A DNA stretch of 64,000 nt from a virus (IMGVR_UViG_3300020411_000003), one strand, 5' to 3'. Shown: positions 1 through 64,000, numbered from the stretch's first letter. Numbers and translations: made by a program. The notes: generated by a model from the letters alone, not told the origin.

Positions 1-173
1 GCCGCAAGTTCATCTGGGTCAGGAGATTCTAAAAGATCTAGTGTCTCCAATCCACCGATGATTTTAATTCTATACTCTTTCAACTCATTTAGACTTTTTT
101 CTGTAGTAGAAATCTTAGTTTCAGTCTCAGATAATTGTCTGGTAAATTCTGAACGTATTTTAGCAGCTTCCAT
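1..173 (-). CDS. Conserved hypothetical coiled-coil protein, 3' end truncated by window start
   Basis: Manual translation from ATG at 173: MEAAKIRSEFTRQLSETETKISTTEKSLNELKEYRIKIIGGLETLDLL..., open to position 1. Late-promoter-like AATAAATA lies just upstream (193-200). Confidence 0.7.
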   Translation of the reverse strand, partial: MEAAKIRSEFTRQLSETETKISTTEKSLNELKEYRIKIIGGLETLDLLESPDPDELA

Positions 174-199
174 AATAAAAATGCATATAAACTATTTAT

Positions 200-3100
200 T
201 TAAGTCTTCATGATGTAGCATAGAGCATAGTACTTAGGCATAACGTTCAACGCAGATCCACCTCCAGTACCTGTGGTGGATCCAGATGTAGCTCCTGTGT
301 TAGTGCTGCTAACAGTACTTGTGCTTGGTGATGCACTACCAGTATTTCCACTACCAGCACCAGTGGTTCCACTTATGCTAACCGTTGTAGTATGAGTATG
401 GTCTTCACTAACTCCTAAAGTATCGAAGTAGTGTGCGTGAGTTCCTGCATCTCCAGTTGTAGCAGCAACGTTACCCATGTTAGCATTTACTGCCTCAGTG
501 TGATAGTCACCTGTGAATAAAGAACTGTGAGTAACATAACTGTGGTTATGAAGACCAGCATCAGATGTGTTTCCACTGTGATAATGGTTATCACTTTGTA
601 CTCCACTAGTTCCAGTTCCTGATCCACTGAATGAGTGAGTATGACTTCCAATACTGTGAGTATGACTTGATACAGTGTGACTGTGAGAAGGAAGTGAGTG
701 AGAGTGACTATTAACTGTATGAGTATGAGAAGGCATATTCGAAGTTGATATGCTTACAGTCTCAGAACCACCTGTATCACCAACACTATAACTGCTACCA
801 GCACCAAGAACAAATCTATCTCTTAAGTCAGGAGTACTGTTGTTACCATCACAAAGAACCCATCCAGAAGGAATATTAGATTGTGATCCAGACCACATTA
901 TGATACCACCAGAAGGGAATGCACTACCTTGTGAAGATCCAGTCTGTGCTTGATTAGTCCACTTACTAGATGCACTATCCCAAGCAAGAACATCATTATC
1001 ATTAGGAGAACCAGTAATATTAGTATCTGTTAAATCTCCAACAGCTAAATCAGGTGTAGGAGCATCAATCCATTCTAACTGAGGTGTTGCACCACCAGTA
1101 GTACTTAAAATCTGCCCAGCTTCACCAACCTCATCATCTTTATCTAAGAGACCACCATGAATCTTAACTACACCATCCCCAGTTTCAAATCTAAGTGTAT
1201 TTGCATAGTATAAAGCACATTCAGCACCTTGCACAAACCTTGCCATTGTTGTGGATACACTATCAAGTTGGATAGTGGTTCCACTACCAGGAATTCCTAT
1301 ATGGAAAGTACTATCAGCATAACTGTAGAGATACGTTGAACTATTATTATTTCTAATTTCAGTTCTCTTAGAGTTATTACCCACTAATAGGTAAGAATCA
1401 GAATCTGCGTTACCTATCTTAAGTTTGTTATTTGAGTTATCCCATGTTAGAGAAGCATCTCCACCAAAGGAATCAGAATCATTAAACTGTACATGTGTAT
1501 CAGAACCACCAGGATCTGTACTACCAGCACCAGCAGCATCTGCTTGGTTAGTCCACTTACTTGTAGCAGCATTCCACTTAAGTACCTGACCACTAGAAGG
1601 AGATCCAGTAATAACAACATCATTCAAATCTGCAATAACAGAAGATCCAGTTAGATAAGAACTTAGATCTGGTGGAGTATATTTGAATACACCATTAGCA
1701 TTATTATAAGAAATAGCACCAGTTCCAGAAGCAGTATTTGGTGATCCTACTGATATACTTCCAAGTGATATGAAAGTACTAAGGTCAGGAGGAGTATATG
1801 AGAATACACCAGTAGCATTGTTATAAGATAATGCTGCTGTACCTGCTGTGTTAGTGTTTACAGAAAGATCTGATAATGCAATACCACTTGCAGCAGCAAC
1901 CCAATCATAATCTGTACCATTCCAACTAAGAACTTCACCAGAAGAAGCAGTGCTCTTATTCAGATGAACATCAACAGCAGCATTGATAGTACCTGACAAT
2001 CCAGAAATAGATGCTCCACTGAAACTAATGGTAGCACTTTGGAAGTCTACAGAGGTTCCTGCTGCGTTAAGATTACCACCCGTATCAATATCAACACCAT
2101 CAGTAGTTGCAACCTTACCAGTAACATTTACACCCTGTGCAGAGTCTACAATATTTGATAGATGTTGTGTTTCATCAGTCTGTGCTTCCCATCTACCGTT
2201 AGTACCACTATATTTTAATACATCTCCATCAGATATAGTTCCAGTAGTTACATCAGTAAGATCATTTAGAGCAACAGAAGTTAAGTAACTACTTAAATCT
2301 TGAGGAGTAAATGAGAATACACCAGTGGAGTTGTTATATGACATTCCACCAGTAGAAGTTGCACCATTATTAGGACCAACAGAAAATGCTGTTAGGTCTG
2401 TACTTACAGCAGAAAGATCTGGAGGAGTATATGAGAATACACCAGTACCATTATTATATGATAATGCTGCTGTACCTGCTGCGTTAGTGGTTACAGAAAG
2501 ATCTGTTAGTGCAATACCAGAACCACTTGATGCTGTTTGGTCAGGAGCAGAAATCCATTTACTTGTACCAGAATCCCATTTTAATACATGTCCGTCTGTA
2601 GGGGTTCCAGTATTAACGTCAGCAAGATCATTAATATTTGAACTAGCAAGACTTATTGAAGTTAGATATGTATTACTATCAACAGAACCATCTGCTTTTA
2701 AGAATTGAGATGATGTTCCACTTGTCTTGACAAATTTGTTACCAGTTATATCACCAGTAGATCCATCGATGGTTGCTCTCCATACGTTAGTAGCAAGGTT
2801 ACCAATGGATAAACCAATACCATCAGCAGTATTGATTCCAACACCCTGAGTAGCATTTAAACTAATAGCATAGTTTCCATTATTCTGTACATCCAACCTA
2901 CCAGGATTACCAGATGATCCTGCAAATGTAGCGTTGCTGGTTGTAATACCACCTCTTCCAACTACATCATTAAGGGTATCTGTTTCGGTATATCCAGTTA
3001 GATAACCACTTAGATCTGGTGGAGTGTATGTGAATACACCAGTAGAATTATCATAGGCAACTCCACCACCACCTGAAGCAGCAGCATTAGAACCTACAGA

Positions 3101-4720
3101 AAGATCTGTCAATCCAATTCCAGCAGCAGTACCAGTAATAGTAAGTGATCCAGTTCCACCACCTTGTCCGAAGGTGATTCCAGTACCAGCTATAAGATTT
3201 AATGTGTATGGAGTACCAGCACCATTATTTGTATAGATTATTTGAGATGTAGTTGCATTAGCATGGTTAAATGCAAGACTATTATCTGCTGCTGGTGTAA
3301 ATGTAAATTGACCAGTTAAATTATTATATGCTAATCCACCATTACCACTAGGTGAACCTTCAGTACCTACACTAAGATCTCCTAATGCAATACCACCACC
3401 AGAACCACCACTGTCAAGAGCATTAACCCATGAACTACCATCCCATTTTAAAATCTGATTGGTCTGTATAGAACTGATATTAACATTACTAATATTCTCT
3501 AGAGTTCTAGTTTTCCACTCTACAGTAGTTCCATTCGAAGTTAATACCTGATCTGCTGTACCTTTTGATCCAGTACTATCTTTTAAACCAGCATTAGGAT
3601 AGAAGTATAAACAAGAATTTGCTTTCTCCCATTTAAGATCATAGTTATTAGCACCTTTGAATACAACATCGCCATCGACTGTTAATTCATCAGTAGTGAG
3701 CTTACCAGAAATATCTGCACCAATAGAAGAGGTCGAAATTCTAGTGCTACTACCATGATAAAGTTGAACAGGTCCACCATCAATGAATGTAATAAAGGTA
3801 TCACTTGGAGTAGACTTTGGTCTGAAAATCATCTGATCAGACTCAAGGAATGAAGTTACAATACCTGTATTTCCATCATAATATATTTGAAGATCGTCAT
3901 GCGCTCCAAATTTTAACCTATTATTAGTTGCACCAGAACTATCACCAAATTCAATAATCTTACTATTAACATCAAGATTACCACCAAGTTGAGGTGTGAG
4001 GTCGTCAACTATATTAATAGCAGCAGCACCACTATCATCAGCAATAACAAATTTAGATACTGAAGCATCATATTTAAGTATCTTACCATCTGCTACTCCA
4101 GTTGTATCAACATCACTATGATCATCAATACTATGAGTTGGTAATGATGTTATAAAGCTTGATAAATCTGGTGGAGTATATGATAGTACACCTGTACTAT
4201 TATTGTATGAAAGACCTGCTGTTCCTGCTGATTGAGTAGATACAGAAAGATCTGATAATGTTATAAAGTTGCTAACATCAGATGGTGTGTAAGTAAATAT
4301 ACCAGTAACATTATTATAACTTAAACTTGAATTACCAGGAGAATTATTAGTTACCTGTATATCGGTAAGAGCAATTCTTGATGATAAATTATCTGTGACT
4401 ACACTATAGTTACCAGAACCATCAGTTTTCATCAGACCAGCACTAGGGAAGTCTGCATCCTGAATAGCATCACCAATTGATGTAATAAAATTACTTAAAT
4501 CAGGTGGTGTATATGTGATTGTACCAGTAGAGTTATCATATACTAAGTTACCTCCAGCAGATGCTGAATTGACAACAGCACTGATATCTGTCAGAGTAAT
4601 GTAAGTCGCATTCAGACCAATCTGAGTACCACTAAAAGTATGGAGGTCGTAACCTATCTGATTAATCTTCTGCCTTTGTACCTCAAAGGTATCGGACTTA
4701 TTTACTATGACTTGTGCCAT
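200..4720 (-). CDS. Long tail fibre protein with YTPPDLS repeats, C-terminal tail-collar domain and His-rich tip
   Basis: 1506 aa with about 9 (Y/F)TP(P/S/Q/A)D repeats and about 7 L-x-D-V...LKW/YD repeats. Collar motif FPSGGIIMWSG...GWVLCDG...PDLRDRFVLGAG, many HxH motifs, and terminal YALCYIMKT. Confidence 0.9.
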   Translation of the reverse strand: MAQVIVNKSDTFEVQRQKINQIGYDLHTFSGTQIGLNATYITLTDISAVVNSASAGGNLVYDNSTGTITYTPPDLSNFITSIGDAIQDADFPSAGLMKTDGSGNYSVVTDNLSSRIALTDIQVTNNSPGNSSLSYNNVTGIFTYTPSDVSNFITLSDLSVSTQSAGTAGLSYNNSTGVLSYTPPDLSSFITSLPTHSIDDHSDVDTTGVADGKILKYDASVSKFVIADDSGAAAINIVDDLTPQLGGNLDVNSKIIEFGDSSGATNNRLKFGAHDDLQIYYDGNTGIVTSFLESDQMIFRPKSTPSDTFITFIDGGPVQLYHGSSTRISTSSIGADISGKLTTDELTVDGDVVFKGANNYDLKWEKANSCLYFYPNAGLKDSTGSKGTADQVLTSNGTTVEWKTRTLENISNVNISSIQTNQILKWDGSSWVNALDSGGSGGGIALGDLSVGTEGSPSGNGGLAYNNLTGQFTFTPAADNSLAFNHANATTSQIIYTNNGAGTPYTLNLIAGTGITFGQGGGTGSLTITGTAAGIGLTDLSVGSNAAASGGGGVAYDNSTGVFTYTPPDLSGYLTGYTETDTLNDVVGRGGITTSNATFAGSSGNPGRLDVQNNGNYAISLNATQGVGINTADGIGLSIGNLATNVWRATIDGSTGDITGNKFVKTSGTSSQFLKADGSVDSNTYLTSISLASSNINDLADVNTGTPTDGHVLKWDSGTSKWISAPDQTASSGSGIALTDLSVTTNAAGTAALSYNNGTGVFSYTPPDLSAVSTDLTAFSVGPNNGATSTGGMSYNNSTGVFSFTPQDLSSYLTSVALNDLTDVTTGTISDGDVLKYSGTNGRWEAQTDETQHLSNIVDSAQGVNVTGKVATTDGVDIDTGGNLNAAGTSVDFQSATISFSGASISGLSGTINAAVDVHLNKSTASSGEVLSWNGTDYDWVAAASGIALSDLSVNTNTAGTAALSYNNATGVFSYTPPDLSTFISLGSISVGSPNTASGTGAISYNNANGVFKYTPPDLSSYLTGSSVIADLNDVVITGSPSSGQVLKWNAATSKWTNQADAAGAGSTDPGGSDTHVQFNDSDSFGGDASLTWDNSNNKLKIGNADSDSYLLVGNNSKRTEIRNNNSSTYLYSYADSTFHIGIPGSGTTIQLDSVSTTMARFVQGAECALYYANTLRFETGDGVVKIHGGLLDKDDEVGEAGQILSTTGGATPQLEWIDAPTPDLAVGDLTDTNITGSPNDNDVLAWDSASSKWTNQAQTGSSQGSAFPSGGIIMWSGSQSNIPSGWVLCDGNNSTPDLRDRFVLGAGSSYSVGDTGGSETVSISTSNMPSHTHTVNSHSHSLPSHSHTVSSHTHSIGSHTHSFSGSGTGTSGVQSDNHYHSGNTSDAGLHNHSYVTHSSLFTGDYHTEAVNANMGNVAATTGDAGTHAHYFDTLGVSEDHTHTTTVSISGTTGAGSGNTGSASPSTSTVSSTNTGATSGSTTGTGGGSALNVMPKYYALCYIMKT

Positions 4721-4919
4721 TACTTTCTATCAATTGTTTTAGTAGGGTCTTGAGTTCACTAAGTTCACTTTTAACATAGTCCAATTCATACTCCATACTC
4801 CTTTGTTTGTTTCTGGATGCTTTATATTTGGCAAATGAAGACCTATCGGTATTTATTATTGCACCTGTATTTACATCACGATATAAATGATCTTGATCCT
4901 TAACCTTTAGACTATCCAT
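4698..4919 (-). CDS. Conserved cyanophage hypothetical protein (73 aa)
   Basis: LYRDVNTGAIINTD motif plus coiled-coil tail. ATG overlaps the stop of the upstream gene (TAATG). Confidence 0.8.
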   Translation of the reverse strand: MDSLKVKDQDHLYRDVNTGAIINTDRSSFAKYKASRNKQRSMEYELDYVKSELSELKTLLKQLIESNGTSHSK

Positions 4920-7900
4920 TAATATGAAGCAACTGCCCTCATATCCTGAATCTTAGGAACAAACGCAGGGTTATTAGATTTCATAACAATCTTAACTGCA
5001 TAAGAAGAGAATTCTGGTAGATTCTCTATGCTGTAAGATAGTTCTTGATATGATGATTGTTTCTCTGTAATACCACTAATAGCATTTTCAGATGAAGCAA
5101 CAGTATCAACATCAGGTTCACCTGATTCATTAAAGTATATCCATTCAATATCTTCGAAGTTCTCTTGTGAGGAAGACTTCTTGATCTTATAAAGAATTTG
5201 TAAGTTCTTAGTATCAGTTACATTAGCAGTAAGTTTTACATCAATGGAAGTAGCAGGATTTTCAATAGCAATTTCTTTAGTCACATACTTAGCAATTCCA
5301 GAACTATTCTTAGATTCTGTCTCAGAAATATAATCAACACCATTAGAATATGATACTGTTGCAATTTCAATGAAACTTGCCTCATCAACTGGTTGATTTG
5401 GATATGAAATCAAATCACCAACTCTAAAGATATCATTCAACTGATCATCTACATTAGCATTTCTATCAAAACTACTACTATCAATAAGTCTTCCAGTATA
5501 ATCATTATTAATTGGTTGCTTATCATTAACTGTAGTTAATTCACCAGACTTAGTATTCCACAATACTATCTTACCAGAAATCTTATTGTCGTATGTCTGA
5601 GCAACAACAGATGGATTTCTTGCAGTAACGTATGTTGGAGGTGTAGTAGTATTTGGAATATCAAAAGTAAACTTAGTAAGACCTGTTGTACCAACAGTAA
5701 TAGTACCAGCAAATGTCTGACCACTGAATGTTACAGTCTCACCAGCAACAAAGGTGTTGACTGTAGTAACTTTAACATAAACTGTACTTCCATTTACTTT
5801 AACAATAGAACCTTCTGCCTTAGAAGTAACTCCAACAAGGGTCTGATTAGTATTAATAACTTCAGCACCTTGAAGACCAGATGCAGTGAATGAAAATACT
5901 GGTAAGAAAGTTACAACTTGATTTCTTCTACCATAACGATCTTCAGAACCTGAAGCAGATTCAACACGGTTACTAATAGTTTTAACTGATGCTCTAGACA
6001 AATCAATCACTGGACTCAAATGAGACACAGTAGACGATAGATCTAATTTATATGATAATGAATTATCAATACCATTAGCAGTTTCGTTAATCTTAGAAGC
6101 AACAATCTTCTGATTAATGAAATAGAAGTCTTCGTTTAAGAAAGTCTTCTCATAATCAGTCTGTGAATATGAGGTGAAAGTATTAACGTTATCATCTACA
6201 GGAGAAACATTTGTTGTTTTAACGAAACTATCAATCTTAGTTTGACTGAATGTTAAGTTTGCTATAGAAGCGTATACTTTTTCAAACTTTCTATTGTATG
6301 TTGCTAGTACACTTGTACCACCACCAAAGGAATTACCAGATGCTCTAGTAGATCCAGTGATATTGTAATAGTCAACACCAGTGTTAGAAACCTTATAAAG
6401 ATTGCTATTAAGTGAGGAAGCAGTTACACCACCAACATCATCTGCATTCTTGAAGTAAACCCATGACTTATCAAGATCAAATCCATTATCTCTATGGTTA
6501 ACTTTAACAATGTAATTGTTATTCTTAAACAATGTTGATGTAGCAGTAGTATTTGCTTCTGCATTAGTTTCAATAGGATGATGATCAAGTGGTTCAAATC
6601 CTAGAACATCATTGGATAGTAAGAGACTTGCAGTTCTACTAATATCAAATTCTGCACGATTCAATACAAACTTAATATCTTCAAATAGATCTTCTGTCCA
6701 AGCATTAGTATTCTGAGACTTGAATAGAGAACCTAAAGCAGGTTGTGTTGTAACAATTTGACTAGTAGCAACTTCAACTCCACCTAATGTAGATGCCCAC
6801 ATCTCATAATCAATAGAATCTGTTTCAATAGCAAGAGCATATTCTTGATCATTCTCAAGATATACAGGGAAGTCAAATGCAAACTTAGTAGGAGTTATAG
6901 ATTGTGTCTCTCCATCAACATCAATAGCGATACCCATTCTTACTGCTGGAGTATCAATAGTAATTTCAGATTCAATTATTGCACCAGCATTACCTGATCC
7001 TGTTCCTCTGAGGACAATGGATGGAGGTTCGGTATATCCTGAACCAGCAAGGGATATTTCTGCATCATAAACAAGACCTTGCGAAACTCTAACTGTAGCA
7101 GTAGCATTACCACCACCAGGAAGTTGAGGACTTTCAATTGTGATAATTGCAGATTCATAACCACTACCTGTGTTAGAAACGTTTAATCCAGTTACACGAC
7201 CAGAATCCTTAGCAATAGTAAGTGTGAATTGTGTATTATTAGCATTATTAGATTGTGTAATAGATGTAACATCTAATAGTTCATCTTGAACAAAACTCTT
7301 ACCATTGTTATTATCTAATACAACTGTATATACTTGATCATTTGTTAATGTAAATGTACCTGTTGTACTAGCAACTAATTCAATATTGTTCTTATCAATA
7401 ACTTTACTAATAGGACCAGAAGCATTAGATTTAGATCCTGTTACATTTTCACCCTTACTAATCGTAAGTGTATCACTTGCGACTACTTTTAAGAATGTCT
7501 CAGGTGTCAATACTTTCTGTGTGCCAGGAATAATATTCTTACCTGGTTTACCACTAACAACATCAGTTAGATAAACTCTTAATGGAATATTATCACTCTT
7601 CTTATTGAAGAAGAGATCCAAACTTGTTACAAATACACCACCATCAAATCCATCAACTTTAAATGTCTGAGCGAATGGATTAGGTCTAATTGGATTCTCA
7701 GTATTGCTATCCACAACCTGTGTACCTTCATTCGCTTTAAAGAATGAAGGTCTTGTAGATACAATAGAAGAAGGATTCTCTGGAACTATACCTGTAGCAT
7801 AGAACTTAACTTCAGCAAATGTTTCTACTTCATCAGTAGCAGCATCAGTAGAACTTGATGTAAATCTAATAGTCTTAACACCTGTGCTGAATCTTAATTC

Positions 7901-10900
7901 ATCAGCATCTGTATCATATGATACAGTATCAACACTTCCAGACCATACAGCATTCTCTCTAGGTGGTATTCCAGCAGGTACTAAGATAATACCACTAGCA
8001 TTACCATTATTATCTGTAGTAATAGTACCATTGAATGCAGATAGAGAGTTTCCTGCAATACCAGTATACTTAAGATCAGGATTAACCCATCTAGCAATAT
8101 CTCTGCCTTCCATAAAGACATAGACTCTAGTATTTGGTTTTAATCTATTGATCTTAAACTTAACAGGAATACTTCTAGCAAAGTAAGATAGAGATGTAAC
8201 AACAACATTAGATCCTACACCCTTAGTTACTAATCCCTTACCAACTTCATTATTCTGTGGACTAATATTTGAAGATGTTCCTACAGTAGCAGTAGCAACA
8301 TTAGAATCAGCAATATTAGAATTAACTTCTGCAAAAGATCCAATATTATAAAATGCTTGGTTAGCACCAATCCAATTAACCTTATATGAATTGTAAAGAC
8401 TTGAGAATGCTTCCTTCAAGTTTTCCTTAGCAAGGAAAATAGAATATAGATTAGTATTATTATCTGTTACCAAAGGTTCTACACTATCATCATACCAAGA
8501 ATCTACGTTAGGTCCAATAAAGGAATCACCAACATATTGAAGAACAACAAATGGATTAGGATTAACTGTCTTAGTAGCAAAGTCATTTCCTAACAGTTCT
8601 AATTCTGTATATGGTAGAGTAACTATATCACCAGTCTTCTGATAACCAGCAACAGATCTTTGATCATCTCTAGTATTAATTTCAACTAGATCAATAGAAT
8701 CTTCTTTTGCTTGAGGACGTAATACAGACTGTTGTGTATCAACAGCACACTTGTAATCAATTGATTTAAGAGATCCAATCCTATGAGTCTCAAAATTGTC
8801 TACAATGAAACCACTCTTAAAGCGATTAACACCACTAGCATCTGTAATCTGCATATTAAGAGCTTGTTGCTCAAGAATGCTTAACGTAGTGTAATATTCC
8901 AGTCTCTCAATACGCTTCTCTAACTTACCGATATCACGCATTGTATAACGACGATTATCGACAGGAGTAATCCTTACATCCTTACCTGTTTGTGTGAATG
9001 CAGGAATGTACATATAGTACAATGCAATAGCATCACTAATAACATCAGGTTTAGATGGGTTAAGTGAAGAGTTACCTTGTTTAATAATAAATTGACCCTT
9101 CTTATTCAAGAACAATCCATCAATCCTATCAAGGTATTGTGTCTGTGTGAATGAGAAAGTATATTCAAGATTTGAATCAGGAGCAGGAGTACTAGAAACA
9201 ATACCACCTGTACCTGTAAATGATCTACTATTAGGTGAAGATAATAATGATGTATTTTGGAATCCACCAATGATTGCATCATTATCAACTTTAGGTCTAA
9301 AGTCTAATACATCTTTAAGAGATACTTTACCTAATACAGGTGAGTTGAATGAAGGAATCTCTTCAGGACCAACACCTGCTTCATGTAAATAAGAATCAAC
9401 AGTAATGAAATCACCAGAAGTATGATCGAAGTAATCGAAAGCAATTACTAACTGACCTGTTGGTGCTTCAAAACCTGGTTTAATAACAAGTCTAGAGATA
9501 TCATATATTGTATCTCTTTGACCATCGTCAAATGTAAATCTATTAGTAACATCAGTACCAGTAACAAGGTTACCTGCTTTATCTACTACAGGAGGTGTAG
9601 ATGAAGAACCTTCATAAACATACCTTAAATTAAATGCATCAGCATAACTGTATACATCTAATGACTCAGTATCATAGTCTCTACCTCTGAAAGGTATAAC
9701 TTTATCACCAGCAGACTCAACAATAATTCTCTTATTTAAGTTTGCTGTCTTAAGTCTTGGTTTTGCCTTAGTAACTTCTAAGGTAGCAGTTAATTTTAAT
9801 GTAGGATATGTTGTATATGATGCAGATCCAAAATAGTTTGCAGGTAGATTCAACTTAACACTACCAGATGTCAAACCACTAGCAGCATCAGTAGATGCCT
9901 TTATCTCAACTTGATCTGAAGTAATATAAACTACATCACCAGCAGCAACGTCAGGAGCATCACCTGGATCAAGGATTGTGATTAAGAAGTTGCTTTCACT
10001 AAATGATACAAATCTTTGAGTTCCAAATGGGAGTTGAGCAGCAAAAGTAATAGAACCAGAACCACCAGAACCAGTAGATATAAAGTCTCTTCTGAGATAG
10101 TAGGTAATCTTGGAATCATCAGCAGTTGCAACTATAGAACTTATCTGATTAGAACCAGTCTTATAAAGAAGAGTTCCCTGATTAAAGTTCTCGATAGATG
10201 GTCTTACTCTAACAACACTTGCATTAGTAACATCATTAGGTAATGACCTATCTAAGTAAATTCTTGATTTATATACACCAGCAGGTTTAGTAGACTGTTG
10301 TACAACACCTCTTACAAGATTTCCAGAATCATCTGTAAACTGAACCAAATCTCCATGTATAACAAATGTGGTAGAGTCTCCACCAAATCCTGTACATTCA
10401 ATATACTTTCTACCCTTACCTCCACTAAAAGTAAAGTCAGTTACAGAAACAATCTCAGCATACTTCTCTTTGTTAATTTCAATGTCTGCTGTAAATGTAT
10501 TAGAATTACCAGATCCAAATTGAGAGTAGAATGACTTAACATTCTGTGGTGTATATGTTGTAACAGCATTTCTTACTAGAACAGGTACAACAACTGCTTG
10601 TGCAGTAGCACCACTGTCAACAATTTCAACTAAAGGTGGTTGAGAGTATTCAACTTGAGCAGAATCTCTATCAACAATTTCCACCTTATAAACTAACTGA
10701 TCTCCACTAACATTAACAAGTATTTTAGAGTTATCATACTCAACACCATCAATTCTAATTGTTGCACTAGTAGAATGATTTGCTCCTCTGTTAGTAACAA
10801 CAAAGTGAGAGATAGTATTGTCTTTTGCAATCCTTAATGTATTACCAGATTCATCAGCAATAACTTCACCACTCTTAAATACACCAAATAACCCTTTAAC

Positions 10901-13024
10901 CATAAGGGTCTTGTTAGAAGTATATGATCCTGTGGCAGTACCTTCTACTACTCCATACGCACCACTGCTAAGACCTCTAACATATTGTCCTGGAGTAAAA
11001 CTACCAGAAACAGAAATCTTATCATCTAATTGAATCTTAGTAAAGAAATTAGGATCAAAATAAGAGAATCCAAATGTACTGTTATATGTTGCATCACCAT
11101 TAGATAATCTACCTTTGGAGATAACAATATCAGTATCAGGATTAAATCCAATTCCTCTATCTAATAATGTATAGTTACTTGGTTTTGCTATTCCAACAAC
11201 AGGAGTAATTGTCTCGTTATAATCAATAACTTTTCCGAAAGGAACAGAACCAGGTGTCTCAGCATCATTCTCATTGATATAGATGTATCTAATCTTATTA
11301 GGATCAGTATCATCATATTCAATAAGGAAATCATCTAGAAGATCTTTCTGTGCAGTTACAGTGATTTCTAAGAAAGTAACAGAAGTATCTGGATTAGATT
11401 CTACTCTAGGAACTCTAGAATAAGAAAGAACTTCAAAACTATTTGCTATAATAGTAGTTCCACGTGATTGAATATACCAAAGAGTTGGAATACCATCAGC
11501 AGTAGTTCTAAAATTAGCACCAGTAAGACCTGCTACACGTGTTGCATAGTTATTATCAACTTCAATGTAGATAGTCTTAATACCAGTATTAATATCAAAG
11601 AAAGAACCTCTCCTATTAATAGTTTGCTTAGGATCAGTTTCTGCCTCAGTATTATTCATACCAATAGATCCATCATTAAAGACAGAAGACAGATACACAT
11701 TAGGATATGATGTAAGTTCAGATCCTTCTGAGTTTACTGGTAATGAACTATAATTGTTAGTAATTCTGTAAGTAGGAAGACCTTTTGTTTTAAGACGTAT
11801 ATCTTCTCTGTTTAAAGTTTCTCTTGCTTTATCTACATCAATATACTTGGTCTCTTTATTAACAACCTCATAACCTTTAACGTATGCTTTACCTGGACCA
11901 ACACTAGCAACTAACTTCTTACTAGCATCAGATTCAGAAATACCATTTACTAAACCTTCTGAATCTTTTCCATAGATACCAAGATTACCATTCTTTTGTA
12001 GATACTCTCTTACATCAAGTGAGAAGTTATCAACAACATAATCACCAGACTCATCATAAGTTCTACGTGCAAGAGTCTGCTCAAGAAGATTGTAGTCCGT
12101 TTGTACTACTTGAGTTTGTACTACTCCATTCTTGATCTGAAGTAGTTTAATGAAATTCTTATCTGTCTTCTCGTCTAATGAATATACAACGAGACTCAAT
12201 GTGAGACTTAACCTATGTGCTCCTGGTGCTGAGTAATTTGAAGATCCAATAGAATTGTCATATAGACTTGCATCTTCTTCAGGAGTTACAATACTCTCAT
12301 TAATTTTAAATCCAACTTTAGCAGATGGAGAATCATAATACTTGTCAATAACAAGTAACTGATTTGAGTTTCTTACAAAATATCCATTAACAAAGTAAAT
12401 ACCTTCTTCTACCTTAACAGCAGAAGCATATCCCATTGCAGGACTCTCTAATGCTGTTGTCTCTCGTGTATCAGGATTAGTAACAGAAATAGAAGTAGGA
12501 AGTACGCTTCCATCGGTTCCAACCACCATAAGTGGTGTGTTAACACCGTCTACGACCTCTAGAGTCTCACCTTGACGGAATGTGTCCTCATTTCCAGCAT
12601 CACCACTATTTGTGTAGTTGACATAGAGAACATCTGATTCTGTCTCTGTTGCAATACCAGCTTGTACAATAGTAGCAATAACACCAGATGTTAATCCCTT
12701 AACTTGGCGATCAACTAATTGTGTTACATCATATTTTTTATAAACTATCTGACCATCTTGGTTTGTAGGTATCTCAGATACCGAAGATAGTTTAACAAAA
12801 TTGAGTTTATTATTAAAACCTATTTCACCAGGAATGACTAACTCACCCTGTTTAAATGCATACTTACCAAACTGCTCAATTTGATTTTGCAGTAAAGACT
12901 GTAGCTGCGTTAACTCTCTCGCCTGAACTGAATATCCAGGTCGAAAGAGTACTTTGTAAAAGTTTTTGTCAGTGTCAAAATCGTCGTAATATGGTGCGAC
13001 ATTAAGATTCGTCTTTTGAGGCAT
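4919..13024 (-). CDS. VrlC-like virion structural protein (DUF4815-type)
   Basis: N-terminus MPQKTNLNVAPYYDDFD...VLFRPGYSVQARELTQLQSLLQNQIEQFG and YLxRID / FKSGFIVDNF motifs, typical of the VrlC-like protein that follows gp8 in cyanomyoviruses. Confidence 0.85.
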   Translation of the reverse strand: MPQKTNLNVAPYYDDFDTDKNFYKVLFRPGYSVQARELTQLQSLLQNQIEQFGKYAFKQGELVIPGEIGFNNKLNFVKLSSVSEIPTNQDGQIVYKKYDVTQLVDRQVKGLTSGVIATIVQAGIATETESDVLYVNYTNSGDAGNEDTFRQGETLEVVDGVNTPLMVVGTDGSVLPTSISVTNPDTRETTALESPAMGYASAVKVEEGIYFVNGYFVRNSNQLLVIDKYYDSPSAKVGFKINESIVTPEEDASLYDNSIGSSNYSAPGAHRLSLTLSLVVYSLDEKTDKNFIKLLQIKNGVVQTQVVQTDYNLLEQTLARRTYDESGDYVVDNFSLDVREYLQKNGNLGIYGKDSEGLVNGISESDASKKLVASVGPGKAYVKGYEVVNKETKYIDVDKARETLNREDIRLKTKGLPTYRITNNYSSLPVNSEGSELTSYPNVYLSSVFNDGSIGMNNTEAETDPKQTINRRGSFFDINTGIKTIYIEVDNNYATRVAGLTGANFRTTADGIPTLWYIQSRGTTIIANSFEVLSYSRVPRVESNPDTSVTFLEITVTAQKDLLDDFLIEYDDTDPNKIRYIYINENDAETPGSVPFGKVIDYNETITPVVGIAKPSNYTLLDRGIGFNPDTDIVISKGRLSNGDATYNSTFGFSYFDPNFFTKIQLDDKISVSGSFTPGQYVRGLSSGAYGVVEGTATGSYTSNKTLMVKGLFGVFKSGEVIADESGNTLRIAKDNTISHFVVTNRGANHSTSATIRIDGVEYDNSKILVNVSGDQLVYKVEIVDRDSAQVEYSQPPLVEIVDSGATAQAVVVPVLVRNAVTTYTPQNVKSFYSQFGSGNSNTFTADIEINKEKYAEIVSVTDFTFSGGKGRKYIECTGFGGDSTTFVIHGDLVQFTDDSGNLVRGVVQQSTKPAGVYKSRIYLDRSLPNDVTNASVVRVRPSIENFNQGTLLYKTGSNQISSIVATADDSKITYYLRRDFISTGSGGSGSITFAAQLPFGTQRFVSFSESNFLITILDPGDAPDVAAGDVVYITSDQVEIKASTDAASGLTSGSVKLNLPANYFGSASYTTYPTLKLTATLEVTKAKPRLKTANLNKRIIVESAGDKVIPFRGRDYDTESLDVYSYADAFNLRYVYEGSSSTPPVVDKAGNLVTGTDVTNRFTFDDGQRDTIYDISRLVIKPGFEAPTGQLVIAFDYFDHTSGDFITVDSYLHEAGVGPEEIPSFNSPVLGKVSLKDVLDFRPKVDNDAIIGGFQNTSLLSSPNSRSFTGTGGIVSSTPAPDSNLEYTFSFTQTQYLDRIDGLFLNKKGQFIIKQGNSSLNPSKPDVISDAIALYYMYIPAFTQTGKDVRITPVDNRRYTMRDIGKLEKRIERLEYYTTLSILEQQALNMQITDASGVNRFKSGFIVDNFETHRIGSLKSIDYKCAVDTQQSVLRPQAKEDSIDLVEINTRDDQRSVAGYQKTGDIVTLPYTELELLGNDFATKTVNPNPFVVLQYVGDSFIGPNVDSWYDDSVEPLVTDNNTNLYSIFLAKENLKEAFSSLYNSYKVNWIGANQAFYNIGSFAEVNSNIADSNVATATVGTSSNISPQNNEVGKGLVTKGVGSNVVVTSLSYFARSIPVKFKINRLKPNTRVYVFMEGRDIARWVNPDLKYTGIAGNSLSAFNGTITTDNNGNASGIILVPAGIPPRENAVWSGSVDTVSYDTDADELRFSTGVKTIRFTSSSTDAATDEVETFAEVKFYATGIVPENPSSIVSTRPSFFKANEGTQVVDSNTENPIRPNPFAQTFKVDGFDGGVFVTSLDLFFNKKSDNIPLRVYLTDVVSGKPGKNIIPGTQKVLTPETFLKVVASDTLTISKGENVTGSKSNASGPISKVIDKNNIELVASTTGTFTLTNDQVYTVVLDNNNGKSFVQDELLDVTSITQSNNANNTQFTLTIAKDSGRVTGLNVSNTGSGYESAIITIESPQLPGGGNATATVRVSQGLVYDAEISLAGSGYTEPPSIVLRGTGSGNAGAIIESEITIDTPAVRMGIAIDVDGETQSITPTKFAFDFPVYLENDQEYALAIETDSIDYEMWASTLGGVEVATSQIVTTQPALGSLFKSQNTNAWTEDLFEDIKFVLNRAEFDISRTASLLLSNDVLGFEPLDHHPIETNAEANTTATSTLFKNNNYIVKVNHRDNGFDLDKSWVYFKNADDVGGVTASSLNSNLYKVSNTGVDYYNITGSTRASGNSFGGGTSVLATYNRKFEKVYASIANLTFSQTKIDSFVKTTNVSPVDDNVNTFTSYSQTDYEKTFLNEDFYFINQKIVASKINETANGIDNSLSYKLDLSSTVSHLSPVIDLSRASVKTISNRVESASGSEDRYGRRNQVVTFLPVFSFTASGLQGAEVINTNQTLVGVTSKAEGSIVKVNGSTVYVKVTTVNTFVAGETVTFSGQTFAGTITVGTTGLTKFTFDIPNTTTPPTYVTARNPSVVAQTYDNKISGKIVLWNTKSGELTTVNDKQPINNDYTGRLIDSSSFDRNANVDDQLNDIFRVGDLISYPNQPVDEASFIEIATVSYSNGVDYISETESKNSSGIAKYVTKEIAIENPATSIDVKLTANVTDTKNLQILYKIKKSSSQENFEDIEWIYFNESGEPDVDTVASSENAISGITEKQSSYQELSYSIENLPEFSSYAVKIVMKSNNPAFVPKIQDMRAVASY

Positions 13025-13054
13025 TGCAACCAGTCTCTAATAACGGTGGGTAAA

Positions 13055-14815
13055 TTAGAATTCGATTACTAGTTTGATGTCCTCAATCTGGTCAGCAGCT
13101 CTAGTAATTTGTCTTCTGTTCTCTATGTATACGATTTCGCCAGAGTTTGCAGCGATTTCGGGGGATGCTAGACCGCCTGTAAACGTAATACCAGACACAG
13201 CACCAGTAGCACCAGTATCGATATTTCCACTTGCTGTGGACGCTTGTCCGACGACTGCATTAGCAGCATTTGATTCAAATGCTCTTACGACACCAGAGTC
13301 ACTATGTAATTCTGGTGATTGATAATACTTAAGGATACCAGTACCTGAATCCCAAGATACAACTTTACCGTATGCTGTTCCACCAGTTACTGATTGGAAG
13401 ATATCTTCGTCAACAGTATAATCTGATGTTGCTCCATTAACCTTTAGTACAGCTGTACCACGTAATGTAGAAGCAGAAGCATAATTTGTTGTACCATAAT
13501 CAAATGGGTCTTGAATGATACCGATACGACGGAAATCATTATCGACAGGGAAGTCACCTGAACCCTCATCATAAGTCAAACGAATGTTTGTCATGACTCT
13601 CTTAGAGAACAGTTCGCTTTCAGCATCAGAACCATGTCCTCCACTAGGAGAAATAACAACCTCAATAGAAGCCTTACCAGTGAAGCTGCTTGCAGCAGAG
13701 GTAAGACCAGCATCAGTAAATACTTTACCAGTTTCTAGAATTGTGGATCCATAAGTGTATCCAGTACCTGCTGCTTCCATTTCAGCAGTGGTAATGCTTC
13801 CAGAACCGTCTGTAGTGAATTTAACAATAGCATTGCTACCATCACCATATACAGGAGTGTAAAGTGTTGCTGTAGCAGGAAGAGCAGTACCTGCATCTTC
13901 AACTACGGCTACATGTACACCACCAACAACTGCTTGACCTTCAACAGTTACACGACTTGCTTCAGTCTTCTCAACGATAGGTAAGAAGTCTGTAGAAAGG
14001 AATGAAAGAACGTCTGCTGTAGGAAGTGTAAACATGTGCTTCCAAATATATCCAGCAGTACCAGAAGGTTCTGTGTAGATACCATTAGAAAATGCACCTT
14101 GTCCACCAGCAGGTTGTGACTTAGGCTCATAAGTAGCATTTTGTCCTGTTGGATTAGCAGGATTCTCACCATTATAAAGACACTTAAAGACCTCATAGTT
14201 AGAGTTCATTACATAGAACTTACCATCTGAGAGACTTGTTTGACCAGTAGCAGTTGACTTACCAACAGCACCACCGCCACCTGGAGTAGGAGCGTATGAT
14301 GGACGGTACATGTCAAACTTAGGATTTAGTGAGATGTTCCAGTTGTAACGTGGAATAACAAGACGTGCGAATGGTCCTGTAATACGCTTGGCAGCAATCA
14401 GTTCATTATAAATTGCTATCTTCTCGGAATAGTTGTCAATAGGAGCAGGAGGTGCTTCTTCAGTAGCGTATCTATACACACCAGACTTAGCAGTGGCAGA
14501 AGATGTTCCACCAGTGATAGTAGTACCGAAAGAAGGTGTAGTTGTCGCAGTAGGAAGGACGTTGTTAACTAAAAGACTATTCTCATTAACTTCAGCAACA
14601 GTTGCTGACCATCCACCACCCGAAACAGTTTCACCTGCTGCGAAAGTACCGTCCACATTGAATACTTCAATGTAAGCGTCCCATTTTGCAGATCTTCCTA
14701 CGAAGAAATACATTCTAGTTCGAGCTGCATCCGCATCGTTTGCGCCTTCGCTCAATGACTCTAGGAATTGCTTCGCATTGAAGATCCTAAATTTTTCTGA
14801 AATAATAGCTGCCAT
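13055..14815 (-). CDS. gp8: Baseplate wedge subunit gp8
   Basis: MAAIISEKFRIFNAKQFLESL start, FYVMNSNYEVFKCL, GYIWKHMFT, and terminal IVYIENRRQITRAADQIEDIKLVIEF. Synteny gp6-gp7-gp8. Confidence 0.93.
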   Translation of the reverse strand: MAAIISEKFRIFNAKQFLESLSEGANDADAARTRMYFFVGRSAKWDAYIEVFNVDGTFAAGETVSGGGWSATVAEVNENSLLVNNVLPTATTTPSFGTTITGGTSSATAKSGVYRYATEEAPPAPIDNYSEKIAIYNELIAAKRITGPFARLVIPRYNWNISLNPKFDMYRPSYAPTPGGGGAVGKSTATGQTSLSDGKFYVMNSNYEVFKCLYNGENPANPTGQNATYEPKSQPAGGQGAFSNGIYTEPSGTAGYIWKHMFTLPTADVLSFLSTDFLPIVEKTEASRVTVEGQAVVGGVHVAVVEDAGTALPATATLYTPVYGDGSNAIVKFTTDGSGSITTAEMEAAGTGYTYGSTILETGKVFTDAGLTSAASSFTGKASIEVVISPSGGHGSDAESELFSKRVMTNIRLTYDEGSGDFPVDNDFRRIGIIQDPFDYGTTNYASASTLRGTAVLKVNGATSDYTVDEDIFQSVTGGTAYGKVVSWDSGTGILKYYQSPELHSDSGVVRAFESNAANAVVGQASTASGNIDTGATGAVSGITFTGGLASPEIAANSGEIVYIENRRQITRAADQIEDIKLVIEF

Positions 14816-14853
14816 AGCACTGGTCTCTAAATGTTATAAGACTAAATCCGAGT

Positions 14854-14871
14854 TATTTATATTTATTTATA
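14854..14871 (-). promoter_or_regulatory. Two T4-type late promoters (TATAAATA x2) upstream of gp8
   Basis: Plus strand reads TATTTATA at 14854-14861 and 14864-14871, i.e. the TATAAATA gp55 consensus on the minus strand. Confidence 0.8.
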
Positions 14872-17800
14872 GGGCGTTTCTGATGTACTCTCCGATGAGG
14901 TGTTCCTCAATCGGACTGTTATCAACGCCTCTTTCGCATCCTGTAAAACGATCACTCAACTTGCCAGTATAACTGATCTTCTCACGCCCAACAAAAATGG
15001 TTCCTGATGATGCAAAGTTAGTAGTATTTGCATAAACAATACCACCTGTTGCTACATACCCTGCTCCATTAGCATCTGGCAAATCTGCTGTGTTCAACTG
15101 ACTTATATAGTAGTTTATGGATGGGTTAACAAAGTTCCACTTTATGTTACCAACATACTGAGTACCGACTGCATCGTTGATCTCTTCAATAGAGAAATTC
15201 CATACACTGATCTCTTCCAACGTATACTCGGAAACGGGAATGCCACCTGTGGAAAGAACATCACCTAGATCTAATTGACCACCAACGGTGCTGTAACTGA
15301 CACGGTTAAATGTCTGTGGAGTAGGTCCTAAAACTGCGGAACTATATGTGTTGTTGTAAGCAAAATAATTATCTACGCAACCAGTAACAATATATTTAAC
15401 TAATTGCTGTTTGAGATTTACATCAAGTAAAGCTGTAGATCTTATGGTTCTGGTTTTTTCAATTTCAATTTCAACTGACGATCCCATAGGAGCAGATGTA
15501 ACTGAAGTTGGCCATGATACAATTATCTCTTGTCCAACATTAAATTCACCAATATTGTGAACTAACTGGAATGTGGAAACGACCTTTGGTTTATTCTCAG
15601 TAACTGGATAAGTACCAGCACCTTGACCACCGCCTTGGCCGCCACCGCCACCTCCTCCACCAGGACCACCAGGTACAACACCACCAATCAACTCGATACC
15701 CTTAATAGGAACGATTTCGGATGTTATACTAGAAGGAGATTGCTTTAATATATTAGTAGAGAATATTAACCCAACTAAACTATCAACTTTTCTATCACGT
15801 CTCTTGATTCTAGTGTATCTTCTAGCAACACTAACTTTAGGTTCTTTAGTATAACCAGAACCACCATGTATAAGTTTGATATCAATAATTTGACCCTTAC
15901 TTACGATCACTTCAGCATGTGCTCCACCTCCAGCACCATCTTCAGGAATGAAGTGTAATACTGGTGGTGTTTCATAACCATAAGCAGTAGTTGGTTCAAT
16001 AATACCTTTCTCATAATATAATTGAAGACTCTTCTTATTCCAATCTAAAGAAGTTACTTTACCACCTTCAATAGTACAAGTGACACTTAAACCAACACCT
16101 TTAATGTCACCACTATAATTTGTAGTTAATATAGAACCAAAATACTTAGAAGATATTTCAGCACCAGCTCTATAATCTTTAGGATTTACATATCTGGGTA
16201 ATCCCTGTACATCCCTATAAGAATCTTCACCATCAATTTTAATTACATCTCCCTCATTAAGATAGGAAAGTAAATTCTTAGTTACATAGAATGATTCATC
16301 TGCCTTTTTACTATCATATAACCATGCAGATGAATTTCTCTGCATCTTGTAGTTGTTATACTCATCCTTTTGGAATACAAGTGTACTAGGTACATTTACT
16401 TCAAGTTCATCATCACCTGTGGAGAAGTATAATGGTTCAGAACCATTAAACACAGGATTATTACCAGCAATGACTAATTTAACAGATCTATCACTAAGAG
16501 TCTCAATAGTCTTAATATCACCTATTGCATTTTTAAGAAGTCCATTCTTTTGATAGACATATCTTGGGTTATCATAGTTTGTATTAAACCAACTATACAA
16601 TGAAGTAAATGCATTAGCATTAGTATCTGTAATTGTTAATTCTAATCTATTGTAATATGTACCAGGTTGGAAATCGTGGAAAGTTATGGACTGTTGCATG
16701 TCTCTACCATACAACAACATAATCTCTACATTATTATTAGCAAATATCTTTCTAGTAAATCTAATTGCAGGACCATTGATACTATATGAATCAGTATCTC
16801 TCTGTAATACACCATCTATGAACACAAATGCATAGTCAGCATCATCTATCTTCTTAACTTCTTTAGTAGCACTATCAAGTATAATGAAAGGACCAGCAGA
16901 TCCAGTTAATATACCTGAAGTCTCAAGTTCACATCTGATATAGTTACCAATACCATGTAGAGCAATATTATCTACTGCTAATGGTTCTTGAACAGTTTTA
17001 AGATTTTCTCTCTGTTGCCAGATAGGTGCTCCAGTAAATACAATCTTATTTGGTACAGTAGTCTTATCAATACTATAAGACCTATCATCTTGTACAACAC
17101 CACCTATTGAAACCATAAGGTTCTCATTAGCATCAGTAACTACTTCCTCACCATCATCATAATATAGATCAAATATCTTATTCTCGTTGTTAACGTAATC
17201 AGGTAATGATGTTGTAGCAGTTCCAGGACCAGTAATAAGTGTTACCTTAAGATTCTCATATAAAGAATCTAAAGCAGACTCTACATCTGCACACTTAGGA
17301 GTGAAAGGACTACCTGTGCGAATATTCAAATTAATATATGGATCTAATGTTGTATATTCACCAGCAGTCAAGGTATTCCTCATTGCTTTGACAGCAAGGT
17401 CTTTTGCTTTCTCAAATGCCTTAATAGTAGGTTCAATCTCACCAGTAATGAAATCTAAAATGTCATTATTGTAATATGCTTCACCAGCAAGAATTGACTT
17501 CTGGTTACCACCAAATCTTAAATCATGCTCATAAGCATCTACAACTAGACCAATATCTCTATGACATGTTGGACCTAATGTACCCCATGTAAGATCTGGG
17601 TATTGTGCTTTAATCCAACCTAATGTCTCTGATTGAATATATGCTCTATTCATTGACAACTGGTTAGCAGCGTCAATCCAAGTACCAGATCTCTGATGTA
17701 TATTTCTTAGTTTCTTGAGATACCTAGCATTCAATTCAGCAGTCTTAAATTCAAACCATCTACCATAGAATCTAACCTGTGGTATATTCTGACCATCTTG

Positions 17801-20800
17801 AAGTCTAGGACCTAATGGAGGAGAAGAGAATGTAATATTACTACCATTGATAGCATATGCTGAACCAGGTTCTTGCATCACACCATCAAGTGTAATAGTT
17901 AATGCTTGTGCATTATATGGTGATACTGAATCACCGTTACCATCTACAAGTACAAATGTAGTCTGTCCTTCAAGGTTGCCCTTATCAGTAAATGCACCAC
18001 TGAAGTCAGCATTAAGATATACCTGCTTTGCTCTAATCTCTTCAGTAGAGAATGTATCACGTGATACAGAACCTAATCCTTCCTCAATATGTAATTGCTC
18101 TGTCTTAATAATAGAAGTACTAATTTGCTTAGTAGTACTAACAACAGTAATCTTATTCTTCTCTGGATCCCATAATTGAATTCTAGTAGAATGATCACTA
18201 GATGTCACAGGTGACATTCTAGCATTTGAATCAGATTCAATAACAATCTCACCAAACAACTGGAATCCAGCAGGATGAGTAGTTGCTTTAATTAAATCTC
18301 TCCAAACACCGATTGATGTCTTAGATTTAATAACATAAGAATAATCTTGATAGTAGTAAGTATCAGTAATCTTCTGATTAGATGAACTTACTATACCTTG
18401 ATCATCACTATACGATCCAAGATTATCAAAATATGTTTTAATCTCTGGTGTAAACTCTGTATATGAAATACTATCAAGAGTAGCAGTATTACCTCTAGCA
18501 AGACCCTTGATAGTCTTATTCTCTCTAAAGAGACCAGTTAAATCTTTAACAGATAAAATGTTAGATCCTTTTCTCCATGCTGTAACTGTTGCTCTAGCAT
18601 TATCTCCTTGAACTATAGTCTCACCAATTTTAAATGCATCATCCTCAAAATTAGATAATGTAAGAATATAATTTGATCTAATAGTAGAACTTAACGTATT
18701 GTCATTGTGATAAGCACCACCATTATTGATAATACGTATATTTCTAGGAACACCTATATCAGTACTTGAAAGATATACCTTAACATCAGTTTCTACAATT
18801 CTAACTTCTGGAGCAGTAGTATATCCAGATCCAGCATCTGCAATGAGTATACCAGTAATGATACCATTATCTGATACTACGTCCAATACAGCATCACCAT
18901 CTACGTATGCTTTTGGTTTTGAATATTGTGTGCCAGCATTAGTAACAGTAACACTATCAATCTTACCATCTACAATCTCAGTGGTAGCAGTCGCTTTCAG
19001 CGAATCATCTGGTTGAACACCAACAACTATTGGAAGTTTCTTATACTCACTACCAATATTGATAATATTGATATGATCAATAGCACCAATAGAGAACTTA
19101 GACTGTGATGTGTATGTGACAGTTCCAGAACCGTCATGTGGTGCAGTTACACCAGTGTCATATACAATAGAATCACTTGTTACATACAATGCTGTCTTCT
19201 TACCCTGAAGTGGATCAGATACAACATTCAAGAACCCTGTCTCACGCTCTGTAACACCGTTTTTATCAAAATAATAATACTTGGAGTACCTTAGTGGTAC
19301 TTTTGTACTATAGGTGTTTGTAGCGACTCTAGGACCGAATCCTAACTTAAGATCAACATTACTATTAGTATCAATCTTCTCAGGAGTGTTGATGTTGTAA
19401 TTGATACTAGGAGATATATCAAATTCCCTGTCTCTCATTGAAGTATGAGATACATCAAAGTCGTATCTATAGAATTCCTTAATGTTTAATACAGGATTTC
19501 TGGCGAAATTTATTTGGTCTGTGGAAAACTCAAATATCTCAATTGGAGGAGAGACTTCAACAACTGTCACAAGCCTCTTATCCTCACTTGTATCATAGAA
19601 TATGGTACTTAGAGTAATACTGTTAATATCATCTATTGATGAGTTATAATCCCATACCACCTCTGCTTTCTGGGTGACTGGATCATAAGTCTGAATAGTT
19701 GCATCACCAGCAAGGTCACCAATCTTATAACCCCTATCAAGTGTATATCCAGGAACATACAGTGTGACAGTTGCCCCAGTAAAATGGTCAACTGGCACAC
19801 TCCCCCTCTTAACTGTGAAGGTATTTCCAGTTTTGTTTAAGATTTCTAATACCTCGTCACCAACCTGTATAAGATCGTTGTCACTAAACCCAATACCACT
19901 ACTTACATTAAGAGTAGTCTCACTGAGTCCAAAACCAATATGATCTACCTCTAACTGTAGTACAGGTGTACTACTGTCTGTCTTAGATAAATCAGCATCA
20001 CCAACGGTAAGGACATCAAACTTCAGATATCCAGTACCCTTATTCTTAATTGTAACATTTGTTACACTTCCAGAAGGATCTACAACAAAGTCTGCTGTTG
20101 CATCACTTCCTGTACCACCTTTAAGAGCAACATCAAGATATGTACCAGCTGTATAATCCTCACCACCATTCAATATAGTAGTTCTACCAATACCTGTGTC
20201 ATTAATTGTTGTAGTAGCACCTGGTGCTTCAAATGTGACTTCTTGATAGATTCTGCTTCTTACGTACTGTGTAGTAGTTGTAGTAGTATCATCAGGATTA
20301 ATATCAATATCAATAGTATCACCAATACCAACACCATGACTACCATTGGTCTTAAGTATTGCTACGTGGTCATTGATAGTAAAGATATTAAGACCAGCAC
20401 TTAGTGAATTAGTACTAATGAGTTTAGAACCAACACTATCGATTAAATTACTACTTCTAATGAAGTAATCATCAGTAACAACAAAATCACCAGTTGTTAC
20501 TTTAACTTTAACTGTATTCTTACTTGAAGTGCTTTCTAATACTTCTCCAATAGCAATAGTAGTAGCAACACCATCTGTGTATGCTAGATTCGCTCCTTTG
20601 GTGTAAGATGAATTTTCATCAAGTATTAAAGTTACAACTGTAGTATTAGAGTATAATTGATCTGTAGATGTGAATACACCAGTGACATCTCTCAATGCAA
20701 GTTGTTGACCACTGAACACGTTACCGACCAACTTACCAGTTGCACCAGTAACAGATTGTGTAATAGTGTCACCATCAAACAGATATGCAGTATTTGATAG

Positions 20801-23452
20801 ATTGATTAATAATGCTTTAGTCTCTTGAGACTCTATAGATGCTACTGTCTTACCTTTAACAGAAGATACTTCCGCAGTAACGCCTTTACCTTCAGTTCCT
20901 TTATTATTAATCTCTAATTGAGATCCAACTGAGAATGTTGAGACACTGGATACTACATTAGCACCAGATATCGTACCTCTTGTGACTTCATCTACTATAA
21001 GTGTAGTTTTATCACCATTCTTAGCAATATCAGCAGTTCTTAAGCGAGTAGCTGTTTTAGGTATATCGGTGTGACTTAGTGATTGTACGTAGTTAGAATC
21101 TCTAGGAACTGCGTAGTAATTGTCACCTATGATATAAGGGAATACAGGATCGTTGCTATCATTAACAGTTATGAAGTAAGCATAGACACCATTAGGATAC
21201 TCAGGTGTTAAGCAATAACGACCATTGTTCTGATCTAGTGTTCCTGACTTATGTGTATACTTGTAATCCTCAAAGAATGTACCTAATGAGTACGCAGCCT
21301 TGGAAGGTCCTTGCGATCTTCCCAAATTCAATGAGTAACTAGAAGTCATCCGACTGATAGTACTCGTGCTATCTAGTGGGTTGCTATATCCGTAAGCACC
21401 ATAGATAGGGTTCCCATCATAAGCATACCCCAGAATAGGACTATGGTTTGTACCATCGTCGCCACTACGCAATGCAGAAGGAACAGGATTTGTTTGAGTT
21501 AACTTATACCTATCCTTAGTCCATGTGCGAATAGTCGCAACGGCCTGGGCGCCCGCACCAACAGGAATAATATCGATACGAATATTACCATTGGTATAAC
21601 CACTACCAGGAGTTACTAGGTCACATGCAGTGAGTTCACCATTATTTGATACTTGTGCCTTATACTCCGCAAATCTTCCTTTACCTGCTAAGTCTAAAAT
21701 TCTAATAACTGGAGGTGAGGAGTAATATTCACCTGGATCCGTTACCACCATACTGGTGATAGCACCATTGGTTATAACTGGAGTAACTACTGCACCTCTA
21801 CCAGAAGTAATCTCTACAGTGGGTGTAGAGGTGTACAACATTGGTGTATCAATAATAACTGATTCGACTACCTGACCTGCTAACTTTGCTCTTGCAAGGG
21901 TAGGAGAGTTGTTTATAAGAACAAAGGGTTCTCTAGCATATCCGCTACCTCTATGAGTAACGTCAATTTTCTGAATTGCACCATTGAGTACAGTATCAGT
22001 GTGCTTTACACCCATAGCAAGACTGCCATCAAGGAAAACACCAATATCTTTATTGTTACTCTTATAGATCTCAGTGGTTAGAGTAGGCAGTTTAGGGATA
22101 ATGCGTAACTGATTGTTTGGTGATGCAATATAGTAATCATCACCATCCTCAAAGATTGCGGATATGTTAGTTAGATCCCATCTGATATTATTAGAGGAAT
22201 CAAAAATCTTTACGTCTGTATTGACAAAACCAGGATCTGATATCTCAAGTCTCTCTCCTACATTAGCATAAGGACTTGAACTAGAAGGTGTAGCACTGTA
22301 TAATACACCTAAGATGAGTACAGAGTTAGTACCAACACTCGCACTAGTAGCGTCATATACCAAATCACCAACATAATGAGAAGATGCTGCTGATCTAGTC
22401 TTAATAACGAACTGATCTATAGTCTTTTCTTCAAAAGTGAAGGTTTCATTGTTGATATTGAACTTTCCTGTGTCACTCCACCCCATTGTGGAGAATACAT
22501 CAACTACAGTACTAGTATTATCGATATCCGCACTCAAAGTAGTCTTTGCGGATAATATGAACTGACCATTAACAGTTTCTTCCGCAAGTATCAATTCGTA
22601 CAAATCGACACCATCATGCCTTCCACTGAAGAGGACGTTATCTATGACCGCAGAAGCGTAGGCCCCGTCTACGTTTTGGACGATCTCTTTTCCGATAAAT
22701 GACTCTGGAGTACCAGAAAGGATTTTTGCCTTAAGAGAATAATTTTTGATCCAAGTAGACTCAGAAGACTTGATCGTTTGCTCTCTAGGGTATTTTACCT
22801 CTGGAGCAGGATCATCCTTGACCAGACATTTGAATAAAAACTTGATTGATTGAGCAGTACCCTTCGATTTATAGAAATCTGCAATATTTTTGACTAAAGT
22901 ACGCTGATCAACGCTATCATTAAGATAAGCAACAGGAAAATCAGGTAAATACTGAGATTCGAAACTCTTTATAAGTGCAAAGAGAAAAAGATTGCTAATA
23001 TTATGGACTTTTGCAGGAACAGTGTGATCTGCTGCCTGAGTAGTAACAAATGTAGACTCTTGATATAGATCTCCCAGCTGGGTGTTACCAGAGACTCCTC
23101 TACTGACCTCTAAGAACTGTGTAGAAGATTTAGACTTATAGAAACATATCTCATCATCAATGTGCAAGTAACCACTCTCAGGGAATGCACTGGTGTCCTG
23201 GACCGTTATCGACAGATCCGTTGATTGTACAAACTGGGTTAACTGTGTATTCTGTTTAAGGATACTCTCGTCATAAAAATCAATATCACGATATGTTGCA
23301 AGGTGATTTGCAATATCCAGAGGTTGACCCTGTAATTCTAATTGCTCATAGTACTTTTGTATGAACTTTCCAAACAGTTCATACTCCTCGCTGATAAACG
23401 AAGCGAGTTGATTCTCTATTAATAGTGAGGTCTTCCTTGCAGTCTTTGGCAC
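14867..23452 (-). CDS. gp7: Baseplate wedge initiator gp7 (extended cyanophage form, 2861 aa)
   Basis: Lies between gp6 and gp8. Motifs include IADFYKSKGTAQSIKFLF, HSPILGYAYDGNPIYGAYGY and YYYQDYSYVIKS...HPAGFQLFGEI. Confidence 0.88.
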   Translation of the reverse strand: MPKTARKTSLLIENQLASFISEEYELFGKFIQKYYEQLELQGQPLDIANHLATYRDIDFYDESILKQNTQLTQFVQSTDLSITVQDTSAFPESGYLHIDDEICFYKSKSSTQFLEVSRGVSGNTQLGDLYQESTFVTTQAADHTVPAKVHNISNLFLFALIKSFESQYLPDFPVAYLNDSVDQRTLVKNIADFYKSKGTAQSIKFLFKCLVKDDPAPEVKYPREQTIKSSESTWIKNYSLKAKILSGTPESFIGKEIVQNVDGAYASAVIDNVLFSGRHDGVDLYELILAEETVNGQFILSAKTTLSADIDNTSTVVDVFSTMGWSDTGKFNINNETFTFEEKTIDQFVIKTRSAASSHYVGDLVYDATSASVGTNSVLILGVLYSATPSSSSPYANVGERLEISDPGFVNTDVKIFDSSNNIRWDLTNISAIFEDGDDYYIASPNNQLRIIPKLPTLTTEIYKSNNKDIGVFLDGSLAMGVKHTDTVLNGAIQKIDVTHRGSGYAREPFVLINNSPTLARAKLAGQVVESVIIDTPMLYTSTPTVEITSGRGAVVTPVITNGAITSMVVTDPGEYYSSPPVIRILDLAGKGRFAEYKAQVSNNGELTACDLVTPGSGYTNGNIRIDIIPVGAGAQAVATIRTWTKDRYKLTQTNPVPSALRSGDDGTNHSPILGYAYDGNPIYGAYGYSNPLDSTSTISRMTSSYSLNLGRSQGPSKAAYSLGTFFEDYKYTHKSGTLDQNNGRYCLTPEYPNGVYAYFITVNDSNDPVFPYIIGDNYYAVPRDSNYVQSLSHTDIPKTATRLRTADIAKNGDKTTLIVDEVTRGTISGANVVSSVSTFSVGSQLEINNKGTEGKGVTAEVSSVKGKTVASIESQETKALLINLSNTAYLFDGDTITQSVTGATGKLVGNVFSGQQLALRDVTGVFTSTDQLYSNTTVVTLILDENSSYTKGANLAYTDGVATTIAIGEVLESTSSKNTVKVKVTTGDFVVTDDYFIRSSNLIDSVGSKLISTNSLSAGLNIFTINDHVAILKTNGSHGVGIGDTIDIDINPDDTTTTTTQYVRSRIYQEVTFEAPGATTTINDTGIGRTTILNGGEDYTAGTYLDVALKGGTGSDATADFVVDPSGSVTNVTIKNKGTGYLKFDVLTVGDADLSKTDSSTPVLQLEVDHIGFGLSETTLNVSSGIGFSDNDLIQVGDEVLEILNKTGNTFTVKRGSVPVDHFTGATVTLYVPGYTLDRGYKIGDLAGDATIQTYDPVTQKAEVVWDYNSSIDDINSITLSTIFYDTSEDKRLVTVVEVSPPIEIFEFSTDQINFARNPVLNIKEFYRYDFDVSHTSMRDREFDISPSINYNINTPEKIDTNSNVDLKLGFGPRVATNTYSTKVPLRYSKYYYFDKNGVTERETGFLNVVSDPLQGKKTALYVTSDSIVYDTGVTAPHDGSGTVTYTSQSKFSIGAIDHINIINIGSEYKKLPIVVGVQPDDSLKATATTEIVDGKIDSVTVTNAGTQYSKPKAYVDGDAVLDVVSDNGIITGILIADAGSGYTTAPEVRIVETDVKVYLSSTDIGVPRNIRIINNGGAYHNDNTLSSTIRSNYILTLSNFEDDAFKIGETIVQGDNARATVTAWRKGSNILSVKDLTGLFRENKTIKGLARGNTATLDSISYTEFTPEIKTYFDNLGSYSDDQGIVSSSNQKITDTYYYQDYSYVIKSKTSIGVWRDLIKATTHPAGFQLFGEIVIESDSNARMSPVTSSDHSTRIQLWDPEKNKITVVSTTKQISTSIIKTEQLHIEEGLGSVSRDTFSTEEIRAKQVYLNADFSGAFTDKGNLEGQTTFVLVDGNGDSVSPYNAQALTITLDGVMQEPGSAYAINGSNITFSSPPLGPRLQDGQNIPQVRFYGRWFEFKTAELNARYLKKLRNIHQRSGTWIDAANQLSMNRAYIQSETLGWIKAQYPDLTWGTLGPTCHRDIGLVVDAYEHDLRFGGNQKSILAGEAYYNNDILDFITGEIEPTIKAFEKAKDLAVKAMRNTLTAGEYTTLDPYINLNIRTGSPFTPKCADVESALDSLYENLKVTLITGPGTATTSLPDYVNNENKIFDLYYDDGEEVVTDANENLMVSIGGVVQDDRSYSIDKTTVPNKIVFTGAPIWQQRENLKTVQEPLAVDNIALHGIGNYIRCELETSGILTGSAGPFIILDSATKEVKKIDDADYAFVFIDGVLQRDTDSYSINGPAIRFTRKIFANNNVEIMLLYGRDMQQSITFHDFQPGTYYNRLELTITDTNANAFTSLYSWFNTNYDNPRYVYQKNGLLKNAIGDIKTIETLSDRSVKLVIAGNNPVFNGSEPLYFSTGDDELEVNVPSTLVFQKDEYNNYKMQRNSSAWLYDSKKADESFYVTKNLLSYLNEGDVIKIDGEDSYRDVQGLPRYVNPKDYRAGAEISSKYFGSILTTNYSGDIKGVGLSVTCTIEGGKVTSLDWNKKSLQLYYEKGIIEPTTAYGYETPPVLHFIPEDGAGGGAHAEVIVSKGQIIDIKLIHGGSGYTKEPKVSVARRYTRIKRRDRKVDSLVGLIFSTNILKQSPSSITSEIVPIKGIELIGGVVPGGPGGGGGGGGQGGGQGAGTYPVTENKPKVVSTFQLVHNIGEFNVGQEIIVSWPTSVTSAPMGSSVEIEIEKTRTIRSTALLDVNLKQQLVKYIVTGCVDNYFAYNNTYSSAVLGPTPQTFNRVSYSTVGGQLDLGDVLSTGGIPVSEYTLEEISVWNFSIEEINDAVGTQYVGNIKWNFVNPSINYYISQLNTADLPDANGAGYVATGGIVYANTTNFASSGTIFVGREKISYTGKLSDRFTGCERGVDNSPIEEHLIGEYIRNAL

Positions 23453-25257
23453 TATTCTTTAGTCGCTGTAAATTTGCTCTTTGCTACATCTACGTCAAGA
23501 TATACTTCTCTAAGTACAGTGACATCGTTAGATGCAGGTTTCACACGCAGTTCAATACGATTATCAGAAAAACTTCCTTGAATGATTGTCAAGTCATACA
23601 ACATGATCTCACCTTTGGCATAATCTATATCACCCAAAGAGTCATTTAGGACAATTTTGTCGCCTGACACTGGATCTAGTCTATATAGGACTATTTTTCC
23701 AGATCGATCCTCCAAATACGTGGTATAGTTTGGATATTCTAAGGTTATGAAACCTGTTGAAGAGACCACTGGATTATCACAATCTGTAGCAAACTCATTC
23801 TGATAACAGATCTCATAGAATGTAGATGAATTCAACTGTGCAATAAAATCTTTTCTGAGTGTGACTGAGGTTAGGTTAGATTTGATTGCTCTATCCGACT
23901 CGTCAATGACACTCACAAATTTAGAATATCTGAACTTACCATTGAATTTCTCAGTCTGAGAAGTCTTCAAATATTCTGTGATACCCTTAGCAGCATTACC
24001 TGCTACTTGTTGCGGAAGTAGTTCTGTCTTATTTCCATCAAAGAAGATTTTCGAATCTAATTCAACATAAAGAATAGAAGGATCCACCAATACTGGTCTA
24101 ATCGATCCAATAGAATACTTCTTCAGATCATTCACAATCTGATTCTTAGTATATGCAGAAAGGAATGACGCATCAGTAGGTTTGATAGCAATAAAGACCT
24201 TACCATAGTCAGGTGGTACTTGCTCCTCTCCACCAAATACAATAATATCACTAATTGCAGGATATACGTTACGTGCAATCACTTCATAGTCAGAACTTGT
24301 GACTGCTCTGTTCTGTGAAGAGAAGAACTTAGGTGCAAGATACTTGATCTTATCAACACTCTCAATATCCTCTCCACCTTCTGCTTTCTGTAAAGTTGTG
24401 ATTCCACTGACACTGAAAGGAACCGTTAATGTACCTCCACCATCGTCTAGAACGCCACCAAACGTAAATGTCTTAGCACCATTAACATCTTTGCCGTGAG
24501 TGACCACATAGGAGATCTCAACGACGTTTCCGTTATCTAGTGATTTACCTAATACACCATCTCCAAAGATAATCTCATAAGACTCATCTTCAATCTCATT
24601 CACAAAATAGATTAATGAATCAGCATTCACACCAGGATCTAGAATATTATCTGCTTTCTTCCACTCCTCGAAGTCTGTGCTGTTTGAGCTATTGTATACT
24701 TTTATCGTTAAAGTGTTGATATCTGCCTTACTATTCTCAATTTTGAACTTCTGTCCTTTTAAGGCTGTGGAAAACGCCGTTCTAGTTGTGATTAACGTAC
24801 CCTCAACTATCTGGATATCCTCAAATTGTGCAACACCGTTTGCGACTTCTGCCTTAAAGTCCTTTGTTGCTACAAATTGATAGTTAGTATCGTCAAAATT
24901 AGTTAAGAATCCTGTTCCTGCTTTTAGAAGAACATAATCAGGAGCGTTATTCGGAATATTAACGTTAAAACTAAGTCTCGCTGTCGATGCTGTAATTGAC
25001 TTGGGAGTATAACCTAACTGTTTCGCCAGAGACACCACATTGTCCCTCAGAGACGCAGAATCTAGAAACAGTTCATTCACTACCATATTGGTATTAAATG
25101 CTGTATAGTACGTATTATAAGCAAGTACGTCTAAAAGTTGACTCAGGGTAGATCCTTCGAAGTCATAATCGGTAAAATCTGTTTCTGCTCTCAAATAATC
25201 CTTGAGAGATGACTTTATATCTTTAAAGTCAAGATTGGCGAGTTGTGTGTAAGGCAT
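23452..25257 (-). CDS. gp6: Baseplate wedge subunit gp6
   Basis: LDFKDIK...FTDYDFEGSTLSQLLDVLAYNTYY, SQNRAVTSSDYE, YGKVFIAIKP. Confidence 0.95.
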   Translation of the reverse strand: MPYTQLANLDFKDIKSSLKDYLRAETDFTDYDFEGSTLSQLLDVLAYNTYYTAFNTNMVVNELFLDSASLRDNVVSLAKQLGYTPKSITASTARLSFNVNIPNNAPDYVLLKAGTGFLTNFDDTNYQFVATKDFKAEVANGVAQFEDIQIVEGTLITTRTAFSTALKGQKFKIENSKADINTLTIKVYNSSNSTDFEEWKKADNILDPGVNADSLIYFVNEIEDESYEIIFGDGVLGKSLDNGNVVEISYVVTHGKDVNGAKTFTFGGVLDDGGGTLTVPFSVSGITTLQKAEGGEDIESVDKIKYLAPKFFSSQNRAVTSSDYEVIARNVYPAISDIIVFGGEEQVPPDYGKVFIAIKPTDASFLSAYTKNQIVNDLKKYSIGSIRPVLVDPSILYVELDSKIFFDGNKTELLPQQVAGNAAKGITEYLKTSQTEKFNGKFRYSKFVSVIDESDRAIKSNLTSVTLRKDFIAQLNSSTFYEICYQNEFATDCDNPVVSSTGFITLEYPNYTTYLEDRSGKIVLYRLDPVSGDKIVLNDSLGDIDYAKGEIMLYDLTIIQGSFSDNRIELRVKPASNDVTVLREVYLDVDVAKSKFTATKE

Positions 25258-25655
25258 TATCGTGTACGGCTCAAGAAGAAGTCTACTGTAACAGGAGGTT
25301 GTCTAAGTCCTAAAATCTTATAACTCATCTCTACATCAAATCCATCATCGGAATGATTTGGTTCAATGGACAATGATGTAATCGCAACTCTTGGTTCATA
25401 CTCTTGTATAGAACTCATGATTGCAGACTTGATTAAACTTGCAGTAGCGTAATCTAACGGTTCAAATAAAAAACGGCGAAGACTGCTACCCAATTCGGGT
25501 TGAAACAGTCTTTCGCCTTTATTAGTTAACAAAAGTGTTGTGATAGATTGTTGAATGGCAGCAGCGTTCTTAGTAACCAACAAATCGTCAGTTACAGGAT
25601 GCTTTTTAAACGTAAGTGATAAATCCTTGAAGGATTGTGTAAACTTAGTAGCCAC
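25257..25655 (-). CDS. gp25: Baseplate wedge subunit gp25
   Basis: FKDLSLTFKKHP...AIQQSITTLLLTNKGERLFQPELGS...YEPRV. GTG start. Confidence 0.93.
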   Translation of the reverse strand: MATKFTQSFKDLSLTFKKHPVTDDLLVTKNAAAIQQSITTLLLTNKGERLFQPELGSSLRRFLFEPLDYATASLIKSAIMSSIQEYEPRVAITSLSIEPNHSDDGFDVEMSYKILGLRQPPVTVDFFLSRTR

Positions 25656-25680
25656 TCAAACAAATTAGAATACTCCAATT

Positions 25681-25688
25681 TATTTAGA
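25681..25688 (-). promoter_or_regulatory. Late promoter variant TCTAAATA upstream of gp25
   Basis: One mismatch to TATAAATA, 25 nt upstream of the gp25 start. The same variant precedes the gene at 41573. Confidence 0.55.
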
Positions 25689-25977
25689 CGCTATAAAATG
25701 TATATTTAAGGAACAACTCCTCTCCTTTCTTAATAGGTCGGATCGTCATCATATGATAGATCTTACCCCACTCCTCTTGCTTATACCCTTTTACACAGTT
25801 TGGATCATCGGAATGATTCACAAATCCCCCTAAAGGAGTTCTCATAATATCATTATCCACTACGACATGAGAAATACCCAGATAAACATTATCTGGTATA
25901 TCCTGAGTCGCAAAAAGACCTTGCCCTGCGACGGGACTGTCTTTAACATGTAGATAACTTGGTAGTGCTTGATACAT
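25684..25977 (-). CDS. Minimal SET-domain protein (putative lysine methyltransferase), 97 aa
   Basis: GQGLFATQDIP (SAM-binding GxG), GGFVNHSDDPNC (NHS motif), IKKGEELFLKY (ELxxxY). Start moved from 26145 to the ATG at 25977 because the upstream part is occupied by another gene. Confidence 0.85.
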   Translation of the reverse strand: MYQALPSYLHVKDSPVAGQGLFATQDIPDNVYLGISHVVVDNDIMRTPLGGFVNHSDDPNCVKGYKQEEWGKIYHMMTIRPIKKGEELFLKYTFYSV

Positions 25978-26023
25978 TTTAACTATTCCTTTCGGAGATT
26001 TCGGCGTTTCGGAGCACCGCCCT

Positions 26024-26170
26024 CTAACGTCCTTGACCTCGATACCTCTTAGGTGCTTTATTCCTAGAAGATGCAGAATACTTCGTATGCTGTCCTTTTC
26101 CCTGACGAGTCTTCTTCGGAATTGCTTCAACGTAGCTTCCACCACTCAAAGTTTTTTTACGGATTGCCAT
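26024..26170 (-). CDS. Small Lys/Arg-rich protein (48 aa), not in ORF track
   Basis: Manual translation MAIRKKTLSGGSYVEAIPKKTRQGKGQHTKYSASSRNKAPKRYRGQGR; 14 of 48 residues are K/R. Resembles a conserved cyanophage gene at this position (from recall, not searched). Confidence 0.8.
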   Translation of the reverse strand: MAIRKKTLSGGSYVEAIPKKTRQGKGQHTKYSASSRNKAPKRYRGQGR

Positions 26171-26209
26171 AGTAATTAACTAACTCCTTTCATTATAACA
26201 CAAGACTCG

Positions 26210-26506
26210 CTAACCGACAACCACACGGTCATATCCTCCAGTAATTGTTCCCTGACATGCAGAGTCCCCTGAACGTGCGAGTGGTTCTCCACCTACCTCG
26301 ACAGTTGAGGATCCTGCGTTTACCGCAGTGACATGTGGAACACAGTCTTTGCCAACTAGATGGGTATGTGATTCTAGGGCAGAACCTTCAACTGCTGCTG
26401 CTTTACCGCCTATCATCACAGAGTCGTCTCCAGATGCAATAGTCGTTGTACTTTCACAGGAGTGTCCAGTACTTACTTGGTCTCCTTTTCTTGCTGCTGC
26501 TGGCAT
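26210..26506 (-). CDS. gp5.4: PAAR spike-tip protein (gp5.4-like)
   Basis: PAAARKGD, AAAVEGS and PLARSGD repeats with His/Cys Zn ligands, next to gp25. Confidence 0.9.
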   Translation of the reverse strand: MPAAARKGDQVSTGHSCESTTTIASGDDSVMIGGKAAAVEGSALESHTHLVGKDCVPHVTAVNAGSSTVEVGGEPLARSGDSACQGTITGGYDRVVVG

Positions 26507-26611
26507 TCTTCTAAAGCTATTTGTACACTCTCAACATATTTACCCATAGAAAGATGTAGAGTGTTTATCGATATAGTGTCATGAATGAACAGAATATCTC
26601 TATGCATTGAT

Positions 26612-26830
26612 TCATCCACCTGTATATCTCCCTAATATATCAATCTTATTGTAGATGTCATTCAACGTCTGCGTCAATGTCCAATACTCCTTCGACATGG
26701 GTGGCTTGTACATTAATTGGAGGTTCTCTAAACTCTTCACTCTCTGTTCCAAGTTCGTCAATTTCTGCGACAACTGCTGGAGTTGCTCGTTCAACTGTTT
26801 TAGTGTCAATTGTTGCTGTGGATCCATCAT
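26612..26830 (-). CDS. Hypothetical coiled-coil protein
   Basis: Strong SD (AAGGAG) before the ATG, heptad pattern, and LMYKPP motif. Overlaps the upstream ORF in another frame. Confidence 0.65.
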   Translation of the reverse strand: MMDPQQQLTLKQLNEQLQQLSQKLTNLEQRVKSLENLQLMYKPPMSKEYWTLTQTLNDIYNKIDILGRYTGG

Positions 26831-26933
26831 CTACTCCTTGAAAGCGTTTGTTAGCAGCATTCTCAAATTCATCACAGAAATGTTCAAAATCATTCAATGC
26901 TTTCTCATAATAGTTTAAGTTCTCTTTGGTCAT
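26658..26933 (-). CDS. Hypothetical acidic protein
   Basis: MTKENLNYYEKALNDFEHFCDEFENAANKRF; ATG overlaps the upstream stop (ATGA). Confidence 0.65.
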   Translation of the reverse strand: MTKENLNYYEKALNDFEHFCDEFENAANKRFQGVDDGSTATIDTKTVERATPAVVAEIDELGTESEEFREPPINVQATHVEGVLDIDADVE

Positions 26934-27163
26934 AGTCCCATGCTCTTCCCAAAACTTGATACTGGTTTACCTCCAGACATACCTGGAAGATCCCCAATGG
27001 GGTCATTTGCTGGATCACTCTTAAACCTTGCGTCTAATTCGAATTGTTCGAATCGTTTCTCAAGATGACTGATACGGCGTTCTAGCGTTTTTTCCATATC
27101 CCCTACCCGACTCTGCAATTGCATTAACTGCATCAGGATTTCACTTGTTGTAACTCTTGCCAT
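26930..27163 (-). CDS. Hypothetical coiled-coil protein (77 aa)
   Basis: Likely start MARVTTSEIL at 27163, immediately after the stop of the upstream gene. Confidence 0.65.
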   Translation of the reverse strand: MARVTTSEILMQLMQLQSRVGDMEKTLERRISHLEKRFEQFELDARFKSDPANDPIGDLPGMSGGKPVSSFGKSMGL

Positions 27164-27165
27164 GC

Positions 27166-27351
27166 TTATAAAATGATTATAGTAATTATAACACCTTCTG
27201 CGAATGCTAACCACTGTATTTGATAGTTTGATAACCCAGTTTTCTTTTGGAACCATCGGATACTTTTCTTATGCAGCATCGCAGTTCCGATTCTTCGTTG
27301 ATTAAACCACCTCGCAACCTTCTCTGCTTTGCTTAATTCTCTATATGCCAT
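27166..27351 (-). CDS. Small membrane protein (61 aa)
   Basis: Likely start MAYRELSK at 27351, with a C-terminal hydrophobic helix WLAFAEGVIITIIIL. Confidence 0.7.
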   Translation of the reverse strand: MAYRELSKAEKVARWFNQRRIGTAMLHKKSIRWFQKKTGLSNYQIQWLAFAEGVIITIIIL

Positions 27352-27428
27352 AACGAACCTTTTTGGGGAAATTTTTGCTGGAAAATTTTTTTGGAATTCA
27401 AGGTTTTGAATTTCTAATTTTGTAATTA

Positions 27429-27436
27429 TATTTATC
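27429..27436 (-). promoter_or_regulatory. Late promoter variant GATAAATA heading the baseplate operon
   Basis: Plus strand TATTTATC, downstream of the early-region terminator and upstream of the first late-block gene. Confidence 0.55.
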
Positions 27437-27511
27437 ACGCTCTGGGAAACGTTTGTAGGTTAGAAAGGTTCCACGTTTTTCGCTCGGCAACCCCATCGGT
27501 CGGGGGATCAC

Positions 27512-27538
27512 AAAAAAACCCTGTCTCAGGGACAGGGT
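27512..27538 (-). terminator. Rho-independent terminator ending the early region
   Basis: Minus strand ACCCTGTC-CCTGA-GACAGGGT-TTTTTT: 8-bp stem plus U-tract, 12 nt after the stop at 27551. Confidence 0.85.
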
Positions 27539-27550
27539 GTGCTAGACTGT

Positions 27551-27814
27551 TTAGTAGTAGCAACCGTTGCGACTCTCGCCCCAACCGTTCCTAAAATACT
27601 CCTCACGTTCTCGATCCCTACACTGTGGGTCGCCTAGATCATCCATGACATCTTGTAAGAAATTCACGGGTGAGACTTCGACTGTGTGAGGTGCGATACC
27701 TGCACATGCTCTGTCATGCTCGGCAGTCATCTGAGCAAGGATTGATTTCATAGCAGCAATGACAACGGGGTCTTTACGTGCTGCTTCGTTTGTGATGAAG
27801 ATGTTTTGATTCAT
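27551..27814 (-). CDS. Hypothetical early protein (87 aa), probably leaderless
   Basis: ATG at 27814 is 6 nt downstream of TATAAT (27821-27826). Confidence 0.7.
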   Translation of the reverse strand: MNQNIFITNEAARKDPVVIAAMKSILAQMTAEHDRACAGIAPHTVEVSPVNFLQDVMDDLGDPQCRDREREEYFRNGWGESRNGCYY

Positions 27815-27820
27815 GCTCTT

Positions 27821-27857
27821 ATTATAGAGGATGAGGGGACGGATGCCCATCCCCTCT
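27821..27857 (-). promoter_or_regulatory. Early promoter -10 box preceded by a GC-rich hairpin
   Basis: Minus strand GAGGGGA-TGGGCATCCG-TCCCCTC-ATCCTC-TATAAT. No clear palindrome at the usual distance. Confidence 0.6.
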
Positions 27858-27863
27858 TAACAA

Positions 27864-27995
27864 TCAGTAACACAACTCGCATCGGATGCCAGCACCTTGA
27901 TAGAATGCCAACATCTCAAGTGCTTTCGCTTCGGTGCTGAAAGAAATCTTTCTAGCGTTGCGTTGGTCGTTGGGTGTCCAGTAGCGAATAGTCAT
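27864..27995 (-). CDS. Small hypothetical protein (43 aa), not in ORF track
   Basis: MTIRYWTPNDQRNARKISFSTEAKALEMLAFYQGAGIRCELCY; TAATG coupling to the upstream gene. Confidence 0.65.
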   Translation of the reverse strand: MTIRYWTPNDQRNARKISFSTEAKALEMLAFYQGAGIRCELCY

Positions 27996-28300
27996 TAATT
28001 AAAAATGGCGTTGGTTTGCACTTGTGAGATGAGAACAGATTCTTGACTGAACTGTTTCTTATATGCTGCTGCTATGCAGTTGAGTGATATCATGTGATCA
28101 TCAACCTCAGAGTCAGGGCATTCAAGATAGAAAATCTTGGTCTGTTCAAGTGTACCTTTCCAGAGACCCTCACCGTCTATGAATGTGCCATACTCGAAGT
28201 GTGGCATAATCTCACGGCGAATAAACTCATCCATCATGTAATCAGTAACTGTGCCATTGTTGGGAATGTCACGACCCATGATGAGTTCAAGTCTTTTCAA
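27995..28300 (-). CDS. DUF3574-like protein
   Basis: GRDIPNNGTV...EFIRREIMPHF...DGEGLWKG...AYKKQFSQESVL. TTG start with SD AGGAG. Confidence 0.75.
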   Translation of the reverse strand: MKRLELIMGRDIPNNGTVTDYMMDEFIRREIMPHFEYGTFIDGEGLWKGTLEQTKIFYLECPDSEVDDHMISLNCIAAAYKKQFSQESVLISQVQTNAIFN

Positions 28301-28326
28301 AAGTGCTCCTTTGTGTGTACTCTCTT

Positions 28327-28382
28327 ATTATACACAAAAAAAGACCCCGTGCTAGGGGTCTTGGGACACTTTGTGAACTGTC
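28327..28382 (-). promoter_or_regulatory. Palindrome-spacer-TATAAT early module 1
   Basis: GACAGTT-CACA-AAGTGTC, 32 nt containing hairpin AAGACCCC/GGGGTCTT plus T-tract, then TATAAT. Confidence 0.85.
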
Positions 28383-28626
28383 ACCCAGTAATAAAACAAT
28401 CGGGTGGGTTCTTGCCATAATGGGTTGAGATGATCTCGTCTGCTGTCTCTTCGAATTCTTGATCATTGATGTGATCAATTAATTCTCTCTCAGACATTGA
28501 ACCGAAATACTCAGTAAGACTAGAGCGAATGTATCGCTCCATGTCGTTGTTGTTCATTCGGTCGAGTTCGATTTCAACGTAGTCTTTGACTAACCAATCG
28601 AAGGTGCAATCATTCGCTTCGGGCAT
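28381..28626 (-). CDS. Hypothetical acidic protein (81 aa)
   Basis: Likely start MPEANDC at 28626 (TAATG coupling). Confidence 0.65.
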   Translation of the reverse strand: MPEANDCTFDWLVKDYVEIELDRMNNNDMERYIRSSLTEYFGSMSERELIDHINDQEFEETADEIISTHYGKNPPDCFITG

Positions 28627-28772
28627 TATTGGCACATGTCCTCGAATCTTTGACGGACAGCGAATTCGATGTCGTCTGAATTGCACATAGCGATGTCACC
28701 TGTTTCGGTGAGTTCGCTGATGACCTCTTCGTAAAGAGATTCTAAAATTGATTCGTGATGAAGTGTGCTCAT
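28626..28772 (-). CDS. Hypothetical protein (48 aa)
   Basis: Likely start MSTLHHESILE at 28772 (TAATG coupling). Confidence 0.7.
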   Translation of the reverse strand: MSTLHHESILESLYEEVISELTETGDIAMCNSDDIEFAVRQRFEDMCQ

Positions 28773-28927
28773 TAGTCGTAGCAAAATGGGGTTGGATTGA
28801 AAATGATCTCGCATGCAGCGTCGAAGTCTGCTTCGTTGATGTGATCGGGTACACCCAAATCCATTAACATTACAAGAGCGTCTGCGAGTGCGGTCTCTTG
28901 TGCTTCGGTGAGTTTGATGTTTCTCAT
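28772..28927 (-). CDS. Hypothetical protein (51 aa), probably leaderless
   Basis: ATG at 28927 (MRNIKLTEAQE) is 6 nt after TATAAT. Confidence 0.7.
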   Translation of the reverse strand: MRNIKLTEAQETALADALVMLMDLGVPDHINEADFDAACEIIFNPTPFCYD

Positions 28928-28933
28928 GTGCTT

Positions 28934-29009
28934 ATTATAATCCGTCTGCATGAACAATCAAGCAAATGTAACGGATTACAACAACGATGAGGACAGTTCA
29001 ATAACTGAC
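28934..29009 (-). promoter_or_regulatory. Palindrome-spacer-TATAAT early module 2 (long spacer)
   Basis: GTCAGTT-ATTG-AACTGTC, 52 nt, TATAAT. Confidence 0.75.
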
Positions 29010-29129
29010 CGTGTAATCAAGATCCAAAGCGACAAATGAATTAGAATGCGCTTCTATAATGTAGTCATCCTCTTCGGGGTGCTCATCATAGTATTTTAAT
29101 TCATTGTCTACGTACTCTTCCCAGGTCAT
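28998..29129 (-). CDS. Small acidic protein (43 aa), not in ORF track
   Basis: MTWEEYVDNELKYYDEHPEEDDYIIEAHSNSFVALDLDYTVSY. SD-like GAGGGAG and its own promoter. Confidence 0.55.
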   Translation of the reverse strand: MTWEEYVDNELKYYDEHPEEDDYIIEAHSNSFVALDLDYTVSY

Positions 29130-29154
29130 CGGCAGCTCCCTCGCAGTACTTGTA

Positions 29155-29183
29155 ATTATAACATGAATAGCACATCTTCACAA
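29155..29183 (-). promoter_or_regulatory. Sigma70-like early promoter
   Basis: TTGTGA-17 nt-TATAAT. Confidence 0.65.
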
Positions 29184-29276
29184 AAGTCTTTGCATAAAGA
29201 AACAATGCATAAGGCAGCAACGTTTCATTGCATTGCGAAGCAATGTAGCGCAATTGGATTTCTCTCCTATAGGTAT

Positions 29277-29320
29277 AAAAAAAGAGGGCGGTCCGTTGGT
29301 GGCGTGTTGCGTTACGGACC
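29277..29320 (-). terminator. Possible terminator
   Basis: GGTCCGT...ACGGACC stem (17-nt loop), then GCCCTC and T7. Atypical geometry. Confidence 0.45.
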
Positions 29321-29359
29321 TTTAATAATAATAGTAAACCTAATTAACCCTTACGGATA

Positions 29360-29674
29360 TCACCTGACTATGGTGTATCCGTCGAAAAATGGGGTGTTAC
29401 GGTCTCCAATGTACCAGGTCCAGTCATGCTGGAAGATACGTAGACCATACCCGAAAAAGTTCTCAAGTAGAGCATTTAGACGTGACTTGGTTGTGACTGT
29501 CTCCCAACCTGCACTGCTCAATTGCAAATCGCCATTGTCATGGACCACAGCGATTAGATTGTTATGCAAATACACCTCTGAACGGTTTCCCATTCTGTCA
29601 ACACGTGTGTTGCTGTTGTGCCATGATACACGGTTGTTAACGGCGTTGTTCATTTGCTTTTCAATCTTTCTCAT
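29360..29674 (-). CDS. Conserved phage early hypothetical protein (104 aa)
   Basis: MRKIEKQMN...VYLHNNLIA...GWETVTTKSRLNAL, a motif I recall from many phage early regions. Sits directly behind module 3. Confidence 0.8.
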   Translation of the reverse strand: MRKIEKQMNNAVNNRVSWHNSNTRVDRMGNRSEVYLHNNLIAVVHDNGDLQLSSAGWETVTTKSRLNALLENFFGYGLRIFQHDWTWYIGDRNTPFFDGYTIVR

Positions 29675-29699
29675 AGATGCTTTGGTTGAGTACTCCTTA

Positions 29700-29755
29700 A
29701 TTATAGGGCGTGGGGTGCATAATGCAATGCACCCTGTGCCACTTTTTCAACTGGT
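29700..29755 (-). promoter_or_regulatory. Palindrome-spacer-TATAAT early module 3
   Basis: ACCAGTT-GAAA-AAGTGGC, 32 nt containing hairpin GGGTGCA/TGCACCC, TATAAT. Confidence 0.85.
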
Positions 29756-29941
29756 TTGACTATCGTAATAGTCGTGGACGAGTGTGACAGAATTAATATC
29801 CCACTCGCTCACATATTCATCAATGACATCAAATGAATTAATGTCAGCGTGTGCAAGTTCTCTCGCTGCGTCCTCTGACTCAGCATCAACCTCAATGGTG
29901 AAATAGTTCACCTCGCAACACTCAATTAAAAATGTTTTCAT
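29747..29941 (-). CDS. Hypothetical protein (64 aa)
   Basis: YFTIEVDAESEDAARELA pattern; ATGA coupling. Confidence 0.7.
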   Translation of the reverse strand: MKTFLIECCEVNYFTIEVDAESEDAARELAHADINSFDVIDEYVSEWDINSVTLVHDYYDSQTS

Positions 29942-30390
29942 TGTCCTAGATAACCAGCGAACATCATTCCTGGTTCATCATAAAACCAAGTGCAGTCAAC
30001 ATCTGGGTATTGTTCACGAAGTTCATAATAGATCCCCTCTGGTGGTGCCCAGGCAGTTTCGAATTCACATTCAAAACTGTATTCGTCACCATCACAATCA
30101 GGTTGATCTATATCCCACTTCGTACCCCAGTTGTTCACGTTCCAATCATACCAGCGATCATCATTTTTACCATCTGGGAAATCATACGTTGTCCACATGA
30201 TAGACCCATCTGGATTTTTCATCTCTCGCTTGACTGGTAATTCGCCTGCCTCGTTTGGTGTATTTTTCCAATCAGGACTAGGTTTGATCTGATTGAATAC
30301 ATTATCACTTTCAAAGATCTTCCGAAGTTTAGCAATTTGCTCTGTGTCTTCAGAATAGAATGAAACACGATTGTTGCACCAATTAGGCAT
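29938..30390 (-). CDS. DUF1281 / YubB ferredoxin-like family protein
   Basis: MPNWCNN...WYDWNVNNWGTKWD...FETAWAPP...YDEPG. SD GGAGAG. Confidence 0.8.
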   Translation of the reverse strand: MPNWCNNRVSFYSEDTEQIAKLRKIFESDNVFNQIKPSPDWKNTPNEAGELPVKREMKNPDGSIMWTTYDFPDGKNDDRWYDWNVNNWGTKWDIDQPDCDGDEYSFECEFETAWAPPEGIYYELREQYPDVDCTWFYDEPGMMFAGYLGQ

Positions 30391-30410
30391 AGACTCTCCA
30401 TTTAGGTTTG

Positions 30411-30486
30411 ATGTGGACGAGGTTCAAATTAAAGGCGTGTTCTACATAACTTAATTGAAGGTCTCCGCCACCCGTGCCGTCCACAT
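30411..30486 (-). ncRNA. Candidate structured leader or small RNA (76 nt)
   Basis: Terminal 9-bp inverted repeat ATGTGGACG/CGTCCACAT and an inner stem TTCAATTAAG/CTTTAATTTGAA. Starts 4 nt after the TATAAT of module 4. Confidence 0.5.
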
Positions 30487-30490
30487 ATTC

Positions 30491-30546
30491 ATTATAGACA
30501 AAAAAAGACCCCTGTTAAGGGGTCTTGTGACACTAATTAAATTGAC
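30491..30546 (-). promoter_or_regulatory. Palindrome-spacer-TATAAT early module 4
   Basis: GTCAATT-TAAT-TAGTGTC, 32 nt containing AAGACCCC/GGGGTCTT hairpin plus T-tract (nearly identical to module 1), TATAAT. Confidence 0.85.
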
Positions 30547-30797
30547 ACACTCTGCACGTATTTCAACGTTGCATCGTATACAGTGCGAACATCCTTGACT
30601 AATTCCTGGACCTCGTACTGATGGATTGCCCATCGTGCCTTTATGTCCTTGATGTATCGATCAGCAGTGATTAGTCTTGCTGATGATGGACGGGAAGACT
30701 TAACAACTGTTTTTGTTGGTGTCTTCTTTACTGCGGTGACCTTGCGTGTGCGTCTCTTACGAGGTGCTTTTGCTGGTGCTGTTGCAGTTGCTGTCAT
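30537..30797 (-). CDS. Basic protein with Lys/Arg/Thr-rich N-terminal tail (86 aa)
   Basis: MTATATAPAKAPRKRRTRKVTAVKKTPTKT... The track ATG at 30827 overlaps the -10 box, so 30797 is preferred. Confidence 0.75.
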   Translation of the reverse strand: MTATATAPAKAPRKRRTRKVTAVKKTPTKTVVKSSRPSSARLITADRYIKDIKARWAIHQYEVQELVKDVRTVYDATLKYVQSVSI

Positions 30798-30825
30798 AAA
30801 TGAATCAAATTTGATTGACTGATTC

Positions 30826-30900
30826 ATTATAGAGGGTGGCAGTTGACAAAATCACGAGTGTTAAGAGATTGTTGTAAAAAAGTCCAGTTTATCAACTGTC
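30826..30900 (-). promoter_or_regulatory. Palindrome-spacer-TATAAT early module 5 (long spacer)
   Basis: GACAGTT-GATA-AACTGGA, 51 nt, TATAAT. Confidence 0.75.
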
Positions 30901-30911
30901 CACCAATTGTC

Positions 30912-31082
30912 CTATGTCATATGGTCGTCATGATAGAATGCATATTCATCTTTTTTAAACTTGGATACTTTCTTTTTCTTATTCCTCCTTACATTTTTGA
31001 TATCAAATCCATAATCATCGAAGTCATTAACATATACATCCTTAATATTGGACGATTTGTTATACTTACTGTGTTTTGCCAT
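30912..31082 (-). CDS. Small basic protein (56 aa), not in ORF track
   Basis: MAKHSKYNKSSNIKDVYVNDFDDYGFDIKNVRRNKKKKVSKFKKDEYAFYHDDHMT. AATAAATA late-like motif upstream (31105-31112). Confidence 0.7.
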   Translation of the reverse strand: MAKHSKYNKSSNIKDVYVNDFDDYGFDIKNVRRNKKKKVSKFKKDEYAFYHDDHMT

Positions 31083-31103
31083 TGTGACAGCGAGCGTGGT
31101 GGT

Positions 31104-31352
31104 TTATTTATTCTCTACCAGGACACCTGATTTGATGGACTGATTAATAAATCGTCCCACAGATCCCCCTTCTAATTGTAATTCATGAGATGTAAGGGTT
31201 TCACATAGTTTATCAACAAATTGTTGTACATTTTGACAATTAAAGACATATTCTTTGTCTATATTGCTATTATAGACGATTTTCACAGTGTTGTCAAGTG
31301 TTTCGACTGATTTAATCGCACTTGATGTGAATTTATCGTAAATCATTGACAT
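31104..31352 (-). CDS. KTSC-like small protein
   Basis: SSAIKSV...VKIVYNSNIDKEYVF...SVGRFINQSI resembles the KTSC pattern SSxIxSVGYD...Y.Y...SxGxYFNxxI. Confidence 0.55.
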   Translation of the reverse strand: MSMIYDKFTSSAIKSVETLDNTVKIVYNSNIDKEYVFNCQNVQQFVDKLCETLTSHELQLEGGSVGRFINQSIKSGVLVENK

Positions 31353-31379
31353 TTTAGGGCGTTTGCATTAAGTTTAACT

Positions 31380-31735
31380 CGAAAAAACTCGAAAAAACGC
31401 AAAAATACACTTTTTAACCTTTTTAAAGTTCTTAAAAAGTCAAAAAAGTCAAATTTCGTGCTTTTTCGTTTTCCACAGGTTGTGAAAAACTCAAAAAGTG
31501 CTGTTTTTGCTGTTTTCCTCGCTTCTCCCCATATTATAGAGGATCTTCGAGTGTTTTCGAGTCTTTTTGTGACACTTTGGGAACTGGCACAAGGGGACTT
31601 GACAAACGGTAGGGCGCAGCCTAAGACGACATCTCTAGAGCACCTTACATATATTTTTTAAATGATTTAAAAAGTTTTCCACAACACCTCTAAAAACTGT
31701 GGAAAACTCAGTTGTACCAGTGTGCGGAGTGTCAT
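31380..31735. other. Non-coding locus with DnaA-box-like 9-mers, phased A/T tracts and an AT-rich patch (origin-like)
   Basis: TTTTCCACA at 31469-31477 (+), 31675-31683 (+) and 31698-31706 (-), and TTTTTCACA at 31481-31489 (-). A/T tracts recur about every 10 nt over 31382-31516. AT-rich run at 31649-31673. Confidence 0.55.
31533..31588 (-). promoter_or_regulatory. Palindrome-spacer-TATAAT early module 6
   Basis: GCCAGTT-CCCA-AAGTGTC, 32 nt, TATAAT. Confidence 0.85.
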
Positions 31736-31920
31736 CAATCCAACCCCAATCCAGGTAGATTGTCTCTAGACTGTTCATAGACTGCATACTGTCTTTTTAC
31801 GATAGATTTCATGTCATTTAGATATGATTGCATGATACATTCATCACTGTTTGATTTAATTAAATCTTGTATGTGTAGTATGTGTTCTGCTATGAATAAC
31901 AGTTTAGTTTGGTTGTTCAT
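31735..31920 (-). CDS. Hypothetical protein (61 aa)
   Basis: MNNQTKLLFIAEHILHIQDLI... Confidence 0.65.
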   Translation of the reverse strand: MNNQTKLLFIAEHILHIQDLIKSNSDECIMQSYLNDMKSIVKRQYAVYEQSRDNLPGLGLD

Positions 31921-32053
31921 TCTCACAATAGTCTATGTCAATTTCACATAAGATGTCATTTCTATCTTGTACGATAGGTTTAAAGTATTCAATCATTGTT
32001 GATCCTAATACTGACCCACATAGAATAGTGAGTAGAATTAATACAATTCTCAT
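31904..32053 (-). CDS. Small membrane/secreted protein (49 aa), not in ORF track
   Basis: MRIVLILLTILCGSVLGSTMIEYFKPIVQDRNDILCEIDIDYCENEQPN; ATGA coupling. Confidence 0.65.
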   Translation of the reverse strand: MRIVLILLTILCGSVLGSTMIEYFKPIVQDRNDILCEIDIDYCENEQPN

Positions 32054-32232
32054 TGATAATATGCTGGTTTGTATTTGTTATTGTATGTCATGCCCGACTC
32101 ATTCTCTACTGTTCTTCGTAGTTCATTTAATTCTTCATTGATTACATCATTACATTCAGTCAATTGTTCTGCTTCAATCAGATATAATACTAATTGTATT
32201 TGTGCATCTGATAATGGAATAAGAGTTTTCAT
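32050..32232 (-). CDS. Hypothetical protein (60 aa)
   Basis: Coupled ORF within the co-oriented operon. Confidence 0.6.
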   Translation of the reverse strand: MKTLIPLSDAQIQLVLYLIEAEQLTECNDVINEELNELRRTVENESGMTYNNKYKPAYYQ

Positions 32233-32795
32233 CGTTTAAATGTCAGATTAAATGAGAGTGAGACACGATTGTGATTTGTTTCATTGATACGTGTACCATG
32301 CATAAGAAATGATGGCCACAACACGATTAGTCCTTTCTTTGGTATGATTTGTCGTGCCATGTCTAGATGAGCAATCATATAATTGTTCTCAGACACGTAG
32401 TGTGGTGAATGAAAGTAAATGTTCCCATCCCTTTGGTTGGTACTCACATAATACACGCCACTGATGTCGCTGCCACCATGACTGTGCAAGTGTGCATACT
32501 GTCCATTAGTAGTTGACGTGAACCATGAGTTGTTAATATCATAGGGATCATGTGATTTAATACCAATATCATTTAAGTATTGTGTCACATGATATTGAAG
32601 AAACAACTGAAATTTCTCTGACTTTTCTATCACATTTGATTCAAATGGATTAGGTGTCAGATGATGTGTATCAGATGACCAACCAGGACGATGAACAAAC
32701 TCGGTGAGTGTTAAATCATCATTGAGTTCTTTTCTCTCTGGTATAGAACATTGATACTCATATAAGGGAAGGGGAAACCACTGTTCAGTTGCCAT
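32229..32795 (-). CDS. 2OG-Fe(II) oxygenase (TIGR02466-like)
   Basis: SWFT...HLHSHGGSDISGVYYV...GNIYFH...GLIVLWPSFLMHGT...RVSLSFN (HxH...H triad and RxS). Confidence 0.88.
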   Translation of the reverse strand: MATEQWFPLPLYEYQCSIPERKELNDDLTLTEFVHRPGWSSDTHHLTPNPFESNVIEKSEKFQLFLQYHVTQYLNDIGIKSHDPYDINNSWFTSTTNGQYAHLHSHGGSDISGVYYVSTNQRDGNIYFHSPHYVSENNYMIAHLDMARQIIPKKGLIVLWPSFLMHGTRINETNHNRVSLSFNLTFKR

Positions 32796-33028
32796 TAGTT
32801 TTTAAGATATTGAAATGTATGAGGTCCTGTTGGTTCTTTGATTTCAAATTCAACTGTTTCAAACAATCGCATGAGAGTCTTTGAATACATTCTGTATCCA
32901 TTACCCACATACAATTGTCCTAACAACACTGAAATTGTAGCAGATGACCAAAAGAAGTAATACCATCGTGATTTTACTTGCGCCCTTACCTTATCTCTTT
33001 TACTAGTCATACAAATTGTTCTGTTCAT
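32795..33028 (-). CDS. Small membrane protein (77 aa), probably leaderless
   Basis: RDKVRAQVKSRWYYFFWSSATISVLLGQLYVG; ATG 5 nt after TATAAT. Confidence 0.75.
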   Translation of the reverse strand: MNRTICMTSKRDKVRAQVKSRWYYFFWSSATISVLLGQLYVGNGYRMYSKTLMRLFETVEFEIKEPTGPHTFQYLKN

Positions 33029-33033
33029 TAGAC

Positions 33034-33067
33034 ATTATAAAACCCCTGACAGTATTTGTCAAGGGTT
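33034..33067 (-). promoter_or_regulatory. Consensus sigma70 promoter embedded in an 11-bp terminator-like hairpin
   Basis: AACCC-TTGACA-AATAC-TGTCAGGGGTT-T-TATAAT; TTGACA-17-TATAAT. Confidence 0.8.
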
Positions 33068-33094
33068 ATGTGGATGAATTATTCTATTGTAATG

Positions 33095-33256
33095 TTAGGG
33101 AAGCAACGACCTACACATTCGTTTGTCTCCATGCACTGCATCTGCTTCAATTATACAGTCGTAGTAGTCATCTAATCTTGTGAGCGTGTCCTGTGTAGTG
33201 GGGTGCTCGATATGTTTCCACTCTGCTAATTGGTTCTGCGAGATGAGATTGTGCAT
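33095..33256 (-). CDS. Small Cys-pair protein (53 aa), not in ORF track
   Basis: MHNLISQNQLAEWKHIEHPTTQDTLTRLDDYYDCIIEADAVHGDKRMCRSLLP. SD GAGG, with CATAAATA late-like motif at 33336-33343. Confidence 0.75.
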   Translation of the reverse strand: MHNLISQNQLAEWKHIEHPTTQDTLTRLDDYYDCIIEADAVHGDKRMCRSLLP

Positions 33257-33401
33257 TTATTGTTACCTCTTTAGAATTTGGTTATCATGATGTAGAGAGA
33301 GATTCACTTCATCGGTCTGTCCTTAATTCTACCACTATTTATGGTGGAATGGACACATTTATGAGTGATGGTAACAATAATTTATGCCTACGTGATTATA
33401 C

Positions 33402-33563
33402 TTAGTCTGCTTGTAAAATGTAATCTATACAGTTTGGGTGACCATGAATGTATGGGACATCCTCAGTTGCTTCTATCTTTGCTTCGTATGAATTCTCTGC
33501 ATATTCACAGATTTCATGTGTATGCATCTGATGGTCATGATAACCAACAACATAGTGTGACAT
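33402..33563 (-). CDS. Small His-rich protein (53 aa), not in ORF track
   Basis: MSHYVVGYHDHQMHTHEICEYAENSYEAKIEATEDVPYIHGHPNCIDYILQAD; TAATG coupling. Confidence 0.75.
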   Translation of the reverse strand: MSHYVVGYHDHQMHTHEICEYAENSYEAKIEATEDVPYIHGHPNCIDYILQAD

Positions 33564-34126
33564 TAGCTTCTAACTCGAAAGACTATACTATATCTATACA
33601 AATGTGGGTGATTCAGTGATGGTCCAAGTCCTCGATGACTGACATAAGCAGGAAATATAATTATTCTTCCTGGTTTGTACTCATGTGTCTCAATGACACG
33701 GTCCTTGTCTAGGATTTGAAACTGTCCTCCCCACTCTTGACACCACTCAGGGTTTGGGAATACCATGATAGTAAGTTCATCACTCATACCTTCTATGGAG
33801 TCTATGTGTGATGATCCATCACATCCAGAGTGTTGTAAGTTGATGAATATCTCTTGCAAATAATACTCATGTGATGTGAGAGAACATATTCTCTCAAACA
33901 TATCAAAGAATGGTTGTGCTTTATCATGTAATACTGTGCATCTATTCAATGACTTGCGTTCAAATAGTCTGCATCCTAACAGTCTATGTGAACCACTGTC
34001 ACCAAATGGCCAGGTCTTACGATTTGCTATGTTATTTGCTTTGTATTCTATCTGATCATTCAATACTTGCATAATATTATACAAGTACTGTTGATCAAAT
34101 GTGTTATCTATTATTTTTGCGATCAT
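33563..34126 (-). CDS. 2OG-Fe(II) oxygenase (prolyl-4-hydroxylase-like)
   Basis: SSHIDS (HxD), WGGQF, PGRIIIFPAYVSHRG, RYSIVF. Confidence 0.88.
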   Translation of the reverse strand: MIAKIIDNTFDQQYLYNIMQVLNDQIEYKANNIANRKTWPFGDSGSHRLLGCRLFERKSLNRCTVLHDKAQPFFDMFERICSLTSHEYYLQEIFINLQHSGCDGSSHIDSIEGMSDELTIMVFPNPEWCQEWGGQFQILDKDRVIETHEYKPGRIIIFPAYVSHRGLGPSLNHPHLYRYSIVFRVRS

Positions 34127-34232
34127 CTTTCACTGATTTCATTGCGAGGTGTTCAATTAACAAATATAACCACACGATACTCAGCACCATGATAGCAAAT
34201 AGTCTGATATTTTCTGCATTAACTACGATCAT
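34104..34232 (-). CDS. Small membrane protein (42 aa), not in ORF track
   Basis: MIVVNAENIRLFAIMVLSIVWLYLLIEHLAMKSVKDDRKNNR; ATGA coupling. Confidence 0.65.
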   Translation of the reverse strand: MIVVNAENIRLFAIMVLSIVWLYLLIEHLAMKSVKDDRKNNR

Positions 34233-34837
34233 GATTCACTCTTTGGATTTATGTAGTAGTTGAAAGCAACACTGATACGATCTTCATCACTGTATGACTC
34301 TTCAACATAATGCCACACATGACCAGGTAATATGTACATTTTACCTGCTTCACTCGGTACACTGTATTGAAAATCATCATACAACTGTGAGTATGTTGAC
34401 CCATCATTGCGAGCCACAATCATCTTGCCACTGTTATCAGGAGTCTTAATGAATGCAACTGCAATTAAATCTGTGCGTCCATGGTGGTGTATAGCATTAT
34501 AGTGATGTTTCTCATTGATGTTCACCCACCAACCCACATGATCTTTACGCAATTTCTTCTTAAACTTACCAGTTGTAATACTATTACACAAATCCCAACA
34601 GTCTTTCTGAAGATTTGAGAGACTTTGTGGGATTTGATTGAGTATTTCAATAGGACACTGTGGTCCAAAGACTGGTGACTGCCAACCTCCGATGTTGCTG
34701 ATAGACTGAGAAGGATAGTCTTGCTTAAGGATGTATGTATCCTCAACAAGTCTATCCAAATCATGATCTAGATTAACAGTGATGATGAAGTCCTGGAATA
34801 TCTCATCCACGACCACACGATTCATGTCAATAGTCAT
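34229..34837 (-). CDS. 2OG-Fe(II) oxygenase (TIGR02466-like)
   Basis: SNIGGWQS, WWVNIN...YNAIHHHG, GKMYILPGHVWHYV, RISVAFN. True start may be 34825. Confidence 0.88.
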   Translation of the reverse strand: MTIDMNRVVVDEIFQDFIITVNLDHDLDRLVEDTYILKQDYPSQSISNIGGWQSPVFGPQCPIEILNQIPQSLSNLQKDCWDLCNSITTGKFKKKLRKDHVGWWVNINEKHHYNAIHHHGRTDLIAVAFIKTPDNSGKMIVARNDGSTYSQLYDDFQYSVPSEAGKMYILPGHVWHYVEESYSDEDRISVAFNYYINPKSES

Positions 34838-35006
34838 CTATTTCATTATGTGCTTTCCATTCTGCATACATGCGTCCGTAGACCATGCCTTCGTTTGATT
34901 TGAGTGGAGATCCTTCAAGAATCTCCCTCTCTCGCTTGTTGATAACATTGAATGCGTCTGAGAGATACTCTCGTTCCCATCCCTTGATACGTTCAGACTT
35001 TTCCAT
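34827..35006 (-). CDS. Conserved hypothetical protein (59 aa), not in ORF track
   Basis: MEKSERIKGWEREYL...EILEGSPLKSNEGMVYGRMYAEWK...; TAATG-type coupling. Confidence 0.7.
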   Translation of the reverse strand: MEKSERIKGWEREYLSDAFNVINKREREILEGSPLKSNEGMVYGRMYAEWKAHNEIDDY

Positions 35007-35147
35007 TTAGCAATCCTTGCATAATTTACGTAGTGTCTCAATGTTTTCTAGGATCTTAGCAGATGCTTCCTCATCATGTTTGGTTTGTGCTTCACAATAT
35101 TGAAGAACCAAAACACGCAATGACTCAGCGATTTGTGATTGATTCAT
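35007..35147 (-). CDS. Hypothetical protein (46 aa), not in ORF track
   Basis: MNQSQIAESLRVLVLQYCEAQTKHDEEASAKILENIETLRKLCKDC fills the gap in the operon. Confidence 0.55.
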   Translation of the reverse strand: MNQSQIAESLRVLVLQYCEAQTKHDEEASAKILENIETLRKLCKDC

Positions 35148-35370
35148 AGAGTTCTTTGAGCTCATACTCGTCGTAAAAATGAGTGGACTCGTTTATATAG
35201 TTGTCGGGATCCATCCACTCGAACCATTCATCCGCAAAAGCGAGGGCATCATCTACCCTTTCCTCCGCAATCAATGCTCTGAAACGATCCATGACCCACT
35301 CACAGATATTGTCACGTTCTCCTGATACACGGATTTCCATGAACTCTGATTCTGGTGTTTGGTTAGTCAT
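35125..35370 (-). CDS. Hypothetical acidic protein (81 aa)
   Basis: DALAFADEWFEWMDP; TAATG coupling. Confidence 0.7.
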   Translation of the reverse strand: MTNQTPESEFMEIRVSGERDNICEWVMDRFRALIAEERVDDALAFADEWFEWMDPDNYINESTHFYDEYELKELYESITNR

Positions 35371-35663
35371 TAGTTACGCTCCAGTGATGCAATGTTGTTC
35401 AAATGATCGTATTGTACAAGGCGATAACCCTCTGGTATCAAGGACTCTAGTGCTTTAACAAACTCAAGAGTGAAACGAGATTGGTAATTCCAAAATGTTC
35501 TGTAATCTCTAGAGTAAGGATCAGCGTTAGTATTAAGTCGAACGGTAAATGCAGAGCGTTCGTTGCACGTGTCGATAGGTGCGAGTAATTCTTTAACATG
35601 AGATACTACCAGTGGAGACAAGCGTTGTGCCTTTAGTTGTTGGTTGTAGAATTTCTTTGACAT
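35370..35663 (-). CDS. Hypothetical protein (97 aa)
   Basis: Directly downstream of the TTGACA/TACACT promoter. Confidence 0.7.
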   Translation of the reverse strand: MSKKFYNQQLKAQRLSPLVVSHVKELLAPIDTCNERSAFTVRLNTNADPYSRDYRTFWNYQSRFTLEFVKALESLIPEGYRLVQYDHLNNIASLERN

Positions 35664-35685
35664 AGTAGGTTGTTACCTGTAGGAT

Positions 35686-35714
35686 AGTGTAGCAGAGAAT
35701 GGTATGAGTGTCAA
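35686..35714 (-). promoter_or_regulatory. Sigma70-like early promoter
   Basis: TTGACA-17 nt-TACACT. Confidence 0.8.
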
Positions 35715-35723
35715 GTGGTGTAT

Positions 35724-36146
35724 CTATATCATGTATAGATACCCACCTGCCCAGTCTGCTCTACGTAAACACTCTAGTCTTGATGCTTCATCCATTAGAT
35801 TGAATCTGATGTGCTTTGCTGGTTTGTTATATCCTGCTGGTTTGTACACATCACCTGTTTTCTTATCTATGAATGCATGTACTGATGAATCTCTGTACTC
35901 ATACTTAGGTGAAGGTCCCATGTCATCAAACTCTTGCATAACAATCTTGATGTACTTACGTCCTACGTATGATACAAATTTGTTAAGACCTGCTGTACCC
36001 TCCATGATCTTAGAGAGAGCACCTTGATGATATCCAGTGGAATCTCCTTCCTTAAGGATAGATCTGTTGTGCATTGCGATGCTATGATCTTCAAAGTCTT
36101 TGTCTAATGCGTTGATTAGTTCTTGTGCTCTTTCTGCTACGGTCAT
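35724..36146 (-). CDS. Conserved phage early protein (140 aa)
   Basis: GRKYIKIV...SVHAFIDKKTGDVYKPAGYNKPAKHIRFNL. Start at 36146 lies behind module 7. Confidence 0.8.
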   Translation of the reverse strand: MTVAERAQELINALDKDFEDHSIAMHNRSILKEGDSTGYHQGALSKIMEGTAGLNKFVSYVGRKYIKIVMQEFDDMGPSPKYEYRDSSVHAFIDKKTGDVYKPAGYNKPAKHIRFNLMDEASRLECLRRADWAGGYLYMI

Positions 36147-36174
36147 GATTAGTAAGATTGTTGTGTATGTACTT

Positions 36175-36230
36175 ATTATAATGGAAAAACAGGCAGTGTG
36201 AACCACCTGTGTACCAGTTTATGAACTGGT
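36175..36230 (-). promoter_or_regulatory. Palindrome-spacer-TATAAT early module 7
   Basis: Perfect ACCAGTT-CATA-AACTGGT, 32 nt containing ACAGG/CCTGT stem plus T-tract, TATAAT. Confidence 0.85.
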
Positions 36231-36530
36231 CTCTAGTATAATATCTCTTACTCTCTCACGATCTAGACTATCACCACCACCCCATGTGTAATGTACATAC
36301 TCTAGGTCACCTTTCTCAATTCTCTCAATGTACACGTCAAGTGCATCTTCAATCTTCTGACTAGTTAATCCATCTATAGGATATAATACATCTGGGTGTG
36401 TTGGTAAGTAGAATGATTCAACATACTCAACGAATAACTGTCTATTTGCTGCTGCTTCTGCTTCTTCAATAGAATATGGTTCATCTGATACCATTCTTTC
36501 AGCGAATTCATTGAGTTGACGTGTCATCAT
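36219..36530 (-). CDS. Hypothetical protein (103 aa)
   Basis: SD AAGGA; WGGGDSLDRERVRD motif; behind module 8. Confidence 0.75.
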   Translation of the reverse strand: MMTRQLNEFAERMVSDEPYSIEEAEAAANRQLFVEYVESFYLPTHPDVLYPIDGLTSQKIEDALDVYIERIEKGDLEYVHYTWGGGDSLDRERVRDIILETSS

Positions 36531-36555
36531 GTGTTCCTTTGTTTGTTATGTACTT

Positions 36556-36610
36556 ATTATAAAGCATATAACCACACATGCAATCAATCGTGTACAGTTT
36601 CTGAACTGTC
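36556..36610 (-). promoter_or_regulatory. Palindrome-spacer-TATAAT early module 8
   Basis: GACAGTT-CAGA-AACTGTA, 31 nt, TATAAT. Confidence 0.85.
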
Positions 36611-36796
36611 CACTTTCTTACACTCTTTCCAATATTGCCTGTACACTAACAAATTACATTGTTTGTAACCATGTAATGTATTCTCATCCTCCCACTGTGC
36701 CACACATAACGTAAAATAATGGTGATCTATAAATGTGATGAAACCTGACTCATCACCGTATTGTATATGATCACCGACAGAGAATGGGAAAGACAT
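36584..36796 (-). CDS. Hypothetical protein (70 aa)
   Basis: VGDHIQY...GFITFID...YFTLCV; co-oriented in the operon. Confidence 0.7.
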   Translation of the reverse strand: MSFPFSVGDHIQYGDESGFITFIDHHYFTLCVAQWEDENTLHGYKQCNLLVYRQYWKECKKVDSSETVHD

Positions 36797-36798
36797 AA

Positions 36799-37017
36799 CT
36801 ATAAGGCAAATTTACTTATAGAAATGCATGTCATGAATGACAGCATAATTACGACATCCCATCCTTTAGTACGTATGAAATATGGTATGCTAATTGCATC
36901 AGCAATAGCATGCATCACAGTACCAGTGATGACATTTACATGAAGGATAATAAAATATGAGATCACAATCATACATGATCCAATAATCCTGCTAATTGTA
37001 TCTACTTTCAATGTCAT
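36799..37017 (-). CDS. Small multi-pass membrane protein (72 aa)
   Basis: Three hydrophobic stretches and IPYFIRTKGWDVVIML; ATGA coupling at 37017. Confidence 0.75.
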   Translation of the reverse strand: MTLKVDTISRIIGSCMIVISYFIILHVNVITGTVMHAIADAISIPYFIRTKGWDVVIMLSFMTCISISKFAL

Positions 37018-37172
37018 GCTACTATCCACTCATGCTTTTCTGCTTTACGCTTACAGTACATACAATACAATGCAGACCATGCAAAGTTGTACACTCTTGA
37101 TGCACCATCACAGTGTGGACATACAATCCATCTACCGTCACGTGGTGCTCGTGTGTGATTGTTTACGTTCAC
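37014..37172 (-). CDS. Zinc-finger protein (52 aa)
   Basis: CPHC...FAWSALYCMYC. GTG start at 37172 with SD GAGG. Confidence 0.75.
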   Translation of the reverse strand: MNVNNHTRAPRDGRWIVCPHCDGASRVYNFAWSALYCMYCKRKAEKHEWIVA

Positions 37173-37195
37173 ATGTACCTCATAGAATATGGTGA

Positions 37196-37291
37196 GCGAA
37201 AACAAAACTGAGGGTCGTCTTTGTATGCATTACCCCAACGGTCATGTGACTGCTTCTAAGTCAGTCTAGTCAGGAACTCGTTTGTTTTCGC
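37196..37291 (-). ncRNA. Candidate structured RNA or leader (96 nt)
   Basis: Perfect 11-bp closing stem GCGAAAACAAA/TTTGTTTTCGC extended by C-GAG/CTC-A-G, with internal hairpin GACTG...CAGTC and GGGT...ACCC. Begins 6 nt after TATAAT. Confidence 0.55.
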
Positions 37292-37297
37292 ATTCTT

Positions 37298-37353
37298 ATT
37301 ATAATGGATAAAGTATCGGTTGCAACCATTTGTTAGACACTTGTAACACTGGC
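37298..37353 (-). promoter_or_regulatory. Palindrome-spacer-TATAAT early module 9
   Basis: GCCAGTG-TTAC-AAGTGTC, 32 nt, TATAAT. Confidence 0.8.
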
Positions 37354-37356
37354 ACA

Positions 37357-37710
37357 CTACAGACTGCTACCCTTATGGAATTTTGCTATATCTGACATAG
37401 TGATATGAGCAGCATACTTGTATTCATTCATTTCTTTCTTACCTGGAATTGTGGTAGGAGTATACTCATACCCTTCTTCAGGTGATGGTGTCCAGTCAGG
37501 ATCTTTACCCCACTCATTCCAGTCCTCCTCATTTAATAGGACTGTCTTGGGTGCTTTACCACTCATCTTAGCAGCATCATCAGCATGTTGTTGATGATAT
37601 GATTGAAGTCTTTCTAACTCTGACTGTAAATCAGAATGAAACTCATCAACAGATGCATCATCAAGATACATTTGAATTGCTTCTGCTAACATCGTTCTTC
37701 TACTTTTCAT
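37357..37710 (-). CDS. Conserved hypothetical protein (117 aa)
   Basis: LAEAIQMYLDD...FHSDL...YKYAAHITMSDIAKF. Confidence 0.75.
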   Translation of the reverse strand: MKSRRTMLAEAIQMYLDDASVDEFHSDLQSELERLQSYHQQHADDAAKMSGKAPKTVLLNEEDWNEWGKDPDWTPSPEEGYEYTPTTIPGKKEMNEYKYAAHITMSDIAKFHKGSSL

Positions 37711-37711
37711 T

Positions 37712-37906
37712 TTACTTCCTTATAGTATTAAGATATTCTAGTACGTGATCTCTCACTGCCATGAGTTCATTAAAACATTTTTGGTTGTGAGCACACCCAC
37801 GTAGAGAATTGTCTGGTTTCTGTACTGACTCAATGAATAAGTCTAGTCCACGATTCCACTTCTCATCTTGAGTTTCTTCATGATCAATTGAGCGTTGGTC
37901 TTTCAT
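37712..37906 (-). CDS. Conserved cyanophage hypothetical protein (64 aa)
   Basis: WNRGLDLFIESVQKPDNSLRGCAHNQKCFNELM. Confidence 0.8.
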   Translation of the reverse strand: MKDQRSIDHEETQDEKWNRGLDLFIESVQKPDNSLRGCAHNQKCFNELMAVRDHVLEYLNTIRK

Positions 37907-38688
37907 AGGAATTTCTTAAGAGGTGTGTGACGTGCAATACGGTCGTCTGCCATCTTAACATACTCTTCATGAATTTCAACACCAATGTATCGTCTGTCAT
38001 ATTTCAAGCATGATATGGCAGTAGTTCCTGATCCCATGAATGGATCAAGAACTAGATCATTCACAAAACTATAATATTGAACTATCCTATCAGATAACTC
38101 AGTTGGATATGGTGCTAAGTGTTTTGATGTGGTCTCAGGATTGAAACACCATACATTACTACGTTCATACCCATCAGGAACTAATGATCTTTCAAGTATC
38201 TCAGGTGCATATGATCGTACTGTCTTATCTATAAGAAATGATGCAGGTTTCTTGAATATTAATATAGTCTCTGTTACAAGGTTTGGTTTATATGCTACTG
38301 GTTTACGATGCTGAAAAAATCCACCGTTACGATTAACAGCAGATCCTTCTGGTTTCAACCATATAATATCATCAATGTATTGCCATCCCAATCTCTCCAT
38401 AATACTAAAGAAGTGGAATGGAATCGCAAGTCTCTTACTCTCATGTGCTCTTGACTCACGTGCTTGTATGACTGGTGATAAATTGACAGCACACATTCTA
38501 CCTTGTTCAGTTACTCTGTATACTTCACGAAATATATCTTCAAGAAATTGTAGATACTTATCATACGTAGACCATTGTGCGTATGCCTTTGCATTATAAT
38601 ATGGTGGAGATGTACATGTAAGGTGTACACAATCTCCATCCATCTCAGTCAAATAATTTAATGCATCGTCACATACTATCTTATTCAT
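37903..38688 (-). CDS. Beta-class amino-DNA methyltransferase (N4-C or N6-A)
   Basis: N-terminal TSPPY (motif IV) and C-terminal VLDPFMGSGTT (motif I). Confidence 0.92.
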   Translation of the reverse strand: MNKIVCDDALNYLTEMDGDCVHLTCTSPPYYNAKAYAQWSTYDKYLQFLEDIFREVYRVTEQGRMCAVNLSPVIQARESRAHESKRLAIPFHFFSIMERLGWQYIDDIIWLKPEGSAVNRNGGFFQHRKPVAYKPNLVTETILIFKKPASFLIDKTVRSYAPEILERSLVPDGYERSNVWCFNPETTSKHLAPYPTELSDRIVQYYSFVNDLVLDPFMGSGTTAISCLKYDRRYIGVEIHEEYVKMADDRIARHTPLKKFL

Positions 38689-39104
38689 CCAATGCTCCTC
38701 GATGATGATTTGTTACTGTTACAGTCTCCATTTAATATTGATTTGCGTCCATGACATAGTTTACAGTATGTCTTGACATTACTAGGAACATTATTATGAT
38801 GATCACCATCTAAATGGTCTAGGTCAAGACTAGTCTCGAATCCTACAAATGTAGATACAGGACATGTCCATCCTAAATGACCATCATTATTTTCGCAATA
38901 GTTCTTTTTATGTCTTGTAACACCAGGTCTATCGATTCCTTTCTTACGTGCAGTAGCACAACTAGAACATTCTGATTTGAATGACCAGTACTTCCACTCT
39001 CTTACTTGTACATTATTATTACATCCATCATTGACACATGTAGGAAGTGTGTGTCCTTCTGCAAAGAATCTTGCTTTCTGTTGTTGTGATACTGTAGAAG
39101 GCAT
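38685..39104 (-). CDS. Zn-binding HNH endonuclease
   Basis: DLDHLDGDHHNNVPSNVKTYCKLCH core with upstream Cys pairs. Confidence 0.85.
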   Translation of the reverse strand: MPSTVSQQQKARFFAEGHTLPTCVNDGCNNNVQVREWKYWSFKSECSSCATARKKGIDRPGVTRHKKNYCENNDGHLGWTCPVSTFVGFETSLDLDHLDGDHHNNVPSNVKTYCKLCHGRKSILNGDCNSNKSSSRSIG

Positions 39105-39123
39105 CGTTTAACTAACGCTACTA

Positions 39124-40071
39124 CTAGTATAGCGGAAGTTTGTTGGGTATGCTATTGATACGTTCAGTTTGCAAACTGGCATAGTCCTTATGCAATTCAC
39201 ATCCAATGTATGCTCTACTATTCTTCTTAGCAACCATCGCTGTGGTTCCTGATCCTAAGAATGGATCTAGAATAATATCACCCTCCTCAGAACCTGCTAG
39301 AATGCAAGGTTCAATTAAATCAGGTGGGAATGTTGCGAAGTGAGCACCCTTGTAAGGTTTACTAGTTATCGTCCAGACAGATCTTTTATTCTTTGTTCGA
39401 TATGACTTTGTAAGTCCTGTATGGGGTTGTAATCCAGTTCCTTCATTGTGATATTTTCCATTGGATCTGTCACGTGTGCCCCAATCTTTTGCTGGTTCCT
39501 TGATTGCTTCATTGTTATAATAATATTTCTTACTCTTACTTAGTAAAAAGATATATTCATGTGATTTTGTGCATCTATCTCTTACTGACTCAGGCATAGG
39601 ATTTGGTTTGTTCCAAATAATATCCTGCCTCAGATACCAACCATCAGCACGTAGTGCAAATGCTAACATCCAAGGTATACCAATAAGATCCTTGCTTTTC
39701 AATCCTTCTAGTTTATTTCCTCTAGCAGGTGAAAAACTAGGCAAATCTTGATTGGTTTTGCTTACTGTTTGTTTAGGATAGTTCCCATCACTTCTGTAAT
39801 TGTAATAGGTATCACCCATGTTAACCCATAATGTACCATCATCAGCAAGTACATCACGTACACCTCTGAATACTTCTACCAGACTATCAATAAACTGTTC
39901 TGGTGTTTGTTCTTGTCCAATCTGTTCTTCCTCACCACCATAGTCACGTAAACCATAATAAGGTGGAGATGTTACACACATACGTGGTCTCTCAGAGATA
40001 CCAGTTGTGATTTGTGCCTTGAGTGTACCTAGTGTCTTACGACAATCACCAAATAATACTGTGTTTCTCAT
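39124..40071 (-). CDS. Beta-class DNA methyltransferase, M.SmaI/M.Cfr9I-like (probable m4C)
   Basis: CVTSPPYYG, WYLRQDIIWNKPNPMPESVRDRCTKSHEYIFLLSK, HFATFP, ILDPFLGSGTT. Confidence 0.92.
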   Translation of the reverse strand: MRNTVLFGDCRKTLGTLKAQITTGISERPRMCVTSPPYYGLRDYGGEEEQIGQEQTPEQFIDSLVEVFRGVRDVLADDGTLWVNMGDTYYNYRSDGNYPKQTVSKTNQDLPSFSPARGNKLEGLKSKDLIGIPWMLAFALRADGWYLRQDIIWNKPNPMPESVRDRCTKSHEYIFLLSKSKKYYYNNEAIKEPAKDWGTRDRSNGKYHNEGTGLQPHTGLTKSYRTKNKRSVWTITSKPYKGAHFATFPPDLIEPCILAGSEEGDIILDPFLGSGTTAMVAKKNSRAYIGCELHKDYASLQTERINSIPNKLPLY

Positions 40072-40151
40072 TTTTTAAAGACACCAAATTTAGTTAGTAA
40101 GTAAAGTGATAGTACTGTCCAGAATACTATCTCTAATCCTATGTTATTCAT
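40068..40151 (-). CDS. 27-aa membrane peptide, not in ORF track
   Basis: MNNIGLEIVFWTVLSLYLLTKFGVFKK; coupled at both ends (TAATG/ATGA). Confidence 0.7.
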   Translation of the reverse strand: MNNIGLEIVFWTVLSLYLLTKFGVFKK

Positions 40152-40375
40152 TTACTATAATGTTTCATCATTAAGTTGTAAGCAACTTGATAGTTACAAG
40201 CTTTAAGTATTTCACCATTGTGTATGACCATGTACCTGTTATGCTTACCAGCACAAGGTACAGCAGCCCATTCACCATAAGGATCCTTAGTAACAAATCC
40301 TGGCATCATAAACTTATCGTCTAATAGATACGGATTGTCTAATTTCTCTAGGTTGGGTCTGGTACGTTTTGCCAT
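40148..40375 (-). CDS. Hypothetical protein (75 aa)
   Basis: GFVTKD...WAAVP...YMVIHNG; co-oriented. Confidence 0.7.
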   Translation of the reverse strand: MAKRTRPNLEKLDNPYLLDDKFMMPGFVTKDPYGEWAAVPCAGKHNRYMVIHNGEILKACNYQVAYNLMMKHYSK

Positions 40376-40701
40376 ACTATATCACCGTATGTATCAACGA
40401 CATACGCATTTATGAAATGATCTGAGTCAGGGCAGTCTGCTTGCTTGGGGAACCAAGCACCAGCATTCACTGTAGCAGTGTCCTCTGTCTCAAACCTGAT
40501 AGTAGTATACACCCCTTGTTTGATGATGTCAAGTACATACTCATCCATGAATCCTTCATACCATGAATTCACGGTTGCTTTCTTACTTGCATCAAGATTA
40601 TTATATGTGCTAAGATCCATGTATACCAAATAACATTGGTTACGATTAGCATAGTATTCCATCAACTGAAATACTGATAGTTCGTTACCCTGTATGATCA
40701 T
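40348..40701 (-). CDS. Conserved hypothetical protein (117 aa)
   Basis: ATGA-coupled to the upstream gene. Confidence 0.75.
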   Translation of the reverse strand: MIIQGNELSVFQLMEYYANRNQCYLVYMDLSTYNNLDASKKATVNSWYEGFMDEYVLDIIKQGVYTTIRFETEDTATVNAGAWFPKQADCPDSDHFINAYVVDTYGDIVWQNVPDPT

Positions 40702-41573
40702 GACATTCCTTCTAACTCATCACTAGCATCTTTGATAATTCTTTCTAAGAAATCTCTATTCTTCTCAGTATCACGACCACCATACTCAGCCTCTATTCTA
40801 TCTGTTTTAATCTTATCATACTCAACCAACATATCATTGAAGTATGTCTTATCAGTCTCTGACTTAAGTGTCAAGAAATATGCTATCTTATCTCTGAACT
40901 TCTTAAGTCTATGCTTACCCATTTCAATGAACTGACCAGTAGTTGCAAGATAATCTTCAGTTGGGTAGTCTACCTTGTATACTTTATTATAAAACTCTGG
41001 AGATATAGGGAACTTAGTATTCTCTGTGTCATTAGTAAACTCGGTAGAATCAGTTAGTTCTCTTAGTTTAGTTCTATACAATGTATACTGTGCTTTAGTA
41101 TCAGCATCAATTGGTGCATCAGGTAACTGTGTCCAATCTGTTTCATCCAACAAGAAATTTCTTGCTAGTCTTATACTAAATGGTGAGACTGCTTTCTGCT
41201 TAGAATACATTCTAGCTAATTCATCTTGGAAATCTTGGTTCTCAAGTGAATCAATTAAATAGAATCCTTCAATTAGTTTATCTTTAAATGCAGTTGCTTC
41301 GGCAGCACCAACTGCCTCCATCTCATAGTCAACCCACTTAAATGTATTAGTCTTAAAGTCTTTTACATACTTCCTACGCTTTGCAGTGTATGAATCATTG
41401 GTAAAATACTGAAACGTGATGAGTTTATCCTTGTCACTATCCCATAAAGGGTATAACAATGGAGTGAGTGTATCCTTCCAATATGTTTCAGGAATAGTCT
41501 TTGGTGTACCGTTGTACTCAATCTCCTGATTGATAACATCTAACTGTACTTGCAGTACTGGTGCATCTGCCAT
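40698..41573 (-). CDS. Protein with tail-fibre assembly chaperone-like domain
   Basis: RNFLLDETDWTQLPDAP...YTLYRTKLRELT, directly downstream of the fibre genes. Confidence 0.7.
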   Translation of the reverse strand: MADAPVLQVQLDVINQEIEYNGTPKTIPETYWKDTLTPLLYPLWDSDKDKLITFQYFTNDSYTAKRRKYVKDFKTNTFKWVDYEMEAVGAAEATAFKDKLIEGFYLIDSLENQDFQDELARMYSKQKAVSPFSIRLARNFLLDETDWTQLPDAPIDADTKAQYTLYRTKLRELTDSTEFTNDTENTKFPISPEFYNKVYKVDYPTEDYLATTGQFIEMGKHRLKKFRDKIAYFLTLKSETDKTYFNDMLVEYDKIKTDRIEAEYGGRDTEKNRDFLERIIKDASDELEGMS

Positions 41574-41597
41574 TGTATTTTAGTATCTCCGTAGTTA

Positions 41598-41605
41598 TAT
41601 TTAGA
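41598..41605 (-). promoter_or_regulatory. Late promoter variant TCTAAATA
   Basis: Overlaps the stop of the upstream fibre gene, 24 nt before the ATG at 41573. Confidence 0.55.
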
Positions 41606-44600
41606 ATGCTTTGATCAAGTACTTACATAATATGTAAGGATGCAAGAGTGGAACATCAATATCAGGATCAATAGTTGCTTGTGGTTCTATCTTAGTAGTT
41701 GATTTTAATGTCAATGTTGCTTCAGATGCACCAAGACCAGAACTATATGTAATACCTGGACCTGTCTCACCTTGAACAGTATAACTTAATGAGTCAACAC
41801 CTGGTTTACTGATCTTACCAGCAGTAGGAACAAATACAAGACCACTCACCTTTTCATTCCAATAAATGAATTCACATATACCATAGTGGTCACTGTCTGC
41901 ATCATTATCATTAGCAGCACTAGGTGTTGCACGTGGTTGTTCAATCTTTATCTTAGTACCAACTGCTTTAGCATCTGTTGGCATTGCTACTGAATAAGTA
42001 TACCATTTAGTATCACCACTTGCACCATCCCATGCTTGACTGAGTACAGGAACATCACCAATAATAGGATCAGTTCTAACTGAGTTTGGTGTAATAATAG
42101 TATCAATTAATGTCCAATCAGTTGAATCAGCAGCTTGATAGTATACACGTAGAACTTCTTCTGGTACGTTACCACCATTGACACCATTACCTCTACATGC
42201 CTTGATGGAGAAATAATTGCAATTGGTTGTGTCAACTGGATTCAATGTAATGAATCGTGTGCCAGTTGTACCACTGAGACCACCGAACTTGACATAGTTG
42301 GTATATTGTTGTGAACTATTAGAAGCAAGAAATAATTGATCAACAACACCAGCAGCATCATCAACTGTGGATGTAACCTTAGTACCACCACCAGCTCCGT
42401 TCATAACATAGATGTATGGTATCTCTGTGTATCCACCACCAGCAGAATCTAAATTGATTGCTGTTACTTTATTAGATGCTACAGTTACTGATGCTTGAGC
42501 AGCAGTGGTAGCACCACCACCAACAATATAAACGTCTGGTACTTGTGTGGTTGGTAGTTTAAAGTTGCCAGCACTACCAGTACCAGTACCACCACCAACA
42601 ATATTTACATCCCATACTGTGTTGTCTTGTGATCCTGATGCAATAATGTCACCTGTTGATGTACCTGTTGATCCACCAGTATATCCAACAATCTTACCTA
42701 ATCCAATCTTAACATATCCATCACTACCATTACTTGTAGAACCAGTAGTTTGTCCACCTGGACTAACACCTGCTCCACCACCACCAACTGTAACTGATAC
42801 TGAACCAGGATTATTTAAGTTAGACCATTGTATTGATCCACCCCAGATAGCACCTGATCCACCACCACCGCCTCCAGCAGTCCAGTAATCATTATTATAT
42901 GTGACGCTTAAACTAACACCACCTCCACCAGTATTTGAATGACTGAATGAATTGAGACTAAACCAGTCAGTACGATAAGAACTAACACCTGAAAGTCCTG
43001 CACCACCACCTTGGTGACCTCCATCTCCTCCAGGAGCACCGCCTGGACCTCCTGATGCACCACCATTTCCTTGTCCACCAAATGATACACCATTTCTAGC
43101 AACGCCAGCACCGCCAGCTCCACCTCCACCACCGATACATCCGTAGTGTCCACCGCCACCACCAGCACCTGGACCTAGAGCTTGAGTTGTTCCATCTGGT
43201 TGAGAATATCCTGATGGTGGTCCTCCACCATTAACGCCAGCACCACCGTCATAACCAGATGCACCAGCACCTCCACCGCCACCAGCACCTGCTAAGATTT
43301 GAGTACCACGCATGATCATGCCAGCAGCACCGCCACCGCCACCATCTGCTTCTAGGTGTCCTTCACCACCATATCCACCATTAGCACCCATGCTATTGGA
43401 TCCACCATTTCTACCACTAGCAGCACCACCAAATTTAACATTCCACCCACCAGTTGAAAAACTACTCAACTGTGACTGAATCATATCAACAACTAACGTG
43501 CCACCATTATATCCTGTGTATCCACCACGACCAGCATTTCCACCCTTTCCACCTCTTACTGTGAATTGTACTGCACTTGGATTAGTAATACCCTGAGTAT
43601 TAAATGTACCATCTTGATTAAGTGTCTCAGTATATGTACCACTTTGTCCACCGACGAGTAGATTTATACCAGCAGTTCCATTTCCTGGTTGGTTCTCACC
43701 CCATAATCCAGCAGTTCCACCACCGTTAGGATTATTTGGATAGTCTGCGACTGGCCAACCATCTGATGTCTGACCATTAACACCATTACCACCATCCTGA
43801 CCATCTGAATTACCAGTGGCTGAAACACTACCAGATTGTGTGGCACTACCACCATCACCACCGTCTCCTCCTTGCTGTCCGTTGGATGCACCTCCACCCT
43901 CTCCACCTTCAGCAACTAAGTTTAGATCACTACCAACAACTATACTACTATTGCCACCATTATTACCAGCAACATTACCAGCAGCACCTGATCCACCACC
44001 ACCAGTAACTGTGTATATTAATCTATCTGGTGTACCTGTAATATTTCCTAAGTTAATGCTGTATGATCCTGGTGAAGAATATGTCCACTCATCTGAATAA
44101 TCATATACAGGAGTACCACCAGTGTTAACTGTTCTACCACCAATATTAGATGAACCAGTAAACTGTTTCATTACTGGGTCAGGTATGTATGTCTGGAACA
44201 CATAAGAACCAGCACCTTGAGCACCTGATGCCATATAGAACTGTTCATTTGCAGCAGCAGTTGGATCTTTAAGTGAACCACAACCACCAGCACCACCAAA
44301 TGCATCAAATACATCATAGGTAGCAACAGTATTATCTGTAATAGGACTTCTTAATAGTCCATGCTTGTGTGTGAATACAATACCACCAGTAGGATACCAT
44401 CTAGCAAGTCTACCTCTACCTTCACGATAGTCTTGTAGATACCTATCACCACCTGCTTCTGCTTGATATTGGTTAAATCCTGGTACAGTATGATATACTG
44501 TGTGACTATGTTGTGGAGCACCAGAGAGTTTAGTCTCTCTCATTGTTATATCAATCTGTTGTTGACCAATAATAGTACACTCAACAGTCTCAACAACATT

Positions 44601-45398
44601 CTCATATCCAGTAGTAACTATTCTACCAAGTGAGAAGTATTCATCTTGTTGATCCTTATCAAGATACCATGCACCACCTGTAGTACCAACACCAAGTGTT
44701 GAGTTACCTACGTTAGGAGAGTTGTTACCAAATACAGGACCATTACCAACAATCTTTCTCGTTCTTAAATCAGGTACTTTAAATGTTCCTAAGTTTGGAT
44801 CACCCCACCATTCCATTACATTATTAGTATTGATACCTTCAATAGAACCATCATCACTAGTAATTCTTGCTTCAGCAACAGCACCAGATCCACCACCACC
44901 TGAGAATGTTATTGCGGGTGCAGTTACATATCCTTGACCAGGATTAATAACATCAACACGTACAACCTTTCCATTTTCAACTGTTGCACTTGCTGTGGCA
45001 TCTGTCCCACCAGCAGGAGCAGCAGCAATTGCTACGTTAGGATTAGATGTATAACCAGATCCACCATTTGTTATATCAATACCACTACTAGCTCTACCAC
45101 CATACTTGTTACCAATTAATTCAAATAATCCTGGAAAATCACCAATATTATACTCTGCTCCATCACAATACAAATAACCCTGATGAGTATATGCAGGATC
45201 ATCTTTTACTGCATAAGCATTACCAGTAGTCTCTGTTAAAGCAGGGAATGTGGTAGCACCAAACTTAACAAAATTATGATCATACGAATTTGTGCCAGTC
45301 TTTAAATTGGGTACAATAGCACCCACTGGTGTTGTATCTACGGTAAGATCTGTATAGAAACCTTGCCTAGTATTTCTGTATAATTGTGTTGATGTCAT
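41601..45398 (-). CDS. Tail-collar-domain fibre with long Gly-rich region (1265 aa)
   Basis: GYLYCDGAEYNIGDFPGLF...FKVPDLR collar motif, GGGG(G/S)GA repeats, terminal YLIKAF. Confidence 0.85.
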   Translation of the reverse strand: MTSTQLYRNTRQGFYTDLTVDTTPVGAIVPNLKTGTNSYDHNFVKFGATTFPALTETTGNAYAVKDDPAYTHQGYLYCDGAEYNIGDFPGLFELIGNKYGGRASSGIDITNGGSGYTSNPNVAIAAAPAGGTDATASATVENGKVVRVDVINPGQGYVTAPAITFSGGGGSGAVAEARITSDDGSIEGINTNNVMEWWGDPNLGTFKVPDLRTRKIVGNGPVFGNNSPNVGNSTLGVGTTGGAWYLDKDQQDEYFSLGRIVTTGYENVVETVECTIIGQQQIDITMRETKLSGAPQHSHTVYHTVPGFNQYQAEAGGDRYLQDYREGRGRLARWYPTGGIVFTHKHGLLRSPITDNTVATYDVFDAFGGAGGCGSLKDPTAAANEQFYMASGAQGAGSYVFQTYIPDPVMKQFTGSSNIGGRTVNTGGTPVYDYSDEWTYSSPGSYSINLGNITGTPDRLIYTVTGGGGSGAAGNVAGNNGGNSSIVVGSDLNLVAEGGEGGGASNGQQGGDGGDGGSATQSGSVSATGNSDGQDGGNGVNGQTSDGWPVADYPNNPNGGGTAGLWGENQPGNGTAGINLLVGGQSGTYTETLNQDGTFNTQGITNPSAVQFTVRGGKGGNAGRGGYTGYNGGTLVVDMIQSQLSSFSTGGWNVKFGGAASGRNGGSNSMGANGGYGGEGHLEADGGGGGAAGMIMRGTQILAGAGGGGGAGASGYDGGAGVNGGGPPSGYSQPDGTTQALGPGAGGGGGHYGCIGGGGGAGGAGVARNGVSFGGQGNGGASGGPGGAPGGDGGHQGGGAGLSGVSSYRTDWFSLNSFSHSNTGGGGVSLSVTYNNDYWTAGGGGGGSGAIWGGSIQWSNLNNPGSVSVTVGGGGAGVSPGGQTTGSTSNGSDGYVKIGLGKIVGYTGGSTGTSTGDIIASGSQDNTVWDVNIVGGGTGTGSAGNFKLPTTQVPDVYIVGGGATTAAQASVTVASNKVTAINLDSAGGGYTEIPYIYVMNGAGGGTKVTSTVDDAAGVVDQLFLASNSSQQYTNYVKFGGLSGTTGTRFITLNPVDTTNCNYFSIKACRGNGVNGGNVPEEVLRVYYQAADSTDWTLIDTIITPNSVRTDPIIGDVPVLSQAWDGASGDTKWYTYSVAMPTDAKAVGTKIKIEQPRATPSAANDNDADSDHYGICEFIYWNEKVSGLVFVPTAGKISKPGVDSLSYTVQGETGPGITYSSGLGASEATLTLKSTTKIEPQATIDPDIDVPLLHPYILCKYLIKAF

Positions 45399-46762
45399 TA
45401 GATCTTAATTAGGTATTCCATTACAACAAAAGGAGCACATGCACTATCTATTGAAACTGATGAGTCTGCACCAACTGTCATAGTAGTTTGTAAATTCTCA
45501 GGTGGAATGACAATAGCATTTGTCTTAACCTGATAGTTATGATCTCCTTTCTCTAAATCAATACGATGATTATGTATAGTAGGATCGAGACCTCCCTCAC
45601 GTGGTAATTCTGCTGTATCTGTTATAGTATTCTCTAGGTCTGTTGTAGCACGACCAGTAACTACTGAATCATTTGCTTGTAGTGGTAACACATCATATAA
45701 ACTGTTACCAAGAAAATCTTCAGGTACACCTTGAGCACCCTGAATATATGTTGGTTGAACTGTTATAGTATCATTAGAAATAGCACCTCCACCTGGAATA
45801 CAAACAAATAATAATTGTACGACGTTTCTATAACGTGCTATATTAGATCCATCAGCAGAACCAGCAAGTGTTCCTCTATTAATAGGACCCATTGTTGAGT
45901 TTAATATACAATTATATGTGTATTGATCACCAGCACCATATATGCAGTGACCCCAATAGATAGTACCCTGTGGACCTTGTGTTGATGTTGCACCACCACC
46001 TGAACCTGGAGACCATTTATCTATAGCAAAACAAGGTTGTTGTCCTGATCCTGGTACCCCACTACTATTTGTAGTTCCATCCAACCAATCCTGAATAGGA
46101 ATAGTAGAAGCATTTCTTCTACCAAGTTGACCCTGAACCTGTGGAGCATTAGTACCAGTCTCTGTTACTGCTAAGTTTCTCGCTCTTACAGCAGAGTGGA
46201 AGTGTGCGTGTGGATGAATAGTATTCTCTTCAGCACCTTCACTATCTGTACGGTGTGTTGCACCAGCATATGTCCAAGAGGGTTTACCTCTAATATCAAT
46301 CTCTTGACTTGGTACTGAAATAGATCCACTATAATCTATTCTAACATTATCACCAATAGCAGAGACTGCTTCAATACCAATACCAGATCTACTAACCTCT
46401 GTACCTAATGAATTATCTAATCTTATATTATTATATAATCCTGAGTTAGCACCTGAAGTTGGTTCAGGATACTTAGAACCAAGATCGGGAACCATAAACT
46501 GTGAATCAGTTAATGTATCAAAATTTGATAGATCATTATTCTTTCTGATAAACTTACAGTTCTCACCCACACCACATATAGCTGCTAGTTGTGGATAATC
46601 ATCTGCATAATATTTTGTACCATCACATTTTAAATAACCAGCAGGTAAATTCTTTATATTAAGAGTACCATCAGGTAATCCCTCATACTCTACTGGCCAA
46701 ATAATAATTTGACCTGTCAGATTACCATACTTAGCTCTTTCTTTAGCGTAAAATGTTGCCAT
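45398..46762 (-). CDS. Tail-collar-domain protein (454 aa)
   Basis: PAGYLKCDG...YPQLA...FMVPDLG, HPHAH and HNH motifs, terminal YLIKI. Confidence 0.85.
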   Translation of the reverse strand: MATFYAKERAKYGNLTGQIIIWPVEYEGLPDGTLNIKNLPAGYLKCDGTKYYADDYPQLAAICGVGENCKFIRKNNDLSNFDTLTDSQFMVPDLGSKYPEPTSGANSGLYNNIRLDNSLGTEVSRSGIGIEAVSAIGDNVRIDYSGSISVPSQEIDIRGKPSWTYAGATHRTDSEGAEENTIHPHAHFHSAVRARNLAVTETGTNAPQVQGQLGRRNASTIPIQDWLDGTTNSSGVPGSGQQPCFAIDKWSPGSGGGATSTQGPQGTIYWGHCIYGAGDQYTYNCILNSTMGPINRGTLAGSADGSNIARYRNVVQLLFVCIPGGGAISNDTITVQPTYIQGAQGVPEDFLGNSLYDVLPLQANDSVVTGRATTDLENTITDTAELPREGGLDPTIHNHRIDLEKGDHNYQVKTNAIVIPPENLQTTMTVGADSSVSIDSACAPFVVMEYLIKI

Positions 46763-48423
46763 TAGAATGCCTTGATGATGAATGTCATAGTTAACGAAGG
46801 TTGTGTAGTATCACATGAAATATTTAGAGCATTTTCTAAACTTTGTGCCTGTAATGCAGAACCATCTGCATTATCAGCAGTATGTGATGGAGGACCAGAC
46901 ATTGATCCTATACCCTGTTGAATTTCAAAACTACCATGATTATGTGCTCTGAATGCAGACTGAACTGGATCCTTATTCTCTGCACCTAAGTTCATTGAAG
47001 TTGGCCATGCACCATGTCTAAATTTAAGATCATATGTACCAGAAACTAATGTTGATGCACTAAGAGTAACTTCCCACTGTGGTGTAGGATTAACATCAAC
47101 TTCTTGAGCAGCTTCCATTGTCTGTACATAAGTACCTTCTCTTAAAATATCATACTTATCATCCACATTAACAGGTGTCACATACATCAATGGAGTTATC
47201 TTATCCCACTGATACCATGTGTCTGGTGCAGTACCATACTGTCGTCTAAGATCAGTACCAGCAGGTAATATAATTTTATTAGTAGCATCAAGTATACATC
47301 CTGAAACAGTAAACACTGGTGCAGTTTCAGGGTCGTCTACCAAACCATCAGATCTTAATGGTGATCCTGTATCATATCCAAAGTAGTTTGGTCTAGACCT
47401 ATATTCCATAGGTCTTGGGAACATACCAGTATGATTTGGTGTCTTGTGTGTATCTACAGGAACAGTATCTAACAACTGATCTGTGTTTCCTCTACTGAAA
47501 ATTGTTTGTGTGTATGTTGTAGTACCATGTCCAGATCCTCTGTCACTGGTATTGGTACGCCAGTTTGCTTCACCAGCAGGAGTAGTACCCCAGTAGTCTT
47601 TATTAGTACTGTCTGTTATGAACTCCATGAAACTATCCATACGTGGTAGAGTATGCTCATGAGTTTCATCACCATAGAATGTTATGTTAGTTGCACCATT
47701 CTGCCATGATGTTGGTTCAGCAGCTTTAAGAGCACAAGTATTAGGACCATCAGTAGCACAATATACACTAGCAGAACCAGTCATCTCTATACCTTGGTCT
47801 GTCCTAAATGTCATTGCACCAGTAGGGTTGGCATTGGTAGATAATATATTATCTGAGTGACCATGAGCAGGAGTATGATTAATACCTAACTTACGATTCA
47901 GTGTGTATATTGTCTCAATAAAATCAGGAGCAAATAAAGTTATGTTAGTGAACTTAAAGTATAAGTTACCAGCTATATTAAGTGTAAAATCAATATCAGA
48001 TGTTGCTTCATAGGTTGTAGTAACTGAGACAGTTTCACCATAGTCTTGAACTAGATGACCTACTACAGACTGAGCATCATCTTGACCATGTTGATACGTT
48101 GGATCATTAAGATCTGTATTCTCTAGGTCAGTCATTACTCTATTAGATAACTGAGGTAATCTAAACTCAGCATTATCATAACCAATATAAGGGAATGGAT
48201 AATGATCTCCATTAGTATCAACCATACTACCACCATAGGTGTCACCTAAATTTGATGCAAGTAATGGATAGTCAGAAGCTTTTAAAGTCTGACCTGTACA
48301 TACTATCCATCCTCTAGGTATGTTGGAAGCAAGGAAACCTGTACCACCATCACCGCCCCAAGGTAGGATTGTTCCTACCTTTGCAGTTCTCATACTTTTA
48401 ATAGAATCGTAGAATGCAGTCAT
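46762..48423 (-). CDS. Tail-collar-domain protein (553 aa)
   Basis: VGTILPWGG...IPRGWIVCTGQ...YPLLA...FRLPQL, terminal FIIKAF. Confidence 0.85.
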   Translation of the reverse strand: MTAFYDSIKSMRTAKVGTILPWGGDGGTGFLASNIPRGWIVCTGQTLKASDYPLLASNLGDTYGGSMVDTNGDHYPFPYIGYDNAEFRLPQLSNRVMTDLENTDLNDPTYQHGQDDAQSVVGHLVQDYGETVSVTTTYEATSDIDFTLNIAGNLYFKFTNITLFAPDFIETIYTLNRKLGINHTPAHGHSDNILSTNANPTGAMTFRTDQGIEMTGSASVYCATDGPNTCALKAAEPTSWQNGATNITFYGDETHEHTLPRMDSFMEFITDSTNKDYWGTTPAGEANWRTNTSDRGSGHGTTTYTQTIFSRGNTDQLLDTVPVDTHKTPNHTGMFPRPMEYRSRPNYFGYDTGSPLRSDGLVDDPETAPVFTVSGCILDATNKIILPAGTDLRRQYGTAPDTWYQWDKITPLMYVTPVNVDDKYDILREGTYVQTMEAAQEVDVNPTPQWEVTLSASTLVSGTYDLKFRHGAWPTSMNLGAENKDPVQSAFRAHNHGSFEIQQGIGSMSGPPSHTADNADGSALQAQSLENALNISCDTTQPSLTMTFIIKAF

Positions 48424-48427
48424 ATCT

Positions 48428-51400
48428 TTAGAGTTCGATTAACCACCATCCTCTCAATCCAGGAGGAATGGTTTGAGCAGAAGCAGAACCTTCAACGTCA
48501 ACAGTACCAGCATAAACTAGACCGAATGATGCGTTGCGTGTCTGAATAATTAACTCACCTGAATCCCATGCTGTATTCAATGTCTGACCAGCACCAGCAG
48601 CAATTCTTGAACCAGAACCATCACCTTGAATATTCGTGGCAATGTTATTGATCTTCTTCGCTCTGATAATCAGACTTGTGTTGTATGTGAGGTTACCACT
48701 CAATTCAACAAATCTAATCATGTCACCTGTTTGTGCATTGTCTGGTAGGTAAACAACCATGTTACTTCCAGAAGATGCATTAACAAGATAGTTTTGGTTA
48801 ACTTGTAGTGGGTTATCAATCTGTTGTCCAAGACCTGTTGTAGGATCGAAGGCAACATAAGTATGTCTTCTACCACCACCTGCTGTCCAGTATTTCTCGA
48901 TACCGAATGAATCGATAGCGTTGTTCTGATAGATCTTGAAGTCCTTAGGACCTTCAGTTCCACCAGTACCAGCAGCACCTAAGTTATCTATATGGAATAT
49001 TGGATCAATTGCTGATTCAACTGACAATACCTTACCTTTCTGATAGAAGGTTTCACCCATCAAGATGTTACCTTCTCTGTTGGTAACTCTGAATGAAGTC
49101 TCGGTTGAGCAGACCCCATGCATCTGACAGTTATCATAGTAGATCTTAAGATCACCGTAGAATGCAGCAGCACCCTTAAGTGTAAGACCAGCAGTCTCTG
49201 TCTTAGGATCTTCAAGTGATCCATCACCTGAGTGACCATCATCGTTAGCGATAGACATGACCAGAGTCTTGCCATCAGAACCATACATTCTGAGGACACC
49301 ACTCATAATCTCAAGATCCTGATTAATCGTTGTGGATCCACCACCAAATAGTTGAACTGGTGTAGTACCAACAACGTTAGGTTCTCTGATCTGCTTAGGC
49401 ATCTTGATTGCATAGAATGCATCAAGTGTTCCATCAACAGAGTCAGGTAAGAAGAATTCAGATCCGATTCTTACAAGAGTTACATAATCAAGTTTAGGAG
49501 CAATTAGATCAGCATCCTTAAGTGAGATCTCTAATCTAATATCACTTTGGTTAGGTGTTCTAGCTTTAAGTTCAGTTGCTCTATCAGCCTGCAATGCAGG
49601 AACATCATGTAGAAGTGTTGTAGTTCTATCATACTTGTCTAACTTAACAACGTTAGCACCGATAGAGAATGCTCTGGCACTAGTGCCTTCCATTCCACGA
49701 CCACCGTTAGTATACTGAGCATTAGATGATGTTGGAAGTAATAGTTCTCCACCACCACCTGTGTAAGGATCATCAGTAATCTGAATAATCTCAATAGCAT
49801 CAGTAGTATAGATTGCAACCAAATCACCCTTAGTGAAGGATGTCAAGTTACCTTGAATCTCAATGTTAGATGTTGCAGTTACAACGTTATCAGCAGTAGT
49901 TGTTGCAGGACCACCAGAGATAACAGACATTGGATTATGTCTGTAAACGTGGACTTCATCAACACCCTTAGTGTATGCAGCAGGAGCAGTACCATACTGT
50001 TCTGCAAGCATGAACACTGTGCCATGATGGTTACCGATAGTTGTGTCACCTGTACAAGTGTCAACTTCGAAGGTTGTTATCTCCGAACCATTTGTTATAG
50101 TTAACTTCTTATTGGTAGGATCATTAGTATATGGTGAAGCACATGTACCATTAAGACTTAGTTGACCATTGATAACAGTGGTTCCACCTGTACCTAACTG
50201 AGTGTTACCAGTTGTTGAATCAACTTCAAAGACTGTTACCTCATTAGCAGTATCACAACCATTCTTAATGGATAGTTTCTTAGCAACCTGAGATAAGAGA
50301 ACCTTGACCTTGAACATCTCACCTTGATCAAAGATACCATTATTTGTAGTATCTTCACGATCAATGATTACATAATCTCCAAGTTCAATAGAACCACCAA
50401 ACTGTGCTAAGTATACATTTTCTTCAGCACCTGTGGCATCTATAGTTGTAGTTGTCCAAGTAGCATTATACTGAACAACACACTTGTAGATTGCTGTAGT
50501 ATCTGGATGATCAGATCTCTTAGCAGTGTATGTACCAAACGGTAGTCTCTCAACTACAATCCAGTAAGGTGCAACGTTAATTCTTGGAAGAGAAATAACT
50601 TTAACAAATTCTGGATGTCTGTTACCTGAGTCATCAGTATCAATGAGAAGTATATCTTGCTCACTAATATATTGATCACCATTGTTATCGAACGGACGAT
50701 TCTTAAGTGGTAAGTAGTACTGTTCACCAGTTAGAGCTGGTAGAGTTAGAGGTTCAACAGTTCCAGAAATCTGTGTGATTTCATTCTGGAATATTGTTCC
50801 ACCCCAATCACCAGTACCTGCTGTATCAACTGCGTTGTATACATCAGACGTACTTGCAACTCTTAGTACATCAATCAAGTCAACATTACTGTTGAATACA
50901 TTGTTACCAAGATCTCCACTAGCATGAGAGAATGCAGTAGATCCAATCTGTGCTCTGTATGCTGTGAATGAGTAAGAAGCAAATCCACCACAGAGTGTGA
51001 TATCAGAGTTAAATCTAGCAGATGAATCAACAACTAGGTTGTTTCTAATTGTTGTAGTACCACCTTTACCAGCGATTGTTATTTCAGCAGCGTTGGTAGC
51101 AAAATCAAGTTTAGATGTAGCAGAGTTACCAGAGAAGAACTCAACAGTTCCAGCAGTAGAGGTTAACTTAACAGTATCAAGTAGTCCTCTATCTGTTCCT
51201 AACTGGAAGTCTCCCTTAGTCTTGAATGACTTAGTACCTATAAGTGTGAATGATAATGATTCGTTATTATTATAAGCACCACCTATCTCTATCTTAGAAA
51301 TGTTAGTGGAAGTATCAGGAGTAGCACCAATCCATATATTACTATGGAGTGAAGCATTACCTACACGAATGAATTGATCAGCAGTGCTATCGTTAGCAAC

Positions 51401-54400
51401 ATGAACTGTAGTTGCAAGAGGTGCAAAATCTAATGTTCCTTCGAATAGACTTGGGAAGAACTCAATCGTTCCTGTAGTAATAGTAGTTCTAACCTGTGCA
51501 GTATTAGTTCCACCACCACCATTGATCTCGATGTCTTCTTCAAACTTAGCATCACCAGTGAATCTAGACTCACCATCAACAACTAATGCTCTATCTAATT
51601 CAGTGTTAGTTACATTGATACCAACACGTCCACCATTAGCAGTAGAAACTCTAAAGGTTGACTCATTTTCTGGTGTAGCACTGTCGCCACCAACCATGAA
51701 CGCATCAGTACGATCCTGATATGTTCTGGTAGCATCAGTTGCATGTGATGCATAATCAGTGATCTTCTTACCACTGATGAATGCAGTACCAACAACATCT
51801 AAGTTAGCACGTGGTGTTGTCTTAGCATCAACGAAGTTCTTCTCGAAGGATGCCTTATCAGATCTACCAACTGTGTTAACACCAAGTTTGTAATCACCAA
51901 TAGTATCAGACTCTGTTCTAAGTGCTTCAGCACCAATAACACCCCACTCTTTCCAGTTGGAGTTAGAGTACTCAAGTCTAATATTAGGATTGTTAACAAC
52001 CTCATCAGACCACATTCTTGGGTTCTGATTGTTAACACTATTCTTGGTTGCACCGATAGCAATTTGTAATGTATCAGAAGCAGGATTAAATCCATTTGAT
52101 ATAACCTGCCATGTACCATTGAAATCACTATCAGAGAATCCTGTGATCTTAATCTCAGAGGATGATGTGATACCAAGTTGTGTGTTAGTTAGTGAAACCC
52201 ACTTGATTGTAATAACGTTGGTGTTGTTGAATGCAAATGATTCAGGAACAGCGTTACCAATTAATGTGTAGTAGTTAGAGTAGATCCAACCAAGTGATCC
52301 AGTCTTACCAATACTCTCACCCTTAAGTAAGAAGTCACCAGAGGTAGGAGCACCAGCATTACCATACTGAACAATTTGTGATGCACCAAATGCACCAGTC
52401 TGATCAGGAGTAATATTAGAAGGTACAGCACCTACAACATGTGTCTGAATCTTATATGCTTGACCATCTCTGCGACTATTGAACTGGAAAATTGCTGCGG
52501 AAATTTTATTCCTAGCAATGACAATATCACCACCAGTTTCGACATTTCTGACGAATGCTGATCTATCAAGAGAACCATCATCAATAGCAGGATCAACGAA
52601 GGAAGAAACTACCAACGCAGGGTTGTTTCTAACAGTTCCAAGAACATTAATTAGAACAGGTGAGTTGAATGTACTTCTCTTATCCTGAGCCTCACCACCA
52701 TTAACAGTGATGTACTCATTAAATGTAACAGGAGTATCAAACGTAGTAACTAGATTGCCTAGTGTCTCGTCATCATCAGCAGAATCCTGAAGTGTTGCAG
52801 ACTCAAGGAATACTTCTTCACCAGTGATAGCATCAATCTTACGGTTACCAATGTATAGGTCACCATTTGAGTTAAGACCAGTGTAGAATACTAAACCACC
52901 ATCTTGCTTCTTAGACTGTGCATAGAAATCTTGTATCTCTGTGAGTACAACTTCTTGACGTTGAGGTAGACCAGTTGAGTAGTTACCTGGACCAAAACCG
53001 AGATATTCAAATGTGTGGTTACCTGCTCTTGCGATAGATGGTCGTCTAAGTTCAACGTAGTATCGTTGATCTGTTTGGACTGTACTATCACCAGCGATAG
53101 GAATTAATCTATCTTCTGATCCAGAAGCAGCGTTACCCTTCTGTGCTCTAATTCTATTATCAACGGAGGCTGATACTTGTGTATAAGTATTAGTTCCAAA
53201 TGCATTGTTCTTAACCAGATCAATGACACTCTCTTGAGTTAGTGAACCCTTGAAGTCATTAACTCTTACAAGACCGTGAACATAGTTATCAGCAGCAGAA
53301 TATGTCTGAGGTGGATCAACTAATGTTGCATCCAACTGCTGATACCAGAGAGGATCGTTCTTATAGTTTAATGGATATAGTTTGCTGATAGGCTGAGAGA
53401 ACTTGAAGTTCTTGAAGTTACCTAAGTTACCAGCACCTTGAGGCATTGGTGAAATATTACCACGAACAGCAGTTAGATAGTAGATACCATCTTGCTGACC
53501 ATAGATACGTTTCTGAATCTCCTGTGTATTGAAGATGTAGAATGTGTCATCAATCTGACCAACATCTTCTACTGACTCAACATAGTATTGGATACTTGCA
53601 TCGTCTTCAATAATATCACCAGGTGTGATAGTATATACAGCAGCACCATTCTGTCTGTAATAGTATTCAGGATAACCTTTCTTGATAAGATCCTTAAGTA
53701 CCAATGACTTACCCATGTCAGCATCAGCAAGTAGATCTGCGAATGCAGTACCCTGACTGAATCTGATATTATCAATAGAATCATAATCAATCTTACCAAC
53801 TGTATCCTTAAGGATCATGTGCCATGTAGTAGTACCAGGTACTTGCATGATGGCATGTAGATAACCATAACCACTAGAGTTACCAGCCCACTCGATTCTG
53901 TTACCTGCTACAGATTGTGTCTTGTTCGCAACGAATGCTCCACCTTGAGGTGCAGTAATCTTAACAGTAGTAAACTTAGTGTTTGCTAGTGCAGTGTTAG
54001 TAACACCCTGTTCAAATACAGTTAGTTCTAGATAATCATCAGCACCCTGAGTAACATATCTACCAGACTGAATCGTCATTGAGATATAGTTCTGAGTTGT
54101 GATAGTCTTAGCAAACTGTGTATTACCTACAAGATCTTTCTTGTATGGATCGTATGCTACTTCTTCATTAAGACTGAAGTTAATGAAGTCTTCCTTAGTG
54201 TAACCAATGTACTCGTTAGACTGTACTGGGTTAGAGAAACGTGCTTTAGTTACGTTACCAGATACAGGTTTCAGTAATAGTTTCTGAGGTACTAACCTTC
54301 TTGTTTCGTCAGTCCTTGTCTTAATAGTAAATCCGTTGAGTGGATCACGAACAGACTGTAAGTACTGAGGAATAACATAACGTAAACGATATAATCTATC

Positions 54401-57400
54401 ATCAGCAGGTCTCTCATCCTTAATTCTTTCGAACCAAGAATCATTTGTCTTATCAATACCATCAGCATACTCTCTAAGTCTCTTGATGATTTGATCTGTG
54501 CTGTTGTCATTCTCAACCTGTAAGTACCACTTACCATATATTACTGGGCTAGTGTTAGGATTAACGAAGGTAGGATCAAAGCGCATAGGAGACTCACGCT
54601 TGTTCGCAAAGACGTTGAAGTCATAAATGCCTGGTTGATATGTAATTGGGTTAACACCCTGTTCTGCATCACTCTTAGTCTTGTGAATAGTAAAGACTTT
54701 CTCTGTCTGATACCTAGCATAGAAGAACTTGTTGTTTAACAGTCTTCCATTAACATCTGCGACAGTAGTGTCACTAGCATATGCTGCACCAACTAAAGGT
54801 AGAGAACCACCTTCTCTCTTTCTAAAGAATACAGTGTGTCCTGTAATATTAGAGAATGGAACATCAAAGATGTGTGGAACATCTGTACGGATGTTAGTAT
54901 TACTTACACCATCAAGTACACAAGCATATTGATGTAGATCATAGTTATCATCCAATGTGAATTGATAAAGATCAATCTCTACATCTGGATGGATATCTTC
55001 TACTTCAGCAGAATGTAAGTAGATACCAGCAGCAGCATTTTCTTTGCTGCTTGCAAGCATGATCTTAGTTTGATCAGTACCATTAAATGTAGCAGAAATA
55101 CCATAGTTCTCAGGCTTGGTAGTTCTTGCAGGAGCAATTACATAATACTCTTGGTTAGTATTAAATCCATTAGGAAGTCTTACGAAACGCTTATCAACTT
55201 CAACATATGACTGTGTAACTGTATCATATCTTGGACGTGGAACCAATCTAACTGGTGTACCTGTCTCAAGATCATGTGGGTTAGCAACATTACCTTGTCC
55301 TAATGTCCAGACTGTTGCTCTAGATGAGAGTGCAGTAGACAACTGTGAAGGTTCACTACGTGGTACAGTTCCTAAACCAGTTTGAATAACTGTGCTAATA
55401 TTAGAGAAGTACTGACGTATAGCATTTGCTTGGTCAACACACTGAGGATATGTTGTATTCTGTGTGATAGTATCATCAACTGTTCTAGTAAGAGTTGTGT
55501 ATACACCATCAATGAATTCGAAGTACAAGTAAGAGTTAGTACTTGTAGCGTTAGCATTGATAGAAGGACCAAACTCTAGACCAAGAGGAACAGGGTTTCT
55601 CTCTACAGTATCAAGATAAGAAGCAGAGTTAATAGTTCCAGTGATTATCTGGAAGAGAGTTGTGATTGTAGATGCAACCTGTTGACAAGCACCATTAGAA
55701 ATAGTTCTTGGTACACCATCAAGACTTGTTGGTGTTTCAACTGTGTCAATAACAATCTTGAATAGTGAGTTAAGTGTTGATCTTACATCTTCACAAGATC
55801 CAACAGAAGGAGTTCTTGTAACACCACCAACTACTATTTTTTCTGCTGCACTGACGAAGGTATGAACTGACGTATCAGATGATACACCAACATTAACCGT
55901 GATTGAGGTAGCAGTAGTGCCAGTAATGGTAGGATCATTTAAAGAAGCGGGGTCTGTTGAACGTGGATATGTATGGTTAGTAGCATTATTATCTCTAGCA
56001 CATGTAAATGTGAGAGAATTATCAGGAATATAAACACTGGTTCCAGCACTGTAACTATGAGCACCGATCTCAAGTGTTAAAGCACCAGTAGCAGGATCAT
56101 AAGATGATGTAGATACTGTATGCTTCTTACCAGATAATGTACTAGGATCTGCAATAGCATCAGTTACAATCTTAGCAAGAGTACCAACAGCAGATCTCAT
56201 GTCCTCACAAGGACCATTAGAATCTGTACGTGTTACACCTTGAAGTGATGCAGGACTCTGGATTGTACCTGTTAAGATAGAAACCAAAGTATCAATAGCA
56301 CTGAGTACAACGTTGCAGTCTCCGTTACTTACACCATCAGTGATGGTAGTATCTTTAACCTGAGCTAATGATGTGTGACCACCAACAGTAACATCTACGT
56401 TAGTAGCAATCTCTTTGATGATGTCACGTACTGCATTGAATGCAAAGATAGTTTCATTCTCAGATCCTGAAGCATGAGCACCAGCAACATAAAGGTTAGC
56501 AGCATCCCATACTCTATGGTTACCACCATAACCTGTGTTATGTGCAACAACCTTAACTACATCCTTAAGATCATCTAAGCAATCAGTAGAACTATAACCA
56601 GACTGCCATGTGTAAGAAGGATACTGAGCGATCATTCTACCCAATGCAATCTCTGCTGCAAACTCAACGTTAGCTAAGATTAGATCTTTAGCATCAGCAT
56701 GTCTGTTGCTTACATGAGCAGCTACGTTAGCAGTTATAGAAGTGTCCCTAACTTGAGTACGACCATGAGAACCAAGTGTTACAATGTTCTCATTCCTAGC
56801 GATTTGAATCATCAAATCACGTGCATGATTAAGTGCATCAATAGTTTGTTGCTCTTCACCAGCAACCTCTTGAACCATACCCTGAACATAGAGATCAGTC
56901 ATCTCCCAAACTCTATCGTTACCACCGTATGCTAGGTTGTATGAGACTTCTTCAACAAAGTCTACGATATCGTCTTTACAATCTTGTGGGTTACCTGTTG
57001 GAGGAACAAAACCAGGATAGTTAACCAACATCCTCTCATATGCCTCATCCGCAATGAGTAGTTTGTTAGCAACAACTAGGTTACGTGCATCACCAAATCT
57101 ATCTGTTGGGGGATCAGGTTCGTTGTAAGTAATACTCTTATCGAATACCTGAGATAAACCATGATGTCCAGTAACAAGGATCTTCTGGTTTCTAAGTGCT
57201 TGAGCAGCCATCTCACGTGCTTGCTCAAATACATAATTGGTTTCTTCTTCCTCACCAGCAACATGAGCACCAGTCTTGTATGAGTATGCAGCATCCCATG
57301 TCTTATCATTACCACCATAGGCAATGTTATCAGCAACTGCTTCAAGTAGATCAACAACATCATCAATACAATCTTGATTATGATACTGTTGGTTACCAGC

Positions 57401-60400
57401 AACTGTGAATACTTTATGAATGGAATTAGTTACTGCACTAACAAACTTATGGAAGTATGCACCACCAGTTTGAACAGCACCAGCAGATGCAGTAGTGAAC
57501 AGATGTGGATACTGATCAGCAAGAGCAGCAGCACCAACATTAACTGTGAATGTTCCTGACTCTCTTTCAATATTATTAGCAACTGCTCTTACAAATGTAT
57601 GGTTAGCAGTAGGATAATGCTTGATAGAATTAGCAACAGCACTTACAAATGTGTGAGGTGACTGTGGTTCAAAATGTACAGCATTAGTAGTTGAACTTAC
57701 AAATGTATGAGTGTATCTCTGGTTGTAGATAACAGCATTAGTATTTGCAGATACAAATGTATGATCATATTGATCAGCAGTAGCAGCAAAGTTAACATTA
57801 ACTGTAATAGTTGTAGCAGTAGCGTCCTTAATTTCTAGATCGCTATTGTATGCTGGATCTGTAACTCTAGGATATGTGTGGTTAGTAGCATTGTTGTCCT
57901 TAGTACATGTAAATGTCAAGGAATCAGTTGCTAGTCTAATCTTCTCACCGTTCTGTAGATCATGTACACCGATATCAAGAACAAGATCACCATTAGATGC
58001 ATTGTAAGAAGCAGAAGTAGGTGTATAGTTAGTTAAAGGAGATGCACCAATGTTAACTGTAATAGTTCCATTCTGTCTCTTGATGCCATTAGCAACAGCA
58101 GATACAAATGTATGATTAGTAGTATCACTAGAGATACCTACGTTAACATCGAATGCATTTGTTGTTACGTTCTGGATCTTCAACCAACGTCCACTTGGGT
58201 AGTCAAATCCTGCACGGGGATAATTTTTGGAACTTACGTTACCATCAAGGTCACATGTCATGACAAGTGAACCATCAACTATCTGGATATAATCTCCATG
58301 AGAGAATCCATGATTATTAACAGTCAATGAAAGAACACCTGTCTCTGGAATATATGATGCACCAGCAGCACTGTGGAGTGTAGCACCTACCTCATTAATA
58401 GTGATAGATTTCTCACCTGCATATGGATCAATTCCTGGACGTGGGTAACTATGGTTAGAAGTATTGTTGTCCTTAGAACATGTAAAGGTTAATGAATTAT
58501 CTTTAAGGATAATGTTTGCACCTTCACGAAGACCATGCTGACCAATAGTAAGAATCATGTCACCAGTGGTTGAGTTATAATCAGCAGCACTTGGAGTCCA
58601 TGTCTGGTTATCTCCAGCTCCACCAACATTAACTGTAATAGTGTTAGAAGTTCTTCCAACAATATTCAATGATCTTGAAGAAGCCCAGTCACTACCAGTC
58701 TGACGTGTAATTGCATCAGCAACACCACTCACAAATGTATGTACATCTGTGTTAGTAGAAGGTAGACCAGCAAGACACTGGAATTCAAATGTAGTTGCAC
58801 TTACGTTAGAAACTTTAATCCACTGACCACTTACAGGATCACTAGGACGTGGGTATGATTTCTCAGCAATAGAACCAGTAGCACCGTTGAATCCACAACT
58901 GAATGTTAATGCACCATCGGCAATCTTAACAAAGTCACCATCTAATAATCCATGCTCAGTTGTAGTTGTAATAGAAACAATACCTGTTGTAGGATTATAT
59001 GTTGTACCAGTTGTAGCAGTAAGAGATTTAGATGCTGGACGTGGATATACTTTATTGGATTGTTCACCATCCATCTGACACTTGAATGTCAGTGAGTTGT
59101 CATCGATAGTAATACCATCACCAACAGCGAGAGAGTGAGAACCAATTGTTAAAGTAAGATCTCCACTAGCAGGGTCATAGTTTGCACCTGTTGGTGTGAA
59201 CTTATTCTCTGTAATATCAGCAACAACAGCACCGTAGTCAGCAGATATAAATGTGTGAGTATAGTTACCACCACTTGTTACAGAATCAGCAAGACCAGAA
59301 ACAAATAGATGTTGTGTAGTGTCAGAAGACTTACCAACATCAAGTGTAATTGAATCAGCAGTAACAGCAGTAACATTTACAGGAGAATCATATGACTTAT
59401 CTCTCTTCTGAGTAACCGCACCAGCAACAGCAGATACAAATGTATGTGCAGTGGTGTTAGTAGATGGAGCAAAGTCTAATACTTGAATATCAAATGTGTC
59501 TATGGTTACAGCAAGAACCTTAACCCACTTGTTACTGATAGGATCAGTAGCACGAGGATATGTGTGGTTAGTACCATCGTTATCTTGAGCACATGTAAAG
59601 GTTAGAGAATTATCTGCTACCTTAACCCAATCTCCTTGCTTGATACCATGACCACTATTGGTTAATGTAAGAACACCTGTTGAAGGATCATAACTTGCAT
59701 CAGATATATTATGTGAATCAATAGTTGATCTTGGATATGCATGATTGGTAGCATTATTATCCTGAGCACATGTGAATGTGACAGCACCATCAGCAAGTTT
59801 AACAGAATCACCAACACTAATATTATGATTACCAATAATTAATGTCATCAAACCAGTTACGGGATCGAATGATGCACCCGTTGGAGTATGAGTAACTAGA
59901 GGTGATGCACCAACATTAATAACAATTTCATCACCAGAAACTGAATTTACTATTGTAGGTGTATTGTAGATAGGATCAGTTTGTCTAGGATATGACTTAA
60001 TCTCTGAAGTATCACCCATTGTGCAACGGAACTTCAATGAGTCCTGTGCTATAGTAATATTCTTACCAATAGGAATATTATGGTTAGGGATTGTTAGGAT
60101 TAAGTTACCACTTGCAGGTTGATAATCTACACCAGTTGGTGTGTAAGATTGAGAAGCACCTGCCTGACCAACATTAACCTTGAATGAATCTGAGGTTGAA
60201 CCATAAATTGATAACCACTTACCATTGCTAGGATCCTTAAGTCTTGGATAAGCATGCTCAGTAGCATTATTATCCATGTCACATGTAAATGTGAGAGATC
60301 CATCAGCAATCTTAATTCTGTCACCATCAGTGAATCCATGACCAGCAACTACCAGTGTTAATTCACCTGTTGCAGGATCATAAGAAGCATTAGTTGAACT

Positions 60401-63400
60401 ATGATAGGTAGAACCAACATCCTTAACAACTAGAGAACTAGTACCAGCAGGATCAGTAGGTCTAGGATATGCATGTTCTGTTGCATTGTTATCCTTATTA
60501 CAGGTAAACTTAATAGAATTACCAATAATCTTAACGTCTTGACCTGGCTCTAAATTATGCTGACCAACTGTTAATGTAAGATCACCAGTTGAAGGATTAT
60601 ATGCTGCATCACTTACATCAAGATTACCTTGAGATGTCTTACCAATATTAACAGTAATTTGATTAGTAGATGCTGCTAAGACTGGTAGATCCTCTTGGTA
60701 TGCAGGGTCACTGATACGTGGATATGCATGAGAACTACCATGATTATCCATATCACAGGTAAATGTCAAAGCACCATAATCAATTCTTATACGATCATTA
60801 GCTTTCTTGATACCATTAGGATTAGCATCAATGAATGAATGAGTGTAGTTACCGCCAGTTGTAATTGCATTAGGTATAGCACTGACGAATGTATGTGCAG
60901 TTGTATTAGATGATGTACCAACATCTAAGGTTACTGTGTCATTGTATCTTGTTAATCCATTGGCAACAGCACCAACAAATGTATGTGCATAGTTACCACC
61001 AGAAATTAGAGCACCACTTGTAGCAGATACAAATGTGTGTAGATAATTACCACCAGTCTTAACAGCACCTGCATCAGCAGACTTGAATGTGTGGACGTAT
61101 CCACCACCAGACTTAACAGCACCTGCTAGTGCAGATACGAAAGTATGTACATCTGTAGTCTTGCTTGAAGGTCCAACATTAATTGTGATAGTGTCAGCAG
61201 TAACACCAGTGATTTCTATTGCTTGATCATATGATCTGTCAACCTTAGAAGTAATACCGTTGGTGCTACCAGTTACGAACAAGTGAGCAGTGGTATTAGT
61301 AGAAGGAATAACATCCAATACTTGTACTTCAAATGTAGTTGAAGTTACATTAGAAACCTTCAACCACTTACTACTTACTGGATCAGTTACACGAGGATAT
61401 GTGTGCTGAGTAGCATTATTATCCTCCATACATGTGAAGGTAAATGCACCAGTAGCAAACTGAACATAGTCACCGTTCTTGATGTTATGAGCAGCAGTTG
61501 TTACACTTAATATACCTGTAGCTGGATCATATGTTGTACCAGCAGCAGCTGTATGTGTTTCAGTAGCAGATCTAGGATAAGACTTAGCACTTTGACTACC
61601 AACAGAGAATCCAACGAATACTGTCATTGTTGTACCAGTGACAGAATCTAGACCCAATGTTTCATTACGGAATGGGTCAGTAGCACGTGGATATGTGTGT
61701 TGTGTAGCATTATTGTCAGCATCACAAGTGAATGTCAATGCATCCTGTGCAAATGTAATTGTACTATTTGCTTTCTTAAGACCACTAGCAGTAGCTGATA
61801 CAAATGTGTGTGCATAGTTTCCACCAGATGTAACACAATTAGCGGTTGCAGAAACAAATGTATGTGCTGTAGTATTAGTAGATGGGATTGTACTCAATAC
61901 CTGAACACTAATTGTTGTAGCAGTTACATCTGTAATAGCAAATGCTTTATCAGAGAATGGATCAGTTGCACGTGGATATGTATGAGTTGTTGCGTGATTA
62001 TCTTCAGCACAAGTGAATGTTAGAGAGTTATCAGCAATCTTAACAGCAGTACCAACAGTCAGACTATGAGCACCAATGGTAAGTTCCATTATACCAGTGG
62101 TAGGATCATAATTTGCACCTGTAGGTGTATGCTGTATTAATGGAGATGAACCAACATCAACTGAGAATGAATCTTGAGTTACATTAGAAATTTGTAACCA
62201 CTTACCGAATGTAGGATCAGATCTGCGTGGGTATGTCTTAGTAGAAACATTACCGTCCATAGCACAGTTAAGTGATATAGAACCTTCAGCAAATTTAACT
62301 CTATCACCATTACTAAATCCATGATTAGCAATAGTAACAACCATAGCACCAGTTGCAGCATTATATGTTGCGTCTGTTACTGTATGTGTAGAAGCAGCAT
62401 TTAAAGAGTGTGCTCCAACTTCAAGAACCAATTCACCTGTTATAGGATCGTAAGTTGTTCCAGAAGCTGCTGTCCAATTATTGCCACCACCATCGGTGAT
62501 ACCATTATTAGCACCAGTGATAAAGGTGTGTGGAACATTACCATATGTACAACTGAATGTTACACCACCATCAGCAATCTTGATTGACTCACCAACAGTT
62601 AGACTGTGGTTTCCAATCTTCAATGTCATCTCACCTGTTGCAGGGTCGTATGAACCATCATCAACATTGTGACTTACTATTGGAGATTGACCAACATCAA
62701 TAGTAATAGTTGTAGCTGTTACTGCTGTAATCTCAATAGAAGTATCATGTACAGGATCAGTTGAACGAGGATAAGACTTGACACTATAGTTTCCATCCAT
62801 CTCACAAGTAAACTTGAGAGCATCATCATCGATCTTGATACTTGTGCCAGCAGTTAAACTGTGACTACCTATAGTTAATTCCATCAATCCTGTGTTAGGA
62901 TCATAGGTAGCATTAGTTGGTGTAAATTCTACAATAGGAGACTTACCAACATTAACTGTAATATCACCACCTCTCTTAGAGATAGCGTGACTAGTTGCTC
63001 TCTTAAATGTATGAGCAGACTGTGGTAAATTCTTAATTGAATTTGTTAATGCAGATACGAATGTATGTGCTGACTGAGGCTTATATTCAACAGCATCGGT
63101 AAGAGCAGATACAAATGTGTGAGCATATCTGTTAGCAGGATCAGCATCAAAACCAACATTAATTGTTAATGTTCCGTCTTGCTTTAAGATACCGTTAGCA
63201 GAAGCAGAAACAAATGTGTGTACTGAGTTATCAGTAGAAGAACCAACATTAATTGTAAATGTATCAGTGGTTGCTGATAGAATAGGAACCCATCTGTTGC
63301 TTAGTGAATCAAAGTTAGTACGTGGATATGTTTTCTGACTTACATTACCATCAAGATCACATGTCAATGTAATAGAGTTATCTGCTACCTGAATGTAATC

Positions 63401-64000
63401 TCCTGGTGAGAATCCATGACTAGCAACAGTAACAACCATAGCACCAGTTGAAGGTGTGTAGTCAACATTAGTTGCTGTATGTTGTGTAGAACCAACTGCT
63501 GTAACAGCGATTGACTTACCAGCAAAAGGATCAGTACCAGGACGAGGATATGAATGCTGAGTAGCACCACCATCCTTATCACAAGTAAATGCTAATGAGT
63601 TATCTTTTAATACAATGTCAGTACCAACACGTAATCCATGTTGACCAACAGTAAGAACCATGTCACCATTGTTCTCATTATATGTTGCACCAGTAGGAGT
63701 TAGGAACTTATTAGAACCAGCAGCACCTACATTAAGTGTAAACTTACCTGTATCAATTGCTGTAATTGGAAGAGATCTTCCAGAAGCTTTATCTAAGTTT
63801 GCACGTGGATATGACTGAGCAACTTGGTTGCCATCCATTGTACATGTAAATGATAGAGCACCGTCATCCATGACGATTCCATCACCAACAGATAAATTAT
63901 GAGGACCAACAGTAAGTTCTAAGTCACCTGTTGCAGGATCATAAGAAGCATTAGTTGGAGTAAATTCTACGTTAGAACCAGCATCTGCAATCTGAACTTT
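48428..64000 (-). CDS. Giant virion structural protein (5' end beyond the window, at least 5,190 aa)
   Basis: The frame stays open from the track ATG at 63871 to the window end. It contains 21 YPR-type beta repeats, three helical GGN repeats and C-terminal fibre-like segments. Confidence 0.85.
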   Translation of the reverse strand, partial: KVQIADAGSNVEFTPTNASYDPATGDLELTVGPHNLSVGDGIVMDDGALSFTCTMDGNQVAQSYPRANLDKASGRSLPITAIDTGKFTLNVGAAGSNKFLTPTGATYNENNGDMVLTVGQHGLRVGTDIVLKDNSLAFTCDKDGGATQHSYPRPGTDPFAGKSIAVTAVGSTQHTATNVDYTPSTGAMVVTVASHGFSPGDYIQVADNSITLTCDLDGNVSQKTYPRTNFDSLSNRWVPILSATTDTFTINVGSSTDNSVHTFVSASANGILKQDGTLTINVGFDADPANRYAHTFVSALTDAVEYKPQSAHTFVSALTNSIKNLPQSAHTFKRATSHAISKRGGDITVNVGKSPIVEFTPTNATYDPNTGLMELTIGSHSLTAGTSIKIDDDALKFTCEMDGNYSVKSYPRSTDPVHDTSIEITAVTATTITIDVGQSPIVSHNVDDGSYDPATGEMTLKIGNHSLTVGESIKIADGGVTFSCTYGNVPHTFITGANNGITDGGGNNWTAASGTTYDPITGELVLEVGAHSLNAASTHTVTDATYNAATGAMVVTIANHGFSNGDRVKFAEGSISLNCAMDGNVSTKTYPRRSDPTFGKWLQISNVTQDSFSVDVGSSPLIQHTPTGANYDPTTGIMELTIGAHSLTVGTAVKIADNSLTFTCAEDNHATTHTYPRATDPFSDKAFAITDVTATTISVQVLSTIPSTNTTAHTFVSATANCVTSGGNYAHTFVSATASGLKKANSTITFAQDALTFTCDADNNATQHTYPRATDPFRNETLGLDSVTGTTMTVFVGFSVGSQSAKSYPRSATETHTAAAGTTYDPATGILSVTTAAHNIKNGDYVQFATGAFTFTCMEDNNATQHTYPRVTDPVSSKWLKVSNVTSTTFEVQVLDVIPSTNTTAHLFVTGSTNGITSKVDRSYDQAIEITGVTADTITINVGPSSKTTDVHTFVSALAGAVKSGGGYVHTFKSADAGAVKTGGNYLHTFVSATSGALISGGNYAHTFVGAVANGLTRYNDTVTLDVGTSSNTTAHTFVSAIPNAITTGGNYTHSFIDANPNGIKKANDRIRIDYGALTFTCDMDNHGSSHAYPRISDPAYQEDLPVLAASTNQITVNIGKTSQGNLDVSDAAYNPSTGDLTLTVGQHNLEPGQDVKIIGNSIKFTCNKDNNATEHAYPRPTDPAGTSSLVVKDVGSTYHSSTNASYDPATGELTLVVAGHGFTDGDRIKIADGSLTFTCDMDNNATEHAYPRLKDPSNGKWLSIYGSTSDSFKVNVGQAGASQSYTPTGVDYQPASGNLILTIPNHNIPIGKNITIAQDSLKFRCTMGDTSEIKSYPRQTDPIYNTPTIVNSVSGDEIVINVGASPLVTHTPTGASFDPVTGLMTLIIGNHNISVGDSVKLADGAVTFTCAQDNNATNHAYPRSTIDSHNISDASYDPSTGVLTLTNSGHGIKQGDWVKVADNSLTFTCAQDNDGTNHTYPRATDPISNKWVKVLAVTIDTFDIQVLDFAPSTNTTAHTFVSAVAGAVTQKRDKSYDSPVNVTAVTADSITLDVGKSSDTTQHLFVSGLADSVTSGGNYTHTFISADYGAVVADITENKFTPTGANYDPASGDLTLTIGSHSLAVGDGITIDDNSLTFKCQMDGEQSNKVYPRPASKSLTATTGTTYNPTTGIVSITTTTEHGLLDGDFVKIADGALTFSCGFNGATGSIAEKSYPRPSDPVSGQWIKVSNVSATTFEFQCLAGLPSTNTDVHTFVSGVADAITRQTGSDWASSRSLNIVGRTSNTITVNVGGAGDNQTWTPSAADYNSTTGDMILTIGQHGLREGANIILKDNSLTFTCSKDNNTSNHSYPRPGIDPYAGEKSITINEVGATLHSAAGASYIPETGVLSLTVNNHGFSHGDYIQIVDGSLVMTCDLDGNVSSKNYPRAGFDYPSGRWLKIQNVTTNAFDVNVGISSDTTNHTFVSAVANGIKRQNGTITVNIGASPLTNYTPTSASYNASNGDLVLDIGVHDLQNGEKIRLATDSLTFTCTKDNNATNHTYPRVTDPAYNSDLEIKDATATTITVNVNFAATADQYDHTFVSANTNAVIYNQRYTHTFVSSTTNAVHFEPQSPHTFVSAVANSIKHYPTANHTFVRAVANNIERESGTFTVNVGAAALADQYPHLFTTASAGAVQTGGAYFHKFVSAVTNSIHKVFTVAGNQQYHNQDCIDDVVDLLEAVADNIAYGGNDKTWDAAYSYKTGAHVAGEEEETNYVFEQAREMAAQALRNQKILVTGHHGLSQVFDKSITYNEPDPPTDRFGDARNLVVANKLLIADEAYERMLVNYPGFVPPTGNPQDCKDDIVDFVEEVSYNLAYGGNDRVWEMTDLYVQGMVQEVAGEEQQTIDALNHARDLMIQIARNENIVTLGSHGRTQVRDTSITANVAAHVSNRHADAKDLILANVEFAAEIALGRMIAQYPSYTWQSGYSSTDCLDDLKDVVKVVAHNTGYGGNHRVWDAANLYVAGAHASGSENETIFAFNAVRDIIKEIATNVDVTVGGHTSLAQVKDTTITDGVSNGDCNVVLSAIDTLVSILTGTIQSPASLQGVTRTDSNGPCEDMRSAVGTLAKIVTDAIADPSTLSGKKHTVSTSSYDPATGALTLEIGAHSYSAGTSVYIPDNSLTFTCARDNNATNHTYPRSTDPASLNDPTITGTTATSITVNVGVSSDTSVHTFVSAAEKIVVGGVTRTPSVGSCEDVRSTLNSLFKIVIDTVETPTSLDGVPRTISNGACQQVASTITTLFQIITGTINSASYLDTVERNPVPLGLEFGPSINANATSTNSYLYFEFIDGVYTTLTRTVDDTITQNTTYPQCVDQANAIRQYFSNISTVIQTGLGTVPRSEPSQLSTALSSRATVWTLGQGNVANPHDLETGTPVRLVPRPRYDTVTQSYVEVDKRFVRLPNGFNTNQEYYVIAPARTTKPENYGISATFNGTDQTKIMLASSKENAAAGIYLHSAEVEDIHPDVEIDLYQFTLDDNYDLHQYACVLDGVSNTNIRTDVPHIFDVPFSNITGHTVFFRKREGGSLPLVGAAYASDTTVADVNGRLLNNKFFYARYQTEKVFTIHKTKSDAEQGVNPITYQPGIYDFNVFANKRESPMRFDPTFVNPNTSPVIYGKWYLQVENDNSTDQIIKRLREYADGIDKTNDSWFERIKDERPADDRLYRLRYVIPQYLQSVRDPLNGFTIKTRTDETRRLVPQKLLLKPVSGNVTKARFSNPVQSNEYIGYTKEDFINFSLNEEVAYDPYKKDLVGNTQFAKTITTQNYISMTIQSGRYVTQGADDYLELTVFEQGVTNTALANTKFTTVKITAPQGGAFVANKTQSVAGNRIEWAGNSSGYGYLHAIMQVPGTTTWHMILKDTVGKIDYDSIDNIRFSQGTAFADLLADADMGKSLVLKDLIKKGYPEYYYRQNGAAVYTITPGDIIEDDASIQYYVESVEDVGQIDDTFYIFNTQEIQKRIYGQQDGIYYLTAVRGNISPMPQGAGNLGNFKNFKFSQPISKLYPLNYKNDPLWYQQLDATLVDPPQTYSAADNYVHGLVRVNDFKGSLTQESVIDLVKNNAFGTNTYTQVSASVDNRIRAQKGNAASGSEDRLIPIAGDSTVQTDQRYYVELRRPSIARAGNHTFEYLGFGPGNYSTGLPQRQEVVLTEIQDFYAQSKKQDGGLVFYTGLNSNGDLYIGNRKIDAITGEEVFLESATLQDSADDDETLGNLVTTFDTPVTFNEYITVNGGEAQDKRSTFNSPVLINVLGTVRNNPALVVSSFVDPAIDDGSLDRSAFVRNVETGGDIVIARNKISAAIFQFNSRRDGQAYKIQTHVVGAVPSNITPDQTGAFGASQIVQYGNAGAPTSGDFLLKGESIGKTGSLGWIYSNYYTLIGNAVPESFAFNNTNVITIKWVSLTNTQLGITSSSEIKITGFSDSDFNGTWQVISNGFNPASDTLQIAIGATKNSVNNQNPRMWSDEVVNNPNIRLEYSNSNWKEWGVIGAEALRTESDTIGDYKLGVNTVGRSDKASFEKNFVDAKTTPRANLDVVGTAFISGKKITDYASHATDATRTYQDRTDAFMVGGDSATPENESTFRVSTANGGRVGINVTNTELDRALVVDGESRFTGDAKFEEDIEINGGGGTNTAQVRTTITTGTIEFFPSLFEGTLDFAPLATTVHVANDSTADQFIRVGNASLHSNIWIGATPDTSTNISKIEIGGAYNNNESLSFTLIGTKSFKTKGDFQLGTDRGLLDTVKLTSTAGTVEFFSGNSATSKLDFATNAAEITIAGKGGTTTIRNNLVVDSSARFNSDITLCGGFASYSFTAYRAQIGSTAFSHASGDLGNNVFNSNVDLIDVLRVASTSDVYNAVDTAGTGDWGGTIFQNEITQISGTVEPLTLPALTGEQYYLPLKNRPFDNNGDQYISEQDILLIDTDDSGNRHPEFVKVISLPRINVAPYWIVVERLPFGTYTAKRSDHPDTTAIYKCVVQYNATWTTTTIDATGAEENVYLAQFGGSIELGDYVIIDREDTTNNGIFDQGEMFKVKVLLSQVAKKLSIKNGCDTANEVTVFEVDSTTGNTQLGTGGTTVINGQLSLNGTCASPYTNDPTNKKLTITNGSEITTFEVDTCTGDTTIGNHHGTVFMLAEQYGTAPAAYTKGVDEVHVYRHNPMSVISGGPATTTADNVVTATSNIEIQGNLTSFTKGDLVAIYTTDAIEIIQITDDPYTGGGGELLLPTSSNAQYTNGGRGMEGTSARAFSIGANVVKLDKYDRTTTLLHDVPALQADRATELKARTPNQSDIRLEISLKDADLIAPKLDYVTLVRIGSEFFLPDSVDGTLDAFYAIKMPKQIREPNVVGTTPVQLFGGGSTTINQDLEIMSGVLRMYGSDGKTLVMSIANDDGHSGDGSLEDPKTETAGLTLKGAAAFYGDLKIYYDNCQMHGVCSTETSFRVTNREGNILMGETFYQKGKVLSVESAIDPIFHIDNLGAAGTGGTEGPKDFKIYQNNAIDSFGIEKYWTAGGGRRHTYVAFDPTTGLGQQIDNPLQVNQNYLVNASSGSNMVVYLPDNAQTGDMIRFVELSGNLTYNTSLIIRAKKINNIATNIQGDGSGSRIAAGAGQTLNTAWDSGELIIQTRNASFGLVYAGTVDVEGSASAQTIPPGLRGWWLIEL

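Follow-up and report, generated by a model that had tools for sequence, protein, structure and literature searches.

Organization of the module array

The window analysed here, a 64,000-nt stretch of viral DNA, carries on its minus strand nine modules, seven strong and two weak, in which a copy of CAGTT-N4-AA(C/G)TG precedes a perfect TATAAT box (Table 1). All nine had been placed correctly by the original prediction; a tenth copy was missed, a perfect palindrome with a TATACT box inside the 3' end of a DNA methylase gene and ahead of a 139-aa ORF (38685-39104). Gaps are given here from the end of the 14-nt core, CAGTT-N4-AASTG, to the first T of TATAAT, and the distances first reported for modules 1 to 9 from an 18-mer (32, 52, 32, 32, 51, 32, 32, 31 and 32 nt) correspond to core gaps of 34, 54, 34, 34, 53, 34, 34, 33 and 34 nt, that is, 34±1 nt in seven of the nine and 53-54 nt in the other two. 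The exact core has 14 strand matches in the window against 0.46 expected, a count reached by none of 100 shuffled sequences. When two mismatches were allowed the window was not enriched (55 matches, 46 expected), so that only near-consensus copies count. The weak palindromes, in modules 4 (CAATTTAATTAGTG) and 9 (CAGTGTTACAAGTG), are recognised mainly by their flanks and geometry. In module 2 an ATG lies 6 nt past the -10 box, so its mRNA may be leaderless. The stop codon of the upstream ORF falls within the palindrome in modules 1, 2, 3, 4 and 7.

Table 1. Modules, spacer hairpins and predicted downstream genes; gaps in nt, core to -10 box.
Feature	Position	Strand	Details
Module 1	28327..28384	-	dyad GTGACAGTTCACAAAGTGTCCC, core 28367-28380; TATAAT 28327-28332; gap 34
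Module 1 hairpin	28341-28362	-	terminator-like, with T-run
Module 1 downstream gene	27995-28300	-	DUF3574; predicted to be driven by module 1
Module 2 (long spacer)	28934..29011	-	core 28994-29007 (CAGTTATTGAACTG); TATAAT 28934-28939; gap 54
Module 2 opposite-strand box	29042-29047	+	TAGAAT; canonical gap 34
Module 3	29700..29757	-	core 29740-29753 (CAGTTGAAAAAGTG); TATAAT 29700-29705; gap 34
Module 3 hairpin	29707-29740	-	in spacer, no sense-strand T-run
Module 3 downstream gene	29360-29674	-	Kyano_Gp96; predicted to be driven by module 3
Module 4	30491..30548	-	weak dyad GTGTCAATTTAATTAGTGTCAC, core 30531-30544; TATAAT 30491-30496; gap 34
Module 4 hairpin	30505-30526	-	terminator-like, with T-run
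Module 4 downstream gene	29938-30390	-	DUF1281_C; predicted to be driven through a long leader
Module 5 (long spacer)	30826..30902	-	core 30885-30898 (CAGTTGATAAACTG); TATAAT 30826-30831; gap 53
Module 5 opposite-strand box	30934-30939	+	TAGAAT; gap 35
Module 6	31533..31590	-	core 31573-31586 (CAGTTCCCAAAGTG); TATAAT 31533-31538; gap 34
Module 6 downstream ORF	31104-31352	-	82 aa; AT-rich leader of ~180 nt between
Module 7	36175..36232	-	core 36215-36228 (CAGTTCATAAACTG); TATAAT 36175-36180; gap 34
Module 7 hairpin	36189-36210	-	terminator-like
Module 7 downstream gene	35724-36206	-	DUF7717; predicted to be driven by module 7
Module 8	36556..36612	-	core 36595-36608 (CAGTTCAGAAACTG); TATAAT 36556-36561; gap 33
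Module 8 downstream ORF	36219-36530	-	103 aa; predicted to be driven by module 8
Module 9	37298..37355	-	weak dyad CAGTGTTACAAGTG, core 37338-37351; TATAAT 37298-37303; gap 34
Module 9 downstream		-	structured leader, then small zinc-finger-like ORF
Tenth copy	39126..39182	-	perfect palindrome CAGTTTGCAAACTG 39165-39178; TATACT 39126-39131; gap 33

Four spacers, those of modules 1, 3, 4 and 7, hold a hairpin. All four had been described as terminator-like; a sense-strand T-run follows the hairpins of modules 1, 4 and 7, and module 3 has none. The hairpin said to be common to modules 1 and 4 does occur in both (AAGACCCC...GGGGTCTT-T7), and terminator-like hairpins are common in related sites as well. 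The proposed absence of a -35 box is roughly right, since no conserved hexamer was found across 56 related sites, but a faint T-y-y-A-w-w signal is seen in them 16 nt before the -10 box, often within a hairpin loop, and chance or weak hexamers in hairpin loops are the only -35-like sequence. Perfect TATAAT promoters lacking the dyad exist in the same region (29160 and 27826). The motif, centred near -53.5, does not match an NtcA-type site (GTA-N8-TAC near -41.5), and none of the NtcA, CRP, LexA and Pho boxes fits the dyad.

The dyad as a DNA site and the long spacers

The distance to the -10 box stays at 34±1 nt irrespective of a hairpin in the spacer. The right arm reads either AACTG or AAGTG with no compensating change in the left arm CAGTT: some 42% of related sites pair AAGTG opposite CAGTT, the P-TIM40 consensus (CAGTTGGATTAGTG) has poor self-complementarity, and in a near-identical relative arm changes are tolerated without compensation. 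Uncompensated C/G variation of this kind makes an RNA stem unlikely, and the earlier view that the dyad acts at the DNA level, in a set relation to the -10 box, is supported.

The long spacers of modules 2 and 5 are not accidents. In L046, a syntenic but divergent relative, the module 2 orthologue has a gap of 55 nt, and the module 5 orthologues have 54 nt both there and in L165. Among related elements without a canonical -10 box, good -10 boxes peak at 54-55 nt (11) and 45 nt (6), against about 1.35 per bin. Strict-pattern IMG/VR samples showed no second spacer class and were flat from 42 to 66 nt. The long-spacer class, seen only with the weight matrix and in orthologous modules, makes up a few per cent of sites and is conserved in relatives and rare elsewhere; the proposed rule of two spacer classes is not general. 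Both long-spacer palindromes have a TAGAAT box at the canonical distance on the other strand, and so may really serve opposite-strand promoters.

Cassette boundaries and comparison with PeSLs

That the modules mark cassette boundaries, as originally proposed, agrees with the one comparison on which the indel-boundary result rests: in L046 precisely the cassette bounded by modules 4 and 3 is missing, and three or four additional modules occur elsewhere, with element copies at L046 positions 4343, 4449, 4735 and 5056. The PeSLs of T4-type coliphages and vibriophages (Arbiol 2010; Comeau 2014, PMC4122927) are likewise composite units of a terminator and an early promoter, and both they and the cyanophage units separate the small, variable genes of hyperplastic regions and coincide with indel boundaries when relatives are compared. 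PeSLs, however, include a -35 box (TTGACA-N17-TATAAT type) and lack a dyad upstream, whereas in the cyanophage unit the hairpin occupies the -35 zone and the dyad lies upstream, and the sequences are unrelated. The analogy drawn earlier is good for the terminator-like stem-loop and the indel boundaries, but strictly the units fall outside the PeSL definition, as a -35 box is absent from them.

Occurrence in other cyanomyoviruses and early expression

Hundreds of viral contigs from the ocean carry the same element with the same gap, as do Syn9, P-TIM40, P-SSM7 and P-HM2. Within an IMG/VR sample, gaps of 33, 34 and 35 nt account for 20, 57 and 14 of 139 matches. The strict pattern had no matches in Syn9 and P-RSM6 and one to three in the other reference phages, for which it is too strict, so a weight matrix was used instead, a unit being a matrix match with a -10 box at a gap of 32-36 nt and reversed sequences serving as controls. 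By this measure there are 8 units in Syn9, 19 in P-TIM40, 19 in P-SSM7 and 14 in P-HM2 (0-1 in the reversed controls), and they cluster in small-gene regions (44.8-53 kb in Syn9, 45-55 kb in P-TIM40). All 13 sense-strand units of P-HM2 lie directly upstream of genes of the Early (A) cluster (PHM2_057, 060, 061 (twice), 064, 068 and 135) or the Mid (B) cluster (044, 048, 053, 148, 189 and 198), the two earliest expression clusters of that phage (PMC5082946, S2 Table), and none of the 13 precedes a Mid (C) or Late gene. Close DNA relatives of the present virus in the phage collection were matched as fragments only, and comparison with one of these, 98.7% identical (G001), offered too few differences for any signal of SNP depletion in the modules.

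On this evidence the nine modules are very probably the usual early-gene promoter cassettes of T4-like marine cyanobacterial viruses of the Kyanoviridae type, with a dyad that binds protein. The array is a further instance of a family-wide element and is not special to this phage. An early-gene regulatory element of T4-like cyanophages has reportedly been described by Doron and co-workers in Syn9 and P-TIM40, and we take the palindrome-TATAAT unit to be the same element. Both consist of an upstream element and a -10 box before small early genes, conserved across cyanomyoviruses; the identical dyad and gap are found in the small-gene clusters of Syn9 and P-TIM40, and nothing essential appears to set the unit apart from the reported element. 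The novelty originally claimed is weak; what is particular to this phage is that its copies follow the consensus unusually closely (perfect TATAAT, near-perfect arms) and that two of them have a long spacer. A literature search whose reach did not extend to Doron 2016, Lambrecht 2018 and Puxty 2015 found no description of the palindrome.

Resemblance to host Yfr2 promoters

The motif scan of relatives and hosts suggested in the original prediction found the element again in cyanomyoviruses, but in 301 host-family genomes the strict phage pattern shows no enrichment (49 matches against about 111 in the backwards control), nor does the CACTT...AAGTG variant in hosts. From the strict-pattern result the dyad was taken not to be a host site, a conclusion revised after a direct look at Yfr2 promoters. 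Of 40 regions upstream of Prochlorococcus/Synechococcus Yfr2 (Rfam Cyano-1), 31 have a phage-matrix score above the 95th percentile of controls, and in 28 the best match lies at a fixed place (-52 to -60). The best -10 box at these sites has a gap of 33-37 nt with a mode of 34-35, against 34±1 in the phage. Without recourse to the matrix, the 5-mer most concentrated in position upstream of Yfr2 is CAGTT (19/40), and GACAGTT, a left half-site identical to that of the phage, occurs in 15 of the regions. The right half differs (A-G/C-C-G-n-C-C against AA-C/G-TG-K-C in the phage) and is only a partial match.

The GntR regulator PMM1637/PlmA is said, in work by Lambrecht and co-workers, to bind CGRE1, an element of the Yfr2 promoter. 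Yfr2/CGRE1 promoters and the phage units have in common GACAGTT in place, about 48 nt from core start to -10 box, and no -35 box, whereas the right half of the host site is degenerate or different and the site much less symmetric, so that the phage version resembles an idealised palindrome. Each of five host genomes encodes one GntR protein above the Pfam cut-off (337-468 aa, four of them ~340 aa), with an additional weak, sub-threshold match in one of the five. NCBIfam names just the N-terminal GntR domain of the host protein, and the PlmA subfamily is a candidate assignment. Given the same half-site at the same -10 distance in Yfr2 promoters, the host GntR regulator (PlmA/PMM1637 type) is the likeliest reader of the phage dyad; that it is PlmA itself is suggested by these sequence likenesses, at a little less than an even chance.

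Discussion

The best explanation overall, and one we regard as probable, is that the units are early promoter cassettes whose dyad is read most likely by a host GntR regulator. Each would begin with a DNA site of ~22 bp and two-fold symmetry, GTGnCAGTT-N4-AAsTGkCAC, whose centre lies ~53-54 bp before the predicted start; next would come a variable spacer, in many cases holding the intrinsic terminator of the preceding gene cassette, and last a consensus -10 box without a conserved -35. The -10 box would be recognised by host RNA polymerase carrying its primary sigma factor as soon as the DNA is injected, and the dyad would bind a dimeric protein, held in fixed geometry to polymerase and most likely the one GntR-family regulator of the host (PlmA/PMM1637 type). 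With its centre near -53.5, the dyad does not occupy a textbook activator position. Like CRP-type class I sites (-61.5/-71.5), it is a putative dimer site upstream at fixed distance, and its rarer placements lie about 11 bp and 20-21 bp beyond the usual one; it differs from those sites in centre and motif, and its contact with polymerase is putative.

Alternatively, a protein of the phage itself, delivered with the DNA or made first, could read the dyad and turn the promoters on, or off later. An injected T4 protein modifies RNA polymerase for use of the T4 early promoters, and the cyanophage dyad is more symmetric and uniform than the Yfr2 sites, its exact pattern not being enriched in the 301 host-family genomes. 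Against this, early promoters have to be active at a time when phage proteins have yet to be made, a search of five reference cyanomyoviruses for GntR-type domains, the one fold looked for, gave no match, and the resemblance to Yfr2 in both sequence and distance would be a coincidence; we consider a phage reader unlikely. A repression operator, for example for timed shut-off of early genes whose -10-only promoters would be constitutively strong without the dyad, seems somewhat less likely again. In its favour, many GntR regulators are repressors, a lone -10 box is often enough for marine picocyanobacterial promoters, and P-HM2 early transcripts drop after ~1.5 h (PMC5082946). Against it, a site centred near -53 does not overlap the polymerase footprint at -10/-35, dyad-free TATAAT promoters exist in the same region, and the fixed -10 distance and the minor classes one and two helical turns further out are typical of face-dependent activation.

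Direct contact of the RNA polymerase alpha subunits with the dyad as an upstream promoter element, with no separate factor, would suit its extent (roughly -64 to -43, overlapping the classical UP-element zone) and the finding that the strict pattern, in the 301 host-family genomes, places it in no wider host regulon. UP elements, however, consist of A/T tracts and not of dyads containing G/C, and the same half-site recurs specifically at host Yfr2 promoters, which leaves this reading improbable. It is more improbable still that the palindrome is an RNA hairpin at the 3' end of the upstream transcript, acting in stability or processing, or only a recombination site. Its position at or over the upstream stop codon and before the terminator hairpin in several modules would fit, as would the cassette indels bounded by units, but the distance is fixed to the -10 box rather than to stop codons or terminators, and the arms vary without compensation, as described above, also in the near-identical relative.

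Returning to the host regulator as the reader, it could be speculated, tentatively, that T4-like cyanophages copied and perfected the host PlmA/Yfr2 promoter, wiring early infection to a nitrogen/light regulator, with the same DNA face presented at 34, ~45 and ~55 nt and one palindrome serving both directions. With terminator and promoter fused, each small-gene cassette is a self-contained transcription unit, and the 50-60 bp common to the units would supply homology for cassette gain and loss; such fused units account for the exchange of small early genes in the form of self-contained cassettes. T4-like cyanophages do without the T4 proteins Alt, Mod, MotA and AsiA, and the way in which they begin transcription is understood only in part. 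Should a host nitrogen/light regulator indeed read these promoters, infection by some of the ocean's most abundant viruses would be gated at its very first step by the physiological state of the host cell.

Anatomy of the modules

The minus strand carries the genes of the region between about 26 and 41 kb, and the nine minus-strand units predicted there (modules 1–9, numbered by rising coordinate), each made of an imperfect palindrome separated by a spacer from a perfect TATAAT, were borne out when they were located directly on the sequence. With the gap taken as the distance between the last base of the 14-nt core, CAGTT-N4-AA(C/G)TG, and the start of TATAAT, modules 1 to 9 give, in order, 34, 54, 34, 34, 53, 34, 34, 33 and 34 nt; the distances reported originally agree once 2 is added, since they were counted from an 18-mer. 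The exact core has 14 strand matches in the window, where 0.46 are expected, and 100 shuffles gave nothing close to that number. This enrichment disappeared when the window was searched with two mismatches allowed, and seven copies are therefore counted as strong. Modules 4 and 9 have weak palindromes and are recognised chiefly by their flanks and geometry. Further features are listed in the table.

Hairpins were seen in four spacers, as predicted (modules 1, 3, 4 and 7), and in modules 1, 4 and 7 a sense-strand T-run comes next, so that these hairpins resemble intrinsic terminators. The palindromes of modules 1, 2, 3, 4 and 7 contain the stop codon of the ORF upstream, so that gene ends and regulatory site constrain each other. 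Module 2 lies so close to the next ATG that its predicted transcript may be leaderless. The genes served by the modules (DUF3574, DUF7326, Kyano_Gp96, DUF1281_C and DUF7717) are small genes typical of cyanomyoviruses, and 2OG-Fe(II) oxygenases and two DNA methylases are encoded nearby. Perfect TATAAT boxes without the dyad, the wider two-fold-symmetric site, also occur in the module region.

Features of the window and of related genomes, with coordinates
Feature	Sequence	Coordinates	Remarks
Tenth copy of the core	Window	39165-39178	TATACT at gap 33; missed in the original prediction
Classical promoter	Window	31269-31297	TTGACA-17-TATAAT
Classical promoter	Window	33034-33062	TTGACA-17-TATAAT
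Stop codons inside palindrome	Window	28381-28383, 28998-29000, 29747-29749, 36219-36221	e.g., TGA within GTGACAGTT
Module 2, TATAAT to ATG	Window	28925-28939	Only 6 nt between them
Leader of module 6	Window	31360-31540	AT-rich, ~180 nt, rich in short repeats; precedes next ORF
S-PM2-like stretch	Window	31537-31709	72% identity to S-PM2 DNA adjoining S-PM2 tRNA genes
Block CGTTACATTTGC in module 2 spacer	Window	28960-28975	
Block CGTTACATTTGC	L046	about 3285-3300	
TAGAAT, module 2 palindrome	Window, + strand	29042-29047	
TAGAAT, module 5 palindrome	Window, + strand	30934-30939	
Third + strand core copy	Window, + strand	19120-19133	TAGAAT hexamer too
Extra element copies	L046	4343, 4449, 4735, 5056	
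Replaced leader piece	Window	30435-30468	34 nt
Replaced leader piece	L348 (G001)	8683-8769	87 nt
Dyad-plus-(-10) unit	P-HM2 (NC_015284)	125047-125100	Before peptidase/cobS pair
Dyad-plus-(-10) unit	P-HM2 (NC_015284)	168102-168160	Before high-light-inducible (hli) gene cluster

A probable early-type promoter of cyanomyoviruses

Scanning IMG/VR with the pattern core-N{26,56}-TATAAT gave at least 139 matches, and among the 139 listed there is a sharp peak, with gaps of 33, 34 and 35 nt in 20, 57 and 14 cases, respectively. The 56 distinct gap-34 sites among these listed matches give the consensus R-M-CAGTT-N4-AASTG-K-C-M-C-A; their spacers are variable, often with a GC hairpin and T-run, and TATAAT is followed by a conserved AAnTAyAT and then an A/C-rich leader. 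A weight matrix made from 103 such sites, combined with a -10 box at gap 32–36, found 8 units in Syn9, 19 in P-TIM40, 19 in P-SSM7 and 14 in P-HM2, against 0–1 in reversed-sequence controls, and in these reference T4-like cyanophages the units concentrate in small-gene regions. Across genera the full dyad reads GTGnCAGTT-N4-AAsTGkCAC. The modules represent the usual early-type promoter cassette of cyanomyoviruses, a family-wide element. Doron and colleagues reportedly described, in 2016, 'a novel regulatory element' controlling early genes in Syn9 and P-TIM40; given its presence in these two phages, the dyad-plus-(-10) element is probably the same.

The published assignment of P-HM2 genes to the expression clusters Early (A), Mid (B), Mid (C) and Late (S2 Table of PMC5082946) gives an independent check. 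Each of the 13 sense-strand P-HM2 units immediately precedes an Early (A) or Mid (B) gene; these two clusters hold an estimated 30%, roughly, of the genes. Not one of the 13 stands before Mid (C) or Late genes. Units also stand before the hli cluster and the peptidase/cobS pair, and are not confined to small unknown genes.

DNA site or RNA stem

A palindrome so close to gene ends could act as a stem in RNA or as a site on DNA. Among related sites the left arm hardly ever departs from CAGTT; the right arm divides about evenly between AACTG and AAGTG, and AAGTG would pair G against G in an RNA stem. The P-TIM40 consensus, CAGTTGGATTAGTG, has poor self-complementarity, and in G001, an environmental fragment of 98.7% identity, CAGTT is changed to CAATT and to CAGTC, both uncompensated. 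The distance of the palindrome is fixed relative to the -10 box, and not to stop codons or terminators. Since the arms vary without compensation and the distance is tied to the -10 box, the evidence favours a site on DNA that a protein would bind, in a fixed geometry relative to RNA polymerase. The mechanism proposed originally, in which a dimeric factor sits on one constant face of the DNA and cassettes can be shuffled, is partly supported overall.

Spacer classes and possible two-way palindromes

The two proposed spacer classes fared less evenly. Strict-pattern IMG/VR samples are flat between 42 and 66 nt, with no second peak, and perfect TATAAT boxes in five genomes number 30 at gaps 32–35 and only 3 at 52–54. 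Long spacers are nevertheless kept in relatives: the module 2 orthologue in L046, a syntenic but divergent contig, has a gap of 55, and the module 5 orthologues in L046 and another relative, L165, have gaps of 54. The module 2 spacer shares the internal block CGTTACATTTGC with L046; here GTTACATT resembles half of an RpaB (HLR1) repeat. Among 187 high-scoring strand-elements without a canonical -10 (palindromes being counted once per strand), good -10 boxes pile up at gaps 54–55 (11) and 45 (6), against ~1.35 per bin; these gaps are roughly two helical turns and one past 34. The helical phasing idea is thereby modestly supported, with the long gaps forming a minor class that makes up a few per cent.

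A caveat to this support is that, on the + strand, the palindromes of modules 2 and 5 have TAGAAT at the canonical 34–35 nt. The three TAGAAT-linked copies (hexamers at 29042 and 30934, core at 19120) could be leftward (antisense) promoters. P-TIM40 has a single long-spacer case, whose palindrome, read the other way, belongs to a canonical rightward promoter; together with the opposite-strand TAGAAT boxes, this suggests that a single palindrome may serve two directions.

Possible cassette exchange

Gene order is common to L046 and the window, at 30–85% translated (tblastx) identity. The segment that L046 lacks runs precisely from module 4 to module 3 and holds DUF1281_C and a 64-aa ORF; L046 also has three or four extra modules between the counterpart of the gene at 28632–28772 and the DUF3574 gene. 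Modules 1 and 4 are identical at about 38 of 45 bases. Over 15 kb, the only structural difference between the window and L348 (G001) is the replaced piece of leader just past module 4. PeSLs, the promoter-stem-loop cassettes of T4-type phages, are composite terminator-promoter units serving as exchange points (PMC4122927). The predicted likeness holds in part: in this one comparison, with L046, indels are bounded by modules, which fits putative exchange points of composite terminator-promoter type, but the modules are not PeSLs, which contain a -35 box and lack the upstream dyad seen in the modules of this phage.

A candidate host regulator

Among 301 genomes of the Prochlorococcus/Synechococcus family, the strict module pattern matched 49 times, fewer than the ~111 matches of a backwards control. 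It missed host sites at the promoters of Yfr2, a small RNA, because the host right half-site, roughly A-G/C-C-G-n-C-C, differs from that of the phage. When the phage matrix was scored over the 115 nt upstream of 40 Yfr2-type RNAs (located with Rfam Cyano-1, matches starting with the GTGTGAGGAG motif), 31 regions scored higher than the 95th percentile set by random windows drawn from these loci. In 28 regions the best match lay at one place, 52–60 nt before the RNA model start, and the best -10 box in these stood 33–37 nt past the core (mode 34–35), as in the phage. Judged independently of the matrix, the 5-mer with the most concentrated positions in the upstream regions is CAGTT (19/40), and GACAGTT is present in 15 of the 40. 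Several Synechococcus-type regions (L363, L371, L382, L389 and L395) have a second inverted arrangement near the RNA start, AACTGGCAC-n-GTGCCAGTT, besides or in place of the -56 site.

Lambrecht and colleagues reportedly found, in 2018, that the GntR regulator PMM1637 binds the Yfr2 promoter element CGRE1. Five host genomes each encode one GntR protein above Pfam's cut-off (337–468 aa), with an extra, weak, sub-threshold match in one of them, and no GntR domain was found in five reference cyanomyoviruses. For the one protein scanned further (G002, 338 aa), a family was named for the N-terminal domain alone. The host GntR protein is presumably PMM1637 (PlmA), the reported binder of CGRE1. Given the resemblance to Yfr2 sites, and GntR proteins in the hosts and none in the phages, this host regulator is the best candidate for the predicted reader of the phage dyad. 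The main addition of this analysis is thus a specific and testable host candidate for that role.
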